DNA of 64,000 nucleotides from Dehalococcoidia bacterium (GTDB lineage Bacteria; Chloroflexota; Dehalococcoidia; Lucifugimonadales; Australimonadaceae). Numbering within the stretch: position 1 is the stretch's first letter; each line of letters starts with the position of its first letter. Shown here piece after piece: positions 1 through 64,000 of the stretch. The notes below the pieces were generated by a model. The model searched no databases, was not told the DNA's origin, and saw nothing but the letters and a program-made list of their open reading frames with translations. The DNA lies in the NCBI GenBank assembly GCA_965220205.1, contig OZ244812.1:2089678-2153677 (forward strand), written 5' to 3'. The position numbers and the translations under genes were made by a program.

Positions 1-410
1 CGAACGTGAAGAGCGCGTTCCTGTGCGCGAAGGCGGTCGTGCCCCTGATGCGGCAACAGGGGAAGGGCGTCATCATCAACACGGGCTCCTCCTCGGGCTT
101 CAACACGAGGCCGGACCGGACGGGCGACCTGTCGGCGTACGGCGCGGCAAAGGCGGCGTTGCACGCGCTCACCACACGCATGGCGCAGCAGTGGGGGCCC
201 GAGGTGCGGGTCGTGTGCATCGCGCCGGGGACGATAGACACGCCGCGTCCGGAGGGCACGGTGCGGCCCGAGATGGCGAACGCGGCCGACCGAATCCCGC
301 TGCGGCGGGTCGGGCAGGCCGACGACATCGGCGGCGTAGCGCTGTTCCTCGCGTCGGACGCCGCGTCGTTCGTCAACGGCATCACGCTCCTGGTGAACGG
401 CGGGGAGTAG
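1..410 (+). CDS. SDR-family oxidoreductase, C-terminal part (5' end outside window)
   Basis: ORF open to the window edge. YGAAKAAL (catalytic YxxxK), IAPGTIDTP and FLASDAASFVNG are typical short-chain dehydrogenase motifs. Confidence 0.8.
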   Translation, partial: NVKSAFLCAKAVVPLMRQQGKGVIINTGSSSGFNTRPDRTGDLSAYGAAKAALHALTTRMAQQWGPEVRVVCIAPGTIDTPRPEGTVRPEMANAADRIPLRRVGQADDIGGVALFLASDAASFVNGITLLVNGGE

Positions 411-417
411 GCCGGGC

Positions 418-1293
418 ATGGAGGGAGCGCGTCAAGGGCCTCCCGCCTCGGCCGCGCGCCGGCCGGGCCCCGGGTCGCGCCCGCGCAGCTTCAAGACCGA
501 GTGCGTCGTCCTGCGCAGCCGCGACATGCGCGAGGCCGACCGGCTCGTGACGCTCCTGACGCCGTCCATGGGCAAGCTCACCGTCACCGTACGGGGCGCG
601 CGAAAGACCGCCAGCCGGCTGGGAGGGCACCTCGACGTCCTGAACCGCGCCAACCTCACGCTTGCGCTCGGGCACCGCATCGATGTCGTGACGGGGGCCG
701 AATCGCTCGAAACGTTCGGCGGCGTCAAGGCGGACCTGGAGCGTCTCGCGCTGGGCCTCTACTTCATGGAGTTGGGGGACGCGCTGCTGCCCTTGGAGTC
801 GCCGCACCCCGCCGCCTACGCGGTGCTGCTCGGCGCGCTTCGCGCGCTCGAGGGCGGCGTGGCGTCCGAGGCAGTCCCGCGCTACGTCGAGCTGCGGCTG
901 CTTGACGACGCCGGCTACCTGCCCGAGCTGCGGCGCTGCCTCGAGTGCGGCAAGGCGGTCGAGCCGGGGGGCCACCGCTTCGCGCCAGGACTCGGGGGGG
1001 TCGTGTGCGACACATGCGTCGTCCACACCGGCCCGGTGATGCCGCTCTCGGTCTCGGCGCTCAAGGTGCTCAGGCACTACGCCGGGCATGGGTTCGAGGA
1101 CGCGGTCCGCGTCAGGCTCGATGGGGCGCTGGCGTACGAGCTCGAATCGGTGCTCGGCGCGGCGCTGCAACACGTGCTGGAGCGCGAGATGGAGACGGCC
1201 GGTTTCGTGGAGCACCTGCGGCGCCTGCGCCGCCGGGAGCGTACGGCAGGCCCGCTTGCATCGGTCCCGCCGTCAGTCCAGGAGGACGCATGA
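418..1293 (+). CDS. recO: DNA repair protein RecO
   Basis: N-terminal OB-fold signature ECVVLRSRDMREADRLVTLLTPSMGKL and a CLECG...CDTC zinc motif. Start codon uncertain. Confidence 0.8.
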   Translation: MEGARQGPPASAARRPGPGSRPRSFKTECVVLRSRDMREADRLVTLLTPSMGKLTVTVRGARKTASRLGGHLDVLNRANLTLALGHRIDVVTGAESLETFGGVKADLERLALGLYFMELGDALLPLESPHPAAYAVLLGALRALEGGVASEAVPRYVELRLLDDAGYLPELRRCLECGKAVEPGGHRFAPGLGGVVCDTCVVHTGPVMPLSVSALKVLRHYAGHGFEDAVRVRLDGALAYELESVLGAALQHVLEREMETAGFVEHLRRLRRRERTAGPLASVPPSVQEDA

Positions 1294-1311
1294 TGGGCAG
1301 CCGACCGCCGC

Positions 1312-1734
1312 TCACGTGATGACGATCGGCTCTTCGGCGACCTGGCCGTCAACGATGCGGAACACGCGCGTCGCGGGCTCGCCGCGCACGAGCGCGCCGG
1401 CCTGGTCGAACTCGCGCAACGAGACGAGCAGGTAGTGCGGATCGGGCCAGTTCTCAGCAAGCCGCACATCGGTGTTGGATGGGTAGGCTGGGCTGTGCGT
1501 GTGCGAGTGATAGATCACCTGCATCTCCCATCCGTTGTCGTCTATCTCTCGGGTAGCAAGAAGGAGCTCCTTGCCGTCCATGTTGTAGCGGTAGGGGCTG
1601 CTCTCTGTGTTCGTCATCCGGTAGTGCTTGAGGACTTGACCGTCCTTGCCCGCTAGGAGGCCGCAACATTCGTTGGGGTCCTCCTCGATCGCGTGCTGGA
1701 CCATCGCATCGGCGAACTCTCTCGGAATCTCCAC
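1312..1734 (-). CDS. JAMM/MPN+ family metalloprotease (Mov34)
   Basis: EECCGLL plus HSHTHSPAYPSNTD (HxHx7Sx2D JAMM motif), 140 aa. Confidence 0.85.
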   Translation of the reverse strand: MEIPREFADAMVQHAIEEDPNECCGLLAGKDGQVLKHYRMTNTESSPYRYNMDGKELLLATREIDDNGWEMQVIYHSHTHSPAYPSNTDVRLAENWPDPHYLLVSLREFDQAGALVRGEPATRVFRIVDGQVAEEPIVIT

Positions 1735-1860
1735 GGCGTCTCCTGAGGCGCGAAGCTGGGATGCGAGTATAGCCGGTCGCCGGCCCAGCTCAGAAGGAGG
1801 GCGGAGCGAGCGCGGGAGCCCGGCCCGCTATAATCCGGCTCGCGGCAGAGGAGGACTCCC

Positions 1861-2133
1861 ATGGAGTACGGCATCACGGTGAAGCAGGACACGGGCGGCA
1901 CGCGGGTCGAGCTGCGGTCGCGCAATCAGGCGGGCGTCCTCTATGCCGTGCCGTCGGAGGGGAGCTGGGTGGCGACGGCCGACCAGCTGCACGCGCACGC
2001 GATCGCGGGGTTCTTCAGCGAACTGACCGGCCTGGGGGACGCGCGAGTGATGGGCCTGATGCAGAAGTGGGGGCTCTACTTCCGTCCGCTGGCGCTCGAA
2101 GACGGCGCGGAGGAAGAGTCGACCAACGCGTAG
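1861..2133 (+). CDS. hypothetical protein (90 aa)
   Basis: ATG preceded by GAGGAGGA. Non-repetitive composition; no recognisable motif. Confidence 0.45.
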   Translation: MEYGITVKQDTGGTRVELRSRNQAGVLYAVPSEGSWVATADQLHAHAIAGFFSELTGLGDARVMGLMQKWGLYFRPLALEDGAEEESTNA

Positions 2134-2155
2134 GAGGGCGCAGCGCCGCGAGCCG

Positions 2156-4039
2156 TTACGCGGACTGGGGGACGACGGCGTCGTCGAGGGGAGGTGCGGC
2201 CGACTCGAACAGCTTGGCGAGGTCTTCGCCCTCGACGGTCTCGTTGAGCATCAGGTAGCGCGCGATCTGGACCAGCTTGTCGTAGTGCTCGACGATGACG
2301 TGCTTACAGTGTGAGTAGGCCTCGAGGATGATGTTCTGCACCTCGTCGTCGATCTCCTGGGCCACCTTCTCGCTGTAGTCGCGCTGCTCGGCGATCTCCC
2401 GGCCTAGGAAGATCATGTCCTCCCGCTTGCCGAACGTCCGTGGGAGCAGCTTGTCGCTCATGCCGTAGCGGGTGACCATAGCGCGCGCCAAGCCGGTGAC
2501 CTGCTCGAGGTCGTTGCTGGCGCCCGTCGTGACCTCGCCGAAGGTGACTTCCTCAGCGACCCGACCGCCTAGGGCCATCGCAATCCGGTCCATCAGTTGA
2601 GGCCGCGAGTAGAACATGCGGTCCTCTTCGGGGAGGGACTTGGTGTAGCCGGCGGCCATGCCACGGGAGACGATCGAGATCTTCGCGACAGGGTCGGCGT
2701 GCTCGAGGATGTGTCCTACGAGCGCGTGGCCGCCCTCGTGGTAGGCGACGATCTCCTTCTCGTGCTGACTGATGACGCGCGAGCGGCGTTCGGGGCCCAT
2801 CGTCACGCGGTCGACCGACTCGTGCAGCTCGGCGGTCGTGACCTCGGTCTTTCCGCGCCGGGCCGCGAGGATGGCGGCCTCGTTGACGAGGTTCGAGAGG
2901 TCCGCGCCGCTGAACCCTGGCGTCTGACGGGCGATGTACTCGAGCTTGACGTCGTCGGAGAGCGGCTTGCCCTTGCTGTGCACCTCGAGGATCGCGACAC
3001 GACCGTTGATGTCGGGCAGGTCGAGCATGACCCGCCGGTCGAAGCGGCCGGGCCTCAGCAGGGCGGGGTCGAGGATGTCGGGCCGATTCGTGGCGGCGAT
3101 GACGATCACGTTGGTCGATGTATCGAACCCGTCCATCTCCACCAGGATCTGGTTCAGCGTCTGCTCCCGCTCGTCGTGACCTCCGCCCAAGCCGGCGCCA
3201 CGGTGCCGCCCGACCGCGTCGATCTCGTCGACGAACACGATGGCCGGGGAGTTGCGTTTCGCCTGGTCGAACAGGTCGCGGACGCGCGAGGCTCCGACGC
3301 CGACGAACATCTCGACGAACTCGGAGCCGCTGATGGAGAAGAACGGCACGCCTGCTTCGCCGGCGACGGCGCGGCTCAGCAGCGTCTTGCCGGTGCCTGG
3401 CGGGCCGACCATCAACACGCCCTTGGGGATGTGCGCGCCCAGGGAAAGGAACCGCTCGGGGTACTTGAGGAACTCGACGACCTCTTGCAGTTCCGTCTTC
3501 GATTCCTCGACGCCGGCCACATCGGAGAAGGTGACGGTGGGCCGGTTGCCTGAGAACATGCGCGCGCGGCTGCGGCCAAACCCCAGGGTCTGATTGTTGC
3601 TGCCCTGCGCCTGCCGCATCATAAACAGCAGAATCGCTCCGAAGAAGAGCAGCGGCAGGAACTGGATAAGGACGCCGAAGATGGACCCGAAGCTGCCCGA
3701 GCGCTTCACTTCGATCTGGATGCTCTTCTCCGTCGGGTTGATGTTGGCGGTCTGGAGGATCTCGAACACGCTCGTGCCCGGCTCCTTTTCGGTCATGAGC
3801 AATTGGTTCGGGGTCTGGCGCGGCGTCACGATCAGCCGGTCGCCGTCGACGACGATCTTCTCAATCTCCTCGTTGTTTGCCATGTCGAGGATGGTGGTGA
3901 GGCCAATGCGCTCGGCGCTGTTTCCGGACGAGAACAGCGTGAAGAAAATGGCTATGACAGCCACGAAGATAATCAGGTAGATGAACGCGTTACCGACCCA
4001 TCGTTTGCCCATGGCTCTATTCCCTGGCGCCCGCGCCAA
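2156..4039 (-). CDS. ftsH: ATP-dependent zinc metalloprotease FtsH
   Basis: N-terminal TM helices, Walker A GPPGTGKT, Walker B IVFVDEID, zinc site HEGGHAL, 627 aa. Confidence 0.97.
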
Positions 4040-4236
4040 CGGGGGAACGTCGCCGATAAGCTTACCCTACCCTGCGTGTGGGAAGCAAAGCGGGCCCCAC
4101 GGGCGGCGTCATCGTGCTCACGGCAATCGTCTTGCTCCTCTCCGTGCAAGGGTATACGGTCTGGCTGAGCGCTGGCGCGCCCAGCGCTGACGATGATGAC
4201 CGCCGTCCGAACAGTCAACGGCGAGGAGGCCGCGCG

Positions 4237-5193
4237 ATGCCCGAGGGGATCATTGGCGTGACGGCGATGAGCGGGGACGCCGCCGGGGCGCTCGCTACGA
4301 TTCAGGACCTCGACCGGCGGGGAGTCCCCGCCGCGTGGCTGACCAGCGGGGGCGGGGGCGGCGATAGCCTCACGCTGTTCGCGGCTGCCGCGGCCACTAC
4401 CGAACGGGTCCTGCTCGGCAGTTGCATCGTGACCACATGGCCGCGTCATCCGGTCATCGTGGCCCAGCAGGCGCAAGTCATCGCCAACCTATCGGGCGGA
4501 CGGTTCCGGTTGGGCGTCGGTCCCGGTCACGCACAGGGGATGAGCAACACGTACGGGGCGGACTACCGCACGCCCCTGACGAACCTGCGCGAGTACATCA
4601 CCATCGCCAAAACGCTGCTGACTACAGGCGCGGTGGAGTTCGAGGGGTCGATGTACAGGGCGAACGCCAAGATTGCCGCGCCGTCGCAGGGCGTGCCCGT
4701 GATGGCTTCGGCGTTGCGGCCGCGCTCGTTCGAGCTGTGCGGGGAAGTGGCCGACGGCGCCATCAGTTGGGTGTGCCCCGGCGTGTATCTGCGGGACACC
4801 GCCCTCCCGGCGATGCAGCGCGGCGCGGCAAAGGCAGGCCGTCCGGCGCCGCCGTTGATCGCCCACACCCCTGTGTGCGTCCACGAAGACGGGGAAGAGG
4901 TCCTCGCCGCCGTACGGGAGCAGCTCTCGAACTACCCGCGTTCGCCGTTCTATCAGCTCATGTTCGCCGAGTCCGGTTTCCCGGAGGCGGCCGAGCTCGG
5001 GACGTGGAGCGCGGAGATGCTCGACGCCGTGGCGATCTGGGGCAACGAGGAGCAGGTGGCCGCGCGCATCGCGGAGCGGTTCGACTGGGGCATGGGGGAG
5101 CTGATCGCGCACGTCGTCGCGGCCGGGAGCGACCGGGACGGCTCGCGGGAGCGGTCGCTGCGACTGCTGGCGTCGCTCGCCGCTGCGCGTTGA
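4237..5193 (+). CDS. LLM-class (luciferase-like) F420-dependent oxidoreductase
   Basis: Luciferase-like monooxygenase fold sequence (FRLGVGPGH..., ANLSGGR). Start moved to the ATG at 4237 behind GAGGAGG; the upstream part of ORF 4078.. looks non-coding. Confidence 0.75.
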   Translation: MPEGIIGVTAMSGDAAGALATIQDLDRRGVPAAWLTSGGGGGDSLTLFAAAAATTERVLLGSCIVTTWPRHPVIVAQQAQVIANLSGGRFRLGVGPGHAQGMSNTYGADYRTPLTNLREYITIAKTLLTTGAVEFEGSMYRANAKIAAPSQGVPVMASALRPRSFELCGEVADGAISWVCPGVYLRDTALPAMQRGAAKAGRPAPPLIAHTPVCVHEDGEEVLAAVREQLSNYPRSPFYQLMFAESGFPEAAELGTWSAEMLDAVAIWGNEEQVAARIAERFDWGMGELIAHVVAAGSDRDGSRERSLRLLASLAAAR

Positions 5194-5268
5194 ATCCGGC
5201 CTCGCTCACACATATCATCGGTTAGCTGCGGGCGGCTACTCTCAGGCCCGCGGCACGAGGAGGAAACC

Positions 5269-5514
5269 ATGGCTACCACGCGAGCGTTCGTCTTGATGGA
5301 GACGGCGGTCGGCAAGACAAAGGACGTTGTAGAGGAACTGCGCAGCGTCGAGGCGGTGGCGTCGGTCGATGTGGTCACCGGGCCCTACGACATCATCGCG
5401 ATCATTGAAGCTCCCGACCTGAGCTCTGTCGGCGAGACGGTCACGGGCAGCGTTCACACGATAAGCGGCATCGTGCGGACGGTCACCTGCCTGGCGGTGG
5501 GCGGCAAAGCCTAG
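5269..5514 (+). CDS. Lrp/AsnC ligand-binding-domain protein (stand-alone RAM domain)
   Basis: 81 aa; AFVLMETAVGK...VDVVTGPYDIIAIIEA pattern of the AsnC-type domain. RBS GAGGAGGA. Confidence 0.7.
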   Translation: MATTRAFVLMETAVGKTKDVVEELRSVEAVASVDVVTGPYDIIAIIEAPDLSSVGETVTGSVHTISGIVRTVTCLAVGGKA

Positions 5515-5559
5515 GGCCGCGCGGCGGGAACCGTCTCCGGCCCAACACGAGGACACACG

Positions 5560-5907
5560 GTGAGCGACCAGGACTGCGTTTTCTGCAAGATAGGCCGTGG
5601 CGAGATACCGTCCGAGAAGCTGTTCGACGACGGCGTCGTGTTCGCGATTCGCGACATCAAACCCAAGGCCCCGGTCCACCTGCTGGTTATTCCGTACGCG
5701 CACGTCGAAGCGCTGACCGCCGCAAGCGAGGAGCAGATCGAGGCGGCGAGCCACTGCCTCTCCGTCGCGCCGGCGGTGGCAAGCAGCGCCGGCGGGCGCC
5801 TCGAGGGATATCGTCTGGTCGTGAATCAGGGCCCGCACTCGGGACAAGAGGTCCCGCACTTCCACTTGCACATCCTCGGCGGCCGGCCGATGGGGAGTAT
5901 GGCGTAG
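5560..5907 (+). CDS. HIT-family (histidine triad) protein
   Basis: CVFCKI... and HFHLHILGG triad motif. Confidence 0.9.
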   Translation: MSDQDCVFCKIGRGEIPSEKLFDDGVVFAIRDIKPKAPVHLLVIPYAHVEALTAASEEQIEAASHCLSVAPAVASSAGGRLEGYRLVVNQGPHSGQEVPHFHLHILGGRPMGSMA

Positions 5908-5914
5908 GCCGCCG

Positions 5915-6499
5915 GTGACGACACTGGCGCTCCCTTCGATGCTGCAAGCCCGGTTGGACGGACTGCCGGCAGGGCTCCAAGCGCACATCGAACGCGTGCG
6001 GGGCATCGCGCGGGAGCTTGCGGCGGCGCACGGCGTCGACCAGGACCTCGCCGAGCTGACGGCGGCAGCCCACGATGTGGCGCGTCACCTGCCCGGCGCA
6101 GCGCTCATCGAGGAGGCGGAACGGCTGGGCATCGCGGCCAACGCGGTGGAGCGCAGCGCGCCGATTCTGCTGCACGGGCCCGTGGGCGCTGCCTGGCTCG
6201 CCCGAGAGCGGTCGATCACCGATCCCGGCGTGCTCGAAGGCGTGCGATGGCACACCACCGCCCACCCCAGCCTCGCGCCATTGGGGCAGGTCGTGTTCAT
6301 CGCGGACAAGCTCGACCCCGCCAAGGCGAAGAGCTACCCATTCCAGGGGGAGGTGCGGGAGGCGTCGTGGCGCAGCCTGCACGACGGCATGCTGGCCTTT
6401 CTCGACGGCACGCTGCGGGCGCACCTCGACCGCGGCGGCTTGGTCCACCCCCTATGCACGGATACGCGCAACGCGCTCCTGCTGGGCGCCGCCTGCTGA
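5915..6499 (+). CDS. HD-domain phosphohydrolase, YqeK-like
   Basis: AAHDVARH (HD), WHTTAHP and IADKLDP motifs, 194 aa. Confidence 0.7.
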   Translation: MTTLALPSMLQARLDGLPAGLQAHIERVRGIARELAAAHGVDQDLAELTAAAHDVARHLPGAALIEEAERLGIAANAVERSAPILLHGPVGAAWLARERSITDPGVLEGVRWHTTAHPSLAPLGQVVFIADKLDPAKAKSYPFQGEVREASWRSLHDGMLAFLDGTLRAHLDRGGLVHPLCTDTRNALLLGAAC

Positions 6500-6511
6500 G
6501 ACAGCAGGAAA

Positions 6512-6592
6512 TCAGCACAAATGTTCGTGAGACGGGCTTGACAGTGTAGAACGCGCGTTCTAGTATGCCCGCAACACGAACATTTGTGCTGA
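6512..6592 (+). promoter_or_regulatory. sigma-70-type promoter with embedded GAAC-N4-GTTC (LexA/SOS-type) operator, bracketed by an 18-bp perfect inverted repeat
   Basis: TTGACA 6538-6543, 17-bp spacer, TAGTAT 6561-6566. Palindrome TAGAACGCGCGTTCTA 6547-6562. Inverted-repeat arms TCAGCACAAATGTTCGTG 6512-6529 and CACGAACATTTGTGCTGA 6575-6592. Confidence 0.7.
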
Positions 6593-6596
6593 TGCA

Positions 6597-7964
6597 ATGC
6601 ATAACCTCACGGCATACCAATCGGAGATCGCTCGCGCTGTCGTAGACAGCGTGCTGCACGAACGCGGACTGACCTTCACGGTCGAGATCGCCCGTGGCGG
6701 CGGCGTCCGGGAGTTGTCGTCGCAGCTCGCGCTCCTGTTGCTCAGTCTCCACGTCAACGATGGGGTGCGTCTCCTCAAGATCGGTCCCGCCGCCCGCCCG
6801 CTCAACAAGGAGCGTCTCGTCTCCCATCTGTCGAAGGGGGCGCTCTCCGGACTCTGGTCCGTGGCGGGCCGCAGCGTTACGCTGGGCCGTTCGACGCTCC
6901 AGACTCTCACGACGGACGAGCTGGGCCCCACCGTCGTTGAGCACAGCGCCAGCGCGGCAGTGCTCATCGAAGTCGTCGACGCCGAACTTATCGGGCCCGC
7001 AGTCTATGATCGCTGGATCGACCCGGTTATCGAGGCCTCGGGCGCGACGACGGTCCTCTACGGCAGGCCGCTCAACGGCGAGACCCGGTTCGAATGCCTC
7101 AAGCAGCGCAACCGCGAGCAGGAGGCGGCCGACCACGTCCGGCGTCACTTCCGCGCGCCATGGCAGGACGTTGCGGACGCGTTGCCGGCGTACGCGGCGA
7201 AGGTCGACGACGCTCGCGCCCGCCTCGGCGAAGAGCACCCCGAGTTCCAGGCGGCCTACTGCCTCAGGCCCGCGTCCGCGTGGGGCCCTCTGCTGAGCGA
7301 GGCGCAGCGCAGGCGCCTCCAGGACGGGCCGCCGCGAGCAAACGTCCCAGGCGGCGGCGAGCATGTGGCGTCGGTCGTCGTGACGCGCGCAGCGGACGCC
7401 GGCGCAACCGAGGCGCCCGCTCTGCTCGCGAGCCCCGGCGCGACGGCGGTGGTCACGGTCGCGCGCCGCCGCGAACGCGACGCGGGTCTCGACGTCGTCG
7501 CGCACCGCTGGGCGCAGGGGGTGGACGCCCCGGCCCTGGCCAAGCGGGTGGGCAAGCTCCTCTCCGACACGTGGCGCTGCAACCGCGTTGTGGTTCTGGA
7601 CCGGGCGGGGGCGGGCGCCGGGGCTACGCGCCGCCGCCATCTGCTGCAGTCCGCCCTTGGCCGAATCCCCATGCAGTGGGCGGCGGACGACGACAGGACG
7701 GAGTCCCGCATGGCCTCCGACCTGCTCGCCGCGGTCAATACCCGCCGCCTCAGCCTCTATCCGGCCGACTGTTCGCCCGAGTCCCGGGCCATCGGCCACG
7801 AGCTCCGCACAGCCGTTGCGGTCCGCGCCGGCGATGGCCGCACGCACGTCGTCGTCCCGTCGGGGGACGAAGGGTTCCTCCGTGGCGTCCTGCTCCTTTC
7901 GGGCTTTGCAGGCCCGGCCGGACAGGCAACCGCGGACGAGCCGGAGACAGCACTCGCGTCGTAG
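6597..7964 (+). CDS. hypothetical protein, terminase-large-subunit-like architecture (by-eye similarity only)
   Basis: 455 aa. N-terminal LTAYQSEIARAV..., degenerate P-loop position ARGGGVRE, Walker-B-like VLIEVVDAE, C-terminal RVVVLDRAGAGAG and VVPSGDEGFLRGVLLL resembling the TerL nuclease-domain layout. Sits directly behind the SOS-type promoter. Confidence 0.55.
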   Translation: MHNLTAYQSEIARAVVDSVLHERGLTFTVEIARGGGVRELSSQLALLLLSLHVNDGVRLLKIGPAARPLNKERLVSHLSKGALSGLWSVAGRSVTLGRSTLQTLTTDELGPTVVEHSASAAVLIEVVDAELIGPAVYDRWIDPVIEASGATTVLYGRPLNGETRFECLKQRNREQEAADHVRRHFRAPWQDVADALPAYAAKVDDARARLGEEHPEFQAAYCLRPASAWGPLLSEAQRRRLQDGPPRANVPGGGEHVASVVVTRAADAGATEAPALLASPGATAVVTVARRRERDAGLDVVAHRWAQGVDAPALAKRVGKLLSDTWRCNRVVVLDRAGAGAGATRRRHLLQSALGRIPMQWAADDDRTESRMASDLLAAVNTRRLSLYPADCSPESRAIGHELRTAVAVRAGDGRTHVVVPSGDEGFLRGVLLLSGFAGPAGQATADEPETALAS

Positions 7965-8066
7965 TTCGCAAGGGTTACGTTCGAGTCGGAAGTCGAAAAC
8001 GACAGGTTAGATGTTGAGATGAATGGATTGCCGACCACTAAGAGAGACAAGAGGAGGGAGACTGCT

Positions 8067-8381
8067 ATGGCCAACGACACCAGGTCCCACCGGCGCCGTC
8101 GCCAACCCACGTTGGACGGCTTACCCGAGCAGACGCACTATGCAGACACCGGCTGCGAGGTGGCTATCTCCTGCTTGGGCTGCCCGCTTCCGCAGTGCAA
8201 GTTCGACGACATCGCCTGGTACCGCGACTACATGATGCGGAACCGGGACGAGCTGATGCTGGCGGAGTATCACGAGCAGAGGCTGAGCGTCTTCACCGTC
8301 GCGCAGCGCTTCAACGTGAGCCCGCGCACGGTGCATCGCGCACTCCGCCGGGCTCAGACGCCCGTGGCGGTCGCCGGGTAG
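8067..8381 (+). CDS. Cys-cluster plus helix-turn-helix DNA-binding protein
   Basis: RBS GGAGGGAG before the ATG at 8067. CEVAISCLGCPLPQC cysteine cluster, then TVAQRFNVSPRTVHRALRRA HTH. Confidence 0.6.
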   Translation: MANDTRSHRRRRQPTLDGLPEQTHYADTGCEVAISCLGCPLPQCKFDDIAWYRDYMMRNRDELMLAEYHEQRLSVFTVAQRFNVSPRTVHRALRRAQTPVAVAG

Positions 8382-8429
8382 GCCTCTTCAGCGCCAGCCC
8401 GCGAGTGCTCGTTTCCCCGACTTCGAGAG

Positions 8430-8466
8430 GGCCGCCCTGCCGCCCGTGGCAGGGCGGCCTCTTTGT
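8430..8466 (+). terminator. intrinsic terminator
   Basis: GGCCGCCCTGCC (8430-8441), loop GCCCGT, GGCAGGGCGGCC (8448-8459), followed by TCTTTGT. Confidence 0.7.
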
Positions 8467-8494
8467 GCGAGCTTGGCCGCGAGGAGAGCTGGTC

Positions 8495-8571
8495 TGGTCG
8501 GGGTGATTGGATTCGAACCAACGGCCCCTTGCACCCCATGCAAGTGCGCTTCCGGACTGCGCCACACCCCG
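8495..8571 (-). tRNA. tRNA-Pro (anticodon GGG), CCA encoded
   Basis: Reverse complement reads CGGGGTGTGGCGCAGTCCGGAAGCGCACTTGCATGGGGTGCAAGGGGCCGTTGGTTCGAATCCAATCACCCCGACCA. Acceptor CGGGGTG/CACCCCG, T-arm GGTTCGAATCC, anticodon loop AUGGGGU. Confidence 0.92.
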
Positions 8572-8727
8572 ACCGGGAGTCCACTGTAGCATAGGCTCCC
8601 AGGCCCGTTCAATTTTGGCGACGAGTCCGGCGGAGGGGGCCGCCGCCTGATAGGGACGGCTCGCGATGGTATGATGACGAAGGACGGTCGGACGCCGTTC
8701 ACCCCACCTCAGCAGCGGGAGACACGC

Positions 8728-9832
8728 GTGGAAGAGCTCCGAGAACGCCTCAGGACCCTGATCGAACGCCTCGACGGGATTGCGGTGCGTCTTTGACCTC
8801 GTCGGCAAGGACGCGGAGATCTCTCGCCTCGAAACCGTAGCCGGCGAACCTGGCTTCTGGAACGACCCCGAACACGCCCAATCGTCCATGCGGTCGCTCG
8901 CCCGGCTCAGGGAGACGGTGCGGACGTGGCGCGAGCTTCGGGAACGTCTCGCCACGAACCTCGAGCTGATGGACCTTGCCGCCGAGTCGTCGGACCAAGC
9001 GATGCTCGACGAGCTGGCCGTCGAGGCCCAGGACCTCAGCGCGCAGGCCGAGGACCTCGAGTTCGAGCTCACGCTCTCGGGGGAGTACGACGACCGCTCG
9101 GCGATTCTGACGGTCCACGCGGGGGCGGGCGGCACCGATGCGCAGGACTGGGCCGAGATGCTGCTGCGCATGTACACGCGCTGGGCCGAGACGAGGCGCT
9201 ACCAGGCCCGCATCCTCGACCTCTCGCCGGGGGAGGAGGCGGGGGTCAAGAGCGCGACGCTGGAGCTGGCCGGCCCGCACGCCTACGGCTATACGCGGTC
9301 CGAGCGGGGGGTGCACCGGCTGGTGCGCCTGTCGCCCTACGACGCAGCGCACGCGCGCCACACGTCGTTCGCGCTCGTCGAGGTGCTTCCGGAGGCCGAG
9401 GGCGACGTCGATGTCCAGATCGACATGGACGACGTCCACGTCGAGACGTTCAAGGCCAGCGGCGCGGGCGGCCAGCACGTCCAGAAGAACTCGACCGCCG
9501 TGCGTATGACCCACCAGCCGAGCGGGCTGGTCGTGTCGTGTCAGAATGAGCGCTCCCAGCTGCAGAACAAGGAGGCCGCGCTCAAGATACTGCGGTCCCG
9601 GCTGATGCAGATCGAGATCCAGCGCCGCGCCGAGGAGCGGGCCAGGATCAGGGGCGACCACGTTACGGCCGAATGGGGCAACCAGATACGCAGCTACGTG
9701 CTGCACCCCTACAAGATGGTCAAGGACCACCGCAGCGGCTACGAGTCGACGAACCCGGACCTGATCCTCGACGGGGAGCTCGACCCGCTCATGCGCGCCT
9801 ATCTGCTGTCAGGGGTCGGCGCGGCGGAGTAG
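8728..9832 (+). CDS. prfB: peptide chain release factor 2, with programmed +1 frameshift (join 8728..8793, 8795..9832)
   Basis: Frame-0 GTG at 8728 (RBS GGGAG) runs to CTT TGA C at 8791-8797. The +1 frame continues DLVGKDAEISRLE...; SPYD and GGQ motifs present. Confidence 0.93.
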
Positions 9833-9877
9833 CGGGAGCCCTTCCGTCCCGTAGAGAGGCGCGAGGGGAAGGCGTTC

Positions 9878-10621
9878 CTACTGCGCTTCGCCCTCTTCCA
9901 AGGCCGCCTCGCTCTCCCAGTCGACCGCCGGTTTGCCCAGCGATTCCAGGATGGCGTTCACGAAGATCTCGTCTGGGACGGCGCCAACGAACTCGGCGCG
10001 GTCGTTGATGACCGTCTTGGGGACGCCCATCACCTGGTACTCGCGGGCGAGCTCCGGGAACTCCTGACACTCGACGACGTCGGCCTTGATGTGGGGGTTG
10101 GCGAGGGCGAGGGCGTGGGCCGCACGGGCCACACGAGGGCAGTGCGGTCAGGTAGGTGTGACGAACACGCGCAGGTGCACTTCCTCGTCGATGAGGTCGC
10201 GCGCGGCTGCCGCCACCGGCCCCCGCAGCATCGGAGCCTCCTGCGAGACCGACTCGATGTCCGCCAGGACGGTGGGGAACTCGTTGCCGAGGGGCGCGCC
10301 GTAGAAGCGGACGCGGCCTTCGCCGTCGTTTCCGAGGACGACGGCCGGCAGCTGCTCGATCTCCAGGCGCTTGGCCTCGCTCGCGCCGTCGCCGTACGCG
10401 TCGTAGACCTCCAGCGTCAGCTTCGGCGAGATGCTGGTCAGCTCTTGGAGCAGGTCCTGCGTGACCTTCATCAACTCGCCGCCGCCCGATTGCTGACCGG
10501 GCAACACGAGCAGGCTCCGCGCCACGGACTGCGTGAAGAGCCGTACGGTCACGTCGCGGTCGAGAGAGCTCTCGAACCGGGCCGCGAGCATCGCCCGGTC
10601 TTGGTCGCTAAGCATTGCCAT
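9878..10621 (-). CDS. glutaredoxin-like protein disulfide oxidoreductase (two thioredoxin folds) with in-frame TGA at the CxxC position; candidate selenoprotein (UPHC)
   Basis: ORFs 10148..10645 and 9878..10132 share one frame. Read-through gives RVFVTPT-[TGA 10150..10148]-PHCPRVARAAHALALANPHIKADVVECQEFPELAREYQVMGVPKTVIND. Start ATG at 10621 behind GAGGAGGGG. Confidence 0.65.
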
Positions 10622-10790
10622 GTCCCCTCCTCGGGTCCGGACCATTCATTCCGTCATAGCTGTTCAGACTTGGGGAGAGGAACACCCCACCCCCTGTGGA
10701 TACCCGCTTTCGCGGGTATGACGGTGGCTGTCATGCGGTTTCGATCATTGCGTTGCGACGACATAGTACACGCCCCGCGCCGGGACTGCG

Positions 10791-11384
10791 CTAGGCGTCG
10801 TGCGTTCTGCGCCAGACGTAGACCATGCGCTGGGCAACGGTGAGTCCGCCCAACGCGACAATGACGCCGAGCGCGTAGAGCGGGACGCCCGCCAACAGCC
10901 CGACGCCGAGCACGACGATGCGCTCGGGGCGCCCCAGGAAGCCGACGTCGCCCTCGACGCCGAGGCCCTCGGCCCGGGCCCGGGAGTAGCTGACCATCAG
11001 CGACATCGCAAGGGCGCCAAAGCTGAGGTACGCGCCCAACTCGTGTCCGTCGCGGACGAAGAACACGAGGAGGCCGAAGAGCGCGGCGGCCTCGCCGAGC
11101 CGGTCGATGACGGAGTCGAGGAACGCGCCGAACCGGGATGCGGTGTTGGTGAGCCGGGCGACGGCGCCGTCGAGCATGTCCATGGACGCGCCGCCGAGCA
11201 GCACGGCGCCGCCGGCTAGGAGGTTGCCCTCGGCGATGAGGTACGCGGAGAGCCCCGAGACGCCGAGGCCCGCGACGGTGACGGCGTTGGCGGATACATG
11301 GAGCGCGATGAGGACGCGGGCTATGGGCTCGCTGCCATAGCGGACCGCCCATCGCTTGGCGCGGAGGCGCGGCGCGCTCAGCAT
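10791..11384 (-). CDS. CDP-alcohol phosphatidyltransferase (probable phosphatidylinositol-phosphate synthase)
   Basis: DMLDGAVARLTNTASRFGAFLDSVIDRLGE matches DGx2ARx8Gx3Dx3D. Multiple TM helices. Sits in an operon with ino1. Confidence 0.85.
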   Translation of the reverse strand: MLSAPRLRAKRWAVRYGSEPIARVLIALHVSANAVTVAGLGVSGLSAYLIAEGNLLAGGAVLLGGASMDMLDGAVARLTNTASRFGAFLDSVIDRLGEAAALFGLLVFFVRDGHELGAYLSFGALAMSLMVSYSRARAEGLGVEGDVGFLGRPERIVVLGVGLLAGVPLYALGVIVALGGLTVAQRMVYVWRRTHDA

Positions 11385-11407
11385 CGCTCCAGCCCTGCGT
11401 GGGAGGC

Positions 11408-12598
11408 TCACGAGGCGGCCTTGGTTTCGCGGCGGCGGCGCAGCAGCGTCTCGTAGTAGTCGAGCACGCGCTCCGCAACGGTCTCCCACCGGTACTGCTC
11501 GACCGTCACGCGGCCGCGAGCGCCCATCTCCCGCCGCAACTGCTTGTCGTCGAGCAGGCGCCGGATGGCGGCTGCGAGCTCCGCTTCGTTCTTGGGAGGC
11601 ACGAGGAAGCCCTCGACGCCGTTCGAGATCACGCTGCTGAAGCCGTCGATGCGCGTCGCCACGATCGGTTTGCCGGCGGCCATGGCCTCGGTCAGGATGA
11701 GCCCGAAACTCTCCCGGCCCGTGTTCGGCGCGCAGAAGATGTCGGCGGCCTGGTAGTAGCGGGGCTTCTCCTCCTCAGGCACGGGCCCGACGAACTCCAC
11801 GTCCTGCAGGTTGCGCTCGCTGACGAGGCCGAGCACGTCCTCGCCGGGGTTGCCGCCGCCGACGATGATGAGGCGGGTGTCAGGGTAGTCCCACTTGAGC
11901 CGTCCGTAGGCCATCACCAGGTACTTCAGGCCTTTCCGCCGCTCCAATCTGCTCAGAAACAGCAGGTTGGTCTTGCCGTCGTTGTACTGCGCAAGCGGCT
12001 CGAGCGGCGTGGCGAAGCGGTCGACGTCTACGCCGTTCGGGATCACTTCGTACTTGCCGGGGTAGAACTTGCTCACGAAGTCCCGGGCGGGACCGGACAC
12101 GGCGATGCGCCCGTCGAGCCTGCGGAACCACCTGCGCGACATGTAGCGCCAGATGCGGTAGAAGCGGGTGCCCCGGAACGTGTGGAACGTGCCGACGTTC
12201 ACCGCCCGCGAGGAATGGAGGACCGTCAGGGGCAGGGCCGGCGCCATCGGTTCGTGGAGGTGAACGATGTCGAACTTCTCCTCCTCGAGGAGCTGCTTGA
12301 CACGGGGCTCGAGCCATACGGAGAAGGTGACGCGCGCCACGGCGCCGCCGCTCGGGATGGGGACGGGCCGTCCCATGGGGATGAAGTCCGGTTCGGGCGG
12401 GCGGTCCCTCGAGTTCGCCAGGGGCGCAATGATCTTGACTGTATGTCCCCGGCCCCGGAGCTGGCGGGCCAGGCTCGTGATGTGGTCGTTGACGCCCCCG
12501 GGCGACCCGTAGTCATAGGGCGAGACCAGAGCGACCTTCAATGGGCCCTGGCCACGCCGGGGCTCCCCCGAGAGCAACACGTCCGCCGAATCGGTCAC
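11408..12598 (-). CDS. GT4-family glycosyltransferase (PimA-like)
   Basis: 396 aa. [14 protein letters not shown] at the N-terminus and [16 protein letters not shown] (EX7E) at the C-terminus. Confidence 0.85.
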
Positions 12599-12602
12599 TC
12601 GG

Positions 12603-13718
<1,116 letters not shown>

Positions 13719-13867
13719 AAAACTCCTCCACGGGTACTACTGGCGGCAGAGAATACGCTGCCGCGGTCGCCCGCGCATGGGCCCTTGGGCCCAACTCTGT
13801 GAAGCGCGGGGCGTCAATTCGCCGATTTTCGGCGCCAACTCCGGCGCAGGGGCGCCAGTCCCTACGG

Positions 13868-14815
13868 CTACGGAGCATACCGCGATGGCTCGTTGAGGGT
13901 GAAGACCTTCTCCGGCTGCCACTGCCCCTCGGGGCGGTTGAACCGCGCCAAGCCGAGGAAGCGCCCGTCGGCCGAGTAGGCCCGGCGCAGCTCGAGGTGG
14001 CGCGCGTACGCTCCGGCCGTGGGCACGGTGACGGCTTGGCCGTTCCGCAGGTGGCGCTCCGCCGCGCCGGCCAGCGCGATCGGCTCGAGCCCCCGCACCG
14101 CGGCGTCGGGCGGCAGCACCAGATCTCGCCAGGCTTCCTCCTCTCCTGCCTGCTCCAGTTCGTCGACCGCTATCGTGTCCTCGAGCGCGAACGCGCCCGC
14201 CTTGACCCGGCTCAGCTGGCTCAGGTACGCGCAGCAGCCGAGCGCGGAGCCGAGGTCGTGAGCGAAAGTGCGCATGTAGAAACCGCGGCCGCACTCGACT
14301 TGCACCGTCATGGTGGGCGGCGACCATTCGAGCAGCGCCAGGCTGTGGACGACGACCTCCCGGGCGGCCCGCTCGACCTCGACGCCGGCGCGAGCGAGGT
14401 CGTAGAGCCGTTGGCCCTCGTGTTTGAGCGCGCTGTACATCGGCGGCTGCTGCATGACGACGCCCGTGAACACGGGGAACTGGGCCTCGACCTGGGCGCG
14501 CGTGACCGACGACCAATCGCCGGTGGCGGTCTCGCGGCCCATCGCGTCGTAGGTGTCGGTGGCCACGCCCAACGTGAACTCGGCGCGGTACACCTTGCGC
14601 CCGTCCACGAGGTACTCCATGAGCCGTGTCGCCTGACCGAAGCATAGGGGCAGCACGCCCGTGGCTATGGGATCGAGCGTGCCCGCATGGCCGACTCGCT
14701 TCACGCGGGTGACGCGCTTGGCTATGCGGACCATCTCCATGGACGTGGCGTCCCGGGGCTTGTCCAGCACGATAATCCCGTCAACGATCGGACGGGGTTT
14801 CGCCTGCTGCTGCAT
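13868..14815 (-). CDS. truB: tRNA pseudouridine(55) synthase
   Basis: GHAGTLDP catalytic motif. Lies in the conserved nusA-infB-rbfA-truB block. Confidence 0.93.
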   Translation of the reverse strand: MQQQAKPRPIVDGIIVLDKPRDATSMEMVRIAKRVTRVKRVGHAGTLDPIATGVLPLCFGQATRLMEYLVDGRKVYRAEFTLGVATDTYDAMGRETATGDWSSVTRAQVEAQFPVFTGVVMQQPPMYSALKHEGQRLYDLARAGVEVERAAREVVVHSLALLEWSPPTMTVQVECGRGFYMRTFAHDLGSALGCCAYLSQLSRVKAGAFALEDTIAVDELEQAGEEEAWRDLVLPPDAAVRGLEPIALAGAAERHLRNGQAVTVPTAGAYARHLELRRAYSADGRFLGLARFNRPEGQWQPEKVFTLNEPSRYAP

Positions 14816-14835
14816 GCTCTTCGCTCTCCCGTTCT

Positions 14836-15195
14836 TTACGTCTGTTCGTTCTCTTGCTCACGGAGCCGGTCGAGGAGTGCGAGGACTTGGTCGCCCTCCC
14901 GGATGGAGGAGTCCAAGACGAATCGTATCTCCGGCGCGCGCTTGAGGGGCAGCCGTTGCCCAAGGGCCTTGCGGAGGAACCCCGCAGCCGCGCCGAGGAC
15001 GCCGAGCACATCGCGCTGGACGTCGTCGTCGCCGAGGACCGTCACGGCGACAGTCGCGTGCTGGAGGTCTGCCGACATCTCCACGCGAGACACGGTGACG
15101 AGACGGTCTAGGCGAGGGTCGCTCAATTCGCCGCTGACGAGGCGGCTGATCTCCCGTTGGATCAGGCCGCCGACGCGATCGGTCCGGCGGTTCAC
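14836..15195 (-). CDS. rbfA: ribosome-binding factor A
   Basis: 119 aa, RVGGLIQREISRLV... KH-like fold sequence. Position between infB and truB. Confidence 0.9.
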   Translation of the reverse strand: MNRRTDRVGGLIQREISRLVSGELSDPRLDRLVTVSRVEMSADLQHATVAVTVLGDDDVQRDVLGVLGAAAGFLRKALGQRLPLKRAPEIRFVLDSSIREGDQVLALLDRLREQENEQT

Positions 15196-15222
15196 GGCGC
15201 TCCTCGGCGGCCTGCCAGCCTC

Positions 15223-17007
15223 CTAGCGGGGCGCCTTCTGCAGGCGGTGCACCTCGATAGTGTCGCCGATTTCGTACGCGTTGAATCCTTCGATTGTCAT
15301 TCCGCACTCGTAGCCGGTCGCCACCTCGCGCACGTCGTCCTTGAAGCGGCGCAAGCTGCCCACCGGGCCGTCGAACAGCAGTTGACCGTCGCGGACGACT
15401 CTCGCCATCGCGCCCCGGCTGACCTTTCCGTCGGTGACGTAGCAGCCTGCCGTCTTGCGCGTGCGCCCGATCGCGAAGATCGCACGTACTTCGAGGGAGC
15501 CTTCCTTAACGTCCTGCATGGATGGTTCGAGCATTCCGGCAAGCGCCGCTTGGATGTCCTCGGTGAGCCGGTAGATGATGTTGTAGTGCCTGATGTCGAC
15601 GTGGTCCTGGGCGGCGAGGCGCATCGCGCCCTGGTCCGAGCCCACGTTGAATCCGACGATGATGGCCTCCGACGCGACGGCCAGCAGGACGTCGGTCTCC
15701 GTGACAGCGCCCGTGGCGGCGTGGATGATGCGCACCTGCGTCACGTTGTTGTTCAGCTGCTCGAGTCCCTGCCGGACGGCCTCCAAGCTGCCATGGACGT
15801 CTGTCTTCACAACGACGGCGAGCTCCTTCACCTGGCCGGTGGAGATGCGTGCGCCCACTTCCTCCAGCGTCGCGCCGCGGGCGGTGTGCAGGTCCAGGCG
15901 GCGCCGAATCTCAGCCACGGCCTCGCGGGCTCTGCGCTCGTCGGGGACGACGGCGAGCCGGTCGCCGGCGGCCGGCAACTCGCTGAGTCCGAGTATCTCC
16001 ACGGGCGCCGACGGCCCGGCGTGCGTCACGCGGTGTCCCCGGTCGTCGTGCAGCGCCTTCACGCGCCCGCGCACCGAGCCGACCACGATGTAGTCGCCGA
16101 CCGCGAGCCGGCCTGTCTGGACCAGCACGGTCGCCAGGGGCCCCCGGCTCTTGTCGAGGCGGGCCTCCACGACGACGCCGACGGCGGGACGTGTCGGGTG
16201 GGCCTTGAACTCGCCCACCTCCGCGACGACCAGCAGGTTCTCCAGGAGGTCGTCGAGTCCGAGGCCAGTCTTGGCCGACACTTCGACGTCGATGACGTCG
16301 CCGCCCCACTTCTCGACGACGAGCTCGTGCTCGGAGAGCTGACGGCGCACGCGCTCGGGGTCGGCGTTGGGCGAGTCCATCTTGTTGACGGCGACGACAA
16401 TCGGCACTTTGGCCGCCTTGATGTGGTCGATGGCCTCCACGGTCTGCGGCATGACGCCGTCGTCCGCCGCGACGACGAGGACGGCGATGTCGGTGACCTG
16501 AGCGCCGCGAGCGCGCATGGCCGTGAACGCCTGGTGGCCCGGTGTGTCAATGAAGGTGAGGGGGCGCCCGTCGTGGTCGACCTGGTATGCGCCGATGTGC
16601 TGGGTGATGCCGCCTGCCTCGCGCGAGACGACGTTGGTGTTCCGGATCGCGTCGAGCAGCGTCGTCTTGCCATGGTCAACGTGCCCGAGGATGGTCACGA
16701 CGGGCGGGCGCTCGACGAGGTCTGCCTGGTTGTGCTCGGCCACCGACCCCGCGGCAGTGCTGACGGCGTCCTCCGCCCGTCGCGCGGCGTACCCGAAGGG
16801 CCGCGCGACCATCGCCGCTGTGTCGAAATCGATGATCTGGTTGATGTTGGCGAACACGCCCGCCCGCATCAGCTGCTTGATGACCTGGACGGGCTCCACT
16901 TGCATGCGCTGCGCGAGGGCGCCGACGCTCACCGCGTCGGCGATGGGCAGCCCTCGAAGCGTCACTCGCCGCGTTCCGGCCCCTGCCTCAGTTTGTTGTT
17001 CGACCAT
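15223..17007 (-). CDS. infB: translation initiation factor IF-2 (short form)
   Basis: [17 protein letters not shown] and NKMD GTPase motifs, 594 aa. Confidence 0.96.
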
Positions 17008-17064
17008 CCACTGTCCCCCTCGTCATCGCTTCGCCGCCCTGCCCGGCGTCATCGCCACTCGTCA

Positions 17065-17358
17065 TCATGCCCGACGCCGTTCGGAGGGCAGGGCTGCGCC
17101 ATACTCCTGCAATCTCGCTCTGCTCGCGTCGCTCACCGTTTCCCGGAGCGCTCGGGCGAGCCGCCCGCCCTTGGCGACGGCCTGCCAGCACGCCTCCTGA
17201 CGGCACACATAGGCGCCGCGCCCAGCGTGCTTCCCCGTCTCGTCGACGATGCAGTCGCCCCCCGGCGTGATGACAACGCGGACGAGGTCGCGCTTCGGCA
17301 GCTTCGTCCGGCACACTACGCAACTGCGTAGGGGGACATGCCGTGGTTGCGCCGCCAC
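17065..17358 (-). CDS. YlxR/DUF448 RNA-binding protein
   Basis: [21 protein letters not shown]...GRGAYVC motif. Position between nusA and infB. Confidence 0.88.
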
Positions 17359-17366
17359 CGCTGCCC

Positions 17367-19010
17367 CTACGGCTCCTGGTTGGAGCTGCTCTCGACGCTG
17401 GGCTCCGGCTGTTGCGGCCGCCCCCCGGCGGCGCCAGGCCTGCCGCCCCTCGCCGGGGGCGCCGGGGGCCGACGGTTCGCCTGGCGGTTGCCTCTGCGGC
17501 GCCCCGTGGCGCGGCGCGGCTGGGGCGCTCCGAGAATGTCCTCCGCGAACCGGATCTGCGGTCCGCCTCCGACAGGCTCGAGCACCTTCCAGACGTCCTC
17601 TGAGTCGATCTGGACCTCCTCGACGACGATTTCGTCGTCGATTTCCTCCCCGATGCCCAGCGACTCGCGCGCCAGCATCTCCTCGGCGGTCATCGTCGGC
17701 CCTGCGTGGGCGGCGGCCTCCGCCCTGGCGGCCTCCGCTGCCTCGGCAGCCTCCGCGGCCGCCCGCTCGGCGGCCTCCTGCTCGGCTTCGAGCTCGGCCA
17801 GAATCGCGGCCTCGTCCTCGGCGACCGGGGCCTCGGCGACCTCCGCCACGGCGCGAAGGTCCTCGACCTCGGGGACTTCGACGGACTCCGGGACCTCCGG
17901 CGCCGCGGCCCGCTCGGCCACCTCGCCTTCGATCTGCTGCTTCATCCGCTCGATCTCGATCTCAGTCGAGCTCTTGATGTCCACCTTCCAGCCCGTCAAC
18001 TTCGCGGCGAGCCGAGCGTTCTGGCCCTCTCGGCCGATGGCCAACGAGAGGAGCCGGTCGGGCACGACGACGATCGCCGTTTCCTCCTGGGCGTCGAGCT
18101 CGACGCGCAACGGCTGGGCCGGGCTCAACGCATGAGAGATGAAGACGGCCGGGTCCCGCGACCACTGGATGACGTCGATCTTCTCGCCCTGGAGTTCGTT
18201 GACGATGTTCTGGATGCGGATGCCCCGCAGCCCGACGCATGCGCCGACTGGGTCGACGCCGTCCTGCCTTGCGAAGACGGCGACCTTGCTGCGCGACCCC
18301 GGCTCGCGCGCGATGCCGCGAATCTCGACGATGCCGTTGTAGATCTCCGGCACTTCCATCTCGAACAGCCGCCGGAGGAGGTTGGGGTGGGTTCTCGTGA
18401 CGACGATCTCGGGCCCTCGCGGCGTCCTGGCCACCTCGAGGATCATTGCTTTCATCTTCATGCCGGGGCGGTAGCGTTCGGGCGGAGGCTGCTCCGACGG
18501 CGGCAACACCGCGGTCGCCCGGCCGTTGAGGTCGAGTGTCACCACGCCGCCATAGCGGGAGTCGCCCCGCTGGACGGTTGCCGTGAACACCTCGCCCTCG
18601 CGGTCGGTGAACTCGGCGAAGATGAGCTCGCGCTCGGCCTCGCGCAGACGCTGGATGACGACTTGCTTCGCGGTCTGCGCGGCGATGCGCCCCGCCACCT
18701 GCGGCTCCATCTCGAACTCGAGCACGTCGCCGACTTCGTGCTTCGCGCCCTTGCGGATCTGGTTGGCCTCGTCCACCGTCAGTTCGGCGAGGTCGTTCGC
18801 GACCTCCTCGACGACCGTCTTGACCTGGAAGGCCTCGACGTCGCCGGTGCCCGGGTCCAGATGCACGCGGATGTTGCTCTGGCCTCCCGAGGCGCTGTCT
18901 CTGCGATAGGCTGACGCGAGCGCGGCCTCCACTGCCGAGATGACCATGTCCTGAGGCAGGTTGCGCTCCGCGGCCAGCTGCGTCACCGCAATCAGAAAGT
19001 CGCTCTTCAT
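17367..19010 (-). CDS. nusA: transcription termination/antitermination factor NusA (with acidic/basic C-terminal extension)
   Basis: N-terminal domain, S1 and two KH regions ([24 protein letters not shown]), 547 aa. Confidence 0.95.
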
Positions 19011-19306
19011 GGAGTCCCGTACCTCCCTCTACCCCGGCGGCAGGTCATCGCGCTCTTACCAGCCAATCTCCCTGAACGCGAGAGAGTGGGCCAAGCCCAC
19101 TCTCTCCAGCCCCAATCCTACGCCCCGCCCGCTCCGTTGTCCACCGACCCATACGCGTCGGCGTGGGGCGTTCCGCGGTCTGCGTGGCCGCGCCGCCGCG
19201 CCGGGAACATGCTCTATACTCGGCGGCGGACACTCGGGGATGGACAGAGCAAGTCCGGCTACGAGCGACGCGCGCGCTCATGCGGCGCGCCGGAAGGAGG
19301 AGCGCT

Positions 19307-20503
19307 ATGAAGTGGGCATCGAGCCTGTCGGAGAAACCGGCGCCCGCCGCGGCGCTGGCGGAGTGCGCGGACGATGTGCTGGCGCAGCTAGGGCCCGACG
19401 CGGAGGCCGACTTGGTGGTCGTGTTCGCCTCCCCCGGCTACGACCAACAGACCGAGCCGCTGGGCCTGCTCGTGCGCGAGCGTTTCCCCTCGGCGGCAAT
19501 CGTGGGCTGCATGGGCGCCGGCGTCATCGGCGGCGGACGGGAAGTCGAGCACTCGCCGGCCCTCTCCGTCACTGCCGCGCACCTGCCCGGGGTTAGGGTC
19601 AACGGCTTCCACATCGGGAGCGACGATCTGCCGTCCCCGGACGCGGCGCCAGACGCCTGGCACCGGTTGGTGGGCGTGACGCCGGACTTGGACCCGCACT
19701 TCATCCTGCTGGCCGACCCGTTTTCGGTGCGCGGCGAGGACCTGCTGGAGGGGCTCGATTTCGCGTTTCCCGCTGCGGCGAAGATCGGCGGCCTCGCCAG
19801 CGGCGGACAGCGGCCGCAGTCGCACGTCCTCTACTGCAACGGCGACGCGTTCCGGGACGGAGTCGTGGGAGTCGGGCTCGCGGGCAACATCACTGTCGAC
19901 ACGGTGGTGGCGCAAGGGTGCCGGCCTGTGGGCGAGCCGATGCACGTGACCGAGGCCGAGCACAACCTAGTGATCAGCGTCGACGGCACGCCGACGATGG
20001 AGCGCCTGCAAGCGATGTTCGAGCGCATGCCGCCGAGCGAGCAACAACTCGTTCAGCACAATCTGTTCGTCGGGCTTGCCATGGACCCACTCCAGGACCG
20101 GGTGGAGGCGGGGGAATTCCTGATCAGGAACATCGTTGGCGTGGACCCGCAGCGGGGCGCGGTGGCCGTCGGCGCCGAGGTGCGCGAGGGCCAGATCATC
20201 CAGTTCCACGTCCGCGACGCCGGGACATCGGCCGAGGACCTGCGGGCGACGCTGGGCGCGTACTTGCGGAGCGCGGGCGACCGCCGGGGCTCCGCGGCGC
20301 TTATGTTCCAATGCACCGGGCGCGGCGAGTACCTCTACGGCGCCTCGGGACACGACTCCGCCCTGTTCGCTGAGATGGTCGGCAGCGTGCCGCTGGCCGG
20401 CTTCTTCTGCAACGGCGAGATCGGGCGCGTATCCGGCTCGACGTACGTCCATAGCTACACCAGCTCGCTGGCGATTTTCCGCGAGCACACCGGCGCGGGT
20501 TAG
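19307..20503 (+). CDS. FIST-domain signal-transduction protein
   Basis: DLVVVFASPGY (FIST_N) and FFCNGEIG (FIST_C). ATG behind GGAAGGAGGAG. The stop TAG lies in the MITE target site. Confidence 0.8.
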   Translation: MKWASSLSEKPAPAAALAECADDVLAQLGPDAEADLVVVFASPGYDQQTEPLGLLVRERFPSAAIVGCMGAGVIGGGREVEHSPALSVTAAHLPGVRVNGFHIGSDDLPSPDAAPDAWHRLVGVTPDLDPHFILLADPFSVRGEDLLEGLDFAFPAAAKIGGLASGGQRPQSHVLYCNGDAFRDGVVGVGLAGNITVDTVVAQGCRPVGEPMHVTEAEHNLVISVDGTPTMERLQAMFERMPPSEQQLVQHNLFVGLAMDPLQDRVEAGEFLIRNIVGVDPQRGAVAVGAEVREGQIIQFHVRDAGTSAEDLRATLGAYLRSAGDRRGSAALMFQCTGRGEYLYGASGHDSALFAEMVGSVPLAGFFCNGEIGRVSGSTYVHSYTSSLAIFREHTGAG

Positions 20504-20659
20504 GGAACCTCTGAACCAATCGCTGAGGCCCTCAGCAGTAGCGGAAGGGAGAGACTGGGAGCCCCCTCGATCCGTTCGTGGAACCCCCTTCGACAGGCTC
20601 AGGACAGGCTTCGACGAGCTCAGGGCGAACGGATTGGGGCGGAGTTATTCAGAGGTTCC
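20504..20659. mobile_element. MITE (156 bp) derived from the IS5-family element at 42804..43996
   Basis: Terminal inverted repeats GGAACCTCTGAAC / TTCAGAGGTTCC. Flanked by TTAG at 20500-20503 and 20660-20663. Near-identical copy at 40104..40254. Confidence 0.85.
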
Positions 20660-20697
20660 TTAGGCTTCGGCCCCAAGACAACGATGGAGGACGTTTG

Positions 20698-21435
20698 ATG
20701 CGAGGACTCACGGGCCGGACAGCGGCTGTCACCGGCGGCGCCAGGGGACTGGGACGGGCGACCGCAACCCGGCTTGCCGAGGAGGGGGTCAACGTCGCGG
20801 TCCTCGACCTGCGCGGCGACGAGGCCGCCGCCGTCGCCGAGAGCCTCGGCGGCGCCGCCTTCACGTGCGATACGACGGACGAATCGACGCTGGCCACTGC
20901 GTTCGCGGGCGTCGAGGAGCGCTACGGCGGACTCGACATCTTGGTCAACAACGCGGGCATCATCGCTCCGCGCAAGGACTGGACCGACTGGACGAAGGCG
21001 GACCTCGAGCGTTTCGCCGAGATCAACTACGTCGGCTACTTCCTCACCATCAAGGCGGCGCACGCGATGTTGAAACGCGGCGGCAACGGGCGGATCATCA
21101 ACGTTGCTTCACGCACGTTCTTCATGGGCAACCCCGGGCAGACGCCGTATGTTGCCGCGAAGGGCGCCGTCATCGGCCTCACGTGGAACATGTGCAAGGA
21201 GCTGGGCCAGGACGGGATCACCGTGAACGCGGTCATGCCGGGCCAGGTGGCGACCGAGGGCACGCGCGAGTACAACGCGGACGAGGTGTTCGACCGCACG
21301 ATGCAGAATCAGTCGATCAAGCGCCGGGTGGAGCCCGAGGACCTCGCCGGACTGATCGCGTTCCTAGCCAGCGACGACGCCTCGCTCATCTCAGGGCAGT
21401 CGATCGTCTGCGACGGGGGCTTCCTGCTGCACTAG
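20698..21435 (+). CDS. SDR-family oxidoreductase
   Basis: TGGARGLG cofactor motif, NNAG, YVAAK catalytic motif. RBS GGAGG. Confidence 0.9.
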   Translation: MRGLTGRTAAVTGGARGLGRATATRLAEEGVNVAVLDLRGDEAAAVAESLGGAAFTCDTTDESTLATAFAGVEERYGGLDILVNNAGIIAPRKDWTDWTKADLERFAEINYVGYFLTIKAAHAMLKRGGNGRIINVASRTFFMGNPGQTPYVAAKGAVIGLTWNMCKELGQDGITVNAVMPGQVATEGTREYNADEVFDRTMQNQSIKRRVEPEDLAGLIAFLASDDASLISGQSIVCDGGFLLH

Positions 21436-22409
21436 GGGCGGACCGCGGCCAACCGCTCGGCCGCGTACTCGACGAAGAGGTCCACGTATGCGTCGGGGAA
21501 GTCGTCGTAGGCGTCGTTGTGCCCGCAGCCGGGGAAGAGGGTCGCCTTGGAGTCCGGGCTCGCCTCGCGGATCGGCCCGAAGTTGCCGGCGTGGGGGATG
21601 CGGTCGTCGTCGCCGCAGTGGACGAGCCGGAGCGGGTAGTCGTATTGCGCCGCCGCCGCGGCCGGCTTGACCTTGTCTATCTCGACGCCTCTGGTCCAGT
21701 CGGCGACGAGCACGAGACCGGGACGCAGCAGCCTCGCGGCCCACGCGGAGATCGGCGTCCGCGCCGCGACCTCGGCGACGATCATGTCGGAGAGGCCCGC
21801 GAATGAGGAGTCGGCGAACACGCCGAGGACGGCAGGTTCGCCAACCCCGCCCATGATGGCGACGGCGGCCCCGAAGCTCTGGCCCAGCAACAGAATCGTG
21901 CCGGGCTCGACGCCGCGCCGCTCGACGAGGTAGTCGATGGCCCCGCGGACGTCGTTTACCTCGAAGAAGCCGGCGCCGATGGGCACGTTGTCGGACTCGC
22001 CGTGGCCGCGCAGGTCAAACGCCAACGCGGCGAATCCGCGCTCGGAGAGGTCACGGAGCAGCGGCAGACCGTTGGCGCGATTCGAGTCGATTCCGTGCAC
22101 CCATACGACCGTGGCGGTCGCGTCGTCCTTCGGGAACCACCATCCCCGCAGCGTGATGTCCTCCTCGCCGCGCGGGGAGAACTGGACCTCCTCGAACGCC
22201 ATGCCGAAGTCGTCCGGGTGGTGCTCGAACTCGCTCGCCTTGGCTTGTAGCGCTTGGCCGACGATGTACCAGGACACCCCCAGATAGGCGATCACTGCCC
22301 CCGCGACGACGAGCGCGAGTCCGGTTAACACGCGCCGTCTCGTGGCCACAATCACCTCCGTGAACGCGCCGGTGTTATCACGACTCGGGACGCCGGCCCG
22401 GTCGTGCAT
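21432..22409 (-). CDS. alpha/beta hydrolase (membrane-anchored)
   Basis: N-terminal TM helix, nucleophile elbow GQSFGA, C-terminal GCGHND. Start codon uncertain. Confidence 0.75.
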   Translation of the reverse strand: MHDRAGVPSRDNTGAFTEVIVATRRRVLTGLALVVAGAVIAYLGVSWYIVGQALQAKASEFEHHPDDFGMAFEEVQFSPRGEEDITLRGWWFPKDDATATVVWVHGIDSNRANGLPLLRDLSERGFAALAFDLRGHGESDNVPIGAGFFEVNDVRGAIDYLVERRGVEPGTILLLGQSFGAAVAIMGGVGEPAVLGVFADSSFAGLSDMIVAEVAARTPISAWAARLLRPGLVLVADWTRGVEIDKVKPAAAAAQYDYPLRLVHCGDDDRIPHAGNFGPIREASPDSKATLFPGCGHNDAYDDFPDAYVDLFVEYAAERLAAVRP

Positions 22410-22422
22410 AATGGACGCCGCT

Positions 22423-23487
22423 ATGCAGCGATTCGCGATTCTGCTCATACTCGCGGCGGCGCTGGCGGCGTCAGCCTGCGGCGAGGAGGAGCCCACGCCC
22501 ACCCCGACGCCTCCCTACGGACTGCCGCCGCTGTCGCTGCCCGCCGACGAGTCCCCCCACGATTTCCAGACGGAATGGTGGTACTTCAGCGTACACCTCA
22601 GCTCGGAGCACGGGGAGCGTTTCGCCCTGCACGACGTCGTGTTCCAGGTGCAGGAGGTCGCGAGCAGCCGCACGCTCTATATCCGGCACGCGGGGCTGGC
22701 GGACGCGGCGACCGGCGCGCATGAGACCTCGGAGCGGGTGCGCTTGGCCCCGGAGCCCCTTGAGAGCGACGCGGGAGCGTTCCGCATCGAATTCGGCGAC
22801 TCCGTTGTCGCCGGCAACGACGGCGAGTCGTACCGCCTCGTCGGTCGCGTGGGCGGGACCGCGTACGACCTCACGCTGCAGTCCGAGGCCGACCCGCTGG
22901 CGCATCACGATGACGGGCTGGTCGATTTCCGCGAGGCGGGCGTCACGTATTACTACAGCAGGCCGCGGCTGGCGGCGGCGGGGACCGTCACGCCGGCGGG
23001 AGGGGCGGCGATCGCGGTCGCGGGCCTCGGGTGGTTCGACAAGCAGTGGGGCAACTTCCAGCCGGTGGCGGTTGGTTGGGACTGGGCGAGCGCGCAGCTC
23101 GACAGCGGCGCCGACCTGATGCTCACGCGGCTCTTCGACGGCGATCAGCGCGTCATCGACGCGTACGCGACGCTGCGCCAGCCGGGCGCGGCGGCAACGC
23201 GCTTGGGGGCGGACGACTTCGTATTCACGCCCTTGTCGGGGAGCTGGACGAGCCCGCGCACGGGAACCGCCTACCCTACCCGGTGGCGCGTCGCCGTCCC
23301 AGGCGAGGGGATCGCGTTCGACCTCGAGCCGCTCTCCGAGGAGTCGGAGTTCGTCAGCTCGGTCGTGGGGGTGACATATTGGGAGACGGGTATGGACGCA
23401 GTCGACGCCGCTGGCGCGCGTATCGGGCAGGGCTTCGTCGAGCTGAATTGGCCACCAGGGAGCGGGATCGCGGACGCCGCCCGCTGA
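22423..23487 (+). CDS. AttH/CrtC-like (lipocalin-type) lipoprotein
   Basis: Signal peptide with lipobox LAASAC. TEWWYFSVHL and GLGWFDKQWGNF motifs of the hydroxyneurosporene-synthase/AttH family. Confidence 0.75.
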   Translation: MQRFAILLILAAALAASACGEEEPTPTPTPPYGLPPLSLPADESPHDFQTEWWYFSVHLSSEHGERFALHDVVFQVQEVASSRTLYIRHAGLADAATGAHETSERVRLAPEPLESDAGAFRIEFGDSVVAGNDGESYRLVGRVGGTAYDLTLQSEADPLAHHDDGLVDFREAGVTYYYSRPRLAAAGTVTPAGGAAIAVAGLGWFDKQWGNFQPVAVGWDWASAQLDSGADLMLTRLFDGDQRVIDAYATLRQPGAAATRLGADDFVFTPLSGSWTSPRTGTAYPTRWRVAVPGEGIAFDLEPLSEESEFVSSVVGVTYWETGMDAVDAAGARIGQGFVELNWPPGSGIADAAR

Positions 23488-23855
23488 GCTAGCTGTAGTT
23501 CCATAGGGGTTGTTGACAGGCGGGGACCTGACCCTCGTGTCCTGTGTTTGCGCATCGCAATGACGAGAATGGACGGGAAGCGGACGGGAATGGACCGCAA
23601 TGGCGTGGACTGCTCACTCGTAGATTGCATGGGTTTACGAGTGGGGCGGACGACGATTTCTTCTCAAGTGAGCCATTTTGCGCCATTCTGGGCCATTTGC
23701 TCGTAACCGGGTCGGCGGTAGGCGGGGTTGCCGGGGGGCCATTCGACGGGCCTAGGACGAGCCAGGGATCCAGACATAGATGTTAGGGGGTGGGGGCCGT
23801 TGGGGGAATGGGCGGATGTCGCGGTGGGGGGCGCGAGAATCTCTCGCGTGGGGCT

Positions 23856-23971
23856 GACGCCCACACGACAACCGACGAAAGTTGACAGAGCGGGGCGCGC
23901 GCCCTTTGCCGGGCTCGGGGGCGTGGATCCCCGTGTCAAGCACGAGGATGACGGAGGGGGGCGCGGAGGGG
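23856..23971. repeat. about 116-bp direct repeat, copy 1 (flanks the GIY-YIG gene)
   Basis: GACGCCCACACGACAACCGACGAAAGTTG...GGATCCCCGTGTCAAGCACGAGGATGACGGAGGGG. Repeated at 24391..24506, with a partial copy at 24507..24580. Confidence 0.85.
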
Positions 23972-24034
23972 ACTTTCGAGGCAAAGGACGGAGGGGGTAT
24001 CCGAGAAGAACGGAGGGCGGGATGTAGGGCGTCG

Positions 24035-24349
24035 TCAGCCAATTTCATCGTAGAGGTCTCGCCAACCGGGGTTTGACTCCTCGACCAGCGCAACCTTCCA
24101 TGCGCGGGCCCACTTCTTCAGTGCCTTCTCCCGACCGATGGCGCTCGCCATCGTCTCATGCTGCTCGTACCACACAAGGGAGTGAACGCCGTAGGTCCTC
24201 GTAAACCCCTCTACGAGACCCTGCTTGTGCTGCCAGGCGCGCTGGGGGAGATTCGAGGCGACGCCGATGTAGACCGTGCCGTTGTGACGACTCGCAAGGA
24301 TGTAGACGCAAGGACGTCGAGGCTCTCTTCGCCGTTGGCCGTAGATCAT
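24035..24349 (-). CDS. GIY-YIG nuclease family protein
   Basis: CVYILASRHNGTVYIGVASNLPQRAWQH (GIY...YIG) and the downstream REKALKKW motif, 104 aa. Confidence 0.88.
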   Translation of the reverse strand: MIYGQRRREPRRPCVYILASRHNGTVYIGVASNLPQRAWQHKQGLVEGFTRTYGVHSLVWYEQHETMASAIGREKALKKWARAWKVALVEESNPGWRDLYDEIG

Positions 24350-24390
24350 TGAGCGAGCCTACCGTACGCATTGAGCACGGGTAAGGGCCG

Positions 24391-24580
24391 GACGCCCCAC
24401 ACGACAATCGACGAGAGTTGGCGGGCGGGGCGCGCCCTCCTTCGCCGGGCTCGGGGGCGTGGATCCCCGTGTCAAGCACGAGGATGACGGAGGGGGCGCG
24501 GAGGGGCGCAGCGCCCCCTTCGGCGGGCTCGGGGGCGTGGGTCCCTGTGTCAAGCACGAGGATGACGGAGGGGGGGAGGG
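24391..24580. repeat. direct repeat copy 2 plus partial copy 3
   Basis: Same unit as 23856..23971, including the CCGTGTCAAGCACGAG hairpin core. Confidence 0.85.
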
Positions 24581-24583
24581 GTC

Positions 24584-24937
24584 CTAGCGGCGCTTGGGCC
24601 GGGGGGTTGCGCGTTTGGGCGCTGCGGAGGCGCGGTTGACGGCGTCGCGTCCGGTGGCCGTCGGGATGTAAGCCTGAATGGCGTACGACGCTTCGTCCGT
24701 GCGCTTCACGTACCCGCCGGCCACGAGCGCGCGCAGGGCCGTTTCTCCAAGGTAGGGCAGCAACCGCAGGGCGTGGTCCGGCACGGCGCCGCCACGCCGG
24801 TCGTACTCGTTGCAGATCAACGTGAGCAGGCGCACGGGATAGACGCGCAATTCGCGGGCCAACTCGCTGAGCGGCCCAAGCGCCGCAAGCTCGTCCGCGA
24901 CCTGCTCGGCGGCCTGGCTGAGGTCCCCTGTCGTCAT
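24584..24937 (-). CDS. hypothetical protein (117 aa, basic tail), translationally coupled to pyrD
   Basis: ATGA start/stop overlap with pyrD at 24934-24937. RBS GGAGAG. Plausible winged-helix-like composition. Confidence 0.5.
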   Translation of the reverse strand: MTTGDLSQAAEQVADELAALGPLSELARELRVYPVRLLTLICNEYDRRGGAVPDHALRLLPYLGETALRALVAGGYVKRTDEASYAIQAYIPTATGRDAVNRASAAPKRATPRPKRR

Positions 24938-25923
24938 CTGCTTCTCTCCGCCAATCCGGATACGATTTCGCGCACGACCCCCGGCCCGCGAAACACTAAC
25001 GCGGTGTAGAGCTGCACCGTGTCGGCGCCGGCTGCGAGCGCTCGGGCTGCGTCGTCGGGCGTAGCGATGCCGCCGCAGGCGTTGACGACCATCCCGGGGC
25101 CGGCCTCCGCGCGCACCTCGGGCACGACGCGCAGCATATCGTCCAGGATCGCCGCTCCGCTCAGCCCGCCCCTGCCCATGGCCAGACGCGAGTCGTCGAC
25201 GGGGACCGTGTTGATGGCGGTGAGCCCCGTCGCGCCCGCGCTCCGGCAGACGCCGACGAGCCGCAGCACCATCTCGCGGCCCGCTTCGTCGTTGTACGGC
25301 GGGATCTTGACGAACAGAGGCTTTCGCCGCTCGCTGTTCAGCAGATCGAGCAGACCGCTGAGAGCGTCCGGCGCCTGGAACCGGCGTAGCCCTGCCGTGT
25401 TCGGCGAGCTGATGTTCAGCTCCAGCGCATCGACGTGCGGTTCGAGCTCGCGCAGGCAGGTCAGCGTCTCCTCCTCCTCGAGCGCGGCGATGCTCACCAT
25501 GACCCGCGCCGGCCGGTCGGAGAGCCGCCGGAGCATCCGCACCGCTGGTCCGAGCCCCTCGCTGGGAAAGCCGAGGGCGTTGATGAGAGAGGAGCTGCGC
25601 GTGAGCCGGAGGACGCGCGGCTTCGGGTTGCCGGGGCGCGCCGAGTAGGTCACGGTCCCGCCGACGACGTACCCGAACCCGAGGCCCCCCAGGCTGTCGA
25701 GGTACGCGCAACGTTTGTCGAGGCCGGCAGCGAGGCCTACGGGATTGCGCAGAGCGAGGCCCCCGACGTTCACCGGCGAGTCCGGGGTTGCGGAGAGCTT
25801 CTCAGCCAGACGCCATAGGGGCTTCACGGCGAGCGCGCGGTCGGCGACGCGCTGCGCGGGCTCCGGCGGCAGCCGGAACAGCAGGGGACGCGCGAGGGAG
25901 CGGTACCAGGGGATGGAGGGCAA
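24934..25923 (-). CDS. pyrD: dihydroorotate dehydrogenase (class 2-like)
   Basis: NPVGLAAGLDK, GFGYVVGGTVT, NALGFPSEG and GGIATPDDA motifs. Confidence 0.9.
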   Translation of the reverse strand: MPSIPWYRSLARPLLFRLPPEPAQRVADRALAVKPLWRLAEKLSATPDSPVNVGGLALRNPVGLAAGLDKRCAYLDSLGGLGFGYVVGGTVTYSARPGNPKPRVLRLTRSSSLINALGFPSEGLGPAVRMLRRLSDRPARVMVSIAALEEEETLTCLRELEPHVDALELNISSPNTAGLRRFQAPDALSGLLDLLNSERRKPLFVKIPPYNDEAGREMVLRLVGVCRSAGATGLTAINTVPVDDSRLAMGRGGLSGAAILDDMLRVVPEVRAEAGPGMVVNACGGIATPDDAARALAAGADTVQLYTALVFRGPGVVREIVSGLAERSR

Positions 25924-25964
25924 GGGTTGGCGCTGCCTCCGAAGGGGGGATTCGCGCCGGGGCG

Positions 25965-26741
25965 CTACTTGATGGCGTTGAGCTTGTAGCGTCGCTCGCC
26001 CTTGGGCGTCTGCACGGCGACTTCCTGGCCGATGGTCGTGCCGATGACGGCCTTGCCCACGGGCGAGTCAATCGACACCTTGCCAGCCGCGGGGTCGGCG
26101 TCGGCTGAGTCGGTCAGCTTGTAGGTGACGGGCTTGCCGGAGGAAAGGTCGAGGAGCACTACGGTCGCTCCGACCCTGGCGGCGTTGCCGCCGGTGGTCG
26201 TCGAGACGACCACCGCTCGCCGGAGAGTCTCCTCCAACTCGCGGATGCGGCCCTCGGTCTTGCCCTGCGTCTCTCGCGCCGCATCGAGCGGGGCGTTCTC
26301 GCGGAAGTCCTTGTCGGCAGCGGCGAGCCGAATCGCTTCGACGATCTCGACGCGCTGCCCTTTGAGCTCCTTGAGCTCGTCGTTCAGGAGCCGTATGCCG
26401 GCGTCCGTCATCTGGATGGCGCGTTGCGCCTCGCGGGAGGCCGCGGCCGCGCGGACGGTGGCCCGCGGAATCTTGACGTGCGGGTGCAGGCTGTAGGCCG
26501 ACATCTCCTTCTTCTTGAGGAAGGCGAGGAACTCTTTCAGCGGGGCGAGGCGTCCCTGGATGTCGCCGCCGGCTGCGACGACCTCCTCGGCGTAGTGGGC
26601 GACCTCCGGCGGGGCCAGCGTCAGGACGTCCTTGTCGAGACCGATGGCCCGGCCGAACCGGTGAAGCTCTTGATGGGCATAGGGTTCGACGGCGGGGGTT
26701 GCCGAACCGAGGTACTGAGTAAGGGCGTCCGCGAGATTCAT
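25965..26741 (-). CDS. GreA/GreB-family protein with an N-terminal extension of about 105 aa
   Basis: Coiled-coil LKELKGQRVEIVEAIRLAAADKDFRENAPLDAARE and C-terminal FKBP-like domain ...VSIDSPVGKAVIGTTIGQEVAVQTPKG. Confidence 0.75.
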   Translation of the reverse strand: MNLADALTQYLGSATPAVEPYAHQELHRFGRAIGLDKDVLTLAPPEVAHYAEEVVAAGGDIQGRLAPLKEFLAFLKKKEMSAYSLHPHVKIPRATVRAAAASREAQRAIQMTDAGIRLLNDELKELKGQRVEIVEAIRLAAADKDFRENAPLDAARETQGKTEGRIRELEETLRRAVVVSTTTGGNAARVGATVVLLDLSSGKPVTYKLTDSADADPAAGKVSIDSPVGKAVIGTTIGQEVAVQTPKGERRYKLNAIK

Positions 26742-26962
26742 GAGTGGCCTCCCCGTGGCCGTGAAGCCGTGCGCAAGCCACGAATATACACACAGCGATT
26801 GTAGATTGGGCCGAACGGCACTGTCAACGAGCGGCGCTCGTCGCGGGCGCTGCTCGCCCCTCGGCGCGGTTGGGGTAGAATCGTAGTACGCCAGTCGAAG
26901 CTCTCTTCCGGATTCGCACGGGAGAGCGGGCGCCGTGTTTCGTGACGGGCGTGGCCGAATTC

Positions 26963-28123
26963 ATGACGCTGAAAGCACCGCACCCTCAGCAACCGGGCAG
27001 CGCGCCCCTCGCCTACCGCAAGATTGTGGTCAAGGCGGGGACGAACGTGCTGACGAGCAAGACGCCCCGGCTCGACGAGGGGGTGATGGCGTCGCTCGTC
27101 GCGCAGCTGGCGGAGCTCCGCGGACGCGGCGCCGAGGTTGTGCTCGTGACCTCGGGCGCTGTCGCGGCGGGCCGCGAGGCGATCGGCAGCCGGGTGTCCG
27201 GAAAGGCGGTCGCGGTGAGTCAGATGCTCGCCGCCGTCGGGCAGATACGCCTGATGCACACCTACCAGGAGCTGTTCTCCCGCCACAATGTCGTCATCGG
27301 GCAGGCGTTGCTCACGCGGCAGGACGTCGAGAACCGCGTCGGCTACCTCAACGTGCGCAACACGCTGGCGGGGCTGCTGGCGCAGGAGGTCGTCCCCATC
27401 GTCAACGAGAACGACGTCGTCGACACCGCTGAGATCAGCCATGAGCGGTTCGGGGACAACGACACGCTGTCGGCGCTCGTGGCGAATCTGATCGACGCCG
27501 ACCTGCTCCTGATGCTGACGGACACGGGCGGCCTCTACACGGCGGACCCGAACCGGGACCCGGAGGCGAAGCTGATGCCCCTCGTGGAGCGGGTGGACGC
27601 CGATGTCCTGGCGCTGGCCGAGGAACACCGGAGCACGACGACGCGCGGCGGGATGACGTCGAAGCTCCTCGCGGCCCAGCGTGCAACCGCGGTCGGCGTG
27701 GCCGTCGTCGTGGCCCCCGGGGGCGAGCCGGACGTCGTGCTGAGAGTTGCCGGCGGCGAGGCGATCGGCACGTTGTTCCCGCCGACGACGAGCACGCGGG
27801 CGAGCCGGCAACGCTGGCTGCTCAGCGGGGCCGCCGAGAGCGGCGGCGCGCTGGTGATTGACGCGGGCGCCGCGAAGGCGGTCGTCACGGACGCTCGCAG
27901 CCTCCTGCCTGCCGGCGTCCGGGAGGTGAAGGGCGCGTTCGAGCGCGGGGACGTCGTGACGGTCGTGGACGCGGGAGGCGCGGCGGTCGCGTATGGCATC
28001 GTCAACTACTGCGCGGACGAGCTCCGGGCGATTCAAGGGACCCGCTCGCCGGAGATCGCGGGGCTGCTCGGTCACCACTACGGCGACGAGGCGGTCCACC
28101 GCAACAACATGGTGGTGCTGTAG
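26963..28123 (+). CDS. proB: glutamate 5-kinase (with PUA domain)
   Basis: IVVKAGTNVLT, VTSGAVAAG, NENDVV and a C-terminal PUA region. Stop TAG abuts a MITE end. Confidence 0.93.
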   Translation: MTLKAPHPQQPGSAPLAYRKIVVKAGTNVLTSKTPRLDEGVMASLVAQLAELRGRGAEVVLVTSGAVAAGREAIGSRVSGKAVAVSQMLAAVGQIRLMHTYQELFSRHNVVIGQALLTRQDVENRVGYLNVRNTLAGLLAQEVVPIVNENDVVDTAEISHERFGDNDTLSALVANLIDADLLLMLTDTGGLYTADPNRDPEAKLMPLVERVDADVLALAEEHRSTTTRGGMTSKLLAAQRATAVGVAVVVAPGGEPDVVLRVAGGEAIGTLFPPTTSTRASRQRWLLSGAAESGGALVIDAGAAKAVVTDARSLLPAGVREVKGAFERGDVVTVVDAGGAAVAYGIVNYCADELRAIQGTRSPEIAGLLGHHYGDEAVHRNNMVVL

Positions 28124-28236
28124 GGAACATCTGAACAACGCGCGTTGCTCTCGGCAGGCTCCGTCATTCCCGTGTCAAGCACGAGAATGACGGAAGGGGG
28201 CGCGAGAATGACGGAGGGGGCCGCTGGCCCCCCTAG
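28124..28236. repeat. solo MITE end plus REP hairpin
   Basis: GGAACATCTGAACAAC (IS5-type terminus), then hairpin TCCGTCATTC (28160-28169) / GAATGACGGA (28185-28194) around CCGTGTCAAGCACGA. Confidence 0.75.
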
Positions 28237-28247
28237 CGGAGGGTGCG

Positions 28248-29519
28248 ATGGCGACGACGACGACGGAGCTGATCGCCAAGGCTGAGGCGGCGCGAGGGGC
28301 CGCCAAGGAGTTGCGGAAGCTCTCTACGGGGCAGAAGAACGCCGCGCTGCGGGCCATCGCCGACGCGCTCGACGCGAACCACGATTCGATCATCGAGGCG
28401 AACGCGCTGGACATGGAGGCGGGCCGCGAGTCCGGGCTGAGCGAGGCCGTCCTAGGACGGCTGCTCCTCGACGAATCTCGGCTGACGGGCATGGCGAACG
28501 ACCTGCGGGCCATCGCCTTGCTGCCCGACCCGGTCGGCGAAAGCTTCGACTCCCGTACTCTGGGGAACGGGATGAGGATAGAGCGCCGCCGCGTGCCGCT
28601 GGGCGTGATCGGCTGCGTGTACGAGAGCCGACCCAACGTGACGACGGACATCGCGGCGCTCTGCTTGAAGTCGGGAAACGCGGTGGTGCTGCGCGGCGGC
28701 AAGGAAGCCGTCCACTCCAACGCCGCGCTGGCGGGGCTGGTGAAGGAGGGGTTGGAATCAGCCGGGGCGCCGCCCGAGGCGGTGCAGTTCGTCACGGATA
28801 CGGACCGAGCGGTCGTCGAACAGATGATCAAGATGAACGAGCACCTGGACCTCTTCATCCCGCGAGGGGGCGAGGGGCTCATCAAGTACGTTCGGGACAA
28901 CGCGACGGTGCCGGCTATCACCGGCGGCATCGGCGTCGTCCATGCGTACGTCGACGCGTCGGCGGACGTGGAGAAGGCCCAGGACATCGTGTTCAACTCC
29001 AAGACGCAGCGGCCCGACGTGTGCAACGCGCTCGATACGCTGCTCGTACACTCCTCCGTCGCCGCGTCGCTTCTGCCGTCGGCGGCCTCGAAGCTGACGT
29101 CGGCCGGGGTCGAGCTCCGGTGCGACCGGCGGGCGCTGTCGCTGATTGGCCCCATGGGGGAGGCGGTCCAGGCGGCGGCGCCGGAGGACTTCGGCCAGGA
29201 GTTTCTCTCGCTGACGATGTCGGTCCGGGTTGTGGACTCGCTCGACGAGGCGCTCGGTCACATCGAGGCCTACGGCTCGGGGCACACGGAGACGATTCTC
29301 ACGGAGGACTACTCGGCGGCGACCCGGTTCGTTGACGAGGTGGACGCCGCTGTGGTGCTGGTGAACGCGAGCACCCGTTTCAACGACGGGGGCGAGCTCG
29401 GGCTCGGAGCGGAGGTGGCCGTCAGCACGAACAAGCTCCACGCGCGCGGTCCTATGGGGCTGCGCGAGCTCACGAGCTACAAGTGGGTTGCTCTTGGAAA
29501 CGGTCAGATCCGGCCATAG
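28248..29519 (+). CDS. proA: glutamate-5-semialdehyde dehydrogenase
   Basis: 423 aa, aldehyde dehydrogenase fold with VCNALDTLLVH active-site Cys region. Adjacent to proB. Confidence 0.93.
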   Translation: MATTTTELIAKAEAARGAAKELRKLSTGQKNAALRAIADALDANHDSIIEANALDMEAGRESGLSEAVLGRLLLDESRLTGMANDLRAIALLPDPVGESFDSRTLGNGMRIERRRVPLGVIGCVYESRPNVTTDIAALCLKSGNAVVLRGGKEAVHSNAALAGLVKEGLESAGAPPEAVQFVTDTDRAVVEQMIKMNEHLDLFIPRGGEGLIKYVRDNATVPAITGGIGVVHAYVDASADVEKAQDIVFNSKTQRPDVCNALDTLLVHSSVAASLLPSAASKLTSAGVELRCDRRALSLIGPMGEAVQAAAPEDFGQEFLSLTMSVRVVDSLDEALGHIEAYGSGHTETILTEDYSAATRFVDEVDAAVVLVNASTRFNDGGELGLGAEVAVSTNKLHARGPMGLRELTSYKWVALGNGQIRP

Positions 29520-29541
29520 ACGCCGGCGGAAGGTGGGCGCG

Positions 29542-29862
29542 ATGCTTCGATTCGAACGGGAATGTCGTACGCCGTACTCCGAGGTGTACACGATCCTCGA
29601 CGACGACCAGCCCCAAGGCCGGTTCGACGTCCACTACGCGGGCGCGATCATTCACGGGACGCTGTGCGTCTCGGAGCGGTACACACAGGACGAGATACAA
29701 GACCTGATCGAGGACCTCGACGACGAGCTGCTCGACGCGGTCGGTCTAGCGCGGGAGGACTTCATCGTCCACGTTCACCAGGGCCGCGAGGTCGGCGTGT
29801 TCTCGAACAGCGAGTACAGCGAAGACGAGCAGGACGAAGAGAACCCGATTACGGAGAACTAG
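29542..29862 (+). CDS. hypothetical acidic protein (106 aa)
   Basis: ATG behind GGAAGGTGG. Acidic C-terminal tail. Stop lies in CTAG at the MITE border. Confidence 0.45.
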   Translation: MLRFERECRTPYSEVYTILDDDQPQGRFDVHYAGAIIHGTLCVSERYTQDEIQDLIEDLDDELLDAVGLAREDFIVHVHQGREVGVFSNSEYSEDEQDEENPITEN

Positions 29863-30051
29863 GGAACCTCTGAACAATCGCTGATGCCCTCAGCAGGCCC
29901 CTCCTCCGTCATTCCCGCGCAGGCAGGAATCCAGGGCGGGGGGCGTGGGTTCCCGTGTCGGGGCACGAGAACGACGAGGGGGGCGTCCGTTCGTGGGACC
30001 CTTCGACGAGCTCAGGGCGAACGGATGGGGACGGAGCTATTCAGAGGTTCG
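29863..30051. mobile_element. composite MITE (IS5-type termini, internal REP units)
   Basis: Left GGAACCTCTGAACAA after CTAG. Internal GTCATTCCCGCGCAGGCAGGAATCC and TTCGACGAGCTCAGGGCGAACGG units. Right TTCAGAGGTTC is degenerate. Confidence 0.75.
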
Positions 30052-30065
30052 CCGGGACGACGCGG

Positions 30066-30911
30066 ATGATTGTCGACTTCCACACGCACATCCTGCCCCC
30101 GGCGTTCCGCGGCCGGAGGGCCGCCGTCGCCGAGCGGGACGCGACGTTCCGGGCGCTGTTCCCGACGGACGGCGCAGGGATGGCGACTGCCCCCGAGCTG
30201 ATCAAGGCCATGGACGAGGACGGCGTGGACGTGTCGGTCGTGCTCGGCTACGGCTGGAGCGACCGCGACGTCGCGCGGGAGGCGAACGACTACCTGTTGG
30301 AGTCGGCGGCGCGCTACCCCGGGCGGATCGTCCCGTTCTGCAGCCTGCACCCGGCGTGGGGCGGCGAGGCGATGCGGGAGTTGGAGCGCTGCGCCGACGG
30401 AGGCGCGCGGGGCATCGGCGAGCTGCACCCGACGTCGCAACAGCTGCGGCTGGCGAGCGACGAGAGCCTGGACCCGGTGATGGCGTTCGCCAAGCAGCGC
30501 GACATGCCGGTGGTCGTCCACGGCTCGGAGCCGGTCGGCCACGGGTACGCAGGCAAGGGCGCCACCCACCCGGAAGAGCTGCTGGCGTTCGCGGAGCGCT
30601 ACCCGGAAGCGCGGATCGTCGCGGCGCACTGGGGCGGTGGCCTGCCGTTCTACGCGCTGATGCCGGAGGTGCGCCGCTCGCTCGCTAACGTCCTGTTCGA
30701 CTCGGCGGCGTCGCCGTTCCTGTACGACGCGGCGGTGTTCCCCACCGTGGCGCTCGCGGTCGGCGCCGACCACGTGCTGTTCGGTTCGGACTACCCGCTG
30801 CTGCGCGCCCGGCGAGTCGCCGAGCAGGCGTCCGCGAATCTCACGGAGTGTGAGGCTTCGGCGGTGCTGGGCGGGAACGCCGCGCGGCTGTTGGGGCTGG
30901 CCGGTAACTGA
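30066..30911 (+). CDS. amidohydrolase-family (TIM-barrel metal-dependent) hydrolase
   Basis: MIVDFHTHILPP metal-binding start, HWGGG and GSDYPL motifs. Confidence 0.82.
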   Translation: MIVDFHTHILPPAFRGRRAAVAERDATFRALFPTDGAGMATAPELIKAMDEDGVDVSVVLGYGWSDRDVAREANDYLLESAARYPGRIVPFCSLHPAWGGEAMRELERCADGGARGIGELHPTSQQLRLASDESLDPVMAFAKQRDMPVVVHGSEPVGHGYAGKGATHPEELLAFAERYPEARIVAAHWGGGLPFYALMPEVRRSLANVLFDSAASPFLYDAAVFPTVALAVGADHVLFGSDYPLLRARRVAEQASANLTECEASAVLGGNAARLLGLAGN

Positions 30912-30933
30912 CGAGCCGACAGTCAACCGCTAC

Positions 30934-31971
30934 TTATTTCCGCAGCGCTCTCTCCAGCTCTGCTAAGAAGATCGTCGTGTCTGCCATATAATTCGGGTAT
31001 ATTTTTCGTAAGTCTTTCAGTGATTGAGTAGATGCCAACAGCACATCCTTGTTCAGGTCTGTCCTGTAGGTAGACTCCAACTCAGCCAACCGCGACGAAG
31101 CTAATTCGGATTCGCGCTTGGGGAAGGAGTGGATAGTCATCAAATGCGTAGAGCTGTCCAATTCGATCAGGTAGTGATACGCATTCTTTGTTCGTTGTCC
31201 TTGGTGGTAGTGAGCCGCCGCGCGGATTGCGCGTAACCGATCTCTTACGTTGAGGTCGCGCTCCAACTCCCTAATCTCATTGACTATCTCGTCTTGCCTC
31301 TCTGGAGTTCCTGGGACTAGTGGTGTATGTTCGCGTATAGCTAGCATACTCCCCATAAGTGCAAAGAATCGCTCCCAGTTATCTGACCCCTGATGTATCT
31401 TCAGCAGCTGTTTCGCGAATGTATCCACCGTTTCTACTGCAGTGGCCCAACAGTGCTGGTAACGTGACCGTATTTGTATTTCTATCCGCTGTCCATCGTA
31501 TTGCGACGAGTGATCGCTGCGATAGTGATAGACCAGGTGGATACTTCGATAGCCGAACTTGTTGGGAAGCTCAATATGGTTCGTAACATGGTCTAATTCA
31601 TGCCTGATTCGACCTGTTTGGTATTTGGCAGCCAAGGCATTGGCTGCACGTGTAGATGCTACGACCGCTCGACATCCAGCGATATCCTGCATAGTTGATA
31701 GCGATACGTTCTTCAAGCGACGCAACTTCGATTCTATCGCAGGAAGTCGCTTGACGCGCTGTGCGATAGGTGGGCTTCTACGGTCAACCTCTCTGGCTTT
31801 GTCCCGAAGGCGCATCTGCATAGTGTTGAGCGGGAAGGCGTGCGCTGCACGCCAGTTGTTCACCACCACTAGTGCCGCATCGATGTCTGACTGCGAGGAG
31901 CGTTTCGAAATTAGGCGACGCCCAGCGTCGTCAATCTGGTCATCATCGTATTCGCGAATGGCCCATGTCAT
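30934..31971 (-). CDS. stand-alone RelA/SpoT-domain protein (small alarmone synthetase / toxSAS-like) with a helical C-terminal domain of about 140 aa
   Basis: All synthetase motifs present: QRVKRLPAIESKLRR, MQDIAGCRAVV, GYRSIHLVY, IEIQIRSRYQHCWATAVE. Gene lies in a markedly AT-richer segment. Confidence 0.85.
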   Translation of the reverse strand: MTWAIREYDDDQIDDAGRRLISKRSSQSDIDAALVVVNNWRAAHAFPLNTMQMRLRDKAREVDRRSPPIAQRVKRLPAIESKLRRLKNVSLSTMQDIAGCRAVVASTRAANALAAKYQTGRIRHELDHVTNHIELPNKFGYRSIHLVYHYRSDHSSQYDGQRIEIQIRSRYQHCWATAVETVDTFAKQLLKIHQGSDNWERFFALMGSMLAIREHTPLVPGTPERQDEIVNEIRELERDLNVRDRLRAIRAAAHYHQGQRTKNAYHYLIELDSSTHLMTIHSFPKRESELASSRLAELESTYRTDLNKDVLLASTQSLKDLRKIYPNYMADTTIFLAELERALRK

Positions 31972-32070
31972 ACGACAAGAATAGCCGCGTTGCTGTACAG
32001 AGTCAAGTATGCTATGGTTACTGACTAGTAACCGGAGAGAGTTGAGGTGTGAGCAGGGGAGGCTGTACTG

Positions 32071-32352
32071 ATGGTGCGTTCGTGCAGCTTGAGTTTAGGG
32101 TGCGTCGTCCTTATCTGTGCTGCTTGGATGATAACCGCTTGTGGCGGCGACCCAACTCCAACTCCAATTCCAAGTCCGAGCATATTCGCAGGGGAAGCCG
32201 CTGGGGTAATTAAGTCGACTGTAGGGTCACGGCAGGAGTGGGTTTCGACTGGAGGGAACGCCTATGCTCTATATCGTTGTACAGACATCGTGGAGCTCTT
32301 AGATCGAGCAGTATGGGAACCCTCTACGAGCTCATGGTTAGTAAGTGACTGA
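32071..32352 (+). CDS. small putative lipoprotein (93 aa)
   Basis: Signal peptide with lipobox MITAC. Low GC, like the neighbouring RelA/SpoT gene. Confidence 0.5.
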   Translation: MVRSCSLSLGCVVLICAAWMITACGGDPTPTPIPSPSIFAGEAAGVIKSTVGSRQEWVSTGGNAYALYRCTDIVELLDRAVWEPSTSSWLVSD

Positions 32353-32441
32353 TGGGAGAAATATCAGTATTGTTTATACGAGAAAACTATGACAGTCAGC
32401 GGTATCTCAGAAGCAATACCGCCGGCATGTAGATAGAGTTG

Positions 32442-33014
32442 ATGGGACCTTGGCCTACGACCGAGGCTCCAACGCTCCCCGACTACCTTCGGCCGGGGCT
32501 CGACATCGTGTTCGTGGGCATCAACCCGGGCGCGTATTCGGCGCGGGTGGGGAAGTACTTCGCGACGCCGGCCAACCGGTTCTGGCGGGCGTTGAACCGT
32601 TCGGGACTGGTGGACGCGGACCGCGAGCTCGGCCCCGGCGACGAGACGTGGCTGATGGACGCGGGGATCGGGTTCACCGACGTTGTGAAGCGGGCGAGCG
32701 GCAGCGCGTCGGACCTGCGGGCCGCGGACTTCAGGCGCTGGGCTCCGCTCACCCGGGAGAAGCTGATGGACGCCGCACCGGCCGTCGTCTGCTTCAACGG
32801 GCTCATGGGGTACCGGTGGTTCATGCAGTACGCGGAGGACACGAGAGTCAAGCCGGAGCTCGGCGAGCAGCCGGCGCCGCTCGGTCGCAGCTGCGTGTTC
32901 GTCGCGCCCAACCCGAGTCCAGCTAACGCGGCGGTCTCGCTGGACGCCATCGTCGGCTGGCACCGCAAGCTCGGCGAGCTGCGCGACCGCCTGACGGGCG
33001 CGGCGCGTGGCTGA
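32442..33014 (+). CDS. mug: G/U mismatch-specific uracil-DNA glycosylase (Mug/TDG family)
   Basis: VFVGINPG active-site motif and NPSPANA near the C-terminus. Confidence 0.88.
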   Translation: MGPWPTTEAPTLPDYLRPGLDIVFVGINPGAYSARVGKYFATPANRFWRALNRSGLVDADRELGPGDETWLMDAGIGFTDVVKRASGSASDLRAADFRRWAPLTREKLMDAAPAVVCFNGLMGYRWFMQYAEDTRVKPELGEQPAPLGRSCVFVAPNPSPANAAVSLDAIVGWHRKLGELRDRLTGAARG

Positions 33015-33603
33015 GGACGACCTGCGCCTGTTCGTGGCGGTCGCGCTGCCGGACCACGCGTTGCGGGCGCTCGGCGGGGCCATCGACCGGCTGCGTGCGG
33101 AGCTGTCCGGGGCGTTCCGTTGGTCGGAGCCCGAGACGATGCATCTCACCGTGAGGTTCATCGGCGGAACGCCGCCGGAGCGCGTGCCCGAGATCACGGC
33201 TGCGTTGGAGGAGGCCGCGGCCCGATGCGGGCGGCTCGAACTGCGACTCGACGGAGCGGGGGCCTTCTATCGCCGACGTACGCCGACGGTTGTGTGGGTA
33301 GGGCTCGGGGGCAGCGTTGCTGGCCTGGCCGCGCTGCACGACGCGGTCAAGGCGGCGCTCGGCGGCGCTGGCCTCTCACCGGAGACGACGGCGTTCCGTC
33401 CGCATCTGACGTTGGCGCGGGTGCGCGGCGGGGTCACGCCTGTCGAGGCCGACCGGCTGCGGCTTCTGCTCGCAGCGGTCCGGTTCGACGATACGCCGCC
33501 GTTCGCCGTCGAGTCGGTCCGCCTGATGCGGAGCGAGCTGCTGCCCGGCGGGGCGCGCCACACGACGTTGGCGGAGGCGCCGCTCGGCGGCGTCCGCGAG
33601 TAG
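33007..33603 (+). CDS. thpR: RNA 2',3'-cyclic phosphodiesterase (2H phosphoesterase, LigT/ThpR)
   Basis: Two HxT motifs, HLTVRF and HLTLAR, 198 aa. Confidence 0.88.
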   Translation: MAEDDLRLFVAVALPDHALRALGGAIDRLRAELSGAFRWSEPETMHLTVRFIGGTPPERVPEITAALEEAAARCGRLELRLDGAGAFYRRRTPTVVWVGLGGSVAGLAALHDAVKAALGGAGLSPETTAFRPHLTLARVRGGVTPVEADRLRLLLAAVRFDDTPPFAVESVRLMRSELLPGGARHTTLAEAPLGGVRE

Positions 33604-33713
33604 TCTCTTGGTTTAGGCGACGAGTAGGGTTCGGAGATACGGCTCGGCTAACCTAGACTGGTCGTAAGCGACTGCTTTAGTTCTTGATAGCGTACCCGCT
33701 CTGGAGGAGCCCA

Positions 33714-33854
33714 ATGGGTGAAAGCACCGACGCCCACTCCGCCCGCGAGGAACGGCGCGTAGTTGGCCCGTCTGACGAACGACCGATGTCAACATGCCAG
33801 CTCTGGCGGCCCGTCTGCACCATCATCACAGGGTCGCAGCAGCACCGACCATGA
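33714..33854 (+). CDS. possible upstream micro-ORF (46 aa) coupled to the GNAT gene
   Basis: ATG behind GGAGGAG. Its TGA overlaps the GNAT ATG (ATGA at 33851-33854). No homology support. Confidence 0.25.
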   Translation: MGESTDAHSAREERRVVGPSDERPMSTCQLWRPVCTIITGSQQHRP

Positions 33855-34993
33855 CCAAGCCCACCGAGTTGAGGACAGAGCGACTTCTGCTCAGACCCTT
33901 CAGGCTGTCGGACATTGACGACGTGCTCGATTACGCCAGCGACCCTGACTGGGCAGCGTTCTACCCGCGACCGTACGACCGGGGAGCTACAGAGTACATG
34001 GTCGCACAGGCGGTGCTGTCGTCCTGGGACAAGAGGGCCGAGTTCGCCATCGTATTCGAGGGCCGTGTAATAGGCCTTGTTGAGTTGGCCGTCGACCCCA
34101 AGAACCAGACGGCCGAGCTCGGGTACGACATCGCCAGGAACGTGTGGGGACAGGGACTCGCCGTAGAGGCGTCAGTCGCCGTTTGCGACTGGGGGTTCCG
34201 CGAATATGGGCTCGCAAGAGTCTACGCCTGGGCCGACTCGCGGAACGGGCGCTCCTTGCGGGTGATGGAAAAGCTGGGCATGACGCGGGAGGGGATGCAC
34301 CGGAGCCACGAAGTCGGGCGCGGAGAGCGGGTCGATGGAGTCACTTACGCCGTGCTGAGGGAGGAGTGGAGTGGGCCCCGCGGACCGCTGCCGTCCGTAC
34401 CCACGGCCCCCAGGGAATACGATACGACCCACCGTGGCGAGCGCCGCGAGCTGACTACCCCCCGGCTCGTCCTGCGGCCCTTCGGATCGGGAGACGTAGA
34501 CGACCTGTTCGAGTACGCCAAAGACCCTGAGTGGGCGGAGTACCTCCTGGACTCCGTACCTCAGCCATACACTCGGCGCAACGCGGAGGAGTTCATCGCG
34601 GACCGGATGCTGGCGCCGGAAACGCAGATCTCTTGGGCAATAGTGCTGGACGGCACCGGCATTGGGGGCATCATTCTGAGCGTCGATTCGCAGCACGAGA
34701 CCGGCGAGATTGACTACGCATTGGCGAAATCGCATTGGGGGCAAGGACTCATGACGGAGGCCGCCGGCGCGGTGGTCGATTGGGGGTTTGGCCAAAGGGG
34801 GCTGCACAGAATTTCGTCTCAAGCTGACATCCGCAACCGGCGGTCTTGCAGGGTTTTGGAGAAACTGGGCATGGTGCGAGAAGGGATGTCCCGGAGCCTC
34901 CGCAAGGACCCTAGACCCGGCTACCCGCGAATCGACATCGTCTCCTACAGCCTGCTACGGGAGGAGTGGGCTCAGGCAGTCGGCACCCGATAA
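33851..34993 (+). CDS. tandem-domain GNAT N-acetyltransferase (two RimJ/RimL-like modules)
   Basis: Two repeats of the pattern TERLLLRPF...NVWGQGLA and TPRLVLRPF...SHWGQGLM. Confidence 0.85.
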   Translation: MTKPTELRTERLLLRPFRLSDIDDVLDYASDPDWAAFYPRPYDRGATEYMVAQAVLSSWDKRAEFAIVFEGRVIGLVELAVDPKNQTAELGYDIARNVWGQGLAVEASVAVCDWGFREYGLARVYAWADSRNGRSLRVMEKLGMTREGMHRSHEVGRGERVDGVTYAVLREEWSGPRGPLPSVPTAPREYDTTHRGERRELTTPRLVLRPFGSGDVDDLFEYAKDPEWAEYLLDSVPQPYTRRNAEEFIADRMLAPETQISWAIVLDGTGIGGIILSVDSQHETGEIDYALAKSHWGQGLMTEAAGAVVDWGFGQRGLHRISSQADIRNRRSCRVLEKLGMVREGMSRSLRKDPRPGYPRIDIVSYSLLREEWAQAVGTR

Positions 34994-35384
34994 CCCGAAT
35001 CACCTCTTCCCAGTTGAACGCCTCTGACTCCTCTCCCTTCACCTCCTGAGCACGCCTTGGGGGTCTCGCTTTGACACCCTGCGGTCGAGGACCCCAAAGA
35101 CTTCAAGCACCAAACTCTTGCACGCAGCACGCTGCCGAGTTGGTCCACTTGAGTTGAGCGGCGAGGTCACTCAGACAACGCCGTTCTGCCACACAGCATT
35201 ATCTACACGTATCCGCGCTACAACGTTTCAGACCATAACCGCGCTGCCGGTATGCTGTTTTCGCCCGTGGCTCTCGCTTCGAGGGAGGTCGGTTGACCCA
35301 GGAAACTTCCTCCGAGTTCCTCCCAACTGAGTCGGGTATCCTATGCCGCGCCAAGTGACGAGTACGAACGACAGGAGTGGACGC

Positions 35385-35798
35385 ATGGAGTTCAACGACG
35401 CGCTGGCCTTTCTCGAACAGGAGCACTCGGCGGTGGTGACGACGATCGGCCGCTCCGGCTTGCCGCAGGCGACGATTGTGCGGGCCGGACCGTACGAGGG
35501 GACGATGGCGTTCGTCGTGCGCGGGGGCACGGTGAAGCTGGCGAACCTGAAGCGTGACGACCGTTGCACGGTGCTGGTGGCGAAGCCGGACTGGACGCGC
35601 TACGCGACGGTGGAGGGGCGGGCGGCGACGCACCGGCAGGACAACACCGATGGGGAGGAGCTGCGCCTGCTGCTGCGAAGGGTTTTCGCGGCAGCGGGCG
35701 GGACGCACTCCGACTGGGAGGAGTACGACCGGGTGATGCGCGAGGAGCAGCGCGCGGTCGTGCTGGTGACGCCCGAGCGGGTCTACGGCAGGGTCTAG
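35385..35798 (+). CDS. PPOX-class (pyridoxamine 5'-phosphate oxidase-like) probable F420-dependent enzyme
   Basis: LEQEHSAVVTTIGRSGLPQATIV split-barrel start. Stop TAG lies in CTAG at the MITE border. Confidence 0.75.
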   Translation: MEFNDALAFLEQEHSAVVTTIGRSGLPQATIVRAGPYEGTMAFVVRGGTVKLANLKRDDRCTVLVAKPDWTRYATVEGRAATHRQDNTDGEELRLLLRRVFAAAGGTHSDWEEYDRVMREEQRAVVLVTPERVYGRV

Positions 35799-36064
35799 GA
35801 ACCTCTGAACAAGGTTCGCCCCTCCTCAATCCTCCCCCGTAGGGGCCGTTGCGCAACTCTGCTTGACGACCGCTGTTCTTCCCGCCCACCCGCCCCAAAC
35901 GTTGGTGTGGGGGACACCCCCACGCCCCCGGCAGAGGGCTCAGCCCTCTGCACTCCCCATCGGGCGAGTACGAGAGCGGTCCCTACGAGTTATGCAAAGG
36001 TCTCCGTGGGGGAGGAGGCCGGACTGGAGCGACCGACTGACCGACGAACTTGTTCAGAGGTTCC
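35799..36064. mobile_element. MITE (266 bp) with IS5-type termini, carrying the double-hairpin repeat
   Basis: GAACCTCTGAACAAG ... CTTGTTCAGAGGTTCC. Flanked by CTAG at 35795-35798 and 36065-36068. Interior matches 38086..38343 and 38392..38617. Confidence 0.85.
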
Positions 36065-36520
36065 CTAGGCTGAGAGCCCGACCAGCGAGCGCACGAGCGC
36101 TTCCTTCGCTGTGGGGATGCCGCAGCGCGACGCCAGGCCGCCGAGGCCCGCGGTCCGCGAGGCCGGGCCTCCGGCGAGCAACCCCGCCGCGAATTCTTCG
36201 GCTTGCCGCTCGGCCTTGAGCCGCGCGACCCACTGCCACGACTCGACGTAGAGGCTCGTGCCCGTGTGGAGCAGATGGTGGCCGACGGAGTGCGCCGTGA
36301 GCCAGCGCACCCACGGCTCGGGCAGGCGGTCGTCGATTCCGATAGTGCGCTCGACGATGACCTCGCGCACGCGCCCGGCGAACCGCCACGGCTCGACCTC
36401 GAGGCCGAGGTGCTCGAGGACCGGCCTCAACTCCGCGCCCGGCCCGATCCCCAGCTCGTCGGCGAGCGCGCAGCCTCGTTCGAACGATCTCATCGCCGGT
36501 CCTCCGTGCTCGTCATTCAT
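36065..36520 (-). CDS. ImmA/IrrE (M78)-like protein with HSxxH in place of HExxH
   Basis: LTAHSVGHHLLH and downstream ERQAEEFAAGLL match the M78 layout, but the catalytic Glu position is Ser. Start ATG at 36520 lies in the IS481 target duplication. Confidence 0.7.
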   Translation of the reverse strand: MNDEHGGPAMRSFERGCALADELGIGPGAELRPVLEHLGLEVEPWRFAGRVREVIVERTIGIDDRLPEPWVRWLTAHSVGHHLLHTGTSLYVESWQWVARLKAERQAEEFAAGLLAGGPASRTAGLGGLASRCGIPTAKEALVRSLVGLSA

Positions 36521-37565
36521 GTAGATGTTAGGTAATTCGTTGACAGATTTGGCTGGAGAACGAGCCAGTCTGGAGGCGAAGATGCGCGACAACAGCACCG
36601 ACCGCACCATCGAGCGGAACTATGTTCAGAAGTGGCGGTTCCTCATCCGGGAGTACGAACAGGTCAAGGCCAAGAGCCACCCCAAGTTCCGCTTCGTCCA
36701 GGACTTCTACGCCTTCCATGGGACCAACCGCCAGACCTTCGCCAAGTACTACAACCGCTATCGGCAGTCCGGCAACGGCGACGCCCTGCTGCCTGGCAAG
36801 CGGGGACCCCGTTGGAAGAGCCGCCGCACCCTCCCCTTCATCGAGGAGAAGGTGCTCGAGCTCCGGCGCAAGGGCATCAACCGCTACGAGATCTATGCCA
36901 TACTCAGGCCGGTGCTGAAGTCCCACACGCCAGCGCCCTCGACCATCTACGCCATCGCCCAGCGCCACGGCCTGAACCGGTTGACCAAGCCCATGCGGGA
37001 GTCCAAGCGCCAGATCATCAAGACCCGTGCCGGGGAGCTGGGCCACCTGGACTGCCACCACCTGAGCAAGGACCTGCTCGTGGGCGCCAGGCGGCGCTCC
37101 TACCTGGTGTGCGTGATCGACGCCTGCACCCGTCTGGCCTGGGCGGAGGTGGTGGACGACCTGAAGAGCCTGAGCGTCATGTTCGCGGCGCTGAAGAGCA
37201 TCAACCTGCTGAACGCCGAGTATGGAGTCCGGTTCGAGGCCATTCTCACGGACAACGGGGCCGAGGTGGCTTCGCCGGCCAACAAGGCCAACCACCCGAT
37301 GGAGCGGATGTTCCAGGAGCTGGGCATCACGCACCGCTACACGCGGCCCTACCGGCCGCAGACCAACGGGAAGGTCGAGCGGTTCTGGCGGACGCTGAAC
37401 GAGGACCTGCTGGACGAGACGACGTTCGAGTCGGTGGAGGAGCTGAAGGAGGAGTTGATGCAGTACCTCGTCTACTACAACACCGCACGGCCCCACCAGG
37501 GCCTCGGGGGAAAGACCCCCCTCCAAACCCTGCAAAATCTGTCAACGAATTAGCTGACACATACA
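36521..37565 (+). mobile_element. IS481-family insertion sequence (1045 bp)
   Basis: About 33-bp imperfect terminal inverted repeats sharing TAATTCGTTGACAGATTT. 6-bp direct repeat ATTCAT at 36515-36520 and 37566-37571. Confidence 0.88.
36525..37553 (+). CDS. IS481-family transposase (DDE/rve integrase core)
   Basis: HLDCHHL..., VIDACTRLAW, TDNGAE and YRPQTNGKVERFWRTL motifs, 342 aa. Confidence 0.92.
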   Translation: MLGNSLTDLAGERASLEAKMRDNSTDRTIERNYVQKWRFLIREYEQVKAKSHPKFRFVQDFYAFHGTNRQTFAKYYNRYRQSGNGDALLPGKRGPRWKSRRTLPFIEEKVLELRRKGINRYEIYAILRPVLKSHTPAPSTIYAIAQRHGLNRLTKPMRESKRQIIKTRAGELGHLDCHHLSKDLLVGARRRSYLVCVIDACTRLAWAEVVDDLKSLSVMFAALKSINLLNAEYGVRFEAILTDNGAEVASPANKANHPMERMFQELGITHRYTRPYRPQTNGKVERFWRTLNEDLLDETTFESVEELKEELMQYLVYYNTARPHQGLGGKTPLQTLQNLSTN

Positions 37566-37650
37566 ATTCATCGTGGGGGGCAACGGCCATTGTCAGCGCC
37601 GCCGCGGCGCGCCGCCAGGGTCCGCTGTCACTGCAGGGCGGGGGGCTCGG

Positions 37651-38010
37651 TCAATCGGAGGAGCGCTTGAACCGCACGTAGCGGGCGAACTCCTTGACCT
37701 CGCCGAGCTCTTCTTCTGTGAGGTCGCCGAACTCGTAGAGGCGGGCAAGGTCGGTGGCGCGAACCGGGTTCTCGATCTCGTCCCGGGAGAGGTGGCCGGC
37801 CCGGAACAGGAGCTCGGACACCGGCAAGCCCATGGCCCCGGCGAGCTTCCTGAGGGTCGAGGGCCGCGGCACGTTCCCGTGGTTGAAGAGGGCGCTCAAT
37901 GTCGTGTGCGTAATGCCGGCGCGCTGGGCGAGCGCGAGCGCCGAGCTGTGGTGCTCGTCGATCCACTGACGAATGAACGACGCGAGCTGTAGGGAGTCTG
38001 ACGTTGCCAC
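37651..38010 (-). CDS. XRE-family HTH transcriptional regulator
   Basis: LALAQRAGITHTTLSALFNHGNVPRPSTLRKLAGAMG HTH. The N-terminal part of ORF 37651..38199 runs into repeat DNA, so the start is set at GTG 38010 (uncertain). Confidence 0.7.
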   Translation of the reverse strand: MATSDSLQLASFIRQWIDEHHSSALALAQRAGITHTTLSALFNHGNVPRPSTLRKLAGAMGLPVSELLFRAGHLSRDEIENPVRATDLARLYEFGDLTEEELGEVKEFARYVRFKRSSD

Positions 38011-38085
38011 GCGTCGGATTGTACACCATCGGTTGTCCGCGACACGCGGCTGTTCAGACTTGGAGAGAGGAACGTCTCTCGCCGA

Positions 38086-38617
38086 CAGACGAGACCTTGC
38101 ATGGCTGCTTGACGAGCGCTGTTCTTCCCACCCGCCCGCCCCAAACGTTGGTGTGGGGGACACCCCCACGCCCCTGGCAGAGGGCTCAGCCCTCTGCACT
38201 CCCCCCGCTGGGCGACTGCGAGAACCGCCCCCAACGAGTTATGCAAAGGTCTCGCAGACGGGGAGAGGACTTTTGAGGCAATGACGGGGACGTGGCGTCA
38301 GGGGTGGGTTCCCGTGTCAAGCACGAGAATGACGGAACGGGGCGCGGGTGTGTAGGCGGGCGGAGCGCGGCCCTCTCTCTAACTCCCCCCGCAGACGAGA
38401 TCTTGCATAGCTGCTTGACGGCGCTGTTCTTCCCGCCCGCCCACCCGCAACGCTTGGTGGGGGACACCCCCACGCCCCCGGCAGAGGGCTTTGCCCTCTG
38501 CACTCCCCCATTGGGCGACTACAAGAGCCGCCGCTACGAGTTAGGCAAAGGTCTCCCGCGCGGCCCGCCGGGGGCGCATGGGTTCCCGTGTCAAGCACGA
38601 GAACGACGGAACGGGGC
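38086..38617. repeat. two tandem copies (about 258 and 226 bp) of a structured repeat with two hairpins plus a REP hairpin
   Basis: Each unit has CTGCTTGACG..GCTGTTCTTCCC, GTGGGGG-ACA-CCCCCAC, GCAGAGGGCT..GCCCTCTGC, TTATGCAAAGGTCTC and CCCGTGTCAAGCACGAGAA. A third copy lies inside the MITE at 35859..36010. Confidence 0.85.
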
Positions 38618-38654
38618 GGCGACGCTGGTCGTCCGCGACACGCGGCGGTATCAG

Positions 38655-40103
38655 ATGCGAGGCCTTGGAGAATGTCAGATAACTGTCAGTGATAGTCGTG
38701 ATTATGCCAGAGCGCAACAGAGGAGGGTCACGCCATTGCCGGACGGCGATCGAGGGAGCGAGGGGCCGGACGCCTCAGTCCTGCTTCAGTACGAGAACGA
38801 CCCGCGGGGCTTTGTCGCGCAAGTGCTGGGCGGGACGGGCGAGCCGTACGCCAAGCAGGAGGAAATGCTCGACGCGGTTGCGACGCGCCGCAGGGTGACG
38901 GTGGTGGGCTGCAACGGCTCGGGGAAGGACTGGGCGGCGGCCCGCATTGTGCTCTGGTGGGTCGCGACGCGCCCGCGCGCGAAAACGATCGTCACGGGAC
39001 CGACGCAGCGTCAGGTGGAGGAGGTGGTGTGGCGGGAGATGCGCATCGCCTACGCGACGGCGGCCGGGGCGCTTCCGGGACAGATGCACGCGTCGCGCTA
39101 CGTGATCGACGATCAACGCTTCGCGCTCGGCTTCGCGACGGACCACCCGTACAACCTGCAGGGGTTCCACTCGCCGAGCCTGATGGTCGTGGTCACGGAA
39201 GCGCATGCGGTTGCTCAGGAGCATATGAACGCGCTCAAGCGCCTCAACCCGAAGCTGGTGTTGCTGACGGGCAACCCGCTGACCGTGAGCGGAGAGTTCT
39301 ATGACTCGCACCACGGCAACAGCACGCTCTACGCCCAGATCGGGATCAGCGCGTTCGATACGCCGAACGTAGCGTCGGGCAGAAACGACGCCGTCCCGGG
39401 GATGCTCACGATGGAGGACGTCGAGGAGCGCCGCGTCGAGTGGGGCGAAGACCACCCGATGTACGTCGCGTCGATACTGGGGCAGTTCCCCGAGTCGCTG
39501 GAAGACACGTTGGTCTCGCGGACGCAACTGAGCGACGCGGTGGAGCGGTGGCGCCTGACGGCGCCGGAATCGGGCAAGGAATGGGTGATGGGGGTGGACG
39601 TCGCCCGTTTCGGCGCGGACAAGTCGGTCCTGTGCCTGCGGCGCGGCGGACGGGTGGAGGAGATCGTGAGCCGTCGCGGGCTCAGCACGATGCAGCTGGC
39701 CGGACTCATCGTCGACCGACTGAAGCGCCACGACATCAGGGCGGTGTTCGTCGACGCGGCGGGCGTGGGCGGGGGCGTGGTCGACCGGCTGAAGGAGAAC
39801 AACCATCCGGTGATCGAGGTGCAGGTAGGGGCGTCGTCGAGCAACTCGGAGCGGTACGCGAACCTGCGCGCCGAGCTGTTCTGGGAGCTGCGCCGGCGGT
39901 TCAGGGAAGGCGCGATCGCGATTCCCGACGATCCGGAGCTGGCAGGCCAGCTGCTGGCGATTCGATACGAGTACACGTCGAGCGGACAGGTCCAGCTCGA
40001 GAGCAAGAAGAAGATGAAGGCCCAGGGCGGCGCGTCGCCCGACAAGGCGGACGCGCTGGCGCTCGCGTTCATGGGAACGCCGTCGCTGGACGTTTGGATA
40101 TAG
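38655..40103 (+). CDS. phage terminase large subunit
   Basis: Walker A VVGCNGSGKD, Walker B LMVVVTEAH, nuclease-domain motifs MGVDVARFGADKSV, VFVDAAGVGGGVVDRL and SPDKADALALAF. The upstream part of ORF 38292.. is repeat DNA. Confidence 0.88.
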   Translation: MRGLGECQITVSDSRDYARAQQRRVTPLPDGDRGSEGPDASVLLQYENDPRGFVAQVLGGTGEPYAKQEEMLDAVATRRRVTVVGCNGSGKDWAAARIVLWWVATRPRAKTIVTGPTQRQVEEVVWREMRIAYATAAGALPGQMHASRYVIDDQRFALGFATDHPYNLQGFHSPSLMVVVTEAHAVAQEHMNALKRLNPKLVLLTGNPLTVSGEFYDSHHGNSTLYAQIGISAFDTPNVASGRNDAVPGMLTMEDVEERRVEWGEDHPMYVASILGQFPESLEDTLVSRTQLSDAVERWRLTAPESGKEWVMGVDVARFGADKSVLCLRRGGRVEEIVSRRGLSTMQLAGLIVDRLKRHDIRAVFVDAAGVGGGVVDRLKENNHPVIEVQVGASSSNSERYANLRAELFWELRRRFREGAIAIPDDPELAGQLLAIRYEYTSSGQVQLESKKKMKAQGGASPDKADALALAFMGTPSLDVWI

Positions 40104-40254
40104 GGGAATCTCTGAACAGTCGCCGATGCCCTCAGCAGTGCGGAAGGGAGACTGGGCTCCCCCAATCCGTTCTGGAACCCCCCTTCGACAGGCTCGGGAC
40201 AGGCTTCGACAGGCTCAGGGCGAACGGATTGGGACGGAGTTATTCAGAGGTTCC
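40104..40254. mobile_element. MITE (151 bp), same family as 20504..20659
   Basis: GGGAATCTCTGAAC ... TTCAGAGGTTCC, flanked by TAG on both sides. The left TAG is the terminase stop codon. Confidence 0.85.
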
Positions 40255-40331
40255 TAGCCGCGAGGGCAGGCGCTAGCGGCGGAGAGGTCCGAGCAAAGAA
40301 GCCGGGAAGCTATGACAGGAGGTAACGAGAG

Positions 40332-41513
40332 ATGCTGAAGTCGATGCGGAGACTGTTCGAGACGCCGGCGCCGACGGAACGCGCGAACGCGCCGCTGGCG
40401 GTGGGCATGCGACTGTTGCAGCCCGACCGCGGCGTTGGCGGCGAGTGGCAGTCGCCGGTGTACGGCGAGTACTACGCCCGCAGCGCCGACGTGTACGCGG
40501 CGGTGAAGCTGCGGGGCGAGGCGGTGGCGCGGCCCCCGCTGGTCGTGCGGACGCGGGACGCGTCGGGAGTCTCGCGCGCCGCGCCGCCAAGCCACCCGGT
40601 GCAACATCTCCTCGATTCGGTCAACCCGTTCTGGAGCAAGTCGGGGTTGCTCATCGCGACGGAGACGTACCTGTGCCTATGGGGCTCGGCGTTCTGGTTC
40701 CTCGGCCATTCGGAGCGGGCCGGGAGCGTTCCGGACGAGATATGGCCGCTCCGGCCGGACCGCGTGCGGGTGGTGCGCGACGCGAGGCGGTACATATCGG
40801 GGTTCGTGTACACGGAGGCGGGCCAGGACCTGCCGATGCTGCCCGAGGAGGTGGTCTGGTTCCGCTACTTCAACCCGTTGGAGGAGTTCTCGGGCCTCTC
40901 GCCGATGGCGGCGGCGCGGCTGACGGCCGATATGGGCATGGACGCGCTCCGCTTCAATCGCGAGTTCTTCCGGAACGGGGCCCAGCCGCAGGACCTCGTC
41001 TTCCGGGCGCGAGGGCCGGTGACCGACGACCAGGTGGCGGACTTCTACGCGCGGTTGGAGCAGCGGTTCACGGGTCCATCGCGGGCGCACCGGCCCATCG
41101 TCACGGGCGACGGGTGGGAGGTGCAGCGACTCGGCGTCAACCAGCGGGACATGGAATGGCTGGCGGGCCTGCGGTGGAGCTTGGAGGGCGTGGCGCGGGT
41201 GTTCGGCGTGCCGCTGCCGCTACTCGAGGACTTCTCGCACGCGACGCTGAACAACGTGCGCGAGGCGCGTCGGATGTTCTGGGAGAAGACGATGGTCCCG
41301 GAGACGGTGTTCCTGACCGACGCGATCAACCAGGGGTTGCTGCCGCGCCTGGGCCCACAGGCGCAGGGCGCGGAGGTCGCGTTCGACCTGAGCGTCGTCG
41401 AAGCGCTCGGCGAGACGGAGTCAGAGCGAACGCGGCGGCACGTGGCGCTGGTCAACGCGGGGATCATGACGGTCGACGAGGCGCGCGCCGAGCGGGGTCT
41501 TGGCGCGGGCTGA
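40332..41513 (+). CDS. phage portal protein (HK97-type)
   Basis: 393 aa, RBS AGGAGG. Position between terminase and protease, and portal-like sequence pattern (by eye). Confidence 0.8.
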   Translation: MLKSMRRLFETPAPTERANAPLAVGMRLLQPDRGVGGEWQSPVYGEYYARSADVYAAVKLRGEAVARPPLVVRTRDASGVSRAAPPSHPVQHLLDSVNPFWSKSGLLIATETYLCLWGSAFWFLGHSERAGSVPDEIWPLRPDRVRVVRDARRYISGFVYTEAGQDLPMLPEEVVWFRYFNPLEEFSGLSPMAAARLTADMGMDALRFNREFFRNGAQPQDLVFRARGPVTDDQVADFYARLEQRFTGPSRAHRPIVTGDGWEVQRLGVNQRDMEWLAGLRWSLEGVARVFGVPLPLLEDFSHATLNNVREARRMFWEKTMVPETVFLTDAINQGLLPRLGPQAQGAEVAFDLSVVEALGETESERTRRHVALVNAGIMTVDEARAERGLGAG

Positions 41514-41602
41514 GGGGTACAGACCGGGAAGATGTGATAGAACCTCAGTGCTGGAAGTCCCCGCAAGGGGACGGTCAAGCGCGACCCGCGAGGGGAGGAA
41601 TC

Positions 41603-42643
41603 ATGCGATATCGGGAAGTAGGGAACACGGGGATCCGCATATCCGAGATCGGGTTTGGCGGCGGCGGCAACGCCGGGCTCATGGTGCGGGGCAGCGCCGA
41701 GCAACAGCTGGACGCCATCGAGCGGGCCATCGAGTTGGGGATCAACTACTTCGACCAGGCCCCCGACTACGGCGACGGCGTCTCCGAGACGAACCTCGGC
41801 CGCGCGCTCAAGGAGCTGGGCGTTCGTCCGTACATCGGCACCAAGGTCGAGGTGCGAGCCGACAACCTCTCCGATATCGCGGGACACGTCGTTCGCTCCG
41901 TGGATGAGAGCCTCGACCGGCTCGGCGTGGAGTACGTCGACTTTCTCCAGATACACAACGGCCCGGTGTCCGAGCGTTCAGAGCTCTCGGGCCGCAGCTA
42001 CACGCACCTGTGGATCGAGCACTACTTGGGCCCCGGCGGCGCACTCGAGGGCATGCAACGGGTCCAGCGCGCCGGGAAGACCCGGCACATCGGTTTCATC
42101 ACGCGGGGGAACGACGCCCCGGCGGCGCGGCGGCTCATCGACACGGGCGCGTTCAGCCTGATCAACGCGTCGGTGAACCTGTTCAACCCCTCCGCGTCGG
42201 TGCGGCCCTACGGGATGCGGCTGCGGGCGGACTACGGGGGAATCCTGGGCTACGCCGCGGACCACGGCGTGGGCGCCGCGATCTACAGTCCGCTCGCCGG
42301 GGGAGCCGTGACCGACAACGCGGCCGTCGGCGGTCCGCCGCACCCGTTGGGCCGCGGCGCCCGCGACCCCGAGAGCGGAGAGGTCGCGGCAGCGCAGTCG
42401 CGAGCGCTGCGGTTCCTCTCGCGGGCGCTGAGTCCCGACTCGCAGATGGACGACCATAGCCTCGCCGAGGCCGGCCTGCGATGGGTGCTGGCGCAGAAGG
42501 GCGTCACCGTGGCGCTCGGCGGATTCTCCGACCGCCAACAGGTCGAGGAGAACGCCTCCTACTCCGGAAAGGGGCCCCTTTCCGAGGAGAACATGGCGCG
42601 CCTCGAACAGGCGTGGCGCGGGAACTTCGGGTTGGACGGCTAG
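41603..42643 (+). CDS. aldo/keto reductase
   Basis: MRYREVGNTGIRISEIGFGGG..., INYFDQAPDYG, IGTKV and YSPLAGG motifs. RBS GGAGGAA. Confidence 0.9.
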   Translation: MRYREVGNTGIRISEIGFGGGGNAGLMVRGSAEQQLDAIERAIELGINYFDQAPDYGDGVSETNLGRALKELGVRPYIGTKVEVRADNLSDIAGHVVRSVDESLDRLGVEYVDFLQIHNGPVSERSELSGRSYTHLWIEHYLGPGGALEGMQRVQRAGKTRHIGFITRGNDAPAARRLIDTGAFSLINASVNLFNPSASVRPYGMRLRADYGGILGYAADHGVGAAIYSPLAGGAVTDNAAVGGPPHPLGRGARDPESGEVAAAQSRALRFLSRALSPDSQMDDHSLAEAGLRWVLAQKGVTVALGGFSDRQQVEENASYSGKGPLSEENMARLEQAWRGNFGLDG

Positions 42644-42803
42644 GGCGTCTATCGTCAGCGCTATTCAGTGATGGCTCGCACGTCGGCTGAGTACGCCACA
42701 CGCCAACGGAGGACGCCATGAGCCCCGGCCGCCTCGCAGCAATCGGCATGATCGCCGCACTCATGGGATTCGTGGCCTTCGGAATCGCCCGCGACTTGGC
42801 TAA

Positions 42804-43996
42804 GGAATCTCTGAACAAGTCTATAGGTTGAGGCAGTATCCTGGCAGTCACCCAGTGGCGCCAGGGAGTGAAGCGATGATGGACCAACCGACCTTTGCAG
42901 ACGTGGACTACGAGAGCAAGAAGCGCAAGACCCGCAGGGAGCGATTTCTCGAACGCATGGGCGGGCTGATCCCCTGGGAACGGCTGGAAGGGCGCATCCG
43001 TCCCTTCTACCCCACGGCGGGCCGGGGACGCCATCCGTATGCCCTGTCGGCGATGCTGCGGATTCACTGCGTGCAGCTGTTCTACAACCTCAGCGACCCC
43101 GGCATGGAGGACCTGCTGTACGACGTGGAGTCGGTGCGGCGGTTCGTGGGCTTGAAGCTGTCGGAGCCGCTGCCGGACGAGACCACCATCCTGAACTTCC
43201 GTCATCTGTTGGAGGAGCACGAACTGGGGGAGGGACTGTTCGCGGAGATCAAAGGGCATCTGGCGTCCCAGGGACTCCTGCTCCAGGAAGGGACAATCAT
43301 GGACGCGAGCATCATCGAGGCGCCGTCGTCGACGAAGAATCGAGCGGGTGCGCGAGACCCGGAGATGCACCAAGTGAAGAAGGGGAACAGGTGGCATTTC
43401 GGGATGAAGGTGCACATCGGGGTGGACGCGGAGACGGGGGTGGTGCACAGCGTCGCGACGACGCCGGCCAATGTGAACGACGTGACGGAAGCGCACCGGT
43501 TGCTGCACGGCGGCGAGTCGCAGGTGTGGGGCGATGCCGGGTATCAGGGAGTCCAGAAGCGGGCGGAGCATCGGGGGCTGGAGGTGGAGTGGCAGGTGGC
43601 GATGCGACCGGGCCAACGTCGGCAGTTGGAGCCGGGAAGCCCTGAGGCGTTGGCGGAGAAGGGCAAGGCGTCGGTCCGGGCGAAGGTGGAGCATCCGTTC
43701 CTGTACGTCAAACGGCACTTTGGCTACGCCAAGGTCCGCTACCGGGGGCTGGCCAAGAACACGCAACGGCTGATGGTGCTGCTGGGGCTGGCGAACCTGA
43801 TGAGAGCCCAGCGGTGCTTGGCGGCATGACGGAGGCGCAGTGGGTTCAGATCGGGGTTGGGAGCAGGGAATCCGCCCCAGCAGGGTCGGTAGAAGACCCC
43901 CAACAGCCCCGTTCACGGCACCAGCAGAGGGCTGCGAATCGCTGAAGAGCCCCCCACCAACACCACTCGGCCGACTGTGAGTTGTTCAGAGGTTCC
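42804..43996 (+). mobile_element. IS5-family insertion sequence (1193 bp)
   Basis: Inverted repeats GGAATCTCTGAACAAG / GTTGTTCAGAGGTTCC. 4-bp target duplication CTAA at 42800-42803 and 43997-44000. Confidence 0.9.
42876..43829 (+). CDS. IS5-family DDE transposase
   Basis: MMDQPTFADVDYESKKRKTRRERFL..., IMDASIIEAPSS, WHFGMKVHIGVD, GDAGYQG and the C-terminal YRGL..N motif typical of IS5. Confidence 0.92.
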   Translation: MMDQPTFADVDYESKKRKTRRERFLERMGGLIPWERLEGRIRPFYPTAGRGRHPYALSAMLRIHCVQLFYNLSDPGMEDLLYDVESVRRFVGLKLSEPLPDETTILNFRHLLEEHELGEGLFAEIKGHLASQGLLLQEGTIMDASIIEAPSSTKNRAGARDPEMHQVKKGNRWHFGMKVHIGVDAETGVVHSVATTPANVNDVTEAHRLLHGGESQVWGDAGYQGVQKRAEHRGLEVEWQVAMRPGQRRQLEPGSPEALAEKGKASVRAKVEHPFLYVKRHFGYAKVRYRGLAKNTQRLMVLLGLANLMRAQRCLAA

Positions 43997-44702
43997 CTAA
44001 CGATGAGTTGACCGAACCGCTTGTTAGACTCGCCTGGGTAATCATCGGCGGCCTCTTGGCGTACAAGGTCTACGCCAACCGGCCAACCGCAGAGCCGTAC
44101 GCAGACGGAAAGCGCACTTTGTCGACCAACCGGGCGGTCTCGCTCGCCCTCCTGCTCTTGCCAGCGAGCTCCTGGGCCGGTCGCGCCACCGTCGACATCA
44201 TCCTCTACAACGAGTTCGGAACGTCCGCGGTCAAGTTCGCACTCGCGGCCGTCCTAGTCGGAATCGCCGCCATCGTCTACGCAAGACGGCCTGTCCATTG
44301 GTTCGACGAGGAACGGCGTCGCCGTCGGCGTGAGAACAACCAAGGGCCGCCCCCTCCCCTTCCGAGAGACGCCGAAGCGATGCTTCGCCTCGACAATCCC
44401 CCGAACAGACGCATGCGCTGATCGCGGTGAAGTCCTGTTCCCACTCCTTGAGAGTGGGGGCGACACCCCCCACGGCCGTCCTTGTTATTGACGTCGTTAC
44501 TGTGACATCGTGTCGTTGTATCTATGACGCTTCGCGCCTAGACTGATACCTACAGCGCATAAGCGGGGGACGAGCCCCCGGCGCTCCTTCGAAGGAAGGA
44601 CGCTGGGGGCTTTGTCGTGAGGGCCCGCCGCAAGGGACGCCCCGGCGGTCGTCTCTTCTCATCCGAGGCGTTGTTCAAGGTGCTGTTCGAGGGGAGGCGT
44701 GC

Positions 44703-45398
44703 ATGAGCACAACGGAGACCGAGACCGGGACCGACGGCGCGCGGTGGAGTCGAGACGTTTGGGAACGTGAGCGACTGCTCGAGTCGCTCGAATCGTACCG
44801 GCGCGGCCTGGCGGACGCGCCGACGGTGCAGAAGCACGCAGTAGGCCAGGCGCTCGTCCCGAACACCGACCGTCCGCTGACGTTCGTCGCGTCCGACGAG
44901 GCGGAGGACCGCCTGGGCGACATCGTCCGGGCCGGCGGGTGGGACCTGGACGCGTACAAGCGCAACCCCGTCTTCCTGTGGGCCCACGACTACACGCGGA
45001 CGCCGATCGGGCGCAGCGACTGGGTCGGCGTCGAGGACGGGCGGCTGCTGGCGACGGTGGGATTCGCTCCCACGGCGTTCGCGCAGGAAGTGGAGACGTT
45101 GTACCGCCACCGTTTCCTGCGGGCCGTGAGCGTGGGGTTCCGCCCCCAGGCGTTCACGTTCCGCAAGGGGCGCAACGGGGGCCTCGACGGGGTGGAGTAC
45201 TCGAAGCAGGAGCTGTTGGAGGTCAGCGCCGTGCCGGTGCCGGCCAACCCGCGGACGCTGGCCAAGGCGCTCGAAGGGGGTCTGGCCGTGCCGCGACTGC
45301 GGCCGCTGTTCACGCCCGGCGGCGGCGAGGAGGTGTGCGAGGACGCCGCGGCGGAGGTGATCGCGGGGCTGCGCCAGCTGCGCGCGAGCCTGGCGTAG
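44703..45398 (+). CDS. HK97-family prohead protease
   Basis: FVASDEAEDRLGDIV...NPVFLWAHD...AVSVGF pattern of S78 prohead proteases. Confidence 0.85.
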   Translation: MSTTETETGTDGARWSRDVWERERLLESLESYRRGLADAPTVQKHAVGQALVPNTDRPLTFVASDEAEDRLGDIVRAGGWDLDAYKRNPVFLWAHDYTRTPIGRSDWVGVEDGRLLATVGFAPTAFAQEVETLYRHRFLRAVSVGFRPQAFTFRKGRNGGLDGVEYSKQELLEVSAVPVPANPRTLAKALEGGLAVPRLRPLFTPGGGEEVCEDAAAEVIAGLRQLRASLA

Positions 45399-45514
45399 GG
45401 AGCGGCTCTCGTTGGCGCCGACTCGGCGGGCAGGCGGACCGAGTGGACGAAGCGAAGAGAACGGAAGGAAGAGCACGGAAGAATGAAGAGGGAAGAAGGG
45501 AAGAAGGAGGCCCG

Positions 45515-46840
45515 ATGCCAGGCGTAGCGGAGATACAGCGAGAGATAGCGCAGACCCAATCCTTCGTGCAGGAGCGGCTCGACCCGATGCGGCGGGAGGT
45601 CGGTCTGTTGCGCGAGGAGCAGGAGCGGCTGGCGGGCGAGGTCCGCACGCTGCTTGCCCAGCAGCGGAGCGAGCGCCGCGACGCGGTGCTGAGCCGAGCG
45701 TCCAACGACCGTGTGCGCGTGCGCGGCGGACAGCTCGACGGCTTCGACATGGTCGACCTCGCGATCATGCGCAGCCTGTTGACCGCGCAGCAGGCCCGGC
45801 CGCAGGACTACGACTCGCGCGCGTTGCAGGCGTGGGAGCAGAGCGTGCAGCGCGCCATGGACTCGACGACCGCGGGCGCCGGCGACGAGCTGGTGGGCCG
45901 CGAGGAGGCGCGGCAGCTCTGGGCCGACGTCAACGTGGAGACGGCCGTCGCCTCGCTGTTCGAGACCGTGACGATGCCCAGCAACCCGTTCGACATCCCG
46001 CTCCAGTTGGGCGACGTCAACTGGTACCCGGGGACCGCCAATGTCGCGGTCTCCTCGACCAACCTCTCGACGGCGAAGCAGACGCTGACGGCCTACGAGC
46101 TCGTCGGCATGGTGCCCTGGGCCTACGAGCTGGACGAGGACGCGGTGATCGCGATGATGGCGGAGGTCCGGGCGACGCTGCTGCGCAACTCGGCCCAAGT
46201 GCTCGACGACATCGTCCTCAACGCGGACACGTCGCTCACCGGGAACATCAACTACGACGGGACCGCGCTCACCGCCACGACTGTGGGCCACGCCCACTAC
46301 CTCGTCGGGTTCGACGGTCTGGTCCACCTGCCGTTGGTCGACAACACGGCTATGCGCAACGACCACAACGCGGCCGTCTCCGCCGATATGTTCAACGAGC
46401 TCAGGCGCAAGCTGGGCAAGTACGGTCTACGCCCATCGGAGCTTGCGTTCGTGACGGACGTCAACACGTTCATCGCGGTCCAGAGCATCACCGAGTTCCA
46501 GACCGTGGACAAGCTCGGCACCAACGCCACGCTGCTGACGGGCCAGCTCGGCTCGGTCGAGGGCGTCCCCGTGGTCGTGTCGGAGCAGATGGCGCTCGCG
46601 GACGCCGACGGCAAGGTCACGGCGGCAGGGAACGTGGCCAGCACGGGCCGCCTGCTGCTGGTCAACCGGACGCAATGGCGCAAGGGCTTCAAGCGGGAGC
46701 TGCTCATCGAGACGGAACGCGACGTGCAGCGGCGGCAAAACGTGATGGTGGTGAGCATGCGCGTGGCGTTCGCCGAGCGCACCGGGTCGCGGACATCCGC
46801 CGCCCACACCGCGCTGCAGTTCAACATCACGGGCGTGTAG
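45515..46840 (+). CDS. HK97-fold major capsid protein
   Basis: 441 aa. N-terminal coiled-coil delta-like region, then capsid-like core. RBS GAAGGAGG. Position after the protease. Confidence 0.82.
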   Translation: MPGVAEIQREIAQTQSFVQERLDPMRREVGLLREEQERLAGEVRTLLAQQRSERRDAVLSRASNDRVRVRGGQLDGFDMVDLAIMRSLLTAQQARPQDYDSRALQAWEQSVQRAMDSTTAGAGDELVGREEARQLWADVNVETAVASLFETVTMPSNPFDIPLQLGDVNWYPGTANVAVSSTNLSTAKQTLTAYELVGMVPWAYELDEDAVIAMMAEVRATLLRNSAQVLDDIVLNADTSLTGNINYDGTALTATTVGHAHYLVGFDGLVHLPLVDNTAMRNDHNAAVSADMFNELRRKLGKYGLRPSELAFVTDVNTFIAVQSITEFQTVDKLGTNATLLTGQLGSVEGVPVVVSEQMALADADGKVTAAGNVASTGRLLLVNRTQWRKGFKRELLIETERDVQRRQNVMVVSMRVAFAERTGSRTSAAHTALQFNITGV

Positions 46841-46851
46841 GAGTGGCCGCA

Positions 46852-46875
46852 GGGGCGCCTCACGAGAGGCGCCCC
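46852..46875 (+). terminator. 10-bp GC hairpin after the capsid gene (no U-tract)
   Basis: GGGGCGCCTC-ACGA-GAGGCGCCCC. Confidence 0.4.
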
Positions 46876-46933
46876 GCGGCAACGGTGTGGCTCGTACGAA
46901 ACGACAACGAACGGACAAGAGGAGGCAACTCTC

Positions 46934-47377
46934 ATGGCAGACCCTCAGCGGGATGCTCCCATCGGCGAGATTCTGACGGCGTTGTTCCCGGCGTCCGGGA
47001 CGGCGGTGCTTCCCAAGGCGGCGAAGGCGCCGCTGGCCCAGACAGCGGGCAACGCGGGCGTGCTCTCGTGGCAGAACCCGGAGCCGGTCGCGGTGCTGGC
47101 GGCGGTGGTGATCGACGTCACCGCGGCCGCGGCAGGCCAGACAGCGGACGTCGGCGTCGACAAGGACGGCGCGGGCTCCAGCGACAACCTGCTCGACGGC
47201 GTGTCCCTGGCGAAGATTGGCGCTCTGTCGAGCTTCGCCAACTCCGGCACGCACGGCGCCGCCTTCCGCAAGGTCGACGCCCGTGGCGGCTCGCGCGACT
47301 ACATCACGGCGACGGCCAGCGCCGATCCGTCCGCGCTGGCCGGCAACGCCTACGTCATCTATGTCCCCGTCACCTGA
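46934..47377 (+). CDS. hypothetical head-module protein (147 aa)
   Basis: Good coding composition. Position directly after the capsid gene (decoration or scaffold-type slot). Confidence 0.55.
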   Translation: MADPQRDAPIGEILTALFPASGTAVLPKAAKAPLAQTAGNAGVLSWQNPEPVAVLAAVVIDVTAAAAGQTADVGVDKDGAGSSDNLLDGVSLAKIGALSSFANSGTHGAAFRKVDARGGSRDYITATASADPSALAGNAYVIYVPVT

Positions 47378-47424
47378 AGGGCCGGCAGCCCGAGAGCCGG
47401 TCGACCATAGAGAGAGGAGGGTCC

Positions 47425-47898
47425 ATGCCCACGACACCACCGTTCAGACGCGCCGCGCGGTCCGACTACGCGCCGAGCGTGCGCCCCCGGACCGCGGGGC
47501 CGGACGGTCAGCCGCAACTGACGCCGGGCTACCTGTCGGACCTGTCCGACACGAAGTTCCTGTATGTCTTCAGCGCTGGCCGGATAACCAGGCGCGCGAC
47601 GCTGGCGACGCCCTCCAGCGGCATGCGCCTGAGGGTCATACGCGTCGCGGTCCATCAACTAGTCTCGGACGGGGTGCACTACGCGGAGCTCTACTTTGGC
47701 GCCGGCGTAAACATCTCCATCCACCCCGACAAAGCCATCGACTTCATCCGGGTCCCCGACCAGGGCGAAGGGTCGTCCCGGTCGTGGGGCCGTGGCCGCG
47801 GACCCGTGGGGCAGCGGAACGAAGTGCTGAGCATGAGGTGGACGTTCGCGCCCGACGCCTCGCACCGCGTCATCGTCGAGTACACGGAGGAGAGATAG
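47425..47898 (+). CDS. hypothetical protein (157 aa)
   Basis: ATG behind GAGAGGAGGG. C-terminal part of long ORF 45832..47898; only this part looks coding. Confidence 0.55.
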   Translation: MPTTPPFRRAARSDYAPSVRPRTAGPDGQPQLTPGYLSDLSDTKFLYVFSAGRITRRATLATPSSGMRLRVIRVAVHQLVSDGVHYAELYFGAGVNISIHPDKAIDFIRVPDQGEGSSRSWGRGRGPVGQRNEVLSMRWTFAPDASHRVIVEYTEER

Positions 47899-47899
47899 C

Positions 47900-48718
47900 A
47901 TGGCGCGCGAAGCATACCGGTCCCTCTATGGCGACCTCGCCAAGCTCAAGGGCGCGTCGCTGCTCGACGGCCCCGCGGACGACTCGGCGAACGACGACGC
48001 GCTGTTCCAGCTGCTGCTGGCCGTGTCGGCGCATGTGGACAGCCTCTGCAACCGTCACTTCTACCCGCTGACGGAGACGCGCCGCTTCGACGGCACGGCC
48101 GAGGCGCAGCTCGCTGTCCCCGACCTCATCTCGGTCTCGAGCCTCAGGTCGGACGATGACGACGACGGGATATACGAGACGACGTGGGCCGACGCGGACT
48201 ACGAGCTCACGCCCCAGAACGCGGCCCCGACGGCGCACTGGGGCGCTCCGCACCAGGCGCTCCGGGTGCGCTCGCACGGGGCCAAGCAACAGTTCCAACG
48301 AGGCCATAGCCGCTACGAGATCGCGGCGGTCTGGGGCTACCGCTTCCACCGGGAGCCGTCGGGCTCCCTGCTCGCCGCTGCGGTCTCCGACGCGGCGACG
48401 TCCGTGCAGGTCGATTCAGGCGCGGACTTCGCGCCCGGCCAGACTATCGTGATCGAGTCGGAGCAACTCTTGGTTACGGCGATTTCGAGCAACGCCTTGC
48501 AGGCGACCCGCGGCCTCAACGGGACGACTGCCGCCGCCCATGCGAACGACAGGGCGGTGGACATCCTGCGATGGCCCGCTCCCGTGGAACGCGCGGCGCT
48601 GATCAACGCTGCCCGCATCTGGGCGAGGGCGCCCGCGTTCGAGCCGTTCTATGTGGACGTCGACCTCGACACGGATGTCCGCCTGCTGCTCGAACCCTAC
48701 CGCAGAATGCCCGGGTAG
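47900..48718 (+). CDS. putative head-tail connector (gp6-like N-terminus) protein
   Basis: DDALFQLLLAVSAHVDSLCNRHF resembles the gp6-type connector signature. 272 aa. Confidence 0.55.
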   Translation: MAREAYRSLYGDLAKLKGASLLDGPADDSANDDALFQLLLAVSAHVDSLCNRHFYPLTETRRFDGTAEAQLAVPDLISVSSLRSDDDDDGIYETTWADADYELTPQNAAPTAHWGAPHQALRVRSHGAKQQFQRGHSRYEIAAVWGYRFHREPSGSLLAAAVSDAATSVQVDSGADFAPGQTIVIESEQLLVTAISSNALQATRGLNGTTAAAHANDRAVDILRWPAPVERAALINAARIWARAPAFEPFYVDVDLDTDVRLLLEPYRRMPG

Positions 48719-48721
48719 GCT

Positions 48722-49030
48722 GTGACGACGCACACGCAACGAGAACGGCTCGCGTCGCTGGAAGCGCGACAGCTGGGCCACGACCGCGAACACGGGCTGG
48801 TGGACCGCGTGTGGTCGGCGAAGCTGGACGCCATCGACGCGCGGGTTCGGAGCATCGAGCGCATCCTGCTGGAGGTCCCCATCCACGGCCGGCCCAACGA
48901 ATCGCAGGCGGCGGGAAGGCTGCGTCTGTCGAAGCGGGACGTGGGGGTGATGAGCGGCAGCGCCGCCGCGGCGTCGGCGGGGTGGTGGTTGGTGGAGGCG
49001 GCGATGTGGCTGCTGGGGGGCGGCGGCTAA
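48722..49030 (+). CDS. hypothetical protein with C-terminal TM helix (102 aa)
   Basis: Coiled-coil N-terminus and hydrophobic tail AAAASAGWWLVEAAMWLLGGGG. GTG start. Confidence 0.45.
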   Translation: MTTHTQRERLASLEARQLGHDREHGLVDRVWSAKLDAIDARVRSIERILLEVPIHGRPNESQAAGRLRLSKRDVGVMSGSAAAASAGWWLVEAAMWLLGGGG

Positions 49031-49374
49031 CCCACCTCCGCGCCGGCCTCCAGCAGCAGGCACGGCTCGCCCCACTGGGCCGCGTCCGCCAGGTCCCACG
49101 GGGCGTCCGACTCCTCCGGCCTCAGCCGTATGCCTTCGTCCCCGCCATAGACGAGGAGCGCGACGCCGTCGCCGGAGTCCCACACCCTGGCCGCGTACGC
49201 CGGGCACGGGCCGCCGGCGCCCCAGCCCGTGACGGCGCACGGGCCGTCGGCGCCGTCGCGCCGGAACGTGACCAGGCGGCGCACCTCCCGGGGCTCCTCC
49301 CGCGCGTCAAAGACGCGCGTCAACGGCAGCTCCGTGTTCTCGCAGGGCTCGACGTCAACCTCGATGCGGGGCAT
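49027..49374 (-). CDS. hypothetical protein (115 aa)
   Basis: ORF convergent on the island end. Non-repetitive composition. Confidence 0.4.
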   Translation of the reverse strand: MPRIEVDVEPCENTELPLTRVFDAREEPREVRRLVTFRRDGADGPCAVTGWGAGGPCPAYAARVWDSGDGVALLVYGGDEGIRLRPEESDAPWDLADAAQWGEPCLLLEAGAEVG

Positions 49375-49452
49375 GGGCGGATTGTACTACGGGGGGTCAT
49401 TCCGAAGGCATGGCCGAGCGCTGCTTCCCACGGCGCGGTGTACCATAGCCCC

Positions 49453-50214
49453 ATGTCCAACCCAGTAACCCTATACGGCATCGACGGTCTGCCCGAGGTG
49501 CGCGCGGGCGACGACTTGCCGGGACTGCTGCTCGACGCGGCCGGACGCCAGGGCGTCGGGCTCGAAGACGACGACGTGCTGGTCGTCACGCAGAAGGTAG
49601 TCTCCAAGGCCGAGGGGCGGGTCGTCGACCTGCGCGGCGTCGCGCCGTCGGCGCTGGCGGTCGAGTTCGCCGCGCAGTGGGAGAAGGACGCGCGGGCAGT
49701 CGAGGCGGCGCTCCGGGAGGCGGTCCGCGTCGTCCGCATGGACCGCGGCGTGCTAATCACCGAAACGCGTCACGGGTTCGTCTGCGCGAACTCGGGCGTG
49801 GACGCCTCGAACGTCGGCACGGGCAGCCAGGACCACGTCGTCCTGCTGCCGGAGGACCCGGACGCCTCCGCCGGCCGCATCCGGGACGCCGTGCGCGAAC
49901 GTTCGGGAGCGGCTATCGCGGTCATCATCTCCGACACGTTCGGGAGGGCGTGGCGGGAGGGGGCGGGCAACGTCGCCATCGGGTGCGCCGGCATCGCGCC
50001 GCTGTGGGACTACCGGGGCCTGCGCGACAGCGACGGCCGTGAGCTGCAGTCGACGACGATCGCGGTGGCGGACGAGATCGCGGCGGCGGCGGAGCTCGTC
50101 ACGAACAAGCTCACGCGCGTCCCCGCGGCCATCGTTCGCGGGTACCCGTACGCCCCGAGCGAGGACGGCGTCGGCCCGCTCATCCGCGCACGCGACAAGG
50201 ACTTGTTTCGGTAA
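49453..50214 (+). CDS. cofE: coenzyme F420-0:L-glutamate ligase
   Basis: VVTQKVVSKAEGR, GFVCANSGVD, ISDTFGRAWREG and RGYPY motifs. 253 aa. Confidence 0.9.
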   Translation: MSNPVTLYGIDGLPEVRAGDDLPGLLLDAAGRQGVGLEDDDVLVVTQKVVSKAEGRVVDLRGVAPSALAVEFAAQWEKDARAVEAALREAVRVVRMDRGVLITETRHGFVCANSGVDASNVGTGSQDHVVLLPEDPDASAGRIRDAVRERSGAAIAVIISDTFGRAWREGAGNVAIGCAGIAPLWDYRGLRDSDGRELQSTTIAVADEIAAAAELVTNKLTRVPAAIVRGYPYAPSEDGVGPLIRARDKDLFR

Positions 50215-50354
50215 CCCGCCCGAATCGGACGACGGCGCGATGTCGTGCTTGCACCGTAGTGGTCAGTGGCCCGGGGCCTCACGCAGCCGGCGTGGCGGCT
50301 ACCCACCGACCCGCCGTCGACGCCAACCCTAACCGCGATTGACCGCCTGTTCGG

Positions 50355-50475
50355 CGGGGTGCTAGCCTGATTGGGTGCGCGAATACGCACCGGGAGCTGG
50401 GTGTGGCCTGGCTGAGAGGCCCCGCGAGTACGGGGCGACCGGCTACCTGATCTGGGTAATGCCAGCGGAGGGACG
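50355..50475 (+). promoter_or_regulatory. TPP (THI-box) riboswitch
   Basis: GGGGTGC..., CTGAGAG (50412-50418) and ACCTGATCTGGGTAATGCCAGCGGAGGGA. Upstream of thiG. Confidence 0.9.
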
Positions 50476-50481
50476 CGAGAC

Positions 50482-50512
50482 GGCCACCGTTCCTCCGGCG
50501 GTGGCCTTTTTT
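50482..50512 (+). terminator. riboswitch expression-platform terminator
   Basis: GGCCACCG (50482-50489) ... CGGTGGCC (50499-50506) followed by TTTTTT. Confidence 0.8.
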
Positions 50513-50532
50513 CGTCAGGCGGAAGGGGCGCG

Positions 50533-51318
50533 ATGAGCGACGATGTGCTGCGTATAGGAGAGTTCACGTTCCGCTCGCGACTGATCGCGGGCACCGGGCG
50601 GCACCGCAGCACGGCGGAGATGATGGCGTCGCTGGAGGCGTCGGGCGCTGAGGTGGTCACGGTGGCGATACGCCGGCTCAACCTCGACAACCCGAGCGAG
50701 CCGACGATCCTCGACGCGCTGGCCCCGTCGCGTTACACCGTGCTGCCGAACACCGCAGGGTGCGCCACCGTCGAGGATGCGCTCATGACGGCGCGCCTCG
50801 CGCGCTCGATGGGCCTGCCCAACTGGGTGAAGCTCGAGATTATCCCCGATTCCAAGTACCTCCTGCCCGACCCGATTGGGACGCTCGACGCGGCGCAGGC
50901 GCTCATCGCCGACGGGTTCACGGTGCTGCCGTACATCCACGCCGACCCGGTGCTCGCCAAGCGGCTGCAGGAGGCCGGATGCGCAACGGTCATGCCGCTC
51001 GGCTCCGCCATCGGCTCCGGACGCGGGATCCACACGGCCGATGAGATCGAGATCATCATCGAGCAGGCCACCGTCCCGGTCGTCGTCGACGCGGGCCTGG
51101 CGGTGCCGTCGGACGCCTCGCAGGCGATGGAGATGGGAGCGTCGGCGGTGCTGGTCAACACCGCGATCGCGCGCGCCGCGTCCCCGGTCCTCATGGCCGA
51201 GGCCTTCAGGCTTGGCGTGGAGGCGGGACGCAAAGCCTACCTGGCGGGACGCATCGAACGACAGCAGTACGCGCAGGCCAGCAGCCCGCTCGAGGGCGTC
51301 ATCCGAGCGTCGTCGTGA
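50533..51318 (+). CDS. thiG: thiazole synthase
   Basis: 261 aa; LPNTAGC, VKLEIIPD and VMPLGSAIGSGRGI motifs. Confidence 0.95.
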   Translation: MSDDVLRIGEFTFRSRLIAGTGRHRSTAEMMASLEASGAEVVTVAIRRLNLDNPSEPTILDALAPSRYTVLPNTAGCATVEDALMTARLARSMGLPNWVKLEIIPDSKYLLPDPIGTLDAAQALIADGFTVLPYIHADPVLAKRLQEAGCATVMPLGSAIGSGRGIHTADEIEIIIEQATVPVVVDAGLAVPSDASQAMEMGASAVLVNTAIARAASPVLMAEAFRLGVEAGRKAYLAGRIERQQYAQASSPLEGVIRASS

Positions 51319-51980
51319 CCTCGCCGCAACGCGAGCTCCCCTTGCCTATCGTCGCCGTCGTCACCGACCGGGGCCTGTTCTCCGGGTTGCCCGAGCTGTA
51401 CGAGGCGGTTGAGGCGGCGGTCGCGGGCGGAGCGAACCTCGTGCAGCTCCGCGAGAAGGACCTGCCGGACGCCCAACAGCTCACCATGGCCCGCCGGCTG
51501 CGGGAGATTACCGCTGGGCGCGCCCTGCTGCTGGTCAACGACAGCGTCAGCGTCGCTCAGGCGGCAGGAGCCGACGGCGTGCAGCTCGCAGAGGCGTCCC
51601 GCTCGGTGAGCGACGCCCGTAGCCGGGCCGGAGGCGCGCCGCTGATCATCGGCCGCTCGGTGCACAACGACGCGGGGGCCTGGGAGGCGTCGCGGGACGG
51701 GGCCGATGTGCTGGTCGCGGGCGCGGTGTTCGAGTCCGCGACGCACCCGGAGCAACAGCCCGCGGGCCCGGAGCTCATCAGCGAGCTTACGGAGCTGGTC
51801 TCGACGCCGGTACTGGGGATCGGCGGCGTCACGCATGAGAATGCGGAGCAGGTCATCAACGCGGGCGCCTCTGGCGTCGCGGTAATCCGCGGCGTCCTCG
51901 GGGCCGCCGACCCCGAATCAGCCGCGCGCGAGCTACGCGACGCGGTGTACGCCGCGTGGAGTCTCAGGCAGGCTCGATAG
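51315..51980 (+). CDS. thiE: thiamine-phosphate synthase
   Basis: VQLREKD, VNDSVSVA, GADGVQL and IGGV motifs. 4-nt overlap with thiG. Confidence 0.9.
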   Translation: MTSPQRELPLPIVAVVTDRGLFSGLPELYEAVEAAVAGGANLVQLREKDLPDAQQLTMARRLREITAGRALLLVNDSVSVAQAAGADGVQLAEASRSVSDARSRAGGAPLIIGRSVHNDAGAWEASRDGADVLVAGAVFESATHPEQQPAGPELISELTELVSTPVLGIGGVTHENAEQVINAGASGVAVIRGVLGAADPESAARELRDAVYAAWSLRQAR

Positions 51981-52183
51981 TGCTACGTCTGGTGGTCAAC
52001 GGAAAGCCGCAAGAGATCGAGGCCGCCATGAGCGTGACGGAGTACATCGCTACGCTCGGCTTCGAGGGGCCGTACGTCGCGGTTGCGCGGAACGGCGAGG
52101 TGCTCGACCGCGATGCGTTCTCCGCTGTTTGCCTGGAAGACGGCGACCGGCTGGAGATCGTCCGGCCCGTCGGCGGCGGGTAG
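51980..52183 (+). CDS. thiS: sulfur carrier protein ThiS
   Basis: 67 aa ending in GG (IVRPVGGG). GTG overlaps the thiE stop (TAGTG). Confidence 0.85.
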   Translation: MLRLVVNGKPQEIEAAMSVTEYIATLGFEGPYVAVARNGEVLDRDAFSAVCLEDGDRLEIVRPVGGG

Positions 52184-52188
52184 CCTCC

Positions 52189-53127
52189 CTACAGCAACGC
52201 CAGCGCGGCCACTCCGCCGACGATCAGCACCGTCGAGACGGCCTTCAAGCCCAGCGTTCCCCGGTCCAGCGGTTCGTCGAGCACGTTCCACACAGGCGTG
52301 CTCAGCAATGTTCCGACCGCGAGCACGGTAAGGGGCCGGGTCGCGGTGACTGCGCTCACCAGGGACACGGGACCGAGCGACAGCGCCACGACGAACATGA
52401 GCGCCGCCAGCGGCGCCAGCAGGCCCTCGCCTACGAGAATGGCGGCAACCGCGCGCGGAGTCCGCAGCGCGCGCCGCAGGTCGCGGTTCATCGCCGGCCG
52501 CCATGTGATTGCCAGCACACCGGCGCCCATCGCCAGCGCGCGGAACCCCTGGATGGCCCATACGTTCATTCGGTCGGTCGCCTCTTTGCTGACGACGAAG
52601 GCGACGGCAATCACGACGCTCGACGCCAGCAGGATGAAGAACGCTCGGCCGCGCGCCAGCCGGATGCGTCCCCGCACCGGGCGCAGCGACACCATCATGG
52701 CCCCGGCTGTCACGACGAGGACCGCCAGCCACTGCACCGCGCTGAGCCGTTCGCCCAGGAACGTCACCGCAATGAGCGCCGCGAACACGGGCGACAGGGA
52801 CTGCATGGGCACGGCACGCGACATCTCCTCCATGCGCAGCCCGTAGAAGAAGAGCGACAGTCCGGCAGCCCACAGCAGGCCGCTGGCGACGGCCCAGGGG
52901 ATCCCGCTCCCGCCGTCGAAACCGACCGTCGCGAGCGTGGCGACCAGGAATATGGGGCCGATGAGGAACTGCAGGAGGCCGAAGGCAACGTTGAAGCTGG
53001 CAAAGCTCGGGAACAGGCGAGACAGCGATCGCTTGTCGATCGCGGAGACGACGGAGAAGAGGGCTGTGCTGAGCAGCGCGGCGGTCAGCCAGGTCATTGG
53101 CGGCACTCCATGGACGAGGCTCCCCAT
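52189..53127 (-). CDS. EamA/DMT-family transporter
   Basis: About ten predicted TM helices in two EamA repeats, 312 aa. Confidence 0.85.
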   Translation of the reverse strand: MGSLVHGVPPMTWLTAALLSTALFSVVSAIDKRSLSRLFPSFASFNVAFGLLQFLIGPIFLVATLATVGFDGGSGIPWAVASGLLWAAGLSLFFYGLRMEEMSRAVPMQSLSPVFAALIAVTFLGERLSAVQWLAVLVVTAGAMMVSLRPVRGRIRLARGRAFFILLASSVVIAVAFVVSKEATDRMNVWAIQGFRALAMGAGVLAITWRPAMNRDLRRALRTPRAVAAILVGEGLLAPLAALMFVVALSLGPVSLVSAVTATRPLTVLAVGTLLSTPVWNVLDEPLDRGTLGLKAVSTVLIVGGVAALALL

Positions 53128-53271
53128 TGTGGCGCGCCGCGCCCGCCGGTGTCATCTTGCGGACCGTGGCTGCGGGGTCTCCGGTCGCAGGTTGGGGGGC
53201 GTTGCGATCCGAACCGGGGTGTGGAGTCTCCGCCGGCTTCCCCTACTTATTGAGGTTTGTCCACGCAAAGA

Positions 53272-53475
53272 CTAGGCGTGGGGCCAGTCGGATTCTTCCA
53301 GCGTTCGCCTAGCCTCCTCCAGGCTGTCAAAGACATAGCCTCTGCCATCTGTTTCGATGGGTACGCCTTGGATTTGGAACGCGATAGCGCGTCCTTCCTC
53401 GACCTCTGATATGCAGCAGAGGACAACAGTTGTGTCTCCGCGCTGGTGAGAACAAACTGCGTATCTGTTGCCCAT
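53272..53475 (-). CDS. small hypothetical protein (67 aa), weak HicB/DUF1902-like flavour
   Basis: Follows the ATPase gene after a 12-nt gap. Lower GC. SLEEARRTLEE resembles HicB-type antitoxin helices (weak). Confidence 0.4.
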   Translation of the reverse strand: MGNRYAVCSHQRGDTTVVLCCISEVEEGRAIAFQIQGVPIETDGRGYVFDSLEEARRTLEESDWPHA

Positions 53476-53487
53476 TGCTCCATCCTC

Positions 53488-54729
53488 TCACAGCACTCTC
53501 CACCAGGGAACAGCGAGAACGTCAGGCGCGAGCCACTGGATAGCGGTCCCAGCGTGAAGCAACAGGCCTGACCTGGCCCTATCCCCGTACTCAGCCCGAA
53601 AAGTGCGCAGATGTTTCGCGTCACGAAGGCGCGGCCGCTCGGTCGATTTCACCTCGATGGGCAAGAGGCTGTCCCCTGCCTCTACTACAAAGTCCACCTC
53701 CTCGCCGATTGTCGTGCGCCAGTAGAAGATTTCGGCGCGGTCGAGCCGCGTGTCGCGCCAGGCCACAAGGTCTTGGGCCACGAGATTCTCCAGGTGAGCT
53801 CCTCTGGGTTCAGCTTCCTGGGTGAGATACAGCGACACCCCAGTGTCGCCCCAGTAGAGCTTCGGCGACTTCATCAGCCGTTTGGTGCGGTTGACAGCAT
53901 AGGCGGGCAGCCGCAGGAGCAGATACGATGTTTCCAGCAGGTTGAGGTAGCGATGGACTGTCGGCTGGGGCAGCGCAACGTCACGGCCAAGCTCGGTCTG
54001 ATTTGCGAGTTGGCCAGTCCGGAGGCAGGCGGCCCGCATCAGTCGGCGGAAGTCCGGCAACGCCGAGATGGACGAGAGGTTCTGCAGGTCGCGCTCCAAG
54101 TACGTGCGTACGTAGCCGTCGAACCAGACCGCTCGCTCCCCGTCTGTCTTGAGGTGAAGGGCGGGTGTGGGAAACCCTCCCCGGAATGCCAGAGCACGCC
54201 AGTCCTCCGGCTCGTCGGGCTGCGCGGCCAAAAGGTCGAGCCAATCCCGATCGCTGTTTTTCAGCAGTTCCTCCCAGATGCCTCCTCTCCCCAGGCCGCG
54301 CTGCTCTCGACGAGTCATCGGCCAAAGAGTCAGGTAGCTGGCGCGTCCGGCGAGGGACTCGGAGACTCGACGCATCAGGAGTAGGTTCGCCGAACCGGTT
54401 AGCAGGAATCTTCCAGGCCTGCGCTCTTGGTCTATGGCGCGCTTAACAGCGTGCAGCAATGCAGGTTCACGCTGGACCTCATCAATGGTGACGGGTTGGC
54501 TGCCCTCCAAAAGTACTTCGGGGTCGTGGCGCGCCGCATACAAAACGTCAAGGTCGTCCAAGGAGAGAAAGCGCCTGTTCCCAGACGTGAGTTCCTGAGC
54601 CAGGGTGCTCTTCCCCGTCTGCCGAGCGCCGGTGACGACAACAGCGGGCATGACGCGGAGTCGGTCCTCAAGGCCTGGCGCAACCAAGCGGGGGAGTGTG
54701 CCTTCCAACACATCGATAATGTATATCAT
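53488..54729 (-). CDS. AAA-family ATPase with DUF4143-type C-terminal domain
   Basis: Walker A VVTGARQTGKSTL, Walker B-like LSLDDLD and the typical IFYWRT...EVDFV C-terminal (restriction-endonuclease-like) motif. Confidence 0.85.
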   Translation of the reverse strand: MIYIIDVLEGTLPRLVAPGLEDRLRVMPAVVVTGARQTGKSTLAQELTSGNRRFLSLDDLDVLYAARHDPEVLLEGSQPVTIDEVQREPALLHAVKRAIDQERRPGRFLLTGSANLLLMRRVSESLAGRASYLTLWPMTRREQRGLGRGGIWEELLKNSDRDWLDLLAAQPDEPEDWRALAFRGGFPTPALHLKTDGERAVWFDGYVRTYLERDLQNLSSISALPDFRRLMRAACLRTGQLANQTELGRDVALPQPTVHRYLNLLETSYLLLRLPAYAVNRTKRLMKSPKLYWGDTGVSLYLTQEAEPRGAHLENLVAQDLVAWRDTRLDRAEIFYWRTTIGEEVDFVVEAGDSLLPIEVKSTERPRLRDAKHLRTFRAEYGDRARSGLLLHAGTAIQWLAPDVLAVPWWRVL

Positions 54730-55044
54730 TCACGATACGCATTACAAGTCGGGTTTGGGAGAGCGAGCTGAACGTCCGTCTCGCGGGGTGAATGACGGAT
54801 GCCCAGACTACTCGTTCATGTTGAAGGTCAGGCGGCGGAGTCCCTATACGAATGTGAGAGCGCAGTTGTTGGGCACGCCAGGCAGCGGTCGAAACGCGAA
54901 AGGGTCCGAGGCTGGCCCCGAGGGCAATGGCCACGGCACTCGCCCCGGTCTCCCGCTGAGCCATCGAGCGGCGGGGAGGATTGAGGCGGGGGCGGCCCAC
55001 CCTGCTAGAATGGGCGGCGCACACCTACCAGCGAGAGGGAACCT

Positions 55045-56454
55045 GTGACCACTGCCAATGAGAGGCCAACGATGCTCGGCGCCCTGAAGCAGAGCGGATA
55101 CAAGAGTGTACCCGTACGGGATGAGATGCGCCGTAACCTCATCGGCCATATGGAGCGCGGCGAGCAGTTGTTCCCCGGCATCGTCGGATACGACGACTCG
55201 GTCCTGCCGCAGCTGGAGAACGCGATCCTGGCGGGGCAGGACATCATCCTTCTGGGCGAGCGTGGCCAGGCGAAGTCGCGCATCATCCGCGCCCTCGTCA
55301 ATCTGCTCGACGAGGCTATCCCCATCGTCGCGGGGAGCGAGATCAACGACGACCCGTTCAATCCGGCGTCCCGCTACGCCATCGAGCTCGTGGCCGATCA
55401 GGGCGACGACACCGCCATCGAGTGGGTGGGACGCGACCACCGGTACGGCGAGAAGCTGGCGACGCCGGACATTTCGATCGCCGACCTCATCGGCGACGTC
55501 GACCCTATCCGCATCGCCGAGGGCCGCTACCTCTCCGACGAGCTGGCAATCCACTACGGCCTGATCCCGCGGACCAACCGCGGCATCTTCTCGATCAACG
55601 AGCTCCCCGACCTCGCCGAGCGCATCCAGGTGGGGTTGTTCAACCTCATGGAGGAGCGCGATGTCCAGATCAAGGGCTACCGGGTGCGCCTGCCGCTCGA
55701 CGTGCTCGTCGTGGCGAGCGCGAACCCGGAAGACTACACGAACCGCGGCCGCATCATCACGCCGCTCAAGGACCGCTACGGCGCCCAGATTCGCACCCAC
55801 TACCCCCAGGAACTCGCCCAGGAAATCTCCATCATGGAGGCGGAACGCAGGCAGTTCCCGGTGACCGAGGACCGGGTCACCGTGCCAGCGTACGTGAAGG
55901 AGGTCATCGCGGAGTTCACGACGCTCGCCCGCAAGCACCCGGAGGTCAACCAGCGCTCCGGCGTGAGCGTGCGCGTCTCCATCGCCAACTACGAGACGGT
56001 AGTGGCGAACGCGCTCCGGAGGGCCATTCGGGCGGGCGAGCCGCAGGCCGTGCCCCGTCTGACCGACCTTCCCTTCATGATTGCGTCGACGCTGGGCAAG
56101 ATCGAGCTCGAGACGATGGAGAGCGGGCGCGAGGTGCGGGTGCAGGACGACCTGGTCAAGCGCGCCGTCCTCAACGTGTTCGGCCGCTATTTCTCGCCGG
56201 GCGATTTCGACGGGCTGGTGCTCGCGTTCGAGCAGGGCTCGACGCTGGACACCGGCGCCGACATGCCCTCCGGGGAGTACGTGGCCGCGCTCAATCAGTT
56301 CGAGGGGTTCGAGGACGGGCTCGCCCGCCTGCAGCCGGGCGAGGACGCAGCCGCTATCGCGTCCTCGATGGAGTTTGTGTTGGAGGGGCTGCATCTCAAC
56401 AGGCGGCTCAACCGCGACAAGGTGGAAGGCGGCGGCTACCGATACCGCGTGTAA
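55045..56454 (+). CDS. BchI/Mg-chelatase-like AAA+ ATPase
   Basis: Walker A LLGERGQAKS, GIFSINELPDL, ASANPED and sensor regions. 469 aa. The antisense ORF 54844..56502 is an artefact. Confidence 0.82.
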   Translation: MTTANERPTMLGALKQSGYKSVPVRDEMRRNLIGHMERGEQLFPGIVGYDDSVLPQLENAILAGQDIILLGERGQAKSRIIRALVNLLDEAIPIVAGSEINDDPFNPASRYAIELVADQGDDTAIEWVGRDHRYGEKLATPDISIADLIGDVDPIRIAEGRYLSDELAIHYGLIPRTNRGIFSINELPDLAERIQVGLFNLMEERDVQIKGYRVRLPLDVLVVASANPEDYTNRGRIITPLKDRYGAQIRTHYPQELAQEISIMEAERRQFPVTEDRVTVPAYVKEVIAEFTTLARKHPEVNQRSGVSVRVSIANYETVVANALRRAIRAGEPQAVPRLTDLPFMIASTLGKIELETMESGREVRVQDDLVKRAVLNVFGRYFSPGDFDGLVLAFEQGSTLDTGADMPSGEYVAALNQFEGFEDGLARLQPGEDAAAIASSMEFVLEGLHLNRRLNRDKVEGGGYRYRV

Positions 56455-56531
56455 GCGTCGTGCATCTGAAGGAAGGCAGCGGGCAGTGAGGCTCGCCAGC
56501 ATTCGGAGTTCGCAGGGAGGTCGCGAGGAAG

Positions 56532-57455
56532 ATGGCTAACGAGTCGCAGTACGACGTCGTGATCGTCGGCGGGGGCGCCGCGGGCTTGGCCGCCTCGATC
56601 TACTCCGTCCGCGCGATGCTGAAGACGCTGGTCATCGAGCGGCAGGCGGTTGGCGGCCAGATTCTCTACACGGGCGAGATCGAGAACTACCCCGGGTTCC
56701 CCGAGCCCATCTCCGGACCGGACCTCGCGACGCTCTACGAGAAGCAGGCGGCCCGCTTCGGCGTCGAGTTCGAGTACGACACCGTGACCGCCCTCGACGT
56801 AGCGGGGCCCGTCAAGCGGGCGATCGGCGAGCTCGGCGAGTACACCGCGAAGAGCGTCATCATCACCTCCGGCGGCGAGCACAACAAACTCGGCGTCCCC
56901 GGCGAGGAGGCGTACTCAGGCAGGGGCGTCTCCTACTGCGCGACGTGCGACGGCAACTTCTTCCGCGACATGGACGTCACCGTGGTCGGCGGCGGCGACG
57001 CCGCGCTCGACGAGGGGCTCTATCTCACCCGCATGACGAAGAACGTGACGGTGGTGCACCGCCGCGATGAGCTGCGGGCGAGCAAGATTCTCCAGCAGCG
57101 GGGGTTCGACAACCCCAAGATGCAGTTCGTCTGGGACACGGTCGTCGAGGAGATCCGGGGCAACGGCGCCGTGAACGGCGTGGTCCTCAAGAATCTGAAG
57201 ACAGGGAAAGTCTCCGAGCGCGAGACCGAGGGCGTGTTCATCTACATCGGGTTCCACCCGATCAACGACTTCATGCGCGGCGTCGTGGACCTCGACAACG
57301 CGGGGCACGTCGTCACGGACCTGCAGATGCAGACCAGCGTCCCCGGCGTATTCGCCGCGGGCGACGTCAGGACGTTCTCGGACCGCCAACTCGCCAACGC
57401 CGTCGGCGACGGCGTCAGCGCAGCCCTCTCCGCCTACCGCTACATCGAAGGCTAG
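56532..57455 (+). CDS. trxB: thioredoxin-disulfide reductase
   Basis: VIVGGGAAGLAAS FAD motif, redox-active CATCDG, GGGDAALDEG NADPH motif. Confidence 0.95.
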   Translation: MANESQYDVVIVGGGAAGLAASIYSVRAMLKTLVIERQAVGGQILYTGEIENYPGFPEPISGPDLATLYEKQAARFGVEFEYDTVTALDVAGPVKRAIGELGEYTAKSVIITSGGEHNKLGVPGEEAYSGRGVSYCATCDGNFFRDMDVTVVGGGDAALDEGLYLTRMTKNVTVVHRRDELRASKILQQRGFDNPKMQFVWDTVVEEIRGNGAVNGVVLKNLKTGKVSERETEGVFIYIGFHPINDFMRGVVDLDNAGHVVTDLQMQTSVPGVFAAGDVRTFSDRQLANAVGDGVSAALSAYRYIEG

Positions 57456-58498
57456 TGGACGGCGTCGAGCCAGCCCTTCTCGCGCAGCACGCGCAGCGCC
57501 AGGCCTATCTGGCGCTCCGAGAACTGCTGCTTCTGTGGGTCCCATGCGTACACGCGCTCGATAAGCTCATCCTCAGTCGCGGATGGATGCTCGGCGGCGG
57601 CCCAGTGGACCGTCGCCAGCAGCTCGAGGCCGAAGGTTGACTCGAACCCCGTCGCTAGGTCCGCCACCCTGTCCATACGCTTCTTGGTCGCGGTGTGACT
57701 TTCGAGGAACGCCGTTGCGTCCTCCACGGCGCCGGGGACCAGTTCGAGTTCCTTGCCGGGAGCGTCGCCCCCGTCGGCGTAGCCGGAGATGAGATGACCC
57801 TCGATGTCCTTCAGTACATGCCGCAGGTTCTCGGCGTATGGGCCGTGGGGCGCCTTTGTGTACTTCAATCGAAGAGGCTCGCCCGCCAGCTGCATGAAGT
57901 ACATGAGCTTGTGGACTTCCAGCAGCGTCACGAACGGATCGAGCAGCGCGCGAATGTAGCGGTCCATCAGGCAGACGAGCGCCGCCCGCCCGGCCGTCAT
58001 CTTCGGCACATCGGTGGAACGGTTGGGACGTCCGTCGCTAGCCGCGCTGCCGGGGCTGAAGATCACAGCCTCGACGTCCTCGATCTCGCTCAGCGCGGCT
58101 TCGATTCTCGGGGCCACTTCGCGCCACGACAGGCCGCCGAGATCGCTCGCCAAGGGCGGAATCGCGATCGAGCGGATGTGACGCGCCCTGATCTCCTGGG
58201 CAAGCGTGCGCAAGCCGGAGTCGATGTCTTCCATGCGGCTCTTGCCGCGCCAGTGGCGCTTGGTCGGGAAGTTGATGATGTAGCGCGGGTTGGTGAGCTT
58301 GCCGGTCTCGAACACGAACATCTTGCCGGGCTCGACCTCCTTCCGCTTGCAAGCCGCCGCGTAGGCCTCGAAGTTATCGGGGTAGACGTTCTTGAACTGT
58401 AGCGCGATGCCGCGCCCCATGACGCCCACGCAGTTGACGCTGTTGACCAGAGCTTCGACGTCCTCATGGAATATGTCGCCGGTCTTGTACTCGAACAT
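57452..58498 (-). CDS. darG: DarG antitoxin (N-terminal macrodomain plus C-terminal DarT-binding domain)
   Basis: Macrodomain NSVNCVGVMGRGIALQF...FPTKRHWRG. 348 aa. Immediately downstream of the DarT-like ORFs. Confidence 0.88.
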   Translation of the reverse strand: MFEYKTGDIFHEDVEALVNSVNCVGVMGRGIALQFKNVYPDNFEAYAAACKRKEVEPGKMFVFETGKLTNPRYIINFPTKRHWRGKSRMEDIDSGLRTLAQEIRARHIRSIAIPPLASDLGGLSWREVAPRIEAALSEIEDVEAVIFSPGSAASDGRPNRSTDVPKMTAGRAALVCLMDRYIRALLDPFVTLLEVHKLMYFMQLAGEPLRLKYTKAPHGPYAENLRHVLKDIEGHLISGYADGGDAPGKELELVPGAVEDATAFLESHTATKKRMDRVADLATGFESTFGLELLATVHWAAAEHPSATEDELIERVYAWDPQKQQFSERQIGLALRVLREKGWLDAVH

Positions 58499-58520
58499 AG
58501 CCTCTTTGTCCTTTCCCGCG

Positions 58521-59168
58521 TCAGTAGTACCAGCCGCGTATGATTTGGACAGGTGGACAGTGGGCGGCTCTCTGCATCGCCATCGCCGCCAGCGCTTGGT
58601 TGCCGATGTCAGGAGACAGGACGCCGATACGGGATACCAACTGCCAGGGGAACGACTGCTCCACGAGGAACTCCGCCTGCTTGCGTTCCTTCACAGACGA
58701 CCACTGATGAGCTTGGACCGCGTCCCAATCGATCTGGTCGAGTTGTCCAATATCCGAGTAGTCCTCAGCGTAGGCAGCGGCCGCATTGGAGGTGGTGAAG
58801 GCCCAGCGCCGCCCGTTGGCATCCGCCCAGGCGACCACCTAGCGCAGGTCTGCCTCCAGGTGAACGATCGGCCCCTGGCCTCCTCGATATGCTAGTTCGG
58901 AGTGGTTCTTCATGTAGATTACGTAGAGCATCACGGACCTAGGGCAGAAGTAGAAGGGCACGCACCCCCCGACGGCTAGGCCTGAGTGGCTGGTGAGGGC
59001 GTGTGTTTGCCTCCCCGCCTTGATGCCGGGTATCCCGATGGTAGTGACAGGCTTGTTGTGCCTAGCCATCGCTGCGTCGCACAAGAGCGCACTGTCCGAA
59101 ATGATCGATTGCAGATTGTCTACATGGACGATGTGGTACACCTTTGGGTGTTGTGGCGGTGGCGTCAT
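58521..59168 (-). pseudogene. darT: DarT (DUF4433) ssDNA thymidine ADP-ribosyltransferase toxin, interrupted by one in-frame TAG
   Basis: ORFs 58839..59168 and 58521..58838 share one frame: ...GPIVHLEADLR-[TAG 58841..58839]-VVAWADANGRRWAFT... DarT motifs YHIVHVDNL, VPFYFCPRS, KQAEFLV and RGWYY are all present across the two halves. Confidence 0.85.
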
Positions 59169-59255
59169 CGGAGCGTAGCATAGAACGGCATCGGCCCTCT
59201 GTCACCGGTCCCGCGCCGCCGAGCTGGCCCCGCGGCCGATGGCCGCGCAACAGAG

Positions 59256-59282
59256 AAGGCCCCTCTCGTCGAGAGGGGCCTT
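59256..59282. terminator. 12-bp perfect hairpin downstream of the iscA-like gene
   Basis: AAGGCCCCTCTC-GTC-GAGAGGGGCCTT. Weak T-tract on either strand. Confidence 0.5.
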
Positions 59283-59306
59283 CCGTTTCAGCCTATCGGA
59301 AGGAGG

Positions 59307-59645
59307 CTAGTGGCCGCCGCAGCCGCAGTCGCCGCCGCACGCGCACCCGCCGCCGCTCATGGCGATGTTCGGGTTCGTGATGACGAATCCGCTCCGCATG
59401 AGCCCCTCGGAGTAGTCGATCTCGGCGCCGTCCAGGAGCGGGGCGCTGTCCAGGTCGGTGATGACGCGGATGTTGGCGTCGTGGATGACCAAGTCGTCCT
59501 TGCTTGCCTCGTCTTCGAGCGCCAGCATGTACTGGGCCCCGTTGCCCTGTGGGACCACGATCACGCGCAGCGCGGCTTCCGGCTGCCCCTCCTCGTCCAG
59601 GATCTCCTTCAGCTTGCCAGCAGCGGTGTCAGTGACCGTGATCAT
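59307..59645 (-). CDS. HesB/IscA-family iron-sulfur cluster insertion protein
   Basis: MITVTDTAAGKLKEIL...GFVITNPN with Cys-rich tail GGGCACGGDCGCGGH. Confidence 0.8.
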   Translation of the reverse strand: MITVTDTAAGKLKEILDEEGQPEAALRVIVVPQGNGAQYMLALEDEASKDDLVIHDANIRVITDLDSAPLLDGAEIDYSEGLMRSGFVITNPNIAMSGGGCACGGDCGCGGH

Positions 59646-59891
59646 GGGGTCTCCTTTGCGACGCGGGTTCCAAGAGCCGCACGGAGGAGCGTACCGTACG
59701 GCGGGAGGCCAGTCAAGCAGAACCGGGCGCGCCGCCGGCTCCCTCGCGGGCGTCCGCGCCGTCACGGAATCGGGCGAAGCCCCGATTGCGGCGGTGGCTC
59801 CCGCATTCCCAAATCAAAATTTGTTCTGGTACACTGTGACTGTGCCGGCGCGTGCCGGTGCTGTGAACACTCGTGGGAGGTCTCTCTCGGA

Positions 59892-60131
59892 ATGACCTAT
59901 ATAATCGTTGAGCCCTGCGTCGACCTCAAGGATGCGTCATGCGTCGACGTATGCCCCGTGGACTGCATCTACGAGGGCGAGCGCATGTACTACATCAACC
60001 CGGAAGAGTGTATCGACTGCGCCGCGTGTGAGCCCGTGTGTCCGGTGGCCGCAATCTTCGCCGAGGACGCGGTGCCCGCGGACCAGCAGGAGTACATCGC
60101 GATAAACCGCGATTTCCCCTATCCGAGCTGA
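59892..60131 (+). CDS. 7Fe-type ferredoxin
   Basis: CVDVCPVDCI and CIDCAACEPVCP cluster motifs. 79 aa. Confidence 0.9.
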   Translation: MTYIIVEPCVDLKDASCVDVCPVDCIYEGERMYYINPEECIDCAACEPVCPVAAIFAEDAVPADQQEYIAINRDFPYPS

Positions 60132-60209
60132 CCGCCCACGCGGGCCGACGCAAGAACAGCCAGCCGGCCATCATGAGCCGGCTGGTTTTGCGTCGCCCGC
60201 CTCAGGCGG

Positions 60210-60905
60210 CTAGCCGCCCAGGCTGTCCAGCACTTCCTCGATGGAGCCGCGCAGGCAGGTGAAGATCGGCACGTCCCGCTCCGTGTACGGACGTTGCTCC
60301 GCGCCGCGCAGTTCGATGACCAGCTCGAGGAACCGCTCGGGACTGTCCGTCTCGAACCCCAGCACGAACTCTTGATCGTCCAGGCCGTACGAGTAACTGG
60401 TGTGAATCTTCACTTCCGGGTAGCGGTGACCGACCTTGAAGTGCTCGGTCATCATCCGCTGCCGTTCTTCCGCGGGGAGCTGATGCCAAGCGTGAGTCTT
60501 CACGAACGGGTAGACGAAGAGGTAGGGCTTGTCCATCGGCCGGATGCGAAGGCGGCTCTCCGGCTCTCCGTGCTCGTGCGCGCCGACGTACGTCGAATGG
60601 CGGGTCATCGCAAGGTAGGAGTACGGCGTAGCGAGGTACGTTCCCAGGCGTGTCTGCGCGATGGCGGTCGCGAGCGCGCGGACGCCCTCGAGGCCGGGGC
60701 TGACCAGCCAGATGAGCATATCGGCGTCGCCGCGCATGCCCATGGTCGTATAGGCGCGGACCATCAGGCCGGGGCTCGCATCCTCGAGCACCCCAGCGAG
60801 CTCGCGCTTGTCCTCCGCGCGGTCCTCGACCGGGCGCCGCCGCCATACGGGATCGAGCTTGTAAAAGGTGTACTTGACGATCTGAGGAGCTGGCGTTGTC
60901 GCCAC
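60210..60905 (-). CDS. hemQ: chlorite-dismutase-family protein, probable coproheme decarboxylase
   Basis: 231 aa. YTFYKLDP... and the C-terminal FETDSPERF pattern typical of HemQ/ChdC. Confidence 0.8.
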   Translation of the reverse strand: MATTPAPQIVKYTFYKLDPVWRRRPVEDRAEDKRELAGVLEDASPGLMVRAYTTMGMRGDADMLIWLVSPGLEGVRALATAIAQTRLGTYLATPYSYLAMTRHSTYVGAHEHGEPESRLRIRPMDKPYLFVYPFVKTHAWHQLPAEERQRMMTEHFKVGHRYPEVKIHTSYSYGLDDQEFVLGFETDSPERFLELVIELRGAEQRPYTERDVPIFTCLRGSIEEVLDSLGG

Positions 60906-60941
60906 GGGAGTGCCTCCGGTCGAGATCGGGGCGTCCTGATT

Positions 60942-61268
60942 CTACAGAGTGGACTGCGGCCGGCTGGGCCCGGGGCGCAACGCCAGCGCAGACGCAGCAA
61001 GAAACAGAATCGCGCCTCCTGCGTAGTACCAAGTGATGAGGACCAGCCCAAGAGCCGATGACGCCAGCATGACCGCCGCGCCGACAGCCAGCCGGGTCCG
61101 GGCCGTCAGCGCGCCCGCGAGCCCCGCGATGGAGGCAAAGACCGCGCCGACCCCTCGCATGGCGACCTCGCCCGCGTCGTCGCTGCCGGCGAGCGTCCCT
61201 GTTCCGGCCACCAGCATGGCGACGACCGACCCGGAGACCGCCATCACGGCCCCGAACACGCCGACCAT
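60942..61268 (-). CDS. small membrane protein
   Basis: Three or four hydrophobic helices. The upstream part of ORF 60942..61748 is Arg-rich artefact. Start uncertain. Confidence 0.4.
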   Translation of the reverse strand: MVGVFGAVMAVSGSVVAMLVAGTGTLAGSDDAGEVAMRGVGAVFASIAGLAGALTARTRLAVGAAVMLASSALGLVLITWYYAGGAILFLAASALALRPGPSRPQSTL

Positions 61269-61391
61269 CGCCACGAGCTTGCCCACGTCTCCCGCCCCTG
61301 CGACCGGGCGTAGTTTATCATGGGGTCGAGACGAGACGCCTCTACGACGACAAAAGGGGCCGGGGCCGGGACGTTTCGGCGCTGCGGAGGG

Positions 61392-61967
61392 ATGATGCCG
61401 AGACAGTTCGCGTTGCTGGGATTGCTCGTGTTCGGACTGCTCGCGCCGGCAGCGTGCGGCGGCGAGGTCGTCGAGCCTGCGCCCACTGACGAAGCCCCCA
61501 CGAGCGCCCCCGGGGTGAACCTCGAGGTGCCGGACCTGATGATCTCGGCGTATCAGGGCACGGCCGCGCTCGGCGGCGAGGAGGTCACCCTTTCGAGCGT
61601 TCTGGCGCAGGGCAAGCCCGTCGTGCTCAACTTCTGGGCGGCTCTCTGTCCGCCCTGCCGGGCCGAGATGCCCGACTTCCAGCGGGTCTACGACAGCCGC
61701 AGCCACGAGGTCACGATCATCGGCGTCGACATCGGCCCGCAGCAGCAACAGGGCACCCGCGACGGAGGGCGCGAACTGCTCGCGGACCTCGGCATCAGCT
61801 ACCCCGCCGGGACGACCTTCGACGAGCGCGTCGTGCGCGACTTCCGGATCGTCGGCATGCCGACGACCTTCTTCATCTTCCCGGACGGGCGGCTCCTCCG
61901 TTCGTGGGCCGGACTAATGAACGAGGAGAAGGTCAACGAGTTCATCGACGAGCTCGTCTTGGGTTAG
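61392..61967 (+). CDS. TlpA/ResA-family thiol:disulfide oxidoreductase lipoprotein
   Basis: Lipobox LAPAAC. Redox motif NFWAALCPPC. Confidence 0.85.
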   Translation: MMPRQFALLGLLVFGLLAPAACGGEVVEPAPTDEAPTSAPGVNLEVPDLMISAYQGTAALGGEEVTLSSVLAQGKPVVLNFWAALCPPCRAEMPDFQRVYDSRSHEVTIIGVDIGPQQQQGTRDGGRELLADLGISYPAGTTFDERVVRDFRIVGMPTTFFIFPDGRLLRSWAGLMNEEKVNEFIDELVLG

Positions 61968-62122
61968 CCGGGCTTCCGCGGCTCGCCCATCAGTCTCGCC
62001 AACTGGCGCGTTGACATCGCCTGCCCTTGCGTATAGAACGCGGGGCGCTGGCTGCCCCGCCGTGCGCGATGCGCAGGCGGACGCCGGTCCGGAGACCGGT
62101 CCGGAGAAGGGATGTAACTCGC

Positions 62123-63901
62123 ATGGCGCTATCCGAGGGCGTCGAAGGCCGCAGGCTCGTCTCCATGCCGGTGGAGGACGGCGCCGAGGCCTTCGTCGAG
62201 ATGCTCAACAGCAACGGCGTCGAGTACCTCTTCCTGAACTCAGGCACCGACACCTTTCCGGTCCTCGAGGCCCTGGAGCGCATGATGGCCCAGGAGCGGA
62301 CGGTCCCCCGGATCATCCTGTGCATCGACGAAACGACGGCGATGTTCGCTGCTCACGGGTACTACCAGCTGACGGGCAGAGCGCAGGCTGTGCTCGTCCA
62401 CGTGGACGCTGGCACCATCAACATCGGCGGGGCCTACCACGACGCTCAGCGCGACCACGCGGCTATCGTCGTGTGCGCAGGCCGTGCTCCCTCCACGTTT
62501 GGCGGCGTCGTCGCCGGCGCGAGGGACATGAACATCCACTGGACCCAGGAGCAGCGGGACCAGGCCGGGATCGTGCGCACGTTCACCAAGTGGGACTATG
62601 AGCTGCGCAACCTCGACAGCATCAACTGGGTCGTGCAGAAGGCGTTCCAAGTCGCCGCGGCCGAGCCCGCCGGCCCGGTCTACCTGACGCTGCCCCGCGA
62701 GCTCCTGCTCGAGCGGATGACCGAGCTGGGCGTGCCGCCGTCGCAGCGCCATGGACGCCCCGCCGGCCCCGCGGCGGACCGCGAAGCGCTCAGGACGCTC
62801 GCCGGCTGGCTTGCCGAGGCCGAGCGTCCGCTGATCGTTGCAGGCGCGTCGGGACGCTATACCGAGACAGTGTCCGTCCTGGCGGAGCTGGCCGAGCTCG
62901 CCGGAGCGCCCGTCGTGGGGGCCATCGGCTCTCGCCTCAATATGCCGACGCACAATGCGTTGAACGCGGCGACCTGCGGCGCGCCCTCCGTGGCCGAGGC
63001 CGACCTCATCGTCGTCGTCGACTGCGACGTTCCGTGGATACCGGACCAGGAGACGCTCGAGCCCAGCGCCCGCGTCGCATGGATCGACATCGACCCTACG
63101 AAGGACACAATCCCGCTGTGGGCGTACCCGGCAGACCTGTTGGTCCATGCGTCGTCGCGCACTGCGCTGCCCGAGCTGCGGGACGCGCTGCGCGAGCGGC
63201 TCACGCCGGAGGACCGGGGGCGCGTCGCCGTCCGCTGCGAGGAGTACGCAGCCAACAGCCGGCTCGAGCGCGAGCGGCTCGCTGCGCGAGCGCTAAGCGT
63301 CAAGAACGAGCGTCCCATCCATCCGTTGTGGGTCGCGTACTGCCTCGATCAGGTGCTCGAGCGCGACGCCATCGTGATGAACGAGGGCATGACGGGCAGT
63401 TGGCCCTGGATGAACATCACGGACCGGAGCGAGCCGGGGACCGTGTTCACGTCCGGCGGCTCGAGCCTCGGCTGGGCGCTGGGCGCCGCCGTCGGCGCGA
63501 AGCTCGCCAACCCCGGACGAGACGTCGTCGCATTGGAGGGCGACGGGTCGTTCGTGTTCGCGCGCCCGACCTCCGCGTTGTGGGCGGCGGAGAAGCACCG
63601 CACGCCGTTCCTGACGGTGATCTACAACAACTCGCGGCACCAAGCGACCGTCAACAGCTGGAACAAACACATCCCCGACAACATGGGCAAGCGGCTGAAC
63701 GAGTACGTAGGCGTCGATATCGACCCATCGCCGGACTACGCGGTGCTGGCGCAAGCGTGCCGCGCCTACGGCGAAACGGTGGAAGACCCGGCCGACGTGC
63801 TCCCCGCGCTCGAGAGAGGGCTGGCGCGCGTGCGCGCCGGCCAGGCCGCCGTGCTCGACGTGCGCATCGCACGCATGGACGGACGCGCCGCCGCTGGCTA
63901 G
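62123..63901 (+). CDS. thiamine-pyrophosphate-dependent enzyme (acetolactate synthase / benzoylformate decarboxylase superfamily)
   Basis: N-terminal TPP-Pyr domain GAEAFVEMLNSNGVEYLF and C-terminal LEGDGSFVF...NN Mg-TPP motif. Confidence 0.85.
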   Translation: MALSEGVEGRRLVSMPVEDGAEAFVEMLNSNGVEYLFLNSGTDTFPVLEALERMMAQERTVPRIILCIDETTAMFAAHGYYQLTGRAQAVLVHVDAGTINIGGAYHDAQRDHAAIVVCAGRAPSTFGGVVAGARDMNIHWTQEQRDQAGIVRTFTKWDYELRNLDSINWVVQKAFQVAAAEPAGPVYLTLPRELLLERMTELGVPPSQRHGRPAGPAADREALRTLAGWLAEAERPLIVAGASGRYTETVSVLAELAELAGAPVVGAIGSRLNMPTHNALNAATCGAPSVAEADLIVVVDCDVPWIPDQETLEPSARVAWIDIDPTKDTIPLWAYPADLLVHASSRTALPELRDALRERLTPEDRGRVAVRCEEYAANSRLERERLAARALSVKNERPIHPLWVAYCLDQVLERDAIVMNEGMTGSWPWMNITDRSEPGTVFTSGGSSLGWALGAAVGAKLANPGRDVVALEGDGSFVFARPTSALWAAEKHRTPFLTVIYNNSRHQATVNSWNKHIPDNMGKRLNEYVGVDIDPSPDYAVLAQACRAYGETVEDPADVLPALERGLARVRAGQAAVLDVRIARMDGRAAAG

Positions 63902-63942
63902 CGCCGGACGGCCCTCGATGCCCTGAACGTAGCCGCACTGTC

Positions 63943-63999
63943 CTGTTTCGGAAAACACACTGTTCCACTACATGTGGAACAGGCTATGTTCTGAAACAG
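63943..63999. repeat. nested palindrome at the window edge
   Basis: Inner CTGTTCCAC (63960-63968) / GTGGAACAG (63974-63982). Outer CTGTTTC (63943-63949) / GAAACAG (63993-63999). Confidence 0.6.
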
Positions 64000-64000
64000 C

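Follow-up and report, generated by a model that had tools for sequence, protein, structure and literature searches.

Phage genes that have been domesticated by bacteria are known as working machines, for example gene transfer agents, tailocins and encapsulins. The two-gene locus described here lies in a stretch of 64,000 nucleotides from a marine-type Chloroflexota bacterium of the Dehalococcoidia (contig OZ244812.1), the whole of which we call the window, and it appears to be a case of a viral enzyme re-used for a non-enzymatic job. Its first gene (6597..7964, + strand) encodes a protein of 455 amino acids that is a homologue of the large terminase subunit (TerL) of phages and is predicted, from its modelled structure and its aligned motifs, to be catalytically dead; its second gene (8067..8381, + strand) encodes a protein of 104 amino acids with a cysteine cluster and a helix-turn-helix domain (Cys-HTH). 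Among phage enzymes, the nearest by structure are Sf6 gp2, HK97 TerL and the TerL of Thermus phage D6E, and the intact relatives of the window protein are nearest by sequence to those of Bacillus phages vB_BboS-125 and BCD7 and of BRock-type Streptomyces phages. The window protein shares with phage TerL its two domains, an ASCE ATPase with lid at the N-terminus and an RNase-H-like nuclease at the C-terminus, as well as the order and register of all motifs. A full-text search of the literature gave no description of a pair of dead TerL and Cys-HTH. The two open reading frames, the terminator and the tRNA-Pro gene listed in a preliminary description of this DNA are all real and have the coordinates given here.

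The predicted structure of the 6597..7964 product (AF2, pLDDT 91.8, pTM 0.87) contains both TerL folds, the ATPase and the RNase-H-like nuclease. Foldseek searches with this model gave Sf6 gp2 (E 8.5e-15), HK97 TerL and D6E TerL as leading matches, with TM values of 0.57-0.60, and the best 23 matches were TerL proteins without exception. The profile and structure searches proposed in the preliminary description thus had a divided outcome: used as a single query, the window protein matched nothing in the Pfam, PHROGs, NCBIfam and PADLOC profiles, whereas structure and family alignment both give TerL. A profile of its family found no match among PDB sequences. Pfam Terminase_6C is matched by 23 of the 48 relatives (best E 5.9e-10), and the terminase of Bacillus phage vB_BboS-125 has 32% identity with an intact relative. 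The identity of 6597..7964 as a terminase therefore rests on the family alignment, the predicted structure and these Terminase_6C matches, and the TerL layout first read by eye is borne out by both the fold and the family profile and alignment.

A second TerL gene is present in the window (38655..40100) as part of a tailless head island 30 kb away. Comparison of the two by hhalign gave a probability of 94.7 and an E-value of 5.7e-8 over 355 columns, with about 20% identity and the motifs in register, so the likeness that had been pointed out between them is real but remote. The term paralogue, which had been used for the pair's TerL, has to be given up: the two proteins are remote homologues from different lineages, and the associated portal proteins are of different types, PF05133 for the lineage of the window TerL and PF04860 for the head island.

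Alignment with intact homologues revealed that every catalytic motif is degenerate, and the motifs quoted earlier as degenerate align exactly with the catalytic motifs of these enzymes. The Walker A motif reads ARGGGVRELS where intact homologues have ARQGGKNELS, and all 48 sequences of the dead clade have Val, Ala, Gly or Met instead of its lysine. In Walker B, LIEVVDAE stands for LLEVDEAQ, with replacement of the acidic pair. The three acidic motifs of the nuclease are affected as well: VASVVVTR occupies the position of VAGxDVAG, in agreement with the early remark that the first nuclease Asp block is not evident, VVVLDRAGAG is a degraded form of VVVDATGxG, and SGDEGFL is found in place of GHDDFL. 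These five motifs are all intact in the 71 homologues listed and all lost in the window protein and 47 relatives. The dead clade possesses conserved motifs of its own in their place (ARGGGVRELS, LIEVADAQ, VASVVVTR, GDEGFL and a C-terminal ALAS), which are kept across 40-94% identity. Intact members of the family resemble phage TerL in that both Walker motifs, the coupling motif and the three acidic motifs of the nuclease are retained and a portal gene adjoins them. In the window protein, by contrast, the Walker A lysine, both acidic residues of Walker B and the acidic positions of all three nuclease motifs are gone. Still present are the YQ motif upstream and the loop rich in Gly, which may allow nucleotide binding to persist. 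Its own genome encodes neither a portal nor a capsid or TerS to partner it; its gene is chromosomal, single-copy and vertically inherited, behind a LexA-type operator.

The Cys-HTH gene likely starts at the ATG at 8067, behind the ribosome binding site GGAGGGAG; the longest open reading frame begins at an alternative upstream ATG at 8019. The N-terminal module of the protein carries the invariant motif D-x-G-C-x5-C-x2-C-x4-C-x2-D (CEVAISCLGCPLPQC), in which the cysteines are C30, C36, C39 and C44, and the C-terminal domain is a helix-turn-helix of the sigma-region-4, GerE or DeoR-N type. Profile matches were weak: phrog_836 was matched with an E-value of 3.8e-6 by the orthologue from an intact cassette (L001) and of 7e-4 by the window protein, the family profile matched DeoR and GerE (E 0.003-0.004), and PADLOC gave only an HTH-level match (mad1, E 0.0018). 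Foldseek and PDB profile searches yielded generic HTH matches only and no small-terminase match, and the four-Cys module was unmatched in every library searched. The protein is similar in size to small late-gene activators of phages (PHROG 836 and 532, 'late transcriptional activator'), and with these and with sigma-70 region 4, GerE and DeoR-N domains it has in common a C-terminal three-helix HTH after a basic helix, whereas it differs from them by its four-Cys N-terminal module. Region 2 is absent, so that Cys-HTH by itself is no sigma factor. A strong, G+C-rich hairpin terminator (~8425..8462, + strand) separates the gene from the convergent tRNA-Pro(GGG) (8495..8571, - strand), which is a neighbour outside the module.

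LexA (SOS) operators of the Cheo-box type, GAAC-N4-GTTC, are known in Firmicutes, Actinobacteria and Dehalococcoides. An SOS-type promoter with a triple operator precedes the pair (6511..6593, + strand), and here the preliminary description was accurate. The exact box GAACGCGCGTTC (6549-6560) fills the 17-nt spacer between the -35 element TTGACA (6538-6543) and the -10 element TAGTAT (6561-6566) and abuts the latter. It is flanked by two boxes with one mismatch each, GCACAAATGTTC on the left (6515-6526) and GAACATTTGTGC on the right (6578-6589), both of which lie inside a 27-nt inverted repeat (6511-6537 and 6567-6593). The core motif and its overlap with the spacer between -35 and -10 are shared with the Cheo-box operators, and the same motif also precedes recA and lexA in the window genome, where an exact box is found 81 bp and 25 bp upstream, respectively. 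An ORF that by eye resembles imuB/dinB also carries a box. The predicted window operator differs from the known ones by its three-box layout, in which the outer boxes have a conserved GTGC/GCAC half-site.

The layout of three boxes recurs at the loci L123, L002 and L007, and two boxes are found in L009; the layout is likewise kept at six further loci of the window's family. The three-box operator is kept although the TerL proteins of the compared loci are only 41-51% identical. Genome-wide, the exact box was found 32 times against about 28 expected; it is thus not enriched, and the case for LexA control rests on promoter position and conservation rather than on motif counts. The outer GTGC-type half-sites, regarded as candidate Cys-HTH sites, occur below chance expectation in the genome, with no further convincing sites. 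We infer from the DNA sequence that the pair is under LexA control, with LexA binding to the predicted operator.

The TerL family is phylum-wide, being present in 136 of the 401 Chloroflexota genomes sampled and in 89 of 218 genera. Intact TerL is encoded in a seven-gene cassette composed of four small ORFs, TerL, Cys-HTH and an SPP1-type portal. In L001 and L004 the gene order is AsnC-HIT-HD, the four small ORFs and TerL-HTH-portal; in the window, L002 and L123 it is AsnC-HIT-HD-deadTerL-HTH-prfB. In genomes with the intact cassette, the same LexA-type box precedes both the cassette and a distant capsid gene. In the TerL tree the dead sequences are united in a single clade with support 100, whose stem, of length 0.89, is the longest internal branch, and the evolution of this clade is about 7 times faster than that of the intact sister group.

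Within the window's family, for which 57 genomes were surveyed, dead TerL occurs in 49 genomes, with 46 copies that are full-length and stop-free in 14 genera. Cys-HTH was found in 53 of the 57 genomes and in 17 of 18 genera, immediately downstream of dead TerL wherever the latter is present. The comparison of gene order suggested earlier placed the pair at the same locus across the family: it is single-copy at one housekeeping site (HIT-HD ... prfB), also in relatives that are only 41-51% identical. A cassette-type portal was found in none of the 57 genomes and a cassette-type capsid in one, with positive controls of 5/5, and the search of the window genome for cassette-type portal, capsid and small ORFs gave none. 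As already stated in the preliminary description, no other phage genes adjoin the pair.

At least three events within the family have truncated or removed the TerL gene (G042; G090/G595; G545/G573). In genomes where TerL is truncated or deleted the exact box and Cys-HTH stay, which indicates that Cys-HTH is the core of the module. Additionally, dead TerL is frameshifted in G145. The resulting TerL-HTH fusion was considered as a 'Rosetta stone' for an interaction and rejected; its junction is the frameshifted, Arg/Pro-rich 3′ end, pointing to damage or an assembly error. Cys-HTH is better conserved (48-71% identity) than TerL (39-52%). The dN/dS of dead TerL is 0.31 between the window and L123 and 0.21 between G119 and G145, above most of the neighbouring genes (0.04-0.21); values of 0.2-0.3 nevertheless imply that the amino acid sequence is under selection.

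On balance, and with somewhat better than even confidence, we favour the reading that the two genes form a LexA-repressed operon and are the core that survives from an ancient, SOS-controlled set of phage-derived genes in Chloroflexota, with TerL kept as a non-catalytic partner. The ancestral set would be represented elsewhere by the seven-gene cassette with active TerL and by the separate capsid gene with an operator of the same kind. Portal, capsid and small ORFs have dropped out in the window's family, and the ATPase and nuclease residues of TerL went in one ancestral episode, the full-length single-copy gene being retained under purifying selection. Upon DNA damage, RecA-stimulated self-cleavage of LexA would open the triple operator, after which dead TerL and Cys-HTH would be produced jointly. 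Cys-HTH may then be the effector, a DNA-binding protein of late-activator or sigma-region-4 type that would also bind a metal or cluster and act as a second-tier SOS transcription regulator. Dead TerL would be its non-catalytic partner (scaffold, adaptor or modulator), probably working via its strongly conserved N-terminal region, whose first 60 residues are the leading candidate for a contact surface, and its lid and linker surfaces. The scheme presumes co-transcription of the two genes, binding of metal by Cys-HTH and its role as regulator, as well as any contact between TerL and the HTH protein. More tentatively, dead TerL might be a pseudoenzyme with a new job, either as a co-regulator that senses nucleotides or DNA and gates a second-tier SOS transcription factor with a Cys cluster for redox or metal sensing or as a dominant-negative 'poison subunit'; a role of this kind is possible, though we would sooner doubt it than assume it.

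In one rival explanation TerL is no partner at all: only Cys-HTH and the SOS promoter would be functional, and dead TerL would be a slowly decaying passenger whose frame is kept mainly by polarity effects, nonsense or frameshift mutations lowering the expression of the gene behind it. Its repeated truncation or deletion in several genera with box and Cys-HTH intact, together with the frameshift in G145, is explained as well by a dispensable gene under weak constraint as by a partner protein, and its lower conservation relative to Cys-HTH and the rate acceleration in the dead clade point the same way. We nevertheless consider a mere passenger unlikely, in view of a dN/dS that signals selection on amino acids and not just on an open frame, the replacement motifs peculiar to the dead clade, the 46 of 49 copies that are full-length in 14 genera, and an AF2 model as confident as expected of a folded, constrained protein. 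An anti-phage function is also rather improbable. Dead TerL made in an SOS response to infection or prophage induction would enter or titrate the packaging motor of related phages and thereby block packaging; for this it would keep its surfaces for TerS, portal or neighbouring motor subunits, and Cys-HTH would serve in regulation or in recognition of the pac site. Such phages likely infect these hosts, since prophage-like contigs (L092) carry the same TerL-portal-capsid-Cys-HTH lineage together with an integrase, and the retention of fold and interface regions after loss of the catalytic residues, the SOS-timed expression predicted from the operator and the fast evolution of the dead clade, which would suit an arms race, are all consistent with a poisoned motor. 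The pair is, however, located at a fixed housekeeping site and not in a defence island, TerL matched no PADLOC defence family, its gene-level dN/dS gives no sign of positive selection, and it is Cys-HTH rather than TerL that is better conserved and more persistent.

The preliminary description offered two origins, a domesticated or exapted terminase and the last remnant of a prophage, and it took the tRNA-Pro gene for an integration hotspot. The first origin fits much better, being favoured by the single-copy state, the same housekeeping locus, purifying selection and the conserved operator layout. A recent prophage remnant at tRNA-Pro that awaits deletion is hardly credible, even if the genes are of phage origin and the geometry, with the element on the 3′ side of the tRNA gene, is compatible. 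No att-like repeat of tRNA-Pro was found in positions 1-12000 of the window, where a search for such repeats to the left of the gene had been suggested, and no integrase was found near the pair. Scans of related loci showed that tRNA-Pro adjoins the pair only in the window's own family and that in distant genomes the ancestral cassette adjoins HIT-HD without a tRNA; the tRNA is a family-specific neighbour and was rejected as integration site. The G+C content of the pair is also the same as that of its surroundings, the pair has the same position in 49 of 57 family genomes, and its genes are under purifying selection.

It was likewise suggested at first that the pair may be functionally linked to the head island; we now regard a role as accessory component or regulator of the island as very unlikely. 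The window genome, G119 and G145 contain both pair and island, and in G145 damage has affected both genes. Among orders, the cassette family and the island TerL nearly exclude each other, the window's family excepted. The link was rejected after the family census, in which each was found without the other: dead TerL without island TerL in G570, G576, G580, G584-G589 and G596, with G589 being a single-contig genome, and the head island without dead TerL in G573. The island is also equipped with an intact TerL of its own and with a portal from another family, and no exact LexA-type box was found upstream of it.

If a viral motor turned pseudoenzyme has indeed been selected through the divergence of a family of at least 14 genera, this would be an outcome of domestication different from the working machines mentioned above, and a role as co-regulator or poison subunit, if true, would make it the first viral packaging motor protein described as exapted by bacteria for non-catalytic use. 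SAR202-type Chloroflexota are abundant, uncultured ocean bacteria, and the locus defines a small and unusually well-conserved predicted SOS output in this group. The intact cassette, dead TerL with HTH, and HTH alone also provide a 'before and after' series for the dismantling of a domesticated element.

Another known system comparable to the window pair is the dispersed, SOS-controlled phage-particle gene set of Dehalococcoidia and other Chloroflexota that resembles gene transfer agents; agents of the RcGTA type are a more distant comparison. The two window genes are orthologous to TerL and Cys-HTH of the dispersed set by position and sequence, and the type of operator is common to both. In contrast to that set, portal and capsid genes and all four small ORFs are missing from the window's family, where TerL is also predicted to be dead. 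These losses, together with a TerL without catalytic residues, leave the window pair unable to package DNA; it is a vestige whose role has probably changed and not part of a particle-making system.

The window derives from a genome of 2.93 Mb (66.6% G+C, single contig), and the locus shows no island signature in G+C content. An AsnC-type regulator gene is followed by HIT (5560-5907) and HD (5915-6499) genes, an ORF of 455 amino acids (6597-7964, plus strand), a small ORF (8019 or 8067 to 8381), a hairpin terminator, tRNA-Pro(GGG) (8495-8571, minus strand) and prfB (from 8780); the AsnC, HIT, HD and prfB assignments are from Pfam. The most probable start of the small ORF, here called Cys-HTH, is ATG 8067; the RBS GGAGGGAG precedes it, and the resulting protein has the 104 amino acids stated in the preliminary description.

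Searched alone, the 455-aa protein has no match in Pfam, PHROGs, NCBIfam or PADLOC, whereas 23 of 48 aligned homologs match Pfam Terminase_6C (best E 5.9e-10). A homology search retrieved 165 proteins of 440-500 amino acids, all from Chloroflexota, on contigs of up to 2.3 Mb. The profile of this family aligns, motif for motif, with the bona fide terminase large subunit (TerL) of the window (38655-40100) across 355 columns (probability 94.7, E 5.7e-8), and Bacillus phage vB_BboS-125 has a terminase that shares 32% identity with an intact member of the family. An AF2 model built from the family alignment (pLDDT 91.8, pTM 0.87) gave only large terminases as top Foldseek matches in the PDB, including Sf6 gp2 (E 8.5e-15) and the HK97 and D6E enzymes (TM 0.57-0.60). 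The terminase layout earlier read by eye is borne out by family profile, predicted fold and structure search: both its descent and its modelled fold identify the 455-aa protein as a large terminase subunit.

Alignment of 119 homologs separates them cleanly into proteins with all motifs intact and proteins with all motifs lost. Sequences P0049-P0120 all keep Walker A (ARQGGKNELS), Walker B (LLEVDEAQ), the coupling motif (TVLYGTP) and the three acidic nuclease motifs (VAGxDVAG, VVVDATGxG, GHDDFL). At these positions the window protein and P0001-P0047 instead read ARGGGVRELS, LIEVxDAx, VASVVVTR, a degraded DATG and GDEGFL, so the degeneracy described for the window protein extends to every motif and is common to the whole group, here called dead TerL. 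In a FastTree phylogeny of 122 sequences a single branch (support 100), the longest internal branch of the tree (0.89 changes per site), separates the dead group from the rest. Measured from the shared node, tips of the dead group are roughly sevenfold more distant than those of the intact sister group (2.25 vs 0.31). Judged from the alignment and tree, all catalytic motifs were lost once, with a single origin.

In distant genomes the intact TerL belongs to a conserved seven-gene cassette. It starts with ORFs of about 107 amino acids (several hydrophobic stretches, seen in translation only), 51 (acidic), 85 (helical) and 72 (hydrophobic C-terminal stretch), followed by TerL, Cys-HTH and an SPP1-type portal. 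Among the sampled Chloroflexota, 136 of 401 genomes and 89 of 218 genera have a member of the TerL family. Since the cassette follows AsnC-HIT-HD at two loci (L001, L004), as the pair does in the window, the pair is orthologous to the cassette by position. Genomes with the intact cassette carry a single HK97-type capsid gene 50-400 kb away (L116 6206 in G006, L118 6193 in G065, L117 6169 in G045), and because both have the operator-promoter signature AGAAC-N4-GTTCTATT just upstream, the head genes seem to be dispersed members of one LexA-box regulon. A compact, phage-like form with an integrase is found on IMG/VR contigs (L092). In one genome, proteasome subunit, GTPase and enoyl-CoA hydratase genes lie between TerL and the Cys-HTH-portal pair (L003 9536-12963), a sign that the cassette has long resided in the chromosome. 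In a complete 1.5-Mb genome of the same class (G171, L122), TerL and HTH-portal are divergent, each behind a one-mismatch box (11198 and 6637), and the portal match contains an in-frame TAG.

Within the family Australimonadaceae (57 genomes, 18 genera) the cassette is reduced to two genes. The portal is found in none of the 57 genomes and the capsid in one (G573), which itself lacks the dead TerL; the same queries match five of five intact-cassette genomes. Neither small ORFs, portal nor capsid of the cassette were found anywhere in the window's genome. The dead TerL is single-copy and present in 49 genomes (14 genera; 46 full-length frames without stops), and Cys-HTH in 53 (17 genera), always directly downstream of TerL where TerL is present. 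In G145, a frameshift near dead-TerL residue 406 extends the frame into Cys-HTH (574 aa, L009 1474-3195), and the island TerL of this genome is likewise broken into three; the two genes may be decaying there, or the assembly may contain errors.

In a rival, less likely account, the dead TerL is a passenger whose reading frame is kept open by polarity. Nei-Gojobori dN/dS values (at most two pairs per clade) were 0.31 for dead TerL (dN 0.029, dS 0.092), 0.22 for Cys-HTH and 0.04-0.18 for five flanking genes between the window and L123 (94% amino acid identity), and 0.21 (dead TerL), 0.10 (HTH), 0.21 (HD) and 0.15 (HIT) between G119 and G145. Compared with 0.14 for intact TerL (L001 vs L015), the dead protein is therefore constrained at the amino acid level, though less so than the active one.

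The promoter of the pair is TTGACA-17-TAGTAT, one of two promoter-like sites in the region (0.1 expected in shuffles), and its spacer is filled by an exact GAAC-N4-GTTC box. Outer boxes (GCAC-N4-GTTC at -82, GAAC-N4-GTGC at -19) lie inside a 27-nt inverted repeat. L123, L002 and L007 share this three-box layout, and L009 has two of the three boxes, although TerL in L002, L007 and L009 is only 41-51% identical to the window protein. In this genome exact boxes also precede recA by 81 bp, lexA by 25 bp and, outside the window at C1:2783213 (CGAACGTATGTTCT), a 481-aa ORF by 55 bp. The N-terminus of this ORF, read by eye, resembles Y-family/ImuB-type polymerases (imuB/dinB), and the ORF is probably part of an SOS mutagenesis cassette. 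Because the exact box is not enriched genome-wide (32 found, about 28 expected), the case for LexA control is built on the place of the box in the promoter and on its conservation among relatives, from which LexA is presumed to bind the operator.

Two further, unlikely rivals, a tRNA-integrated remnant and an accessory of the head island some 30 kb away, follow possibilities raised in the preliminary description. The pair does abut tRNA-Pro, but this neighbor is specific to the family, and neither an att-like repeat of the tRNA nor an integrase was found near the pair, which argues against integration at this tRNA. The proposed link to the island fares no better: the island encodes a TerL of its own together with a portal of the PF04860 type, no exact box precedes it, dead and island TerL are uncoupled in both directions within the family, and at order level island TerL and cassette family hardly ever occur together outside it. 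A GTGC-variant box just past the island portal gene (end 41513), AGAACCTCAGTGCT at 41540-41551, is of the same kind as the two boxes that flank the dead-TerL promoter and may be a chance occurrence. A DDE transposase (PF01609, 42828-43829) and an rve-type integrase-core gene (36525-37553) lie inside or beside the island, so insertion sequences interrupt it here. In two genera of the family (G547-G567, G591-G594), queries with 38655-40100 match 5 to 29 island-type TerL copies per genome, mainly the N-terminal ATPase half (residues about 40-300) and mostly in frames of 450-700 aa; there it behaves like a proliferating element, not a single inherited gene.

An exact AGAAC-N4-GTTCT box remains upstream of an intact Cys-HTH where TerL is truncated to residues 3-57 (G042) or 6 to about 180 (G090, G595) or is absent (G545, G573); thus the invariant unit is operator plus Cys-HTH. 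By its distribution, the dead TerL is an accessory that most genera keep; there were three or more losses, the majority of them in small genomes. As a less likely alternative, the dead TerL might be a poison subunit against related phages. Most likely, the operon would be SOS-derepressed, with Cys-HTH serving as a DNA-binding regulator of the second tier and the dead TerL as its non-catalytic partner. Cys-HTH consists of a Cys module, a basic helix and an HTH, with D27, G29, C30, C36, C39, C44 and D47 invariant (C-x5-C-x2-C-x4-C), and since the cysteines are invariant we infer that it binds a metal or cluster. Its HTH is similar to sigma region 4, GerE and the DeoR N-domain, with a weaker resemblance to phage late activators.

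Follow-up and report, generated by a model that had tools for sequence, protein, structure and literature searches.

The in-frame TGA at positions 10150..10148, on the minus strand of the window (the whole 64-kb stretch of DNA that was analysed), is very probably a selenocysteine (Sec) codon, and the two open reading frames that it separates would then form one genuine selenoprotein gene for a 247-residue protein disulfide oxidoreductase (PDO). As the earlier note had described, both ORFs lie on the minus strand in one frame and are split by the TGA and exactly five codons (CCG CAC TGC CCT CGT) before the GTG at 10132. Read through, the translation is ...HLRVFVTPT, the TGA, and then PHCPRVARAAHALALANPHIKADVVECQEFPELAREYQVMGVPKTVIND..., ending at the stop TAG at 9880..9878. 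The features of the locus are listed below, with the protein assignments predicted from the sequence.

10645..10148, minus strand: upstream ORF, ending at the in-frame TGA
10132..9878, minus strand: downstream ORF with a GTG start, in the same frame as the upstream ORF
9878..10621, minus strand: predicted complete selenoprotein CDS, 247 codons plus a TAG stop, for a two-thioredoxin-fold PDO
10626..10630, minus strand: putative Shine-Dalgarno-like GGAGG read from the sequence, 4 nt before ATG 10621
10187..10621, minus strand: N-terminal thioredoxin-like unit, residues 1-145, assigned from PDO alignment, without CxxC
9944..10186, minus strand: C-terminal thioredoxin unit, residues 146-226, bearing UPHC and the cis-Pro loop V200-P201-K202
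10148..10150, minus strand: UGA codon 158, predicted to be read as Sec, aligned with the first Cys of CPYC/CPHC
10139..10150, minus strand: redox motif U158-P-H-C161 (TGA CCG CAC TGC), with P, H and C invariant as amino acids in nine orthologues
10114..10135, minus strand: SECIS-like hairpin, upper stem GGCC/GGCC, apical loop CGUGC at 10126..10122

In this frame, GC3 was 0.90 upstream as well as downstream of the TGA, and no other TGA in the window was flanked on both sides by coding signal; together these two observations place the continuity of the frame beyond chance. Since orthologues of the window PDO begin with MAML, MALL or MPLL, the start is probably ATG 10621. Public gene calls for this gene and its relatives were always split, here into a 157-aa N-terminal part and an 84-aa thioredoxin-like part. 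Upstream lie genes for inositol-3-phosphate synthase, a GT4 glycosyltransferase and phosphatidylinositol-phosphate synthase, and downstream lies a convergent prfB. These housekeeping neighbours give no clue to the function of the PDO, and a regulatory scan around the gene detected neither a sigma-70-like promoter nor an intrinsic terminator.

When U was replaced by C, the protein matched the NCBIfam model TIGR02187.2 ('PDO_seleno_TRX') over residues 6-226 of 247 with 203.4 bits, above the curated cutoff of 185 bits. Pfam Thioredoxin_3 matched residues 149-226 (E=5.8e-20), and DUF7088 matched residues 19-100 at 27.1 bits, slightly under its cutoff. The top PDB matches were structures of PDOs (E 1e-34 to 4e-17) and of the AhpF N-terminal domain, to which the CDS is homologous. 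They included the PDOs 1A8L of P. furiosus (E=1.5e-34, aligned over residues 54-228), 2AYT of Aquifex aeolicus (E=6e-29, residues 17-240), 1J08 of P. horikoshii and 2HLS of Aeropyrum pernix, and more distantly the AhpF N-terminal domain entries 1ZYN and 1HYU. Two thioredoxin folds are thus predicted within one polypeptide. The earlier note had given the motif as roughly FVTPTCPYCP for the second fold of such proteins and had placed the TGA on the first Cys of its CxxC. The motif was correct, the aligned segment of 1A8L being VFVTPTCPYCP, and the placement was borne out by the PDO alignments: the TGA falls on the first Cys of that motif in 1A8L, and full-length relatives read VFVTPTCPYCP or CPHCP at the same column. 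V200, P201 and K202 were invariant columns in the alignment of relatives.

An AhpF-NTD-like/PDO selenoprotein family was reported from Carboxydothermus hydrogenoformans and Symbiobacterium thermophilum in a 2006 survey (PMC1794560). Its motif is given as UxxC, and it is graded as 'predicted with high confidence' in two reviews (PMC13188914, PMC9312934), one of which also places it in Asgard archaea. As the window protein passes the same TIGR02187 model and has the same UxxC motif, located in the second fold where Cys homologues have the first Cys of CxxC, the gene belongs to this known selenoprotein family. In this sense the biology is already known, since the family was counted in 2006 and the name of the NCBI model carries 'seleno'. 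In the window protein and its clade (window, L001, L002, L008-L013), the N unit contains no C..C, while most other Sec-form PDOs keep a CxxC there. With this CxxC absent, the protein falls outside the classical definition of a PDO by two active sites.

Conservation of the TGA was evaluated in public relatives. Among the 120 closest public protein clusters, 84 were 141-175 residues long and ended exactly in VFVTPT. The other 36 were mostly full-length (about 215-280 residues), and 30 of these had CxxC at the TGA site, in the form CPYC, CPHC, CGYC, CPFC, CQYC or CKFC. The DNA behind four clusters (L001, L002, L004, L005) contained the TGA followed in frame by PHCPRVARAAHA..., and the second half was called as a separate 79-88-aa 'Thioredoxin_3' gene in each of them. 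When one genome was scanned for each GTDB species, 80 loci were obtained, of which 30 had TGA at the Sec column; where the motif could be located in the others, the codon was TGC or TGT. The closest GTDB relatives were uncultured Dehalococcoidia and Chloroflexota. In total, 33 loci carried the TGA, with protein identities ranging from 31 to 98%, and they belonged to several phyla (Dehalococcoidia, Chloroflexota, SAR202, Anaerolineales, Sphaerobacter, Desulfosporosinus, another Bacillota, Acididesulfobacter and Eisenbacteria). Neither TAA nor TAG was found at the Sec column in any of the 80 GTDB loci or the 33 TGA loci. The pattern of TGA in one set of orthologues and TGC/TGT in their sisters is the one that the earlier note had expected at this column.

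The sequence after the TGA was intact in all of these loci, with 71-97 in-frame codons in 33/33 and no frameshift or stop. In the 16 loci that were compared, the 75 downstream residues were 43-80% identical to the window protein and the 150 upstream residues 31-70%, the downstream identity being the higher in 16/16. The selenoprotein reading of the earlier note is therefore supported by the conserved TGA, by the intact and conserved downstream frame and by the UxxC family already catalogued.

A hairpin follows the TGA. The earlier note had drawn it as GUGGCC-CGUGC-GGCCCAC at 10132..10115, with a GU/AC lower stem and a bulged C, beginning 15 nt past the UGA, and had likened it to a bacterial SECIS. 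The core upper stem pairs 10130..10127 with 10121..10118. An alternative lower stem, CGUG/CACG with U 10131 bulged, gives the fold CGUG-U-GGCC CGUGC GGCC CACG (10135..10114). The GU/AC register had an energy of -5.9 kcal/mol alone and -7.4 kcal/mol in context, and the bulged-U register -10.9 to -12.0 kcal/mol (-12.0 alone). The latter was the minimum free energy (MFE) fold when the first 15 nt were blocked to mimic the ribosome. The CGUG/CACG lower stem suits the clade of the window and is not conserved family-wide, in contrast to the GGCC/GGCC core, which is conserved.

The bSECISearch consensus was taken as quoted in the legend of Fig. 2 of PMC13188914. In this model, a bacterial SECIS has a loop of 3-9 nt, an upper stem of 4-16 bp, an MFE of at most -7.5 kcal/mol, a G at loop position 1 or 2 (the next base usually being G or U), and a distance of 16-37 nt from the UGA (PMC13188914). 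The 5-nt loop and the 4-bp upper stem of the window hairpin are within these ranges. Its loop, C-G-U-G-C, has G at the second position followed by U, as in the model (loops of other clades were AGGUU, CGGGU, AGGCU and GGUU), and the distance from UGA to loop is 21 nt, a 15-nt spacer plus the 6-nt 5' arm, again within the range. For the energy limit of -7.5, the GU/AC register reached only -5.9 to -7.4, whereas the extended lower stem reached -10.9 to -12.0 kcal/mol, so that the hairpin passes the limit only via the CGUG/CACG stem, which is not conserved across the family. In its lowest-energy register it resembles the bacterial consensus and the E. coli fdhF SECIS in the 5-nt loop, the 4-bp stem and the bulged U on the 5' side. 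A difference is that the common bSECIS pattern pairs N1 with N2 in the loop, and the flanks of the window loop, C and C, cannot pair.

The stability of the hairpin was not exceptional against dinucleotide shuffles (z=-0.47) or against synonymous-codon shuffles of the window sequence (z=+0.34). The mean z against synonymous shuffles was -0.47 for Sec forms and -0.26 for Cys forms, which was not a significant difference. A raw energy difference between Sec and Cys forms was set aside because it was confounded by GC content (0.66 vs 0.53). RNAalifold on 30 Sec forms gave only 3 pairs and -1.9 kcal/mol. Rfam matches at gathering thresholds were limited to a tRNA and a TPP riboswitch, and around the PDO gene there were only chance matches at E up to 10.

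At the nucleotide level the result was different. Among nine orthologues with 59-72% identity to the window protein, codons +6..+11 (GTG GCC CGT GCG GCC CAC) were fully invariant, including the CGT for Arg. The synonymous difference over codons +5..+11 was 1/238 compared with 0.40 gene-wide, the lowest 7-codon window of the gene. For the invariance of 6/6 codons the naive P was about 7e-5, and the run-length permutation p was 0.014. Pairing in the fixed register was 5.31/6 in Sec forms, higher than the 4.41 obtained by synonymous resampling (p=1e-6) and than the 4.13 of Cys forms (p=6e-6). All four upper-stem pairs were present in 78% of Sec forms and in 30% of Cys forms. A Cys form with the same peptide (L014, PRMARAAHA) used other codons and had no hairpin; two other Cys forms (L027 and L039) retained a similar palindrome. 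In register, 87% of cells were paired, compared with 23-51% in slid-partner controls. Covariation was modest, one pair switching from GC to CG in four sequences only, and its score was reached by 4/500 shuffles. Since the peptide alone yields about 4.4/6 pairs, the case for the hairpin rests mainly on the synonymous-site result, which indicates, as judged from these alignments, that the hairpin is under selection at the RNA level. The likeness to a bacterial SECIS thus held for loop, stem, spacing and nucleotide-level constraint; the stability did not exceed that of shuffled sequences.

A reading in which the gene is a selenoprotein gene, and the hairpin is a by-product of the codons for V-A-R-A-A-H while another fold serves as SECIS, is unlikely. 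It would be in keeping with the unexceptional energy, with the roughly 4.4 of 6 pairs that the peptide itself predicts and with the palindrome kept by some Cys forms. Folded without constraint, moreover, the region adopts a different MFE structure (-14.9 kcal/mol) that starts right after the UGA and would be one candidate. This fold needs CCG at codon +1, and as this codon is CCC in L001 and CCA in L013, the fold is not conserved in orthologues. [quoted passage not shown] The synonymous invariance, on the other hand, coincides exactly with the drawn hairpin, and with the first 15 nt blocked the MFE fold is the one with the GGCC/GGCC stem. We regard the drawn hairpin as the candidate SECIS.

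Genes for decoding Sec were also searched for. No selA, selB, selD or tRNA-Sec was found in the 64-kb window, whose single tRNA is a tRNA-Pro. Searching the window by tblastn with E. coli SelA, SelB and SelD gave only IF2 and a weak SelB match, and the latter (39692..39360) is antisense to an ORF of a phage region and was rejected as spurious. One Dehalococcoidia chromosome of 3.4 Mb, L038, has a Sec-form PDO gene and, 3 kb downstream of it, selD. The source contig of the window is circular and 3,086,606 bp long (ENA ERZ25072076, ctg245972_13x_c), and about 20 kb of it was read. A search with the SelD fragment of L038 returned short fragments only, none of them on this source contig. A SelD profile made from three Dehalococcoidia SelDs gave at least 7,999 matches, and none of the best 120 was on the source contig or on the other contigs with a Sec-form PDO. 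On two contigs whose SelD matched the L038 fragment (L091 and L092), selD itself had a TGA at the Cys17 site (HCAG-U-AAK); no selA or selB was found near selD on these two contigs. The best 120 of the at least 7,999 SelD homologues were all 306-326 residues long, lengths that fit N-terminal clipping at a UGA at the Cys17 site.

These searches bear on whether the UGA could be read through as something other than Sec, whether because a near-cognate tRNA (Cys or Trp) decodes it or because the code is reassigned. That the Sec-decoding genes were not found in the window or by the SelD searches would agree with such decoding. Against it, TGA terminates 11/42 confident ORFs in the window (TAG 26, TAA 5); with TGA a normal terminator and a single in-frame coding TGA, the genetic code is not reassigned. 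The codon moreover occupies the site of the nucleophilic Cys of CxxC, the classic Sec/Cys position, a hairpin under RNA-level selection lies downstream, and related Dehalococcoidia have selD near this gene and a Sec-type SelD. Non-Sec read-through is accordingly very unlikely.

Two separate genes, a 157-aa protein ending at the TGA and an 84-aa thioredoxin-like protein starting from GTG 10132, are what all public gene calls propose, and the GTG stands only five codons past the TGA. In the nine closest species, the P-H-C-P codons after the TGA were invariant as amino acids and varied synonymously only, as did the intervening codons as a whole (P-H-C-P-R), which indicates that these codons are translated. 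The 84-aa product would be without strand beta-1 and the entire CxxC centre, Cys-type relatives are single proteins of 215-250 aa, and the stop codon is TGA in every case, with no TAA or TAG. We consider this arrangement highly improbable. Inactivation of a Cys-type PDO here by a TGC-to-TGA nonsense mutation, the alternative named in the earlier note, needs only one base change and would also look to gene callers like a stop at the TGA, but is in effect excluded by the occurrence of the TGA in 33 loci at 31-98% protein identity in several phyla, by the downstream frame, intact in every locus, and by the greater conservation downstream than upstream in 16 loci.

We propose that the gene at 10621..9878 on the minus strand is expressed as one 247-residue cytoplasmic PDO with two thioredoxin folds. 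A ribosome that reaches the UGA would expose a small GC-rich hairpin 16-37 nt downstream, which would sit in the V-A-R-A-A-H codons of helix alpha-1. This hairpin may recruit SelB.GTP.Sec-tRNASec, which would outcompete RF2 and insert Sec at codon 158. The product would have one U-P-H-C centre, in the second fold, cycling between the selenolate/thiol and the selenenylsulfide forms. It would probably be reduced by thioredoxin reductase and pass electrons to peroxiredoxins or protein disulfides, by analogy to the archaeal and Aquifex PDOs and the AhpF N-terminal domain. A TrxB gene at 56532..57455 of the window passes TIGR01292 and is unlinked to the PDO gene.

The predicted protein was compared with three known groups. 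The PDOs 1A8L, 1J08, 2AYT and 2HLS are likewise stand-alone proteins with two thioredoxin folds, and both the VFVTPTCPYCP site and the VPK cis-Pro loop align. Unlike them, the window protein would have Sec for the N-terminal Cys of the motif in the C unit, and its N unit is without CxxC. A 5-residue insertion that 1A8L has after the ALAN-equivalent position is absent from the window protein.

The redox centre of the AhpF N-terminal domain shuttles electrons to peroxiredoxin. This domain (1HYU, 1ZYN, 4O5Q) shares with the window protein two fused thioredoxin folds and a sole redox centre in the second; its models match residues 51-229, with far weaker similarity (E about 5e-10). AhpF has a FAD/NADH reductase module, whereas none is attached to the window PDO, for which a peroxiredoxin is a presumed partner. 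With one centre, the window PDO is closer to the AhpF N-terminal domain than to the archaeal PDOs, which have two.

With the TIGR02187 selenoprotein family the window gene shares a model score above the cutoff, one Sec at the first Cys of the second fold and a bacterial-type SECIS-like hairpin downstream, the prototype being compared through the family model and the published motif rather than by direct alignment. The hosts of the prototype are a Firmicute and Symbiobacterium, while that of the window is an uncultured Dehalococcoidia-like bacterium, and the window clade differs from the prototype family in having lost the CxxC of the N unit. It is possible, though we hold it only tentatively and as rather doubtful, that the window PDO represents a distinct subfamily abundant in Dehalococcoidia/SAR202-like bacteria, with the N-terminal CxxC lost and a minimal SECIS with a 4-bp core in the codons of helix alpha-1, at or below the energy limit of predictors. 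If so, Chloroflexota would make far more use of Sec than the 2006 count of three selenoproteins suggests, and such genes would systematically escape both gene callers and searches built on SECIS prediction.

No report of selenium incorporation was found for any member of the PDO_seleno_TRX family, and a verified example would still be useful for this reason. The window hairpin suggests that the thermodynamic stability of a bacterial SECIS may be quite ordinary where the genome is GC-rich; here it could be detected only by conservation of synonymous sites together with the comparison of Sec and Cys forms. The practical value lies mainly in annotation. As 84/120 of the nearest clusters in the public protein catalogues searched end at the UGA, with the rest of the gene annotated as a 79-88-aa 'thioredoxin', no predicted product contains the redox active site, and the SelD of related bacteria is clipped likewise.

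The N-terminal thioredoxin unit of the protein disulfide oxidoreductase (PDO) in the window contains no CxxC motif, and the motif is also absent from this unit in the related loci L001, L002, L008-L013 and L080. In most other PDOs of the selenocysteine (Sec) form the N-terminal CxxC is retained, as CRYC, CQYC, CPTC and others. The proteins of the window clade therefore have one single Sec-Cys redox centre. The Sec gene is convergent with prfB, the gene for release factor RF2, in which the programmed +1 frameshift site has the canonical form CTT TGA C, so that two UGA-recoding events lie within 1.4 kb. L001 and L002 lack this adjacency. Directly upstream, the Sec gene is flanked by genes for inositol-3-phosphate synthase, a GT4 glycosyltransferase and phosphatidylinositol-phosphate synthase, and their order is the same in L001, L002, L004 and L088, which suggests that these Dehalococcoidia make phosphatidylinositol-type lipids.

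Sec gene and neighbours, by window position
8671..9832 (+), prfB
8671..8796 (+), prfB ORF1; the main frame runs on from 8795
8791..8797 (+), frameshift site
10187..10621 (-), N-terminal thioredoxin unit of the Sec gene
10791..13718 (-), the three upstream genes

The SECIS-like hairpin (GUGGCC..GGCCCAC) is retained in one PDO of the Cys form (locus L027, position 3451), a possible sign that Sec was replaced by Cys recently in this locus. In another, L014 (position 3481), the same peptide is encoded by other codons and the hairpin is lost. About 1 kb from a Cys-form PDO of an Anaerolineae MAG (L084), another in-frame TGA falls on a UxxC site, in a small glutaredoxin-like ORF (L084:4448, VIVYTTPT*PYCYQAKEFLSRQGVPF); this ORF probably encodes a Grx-type selenoprotein. 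A Stahlbacteria MAG (L087) has two PDO-like CPxC sites 1 kb apart, L087:1119 and L087:2142. Since a stop follows soon after the motif in the first copy (CPHCPGTVACD*), this copy may be a truncated duplicate.

Using a Dehalococcoidia SelD query, we retrieved two contigs, L091 and L092, in whose SelD genes (at 9438 and 9588, respectively) TGA takes the place of the catalytic Cys17 codon (HCAG-U-AAK), with a GC-rich hairpin 3' of it. Both genes contain apparent frameshifts, possibly long-read assembly errors, and gene callers retain just the C-terminal 147-195 residues. On the 3.4-Mb Dehalococcoidia chromosome OX638353.1 (L038), a Sec-form PDO is followed 3 kb downstream by the C-terminus of selD (6298..6657, minus strand), with thiG- and thiE-like ORFs in between.

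A thioredoxin-disulfide reductase, TrxB (TIGR01292, 369.7 bits, cutoff 343), is encoded 46 kb from the PDO gene and is a plausible PDO reductant. Other genes were found near it.

TrxB and nearby genes
56532..57455 (+), TrxB
59307..59765, IscA/HesB-type protein, not of the Se type
60210..60905, chlorite-dismutase-family protein
61320..61967, TlpA/ResA-like thiol-disulfide oxidoreductase

The 42 confident ORFs of the window end in TAG (26), TGA (11) or TAA (5). At the 67% GC of this genome TGA would be expected to be the commonest stop, and the observed usage seems TAG-rich. A prophage-like region spans approximately 36500..49000; its DDE transposase may be an insertion. Further on, thiG is directly preceded by a TPP riboswitch that scores 55.3 bits with Rfam RF00059.

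Prophage-like region and thiG
36525..37553, rve integrase
38292..40103, 603-aa ORF without family match
40332..41513, phage portal
42828..43829, DDE IS transposase
44703..45398, prohead protease
50380..50490 (+), TPP riboswitch
50533..51318 (+), thiG

Follow-up and report, generated by a model that had tools for sequence, protein, structure and literature searches.

The 64,000-nucleotide stretch of DNA analysed here (the window) comes from a marine-type, Dehalococcoidia-class member of the Chloroflexota. Between an amidohydrolase gene and a mug gene, the window contains a low-GC islet that encodes a 345-aa CapRel-family protein and, divergently, a 93-aa lipoprotein (Table 1). The limits of the islet are the positions where homology to a profile of the empty-site junction stops (30921) and resumes (32443). 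The only orthologous islet lies at a locus designated L002.

Table 1. Features of the islet and its flanks (window positions; a dot marks a feature without strand)
Feature	Position	Strand	Basis or remark
Amidohydro_2 family amidohydrolase, native flanking gene	29955..30911	+	Pfam E 1.4e-33
Left copy of putative imperfect ~30-nt duplication of the amidohydrolase-stop/mug-start junction	30892..30921	+	nhmmer profile
GACAGTCA, left copy of 8-bp repeat	30918..30925	+	Spans the point where the ancestral junction remnant ends
Low-GC inserted islet, ~1.52 kb, between amidohydrolase and mug genes	30922..32442	.	GC, GC3, junction profile
CapRel-family fused toxSAS toxin-antitoxin gene, 345 aa, stop codon included	30934..31971	-	PADLOC, PDB, Foldseek, PHROG
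C-terminal antitoxin/sensor region (anchors and pseudo-zinc-finger), ~residues 196-345	30937..31386	-	Aligns with CapRel(SJ46) ~210-366
YXXY autoinhibition motif, Y325-P326-N327-Y328	30988..30999	-	Aligns with Y352-P-N-Y355 of CapRel(SJ46)
Predicted pseudo-zinc-finger sensor core, ~residues 254-314	31030..31212	-	DSSP on model; conservation
N-terminal toxSYNTH (pyrophosphokinase) domain, ~residues 1-195	31387..31971	-	Pfam RelA_SpoT; aligned residues
Promoter-like TTGACT-17-TATTCT, ends 6 nt before ATG	31978..32006	-	Consensus scan match only
Palindrome GGTTACT-GACT-AGTAACC, divergent intergenic region	32016..32033	.	Direct reading
52-aa ORF upstream of the CapRel gene, probable shadow ORF	32025..32183	-	Antisense to lipoprotein Pro/Thr linker
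Divergent orphan lipoprotein ORF, 93 aa	32071..32352	+	Signal peptide, lipobox ITAC, Pro/Thr linker
In-frame lipoprotein continuation past TGA	32353..32436	+	WEKYQYCLYEKTMTVSGISEAIPPACR aligns with uninterrupted L002 ORF tail
GACAGTCA, right copy of 8-bp repeat	32391..32398	+	Within lipoprotein frame tail, codons T-M-T-V-S
mug/UDG-superfamily glycosylase, native flanking gene	32439..33014	+	Pfam UDG E 3e-16
Right copy of putative junction duplication	32443..32474	+	nhmmer profile; encodes new mug N-terminus MMGPWPTTE...

Composition, boundaries and possible mobility of the islet

Between ~30930 and 32440, GC content drops from 0.70-0.75 to 0.49-0.55, the sole such trough within the 64-kb window. 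The islet has a GC content of ~0.51, whereas that of the remaining window is ~0.68. The CapRel gene has a GC3 of 0.55 and the lipoprotein gene one of 0.48, and the genes on either side reach 0.87-0.92. Over 30011-32527 the window sequence recurs without any difference in L001, an independent assembly. In 36 related Dehalococcoidia loci the amidohydrolase and mug genes abut or overlap, with no islet between them; their synteny is kept in relatives, where the mug ATG overlaps the amidohydrolase stop codon. The low-GC islet that a preliminary description had placed between these genes is thus real. The comparison with relatives that it had proposed found the CapRel-family gene absent from all 80 related loci examined. 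Foreign composition and a site that is empty in relatives support the conclusion that the islet is horizontally acquired DNA. Its neighbors are housekeeping genes, and the CapRel gene lies outside any defence island.

The islet had also been described as bounded by an 8-bp direct repeat, GACAGTCA. The two copies exist and are the only ones in the whole window, but they do not bound the islet and are no better than chance. When sequences were shuffled, two boundary-sized windows shared an 8-mer in 5% of cases; for pairs of real sequence taken from the window at the same spacing, the figure was 24%. The 1.76-kb region contains 37 direct-repeat families of 8 nt or more. L002 carries the same 8-mer at the matching position, inside continuous homology to the islet, so the right copy is islet sequence and not a target duplication. 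Because this copy lies within a reading frame that is conserved in the homologous L002 gene, it does not mark the end of the islet. We therefore rejected the repeat as a target-site duplication.

An imperfect duplication of ~30 nt of the amidohydrolase-stop/mug-start junction is likelier than the 8-bp repeat to be the scar of insertion. A junction profile built with nhmmer from 16 empty sites matches the window at 30823-30921 with its positions 2-100 and at 32443-32553 with its positions 71-179, and positions 71-100 are thus found on both sides of the islet; the first ~10 positions of the right-hand match have low posterior probability. The duplication is read from these profile coordinates only, as a direct alignment of the left and right flanks was not significant (score 16, p ~0.25). 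On its CapRel side, L002 has a stretch that by eye suggests a remnant of the junction, but this alignment was not significant either. As possible signs of a mobile element or of an RNA antitoxin, we looked for inverted repeats at the termini, tRNA genes in the vicinity and Rfam RNAs, and found none; there is no integrase in the islet.

The cassette recurs in a second genome, where it lies in an unrelated context but has an identical right-hand junction and a dead 5' fragment of mug. The copies in the two genomes are both strongly foreign in composition despite a dS of ~1.8 between them. One could take this as a sign of repeated mobilization in trans, as opposed to one old insertion, and propose that the CapRel and lipoprotein genes form a 1.5-kb integrase-less mobile defence cassette that inserts site-specifically at the overlapping amidohydrolase/mug stop/start junction in Dehalococcoidia, with a ~30-nt att-like duplication; we regard this reading as rather unlikely.

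The lipoprotein gene and the divergent intergenic region

The divergent 93-aa lipoprotein that had been noted beside the CapRel gene is confirmed, with a signal peptide and a lipobox. Its frame is ended by an in-frame TGA (32350-32352) that is present in two assemblies, and the stretch past this codon is likely a recently truncated tail of the lipoprotein, judging from its alignment to the intact frame in L002. In L002/L003, an orthologue of the lipoprotein gene adjoins a CapRel gene that is 78% identical. Compared with L002, the lipoprotein ORF has a pN of 0.34 and a pS of 0.76 (pN/pS ~0.44), and third codon positions vary most. The protein has no family in Pfam, PADLOC or PHROGs. A search of 5.8 billion proteins gave only two weak matches, driven by the Pro/Thr linker, and a degenerate DNA pattern for its conserved motif had no match in viral contigs. 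A single-sequence structure model (pLDDT 45) was unusable. We rejected the lipoprotein as a general partner of CapRel proteins: it accompanies only the closest relative (L002/L003), and no homologue is found near the ~125 other members of the family.

The preliminary description had found no co-oriented gene of antitoxin size. A co-oriented 52-aa ORF does exist upstream of the CapRel gene, but it is probably a shadow ORF, and we rejected it as an antitoxin: the signal peptide, lipobox and conserved C-terminus favor the lipoprotein frame. A codon-position test cannot separate the two frames, as their third positions coincide.

A promoter-like site precedes the CapRel gene, and L002 has a similar arrangement (TTGACT-17-TATGCT, with the ATG 7 nt later). 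Since the putative promoter in the islet ends 6 nt before the ATG, its position implies that the CapRel mRNA would be leaderless or nearly so. The palindrome reported earlier for the shared promoter region is present as described. It is not kept in L002, the only orthologous islet, and was rejected as a conserved operator.

Family membership and predicted structure of the CapRel protein

The islet gene is a member of the known CapRel phage-defence family and not a new system. Two features reported earlier, four intact synthetase motifs and the lack of a hydrolase domain, were borne out: the translation contains RVKRLPAIESK, DIAGCR, YRSIH and EIQIRSRYQHCWA, and a Pfam scan of the protein found RelA_SpoT alone (residues 71-177) and no hydrolase domain. 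The PADLOC model PDC-S33 matches residues 1-343 (E 3.8e-109, 363 bits). The same model matches CapRel(SJ46), the fused toxSAS toxin-antitoxin of Salmonella phage SJ46 (PDB 7ZTB, 9ERV; Zhang et al. 2022, PMC9712102), likewise from end to end (290 bits). The profile of PHROG 4773 also matches the islet protein over its full length (E 1.2e-90). These full-length matches mean that the family is already catalogued, both among candidate single-gene defence systems and among phage protein families, in entries that come without a described mechanism; a literature search found no paper naming PDC-S33.

Among proteins of known structure, phmmer placed 7ZTB/9ERV first (E 9e-35, query residues 7-339), followed by RelQ/RelP at E 1e-6 or weaker. 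BLASTP identity to CapRel(SJ46) is 29% over residues 7-335 (29-30% overall). In a neighbor-joining tree with a RelQ-like root and no bootstrap, CapRel(SJ46) nests among the homologues retrieved with the islet protein, and the score against the NCBIfam RelQ (YjbM) equivalog NF053588 (35.6 bits) does not reach the cut-off of 320. The PDC-S33 and 7ZTB matches, the Foldseek comparison below and the tree thus support the earlier suggestion that the gene encodes a toxSAS, a stand-alone RelA/SpoT synthetase that lacks a hydrolase domain and has the fused architecture of CapRel. The gene is under purifying selection, with a dN/dS of 0.075 against the L002 orthologue.

Members of the family are also found in viral sequences. 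Homologues of the protein sit on viral contigs in 44 cases, and a protein search of 50,697 phage records (E 1e-5) found four: SJ46 (two records), the P1-like vB_EcoM-673R5 and Streptococcus phage Javan576. None of these four matches is a mycobacteriophage record. Across 127 family loci there is no conserved neighboring gene, and thus this is a one-gene system. The largest neighbor cluster, present at 10 of the 127 loci, resembles a zinc-ribbon transposase from a reading of its sequence.

The residues on which CapRel(SJ46) depends are intact in the islet protein. R72 and R101 (ATP-site arginines) and Y141 (G-loop) align with R79, R116 and Y155 of CapRel(SJ46), and all three are invariant in 75 homologues. 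Within the YXXY motif, the same set shows no variation at P326 and Y328 and conservation of 90% or more at Y325 and N327. Roles for R79, R116, Y155 and Y352xxY355 in CapRel(SJ46) are described in PMC9712102 and PMC11782079. Of the interface and scaffold residues, A77, V338 and L339 of CapRel(SJ46) are kept as A70, V310 and L311, and the interface residues A341 and A351 are replaced by S314 and I324; S314 is nearly invariant in this clade. The pseudo-zinc-finger sensor region is the least conserved segment of the family, with majority-residue frequencies of 0.42-0.48 at residues 256-300; the corresponding values are 0.84-0.91 for the catalytic blocks and 0.73 near YXXY. A variable pseudo-zinc-finger beside a conserved YXXY block is the pattern that PMC9712102 reports for CapRels.

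An AlphaFold model of the protein has a pLDDT of 92.3 and a pTM of 0.89. Foldseek aligned it with 7ZTB over ~355 columns (E 1e-23, TM 0.68-0.71), and RelQ/RelP reached only ~1e-7. By DSSP, the sensor core in the model has strands at 264-272 and 277-284, a helix at 285-302 and a strand at 308-314. The C-terminal extension had been called helical; helices are indeed present, but so is a three-stranded sheet with an inserted helix, and the region is not simply helical. The related suggestion that this domain might be of an undescribed type is not supported: YXXY and the scaffold strand align, the fold matches 7ZTB/9ERV over the full length, and the whole C-terminal region aligns with CapRel(SJ46) and has the same strand-strand-helix-strand topology in the model. 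The model also has a short helix at 326-329, within YXXY, and an rmsd of 9.5-10.6 A to the open crystal form. Together with the high pTM, these features are consistent with docking of YXXY on the ATP site.

Proposed function and related systems

We think it likely that the islet gene encodes a single-gene, horizontally acquired fused toxin-antitoxin of the CapRel family (toxSAS; PADLOC candidate PDC-S33) with a mechanism like that of CapRel(SJ46). Its most likely function would be phage-triggered pyrophosphorylation of tRNA leading to abortive infection. In an uninfected cell, the C-terminal pseudo-zinc-finger would fold back and place Y325-P-N-Y328 between R72 and R101, thereby blocking the ATP site. 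During infection, a phage protein would bind the variable pseudo-zinc-finger and keep the enzyme open, and the infected cell would abort the infection. That tRNA is the substrate, that the enzyme switches from closed to open, that phage infection is the trigger and that the outcome is defence are all inferred from homology to CapRel(SJ46).

The closest known system is CapRel(SJ46) itself. Each protein combines, in one chain, a toxSYNTH domain at the N-terminus with helical anchors, a pseudo-zinc-finger and a helix at the C-terminus; they have the ATP-site arginines, the G-loop tyrosine and YPNY in common, and neither needs a separate antitoxin gene. However, the islet protein has 28 fewer residues, largely owing to deletions around the pseudo-zinc-finger, and the pseudo-zinc-finger sequences of the two proteins are essentially unrelated. 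The islet gene is chromosomal, in a 1.5-kb islet of a Chloroflexota genome, whereas the SJ46 gene is on an enterobacterial prophage. The bicistronic CapRel/PhRel systems, such as capRel:aTcapRel of Mycobacterium sp. AB308 and gp29:gp30 of phage Phrann, pair a related toxSYNTH toxin with an antitoxin that shares homology with the fused C-terminal domain (Jimmy et al. 2020, PMC7229694). In those systems, as PMC7229694 presents them, toxin and antitoxin are two genes, whereas the islet protein is fused and has no conserved second gene. In FaRel2:ATfaRel2 of Coprobacillus sp. D7, the tRNA-targeting toxin is neutralized by stacking of a YXXY 3-10 helix on two ATP-donor-site arginines (PMC11782079), and the islet protein shares the YXXY and arginine residues. 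In contrast to the fused islet protein, the FaRel2 antitoxin works in trans, as a circularly permuted protein in a heterotetramer (PMC11782079), and no sequence match between FaRel2:ATfaRel2 and the islet protein was detected. Lastly, RelQ and RelP (PDB 5DEC, 6EWZ) have the synthetase fold and motifs in common with the islet protein but match only the catalytic core of ~125 residues (E ~1e-6 by sequence, 1e-7 by fold) and are without a C-terminal autoinhibitory domain.

A CapRel-family fused toxin-antitoxin could instead serve addiction to the islet or a general growth arrest under stress. The cassette is tiny and carries no other maintenance function, its two genes persist with a foreign composition in two genomes at a dS of ~1.8, and the CapRel gene is not embedded in a defence island. 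Despite these points, we consider a role of this kind quite improbable. The fused antitoxin acts in cis and is not lost separately from the toxin, so classical post-segregational killing does not apply. In addition, the characterized fused CapRels are reported to be stable, non-proteolytic sensors that are activated by phage proteins (PMC9712102), and the family-wide hypervariability of the sensor region is what an arms race would produce.

Phage defence through tRNA modification is also preferred over a toxSAS that makes a toxic nucleotide, for example (pp)pApp, or that acts as a regulated (p)ppGpp synthetase. The closest characterized relative and its clade target tRNA, neutralization by YXXY and a pseudo-zinc-finger is the mode of the tRNA-targeting toxSAS FaRel2 and CapRel (PMC11782079), and the protein scores far below the RelQ (YjbM) equivalog cut-off. 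Near-identical toxSYNTH cores can use different acceptors (PMC11782079), and the synthetase motifs found here are generic; even so, a nucleotide product seems very unlikely.

We give about the same low weight to the idea that the lipoprotein and the CapRel gene are a functional two-gene unit, in which the lipoprotein would be, for example, a surface exclusion protein or an envelope-linked partner. The divergent pair is kept in the only two islets of this lineage, and the lipoprotein frame is somewhat constrained, as its pN/pS indicates. Against this, the ~125 other family members lack a neighboring homologue of the lipoprotein, the in-frame stop in the window removes its conserved tail, and a promoter-like site of its own precedes the CapRel gene.

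A housekeeping small alarmone synthetase (RelQ/RelP/RelV) or a functionless, decaying relic is scarcely credible: a RelA_SpoT domain without a hydrolase domain and the in-frame stop in the neighboring islet gene might suggest one or the other, but the gene is foreign in composition and missing from all 80 related loci, the protein is a full-length CapRel homologue far under the RelQ equivalog cut-off, and its catalytic and regulatory residues are all intact at a dN/dS of 0.075.

Because the mechanistic expectations are standard for the CapRel family, the gain from this locus is incremental. It extends the fused CapRel family to the class Dehalococcoidia of the Chloroflexota, a phylum that is not listed among those with CapRels in the portions of PMC9712102 and PMC7229694 consulted, and related loci include genomes of the SAR202 cluster and other uncultivated lineages. 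The putative insertion scar and the recurring cassette provide a small, clean example of single-gene defence systems moving between genomes. Given how far the sensor domain has diverged, it would be triggered by a protein of the viruses that infect these uncultivated bacteria, and the trigger could thus be a possible handle on virus-host pairs that lie beyond culture.

The CapRel protein and its C-terminal domain

The low-GC islet encodes a member of the fused CapRel family. The 345-aa frame with the four synthetase motifs named in the preliminary description was found, and RelA_SpoT (residues 71-177) is its sole Pfam domain, in agreement with the claim that it has no hydrolase. In the PADLOC scan, a single defence-candidate model, PDC-S33, matches it whole-length (E 3.8e-109). 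CapRel(SJ46), the characterised fused toxin-antitoxin of Salmonella phage SJ46, also matches this model end to end when taken from the phage record (E 7e-87), and thus PDC-S33 represents the fused CapRel family. The best PDB sequence matches are the CapRel(SJ46) entries 7ZTB and 9ERV (E 9e-35; query residues 7-339, chain residues 14-366), followed by RelQ/RelP-type enzymes, none better than E 1e-6 and all over the catalytic core alone. An AlphaFold model from an alignment of 75 homologues (pLDDT 92.3, pTM 0.89) has the same two entries as top structural matches (about 355 columns, E ~1e-23, TM 0.68-0.71), with RelQ/RelP following at E ~1e-7. The fused architecture proposed earlier is borne out by these matches. 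PHROGs family 4773 also matches full-length, and 44 homologues (28-44% identity) turned up when viral contigs were scanned. An unbootstrapped neighbour-joining tree, with a RelQ-like phage protein as its root, places CapRel(SJ46) inside the set of homologues that were retrieved together with the window protein. The latter groups with its relative on contig L002 and four metagenomic sequences (55-59% identity) in a small clade. In the P1-like Escherichia phage vB_EcoM-673R5, a CapRel homologue was matched in two pieces and is annotated as two adjacent CDS; a split or a frameshift may have set the toxin and antitoxin halves of this gene apart.

The idea that the C-terminal domain is of a new type is unsupported, because its residues, model topology and conservation pattern match CapRel. 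According to Zhang et al. 2022 (PMC9712102), R79 and R116 of CapRel(SJ46) bind the adenine, and Y155 is the tyrosine of the G-loop. When the protein is closed, its ATP site is blocked by Y352xxY355, for which V338, L339 and residues next to them serve as scaffold. R79, R116 and Y155 align with R72, R101 and Y141 of the window protein, Y352xxY355 with Y325-P-N-Y328, and V338/L339 with V310/L311. The 75-sequence alignment shows no variation at R72, R101, Y141, P326 or Y328, and at least 90% of the sequences keep Y325 and N327. In the model, residues 264-314 are predicted to form a three-stranded sheet with an inserted helix, the defining topology of the pseudo-zinc-finger. The modelled YXXY motif carries a four-residue helix (326-329), which fits the 3-10 helix that PMC11782079 describes for the neutralising state. 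Residues 256-300 are the least conserved across the family and the block around YXXY is conserved, which is the pattern reported for CapRel in PMC9712102.

The islet and its insertion site

GC content falls from 0.70-0.75 to 0.49-0.55 between ~30930 and 32440 (300-nt windows), and bin 31001-32000 has a GC of 0.511 in a window whose other 1-kb bins all lie at 0.615-0.733. The trough described earlier is therefore present and unique within the window. GC3 is 0.55 in the RelA/SpoT gene, 0.48 in the small divergent lipoprotein ORF and 0.87-0.92 in proA, amidohydrolase, mug and the LigT-like gene; for both hosts, that of the window and that of L002/L003, GC3 is 0.81-0.92, versus 0.39-0.55 for cassette genes. 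An independent assembly of run ERR13602196 is identical to the window over 30011-32527, so the islet junctions cannot be put down to the assembly of a single data set. The islet is a small cassette of foreign origin whose insertion scar can probably still be read. Outside it, an acidic ORF without a Pfam family is 69-90% identical in the closest related genomes and better kept than the flanking enzymes.

A genome scan with the amidohydrolase gave 80 loci (46-68% protein identity). All belong to Chloroflexota, and most bear the label Dehalococcoidia or SAR202 cluster. The CapRel gene, whose presence in relatives had been left to be checked, occurs in none of them. mug is downstream and co-oriented in 51 loci and directly adjacent in 36 of those. 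Nucleotide-level inspection of the 17 closest loci showed the mug ATG overlapping or abutting the amidohydrolase stop, mostly as ATGnCTGA. A profile made from 16 such empty-site junctions matches the window twice, and its positions 71-100 are matched both times, so that about 30 nt of junction lie on both sides of the insert. The right copy supplies a new mug N-terminus (MMGPWPTTE...); both copies carry mutations in the ancestral mug ATG, and the start now lies 5-6 codons further upstream, on duplicated sequence. The L002 mug fragment begins at a matching profile position, 73. Posterior probability is low at the first positions of that right match, and direct alignment of the left and right copies scores not above chance. 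From the profile coordinates, we lean towards a junction duplication flanking the insert. Such a duplication is the trace left by site-specific integration. There is no recombinase in the islet, no tRNA gene near it and no terminal inverted repeat at its ends. We think it unlikely that the two genes make up a mobile defence cassette that lacks an integrase and inserts site-specifically.

The 8-bp repeat GACAGTCA, previously taken to bound the islet, is present in both places, with no third copy in the window, and is rejected as an islet edge. Its right copy lies inside the conserved lipoprotein tail (codons T-M-T-V-S), L002 carries the 8-mer at the equivalent position, and window-L002 homology runs unbroken from the lipoprotein gene to ~110 nt inside mug. 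By chance, two boundary-sized windows share an 8-mer in 5% of cases after shuffling and in 24% of pairs of real sequence at the same spacing, and the islet region holds dozens of repeats of this size.

In L002, and likewise L003, a frameshifted, truncated 5' mug fragment with ~17 nt of mug upstream region follows the cassette; neither contig has amidohydrolase or intact mug near it. More distant relatives carry other small cargo genes in the amidohydrolase-mug junction, none with a junction duplication. Accessory or defence genes may have a minor hotspot there. A metagenomic contig of 686 kb (L190) has a 41%-identical CapRel homologue next to, and convergent with, a mug/UDG homologue (32% identity). 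This is probably a coincidence, because the geometry is unlike that in the window.

Coordinates of features in the window and in compared loci
Feature	Location	Remarks
CapRel gene	30934-31971, minus strand	345 aa
CapRel C-terminal strands	residues 264-272, 277-284, 308-314	predicted (model)
CapRel C-terminal helix	residues 285-302	predicted (model)
Acidic ORF	29488-29862	124 aa, between proA and amidohydrolase
Junction-profile match, left	30823-30921	profile positions 2-100
Junction-profile match, right	32443-32553	profile positions 71-179
Putative junction duplication, left	30892-30921	imperfect, ~30 nt, amidohydrolase stop/mug start; profile coordinates
Putative junction duplication, right	32443-32474	as left
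GACAGTCA	30918-30925; 32391-32398	rejected as islet edge
Palindrome	32016-32033
Open frame	32025-32183, minus strand; L002 9765-9959	52 aa in window
Lipoprotein in-frame TGA	32350-32352
TAG ending lipoprotein tail	32434-32436
Inverted repeat GCGGTAT-N10-ATACCGC	32399-32422
mug 5' fragment	L002 9419-9545
Junction cargo, REase-ARP protein	L006 2093-2944	restriction-endonuclease-like; PF22558, E 6e-38
Junction cargo, PycTM-like membrane protein	L058 6873-7370	weak, E 4e-5
Junction cargo, DUF6946 protein	L036 9296-9985
Junction cargo, unrelated lipoprotein	L043, L052, L058, L060	~173 aa
CapRel homologue	L190 5001-6068
mug/UDG homologue	L190 6352-6777
CapRel homologue, vB_EcoM-673R5	L210 1462-2561	CDS 1462-2010 and 2019-2561

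Proposed mode of action and the question of one gene or two

By homology with CapRel(SJ46), the window protein would rest in a closed state in which YXXY stacks between R72 and R101. Binding of a phage protein to the variable pseudo-zinc-finger would open the enzyme, which would then pyrophosphorylate tRNA 3' ends, stop translation and cause abortive infection. The results establish that the protein belongs to the family, that its key residues are conserved, that its gene is under selection and that the DNA is foreign; we infer substrate, switch, trigger and phenotype by analogy. Among the alternatives, we disfavour a role for the gene other than defence and also a nucleotide acceptor in place of tRNA.

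We also disfavour a two-gene unit of CapRel and the divergent lipoprotein. A homologue of the 93-aa lipoprotein occurs only beside the closest CapRel relative, P0002 (78% identity), on L002 and L003, in a gene context wholly unlike that of the window. No family was found for the lipoprotein in Pfam, PADLOC or PHROGs, and a search of 5.8 billion proteins gave just two weak matches, which its Pro/Thr linker accounts for. In the window-L002 comparison, pN is 0.34 versus pS 0.76, so the lipoprotein is a real gene under weak constraint. An in-frame TGA, common to two assemblies, interrupts it in the window, and the 27 codons beyond, up to a TAG, align with the unbroken L002 tail, which points to a recent nonsense mutation. 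An inverted repeat in this dead tail, right after the right GACAGTCA, has no T-run and is absent from L002. The statement that no antitoxin-sized gene is co-oriented with CapRel needs amending, since a 52-aa frame upstream, antisense to the Pro/Thr linker, is open in the window and also in L002. The repetitive linker probably gives rise to this frame as a shadow ORF, although a codon-position test did not tell the two frames apart.

A TTGACT-17-TATTCT consensus match ends 6 nt before the CapRel ATG, and L002 shows the same promoter-like arrangement; these signals suggest a leaderless transcript. The palindrome reads as first described. It precedes the -35 hexamer by 10 nt, and L002 does not conserve it.

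The weakest rival, a housekeeping enzyme or dead relic, is opposed by a RelQ equivalog score of 35.6 bits (cut-off 320) and by absence of the gene from relatives. The CapRel gene is under strong purifying selection (dN/dS 0.075, dS 1.84, window versus L002).

Among 127 loci with family members, any neighbouring protein recurs in at most 10. The recurrent ones, judged by eye from their sequences, are zinc-ribbon transposase-like, methylase-like and repressor-like, and read like mobile-element or prophage genes. The commonest, a zinc-ribbon protein (10 of the 127; downstream at L089, L095, L096, L111, L152, L162 and others), looks like an IS1595-type transposase; if correct, this reading would fit frequent mobility of the CapRel gene. 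In Chloroflexota, a phylum not named in the available portions of two CapRel papers, the window protein is an added member of a known and already catalogued family.

Follow-up and report, generated by a model that had tools for sequence, protein, structure and literature searches.

Introduction

The Thaumarchaeota loci Nvie-Pro1 and CalSub-Pro, putatively domesticated, Caudovirales-derived and possibly GTA-like, lack att sites and replication genes and have conserved morphogenetic modules (PMC6563490). The capsid-forming satellites known as cf-PICIs encode their own TerL, portal, protease, capsid and head-tail adaptor, with an upstream transcriptional regulator and no tails or holins, and by the SatelliteFinder definition they combine these head genes with an integrase, a primase-replicase and TerS, with or without HNH (PMC10085698). 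GTAs of the RcGTA type are phage-derived clusters without integrase or replication genes that occupy a fixed site, are inherited vertically over a large clade and evolve under purifying selection; their head genes run in the order TerL-portal-protease-HK97 capsid-adaptor and can be dispersed over several loci. Encapsulins, in turn, are chromosomal, host-retained shell genes of the HK97 fold that are also under purifying selection.

In the deep ocean and in marine sponges, few bacteria outnumber SAR202 and related Dehalococcoidia, which are essentially uncultured. Here we describe an island of phage head genes in the chromosome of a SAR202-type Dehalococcoidia bacterium, found in a 64,000-nucleotide stretch of DNA that we call the window. 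The features listed above for the thaumarchaeal loci, for RcGTA-type GTAs and for encapsulins recur in it, the capsid gene even standing nearly alone in some lineages, and with cf-PICIs it shares the head genes, the missing tails and holins and the upstream regulator. The island is held by purifying selection, at a fixed chromosomal position and apparently in one copy per genome.

Results

Gene content of the island

Between 36.0 and 49.0 kb of the window, leftward ImmA-like and XRE genes are followed by rightward genes for TerL, portal, S78 protease, HK97 capsid, two jelly-roll proteins, an adaptor and a small membrane-anchored protein (Table 1). Every island gene named in the first-pass annotation is present at or near where it had been put; the aldo/keto reductase had been omitted from its list. 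Housekeeping genes hem in the island on both sides, the surroundings holding FtsH, IF-2, RF, DHODH, cofE and thiG/E; cofE, a TPP riboswitch, thiG and thiE follow the convergent ORF p115r. This ORF probably belongs to the host and marks the right border from outside the module; in genomes reduced to protease and capsid, its orthologue adjoins proB/proA elsewhere.

Table 1. Features of the head island, in window coordinates
Feature	Position	Strand	Evidence
ImmA-like (M78-like) gene, 142 aa by homology to L123	36065..36493	-	PF06114 E 1.4e-3, weak, below Pfam cut-off; orthologue in L123
IS, rve-family transposase, between XRE stop and ImmA-like start	36521..37567	+	rve_3 E 7e-23; absent from L123
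XRE-family HTH regulator, 119 aa, divergent from TerL	37651..38010	-	PF01381 (HTH_3) E 2e-7
Two tandem MITE-like repeat copies, XRE-TerL intergenic	38074..38569		self-BLAST; L123 has 75 bp here
Large terminase TerL, 455 aa	38736..40103	+	phrog_2 E 2e-37; weak Terminase_6C match E 2e-4
Portal protein, 393 aa	40332..41513	+	PF04860 E 6e-62
Aldo/keto reductase, cargo in variable portal-protease slot	41603..42643	+	PF00248 E 2e-35
1.86-kb insertion: 4-TM ORF split by IS5-like element	42644..44498	+	absent from L123
S78 prohead maturation protease, 231 aa	44703..45398	+	PF04586 E 4e-7; PHROG (phrog_617/80) E 2e-25
HK97-fold major capsid protein, 441 aa	45515..46840	+	PF05065 E 2e-8; phrog_10 E 6e-14
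p147, jelly-roll protein	46934..47377	+	AF2 pLDDT 91
p157, jelly-roll protein with Arg-rich disordered N-arm	47425..47898	+	AF2 pLDDT 79
p272, head-tail adaptor, gp6-type N-terminal part	47900..48718	+	phrog_442 E 3.5e-12
p102, small coiled-coil protein, C-terminal hydrophobic anchor	48722..49030	+	orthologues in close lineage
p115r, convergent ORF, 115 aa	49027..49374	-	dN/dS 0.09-0.11

The XRE regulator has orthologues in eight other loci (L002, L004-L006, L010, L023, L123 and L124) and a dN/dS of 0.07 between the window and L123. The gene described earlier as ImmA-like is present, but its M78 match is weak and the catalytic Glu is replaced (HSVGH). All of its orthologues read HA/SxGH where HExxH would be expected, and the alignment shows that the ERQAEEFAAGLL motif is conserved as well. 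The terminase assignment also stands; for its start, first given as 38655, TTG 38736 fits better, with AGGAGG upstream and the same start in L123, a 97%-identical relative. The Walker A motif NGxGK, the VVxEA motif and the nuclease Asp residues are kept in 16 TerL orthologues, as are the protease motifs WAH and VSVGF in 38. The portal has 795 homologues, and the capsid protein begins with a coiled-coil delta (scaffolding) domain. A second terminase-like gene, supposedly under SOS control, had been proposed at 6597; the ORF there gave no Pfam, PHROG or PADLOC match and shows no similarity to the island TerL.

Each of the four ORFs between the capsid gene and p115r was independently called as a gene. 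p147 has no PHROG or Pfam match; the best PDB match of its AF2 model is the cement protein of phage KHP30 (TM 0.47/0.53), and its BFVD matches are small uncharacterised caudoviral proteins. Foldseek likewise matched p157, which has no PHROG match, to jelly-roll coat proteins, the KHP30/40 cement proteins and the Pam1 capsid; its family (F1) is present in 41 loci, with one to three tandem copies in relatives. On these models, both are candidate cement or decoration proteins of the capsid. The gp6-like connector signature noted earlier in one of the downstream ORFs was borne out in p272, the only adaptor-type gene recognised in the island, with orthologues in 48 loci. Its C-terminal half matches tail-fibre PHROGs, it contains an inserted small beta domain seen too in tail-fibre and minor tail proteins, and its profile matches a repeat of the minor tail protein 8vjh (E 3e-3). 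Family searches with p102 gave no match; the gene is restricted to the closest lineage (L002, L004-L006, L009, L010, L123 and L124), with a dN/dS of 0.19-0.24.

Insertions and cargo

Comparison with L123 reveals three inserts specific to the window, namely the rve-family IS, the MITE-like repeats and the 1.86-kb segment (Table 1). The junction of the first shows a 4-bp overlap in this comparison, and a third MITE-like copy lies at 35859-36005. In the 1.86-kb segment, an ORF of ~165 aa with four TM segments is divided into two halves (42718-42800 and ~44004-44421) by an IS5-like element at 42801-43999, which has 21-nt inverted repeats and a transposase at 42828-43829 (DDE_Tnp_1, E 1e-29); joining the halves restores the frame. 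The earlier observation that insertions spare the head genes and split only this small membrane ORF is correct as far as it goes, but the whole segment that carries the ORF is itself inserted, being absent from L123. No head gene is disrupted, and cargo builds up in the portal-protease interval, where L123 also has the aldo/keto reductase and other genomes have different cargo.

Functions absent from the island and its relatives

As the first-pass annotation had reported, neither TerS nor integrase, tail, lysis or replication families were found among the ~45 of the ~65 window ORFs scanned. Pfam and PHROG searches of the island detected no TerS, primase-replicase, excisionase or HNH family; the XRE-TerL interval holds MITE-like repeats only. 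No PF00589 or other recombinase lies beside the module in the window island or in L082-L085 and L123-L126, and no tRNA or att-like border was found at the island's edges. The same holds more widely: tail tube, tape measure, baseplate and lysis genes, and an integrase adjoining the module, were all absent from 80 genome loci (+/-10 kb), 9 Pfam-annotated contexts and 37 IMG/VR contigs, the last all of 4-16 kb. None of the 89 genomic contexts is a prophage. Nine distant loci keep a tail-terminator-like neck gene (phrog_17840, E 7e-10) after the adaptor, a survival that points to the phage ancestry of the module.

Distribution, synteny and selection

More than 1,200 capsid homologues form an unbroken series from 100% to 58% identity, with lengths of 441-447 aa, whereas the nearest deposited phages reach at most 26% identity for the capsid and 29% for the portal. 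About 260 matches come from Dehalococcoidia/SAR202 genomes sampled at one per species, apparently with a single copy in each. The best 80 of these ~260, every one on a separate record, are all from Dehalococcoidia, SAR202 or Chloroflexota MAGs. In the closest group (L002, L004-L006 and L123) the gene order is UDG-LigT...ImmA-XRE-TerL-portal...protease-capsid...p115r-cofE, and in the group at 60% identity the module lies between Fe-S/GGT genes and an Opp-type transporter. Pairwise identities of the capsid track those of most host flanking genes (Spearman 0.63-0.89), and most flanks are less conserved than the capsid.

By a simple Nei-Gojobori count, made on GC3-biased genes and saturated for distant pairs, dN/dS between the window and L123 (dS ~0.1) is 0.12-0.26 for all island genes, compared with 0.09 for cofE and 0.33 for LigT in the flanks. 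The protease and capsid each give 0.12-0.14, TerL 0.14 and the portal 0.13, and purifying selection on TerL, portal and adaptor (0.13-0.15) equals that on the capsid in the window and its closest relatives. The catalytic motifs of TerL and protease are invariant. These comparative data strongly support the first-pass proposal of selection instead of simple decay. The observations by which that annotation had asked to be judged agree: no relative lies in a complete prophage, dN/dS is low, and none of the products of 46934-49374 resembles a tail protein. The host thus appears to use the head module.

Reduced forms in other lineages

Of all forms of the module, the window's is the most complete. 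Only protease and capsid recur in all 80 loci, always adjoining each other, and some lineages keep these two intact with TerL, portal and adaptor truncated or missing. In L124, TerL is truncated at residue 359, the portal is missing and the adaptor is frameshifted (many loci come from MAGs, in which frameshifts may be assembly errors), but the capsid is intact, with 83% identity and a dN/dS of 0.13, and is better conserved than cofE (77%). In 19 species-level genomes, a group that we call state B, the same UDG-LigT locus retains three genes alone: protease, an 82-aa ORF and capsid (+/-10 kb inspected). The 82-aa ORF, which lies between the other two, is helical and conserved, is absent from the window, gave no match in a family search and may be a scaffold or a cargo protein; dN/dS in this group is 0.12 for the protease, 0.155 for the 82-aa ORF and 0.14 for the capsid, against 0.215 for the neighbouring LigT. 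Truncated portal fragments also occur on long contigs. In distant lineages TerL and portal persist, sometimes 8-10 kb off or inverted, and in many genomes kilobases of host cargo interrupt the module or it is inverted. The loss of packaging and connector genes where protease and capsid persist suggests that DNA packaging is not what selection maintains in every lineage.

Discussion

We consider it somewhat more probable than not (roughly 0.55) that the island is an immobilised, vertically inherited siphovirus-like prophage remnant, cut down to head and packaging genes and kept by selection in SAR202-type Dehalococcoidia; we infer its regulation, the formation and DNA content of particles and the benefit to the host from sequence. 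The XRE repressor and its ImmA-like partner, divergent from the structural operon, would probably gate its expression. Capsid protein would then assemble on the portal ring by means of its own delta domain, and the shell would be matured by the S78 protease, filled with DNA by TerL and cemented by the two jelly-roll proteins. Because no TerS was found, packaging would probably be non-specific. With the portal capped by the gp6-type adaptor, assembly would end in a head that contains DNA and has no tail; it could serve as a gene-transfer or DNA-export particle or, alternatively, be completed with tails from an infecting phage. Three observations weigh against this account: searches for TerS, lysis and release genes found none, the ImmA-like protein has no catalytic Glu, and packaging and connector genes are missing or broken in several lineages that retain protease and capsid.

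Among the readings first offered for the locus, the best fit is a domesticated system, either GTA-like or a shell. The module resembles a GTA yet is not one. It is a vertically inherited, phage-derived cluster under purifying selection without replication or integration genes, but a complete head and tail was not seen within +/-10 kb of the 80 loci or in the 9 annotated contexts. Tail tube, tape measure, baseplate, fibre and lysis genes were unfound in these ~89 contexts, as was TerS, and the only tail-type gene is the tail-terminator-like one of 9 loci. The island belongs to the phylum Chloroflexota, whereas RcGTA-type GTAs belong to Alphaproteobacteria; its proteins have no close sequence relationship to those of known GTAs or phages, and some of its lineages keep protease and capsid only. 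Nor is it a functional HK97-like prophage, having head and packaging genes instead of the complete module set. The thaumarchaeal loci have complete tails and are few and mutually divergent (PMC6563490), whereas the family of the island has heads only and makes up a single orthologous series that spans hundreds of species.

The main competitor, for which we see a real but clearly smaller chance, is that the shell itself is selected: a protease-matured HK97 capsid would act as an intracellular compartment or storage cage, analogous to an encapsulin, and TerL, portal and adaptor would be dispensable ancestral baggage kept in the window's lineage. The low dN/dS of the three genes left in the state-B genomes, the intact capsid of L124, the truncated portal fragments and the restriction of the common core to protease and capsid all favour this. 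Against it stand the capsid-like purifying selection on TerL, portal and adaptor in and near the window and the retention of TerL and portal, even displaced or inverted, in distant lineages; the state-B inspection leaves room for a TerL or portal relocated beyond 10 kb, and no cargo protein with a targeting peptide was identified. We know of no portal-less, protease-matured bacterial shell. Stated as a hypothesis about the whole clade, and equally tentative, an ancient host-owned pair of HK97 capsid and prohead protease may perform a core cellular function in SAR202-type Dehalococcoidia, portal, terminase and connector having been stripped in many lineages. It would define a new class of phage-derived, protease-matured protein shell distinct from encapsulins and GTAs, with the window's TerL-portal form as its ancestral DNA-packaging stage. 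The island is not itself an encapsulin: the S78 protease is present in 80/80 loci, the phage-type coiled-coil delta domain is retained, the capsid matches Pfam Phage_capsid instead of encapsulin families, portal and TerL are present in the window, and no cargo-loading peptide was identified.

A helper-dependent satellite that forms heads of its own but relies on an infecting phage for tails, lysis and perhaps replication, possibly acting as a 'tail sink' that lowers helper yield, is unlikely. TerL, portal, protease, capsid and adaptor without tails or holins do amount to the hijacking half of a cf-PICI, a conserved adaptor with a neck protein in 9 loci would suit docking to foreign tails, and the island has an XRE/ImmA-type switch, a kind typical of inducible elements. 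The integrase, excisionase, primase-replicase, TerS, HNH and tRNA or att-like border of such an element are all unfound, however, and each genome has a single copy, in synteny with host genes from species to species. In many genomes kilobases of host cargo split the module or it is inverted, which cannot be reconciled with packaging a small element en bloc. Whereas cf-PICIs are patchily distributed, the island is conserved at class scale, non-mobile and interrupted by host cargo. We therefore reject the cf-PICI membership first suggested and regard only its tail-borrowing mode as possible. Least probable by far is an ordinary, functionless, decaying prophage remnant that looks intact only through youth, the 'stump' also entertained at first. 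IS, MITE and cargo insertions within the region and the truncation of TerL, portal or adaptor in some lineages are what decay would leave; orthologues of constant length across the ~260 species-level matches, dN/dS at or below that of flanking housekeeping genes, a capsid conserved above most neighbours, invariant catalytic motifs, insertion-free head genes and a fixed chromosomal position contradict it, and we reject it.

A head-only module kept like a housekeeping gene in hundreds of species would be a new virus domestication outside Alphaproteobacteria, and may be the first domesticated module in which tails are absent throughout. Its lineages form a series, from a complete packaging head through head genes scattered among cargo to protease and capsid only, along which the change from viral capsid to cellular structure can be tested directly, a step long proposed for the origin of encapsulins. 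Island loci have also been picked up as 'viral contigs' (the 37 short IMG/VR entries), and such listings can inflate estimates of prophages or virus-host links for the clade.

Gene content of the island and its flanks

Genes were called from third-position GC and frame plots along the window, whose GC content is ~68%, and the resulting map upholds, with corrections, the head-only island described in the first-pass annotation. The head genes it had named are all present, and an aldo/keto reductase gene that it had not listed must be added between portal and protease. Independent gene calls on an identical public contig contain the same four ORFs after the capsid gene, and no separate scaffold gene was found for the HK97-type capsid. 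Elsewhere, the scanned parts of the window carry ordinary chromosomal genes (FtsH, IF-2, release factor, DHODH and others), and the TPP riboswitch upstream of thiG-thiE marks the right flank as an ordinary thiamine operon.

Features of the island and its flanks, with dN/dS between the window and its closest related locus, L123 (Nei-Gojobori counts on GC3-biased genes, for which distant pairs are saturated and close-pair values are reliable)
Feature	Position	Strand	Match or remark	dN/dS
UDG	32439		upstream flank; named via L123 orthologue	
LigT	33007		upstream flank; named via L123 orthologue	0.33
GNAT	33794		upstream flank	
PNPOx	35343		upstream flank	
ImmA-like gene	36065-36493	-	weak M78 match, E 1.4e-3	
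rve-family IS	36521-37567			
XRE regulator	37651-38010	-		0.07
MITE-like repeats, two copies	38074-38569			
TerL	38736-40103		phrog_2, E 2e-37	0.14
Portal	40332-41513		PF04860, E 6e-62	0.13
Aldo/keto reductase	41603-42643		PF00248, E 2e-35	
1.86-kb insert	42644-44498		small 4-TM ORF split by IS5-like element	
S78 prohead protease	44703-45398			0.14
HK97-type capsid	45515-46840		N-terminal delta domain, coiled-coil	0.12
p147	46934-47377	+	147 aa	0.26
p157	47425-47898	+	157 aa	0.20
p272	47900-48718	+	272 aa	0.15
p102	48722-49030	+	102 aa	0.19
115-aa ORF			convergent, after p102	
cofE			downstream flank	0.09
TPP riboswitch	50380-50490	+	downstream flank; RF00059, 55 bits	
thiG, thiE			downstream flank	

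The second TerL-like gene that had been proposed at 6597 finds no support, as the product of 6597-7964 was negative in Pfam, PHROG and PADLOC searches and by BLASTP against the island TerL. This orphan ORF (455 aa, +) is followed by a gene for a small HTH protein (8019-8381, +) and by tRNA-Pro(ggg) (8495-8571, -), and the segment may represent a small integrated element in its own right; the tRNA is the only one in the window and, at 8.5 kb, lies far from the island. Two families of MITE-like short repeats with GC-rich palindromes have landed in intergenic DNA of the module. One forms the tandem pair at 38074-38569 in the XRE-TerL promoter region, with another copy at 35859-36005, past the ImmA-like gene on its 3′ side; the other fills the TerL-portal spacer (40104-40331) and recurs at 20503-20660.

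Proteins encoded after the capsid gene

The earlier observation that tail genes are missing extends to the post-capsid products, none of which reads as a tail protein: p272 is of adaptor type, and p147 and p157 are jelly rolls. The N-terminal part of p272 corresponds to a gp6-type head-tail adaptor (phrog_442, E 3.5e-12), and the protein carries an inserted beta motif of ~40 residues, also found in proteins of tail fibres and in minor tail proteins. Profile searches of three downstream families against PDB sequences returned nothing usable; p272 gave only a match over 40 residues to a repeat of a minor tail protein, and the RecA-concatemer matches of p147 were spurious. Neither p157 nor p147 has relatives in Pfam, and a PHROG scan of all family members gave no consistent family. 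AlphaFold models built from the alignments were confident (pLDDT 79 for p157 and 91 for p147) and predict an eight-stranded jelly roll for both. Their closest structural neighbours by Foldseek are small jelly-roll coat proteins and, among proteins of phages, the trimeric cement protein found in Helicobacter phages KHP30 and KHP40 and a minor chain of the cyanophage Pam1 capsid, at TM-scores of only 0.4-0.55, which denote fold-level likeness and not homology. Because their genes directly follow that of the capsid and their predicted fold is a jelly roll, we regard p157 and p147 as candidate cement or decoration proteins, a reading drawn from fold and position and not from homology. A small tail-tube protein was also considered for p157 and set aside, since it is an eight-strand jelly roll sited before the adaptor. 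The last product, p102, combines a coiled coil with a hydrophobic anchor at its C-terminus and has no relatives with known function. Between the p147-like and p157-like genes of two related loci (L124, 11915-14206; L031, 12577-15096) lie extra genes, including two for Laminin_G_3 (concanavalin-like) domain proteins, which could be additional capsid-surface proteins.

Distribution, synteny and selection

Homologues of the capsid number more than 1,200 and form an unbroken identity series from 100% to 58% at nearly constant length (441-447 aa), and the 795 portal homologues have a similar profile. A one-genome-per-species collection encodes ~260 capsid relatives, a count of carriers found and not a fraction of SAR202 species; the best 80 of these ~260 all come from Dehalococcoidia, SAR202 or Chloroflexota MAGs or closed chromosomes, each with its own record. 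Deposited phages are distant, with identities of at most 26% for the capsid (T5-like phages, E about 1e-5) and at most 29% for the portal. No complete viral genome with this capsid was found in IMG/VR, where matches were confined to fragments of 4-16 kb.

Conserved ORFs were clustered over 80 loci, and nine further places were read as Pfam-annotated contexts, the span read reaching 10 kb to either side of the capsid or portal gene concerned. The protease-capsid pair occurs in 80/80 loci, followed downstream by orthologues of p272 in 48, by the p157 family in 41 (one to three tandem copies) and by orthologues of p147 in 24. Only about 15 of the 80 have TerL and portal within 10 kb upstream, with variable cargo between these two genes and the protease; they are inverted in three loci, and an 8-kb gap of asparaginase, hydrolase and IS genes precedes the protease in L084 and L085. 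In L123 (capsid 97% identical) the gene order from UDG to cofE is exactly that of the window; the window's three insertions are missing, and an ABC-transporter insertion of 5.2 kb, peculiar to L123 in this comparison, precedes cofE. In L124 (capsid 83% identical), XRE is kept, TerL is truncated at residue 359, the portal is gone and the adaptor is frameshifted, and protease, capsid, p147, p157 and p102 are intact; single frameshifts such as those of L085 and L124 may be errors, because MAGs and low-coverage long-read assemblies make up many of the loci. State B, a group of 19 species whose capsids are 73-78% identical to that of the window, has UDG-LigT upstream and the same downstream genes as the window and, within ±10 kb, only the protease, a conserved 82-aa helical ORF and the capsid in between. 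This all-helical ORF, absent from the window, occupies the protease-capsid interval in L007-L029 (e.g., L016, 9732-9980; 14 species) with dN/dS of 0.155; it has no family match and may encode a scaffold or cargo protein. Tail tube, tape measure, baseplate and lysis genes were found nowhere within ±10 kb across the 80 loci and nine annotated contexts, nor was an integrase beside an intact module. Nine distant loci have a tail-terminator-like neck gene after the adaptor (phrog_17840, E 7e-10), a relic of descent from a tailed phage.

Every packaging and head gene in the window is intact and equally constrained, and dS between the window and L123 is about 0.1, alike in and out of the island. Among state B species, dN/dS is 0.144 for the capsid and 0.117 for the protease, against 0.215 for the adjacent LigT. 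The Walker A motif, catalytic Glu and nuclease Asp residues of TerL and the His and Ser motifs of the protease are invariant among orthologues. Pairwise identities of the capsid and of host genes on its flanks are correlated across loci (Spearman 0.63-0.89 for most), and capsid identity exceeds flank identity in most comparisons, as in L002-L006, where the capsid stands at 79% and cofE at 48-55%.

Discussion

The cluster is best read as a phage head module, ancient and immobilised, that the host maintains. A young decaying prophage is excluded by the data. [quoted passage not shown] More generally, a mobile satellite is argued against by the lack of integrase, primase and TerS, by the presence of one copy per genome at positions syntenic with host genes, and by the interruption of the module by kilobases of host genes. 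A shell-centred function, in which the capsid would form a protease-matured compartment, is a serious rival, because protease and capsid survive alone (within ±10 kb) in some lineages. Encapsulins are likewise a host-retained HK97 shell; the island differs in keeping the prohead protease, the delta domain and, in the window, also the portal.

For the head module of the window, the most likely activity is regulated output of tailless, DNA-filled HK97-type heads, each functional step of which we infer. The XRE/ImmA-like pair, divergent from TerL, could supply regulation; the catalytic Glu is missing from every orthologue of the ImmA-like protein. The heads would act as a tailless particle resembling a gene transfer agent (GTA) or be completed with borrowed phage tails. 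Among known systems, the island would work most like a GTA, from which it differs in having no tail genes within the span read. The putative domesticated Caudovirales loci of Thaumarchaeota, in contrast to the island, encode tails (PMC6563490). Literature searches on SAR202 capsids or prophages, Chloroflexi gene transfer agents, and domesticated HK97 or encapsulin systems returned no description of the cluster. We place it among domesticated phage structural modules and think it unlikely, though by no means far-fetched, that it represents something categorically new.

In L126, the gap that separates TerL and portal from the protease is filled with toxin-antitoxin and TIR-domain genes. In this locus (2213-7636) and in L125 (16292-16770), the genes that have gathered among or next to the scattered portal and capsid genes comprise HicAB toxin-antitoxin genes, a TIR-domain gene (CAP12-PCTIR) and a helicase-like gene, and the module's variable slot seems to act as a defence or cargo hotspot. 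In L127, a tyrosine integrase directly adjoins a portal fragment of 247 aa that shares 79% identity with the portal of the window (8524-10744), and protease and capsid are absent within 10 kb of the fragment, which points to disruption of the module there by another integrative element. In the window, a macro-domain protein encoded at 57452-58498 (-) matches DarG, of the DarTG anti-phage toxin-antitoxin system, along its whole length (PADLOC, E 1e-130). Finally, a RelA/SpoT-domain gene of low GC (30934-31971, -; 345 aa; about 51% versus 68%) lies upstream of the head module at a distance of 4 kb. Its match to the PADLOC candidate defence family PDC-S33 is full-length (E 4e-109; PF04607, E 6e-14), and it appears to be a defence gene of the toxSAS type gained by horizontal transfer.
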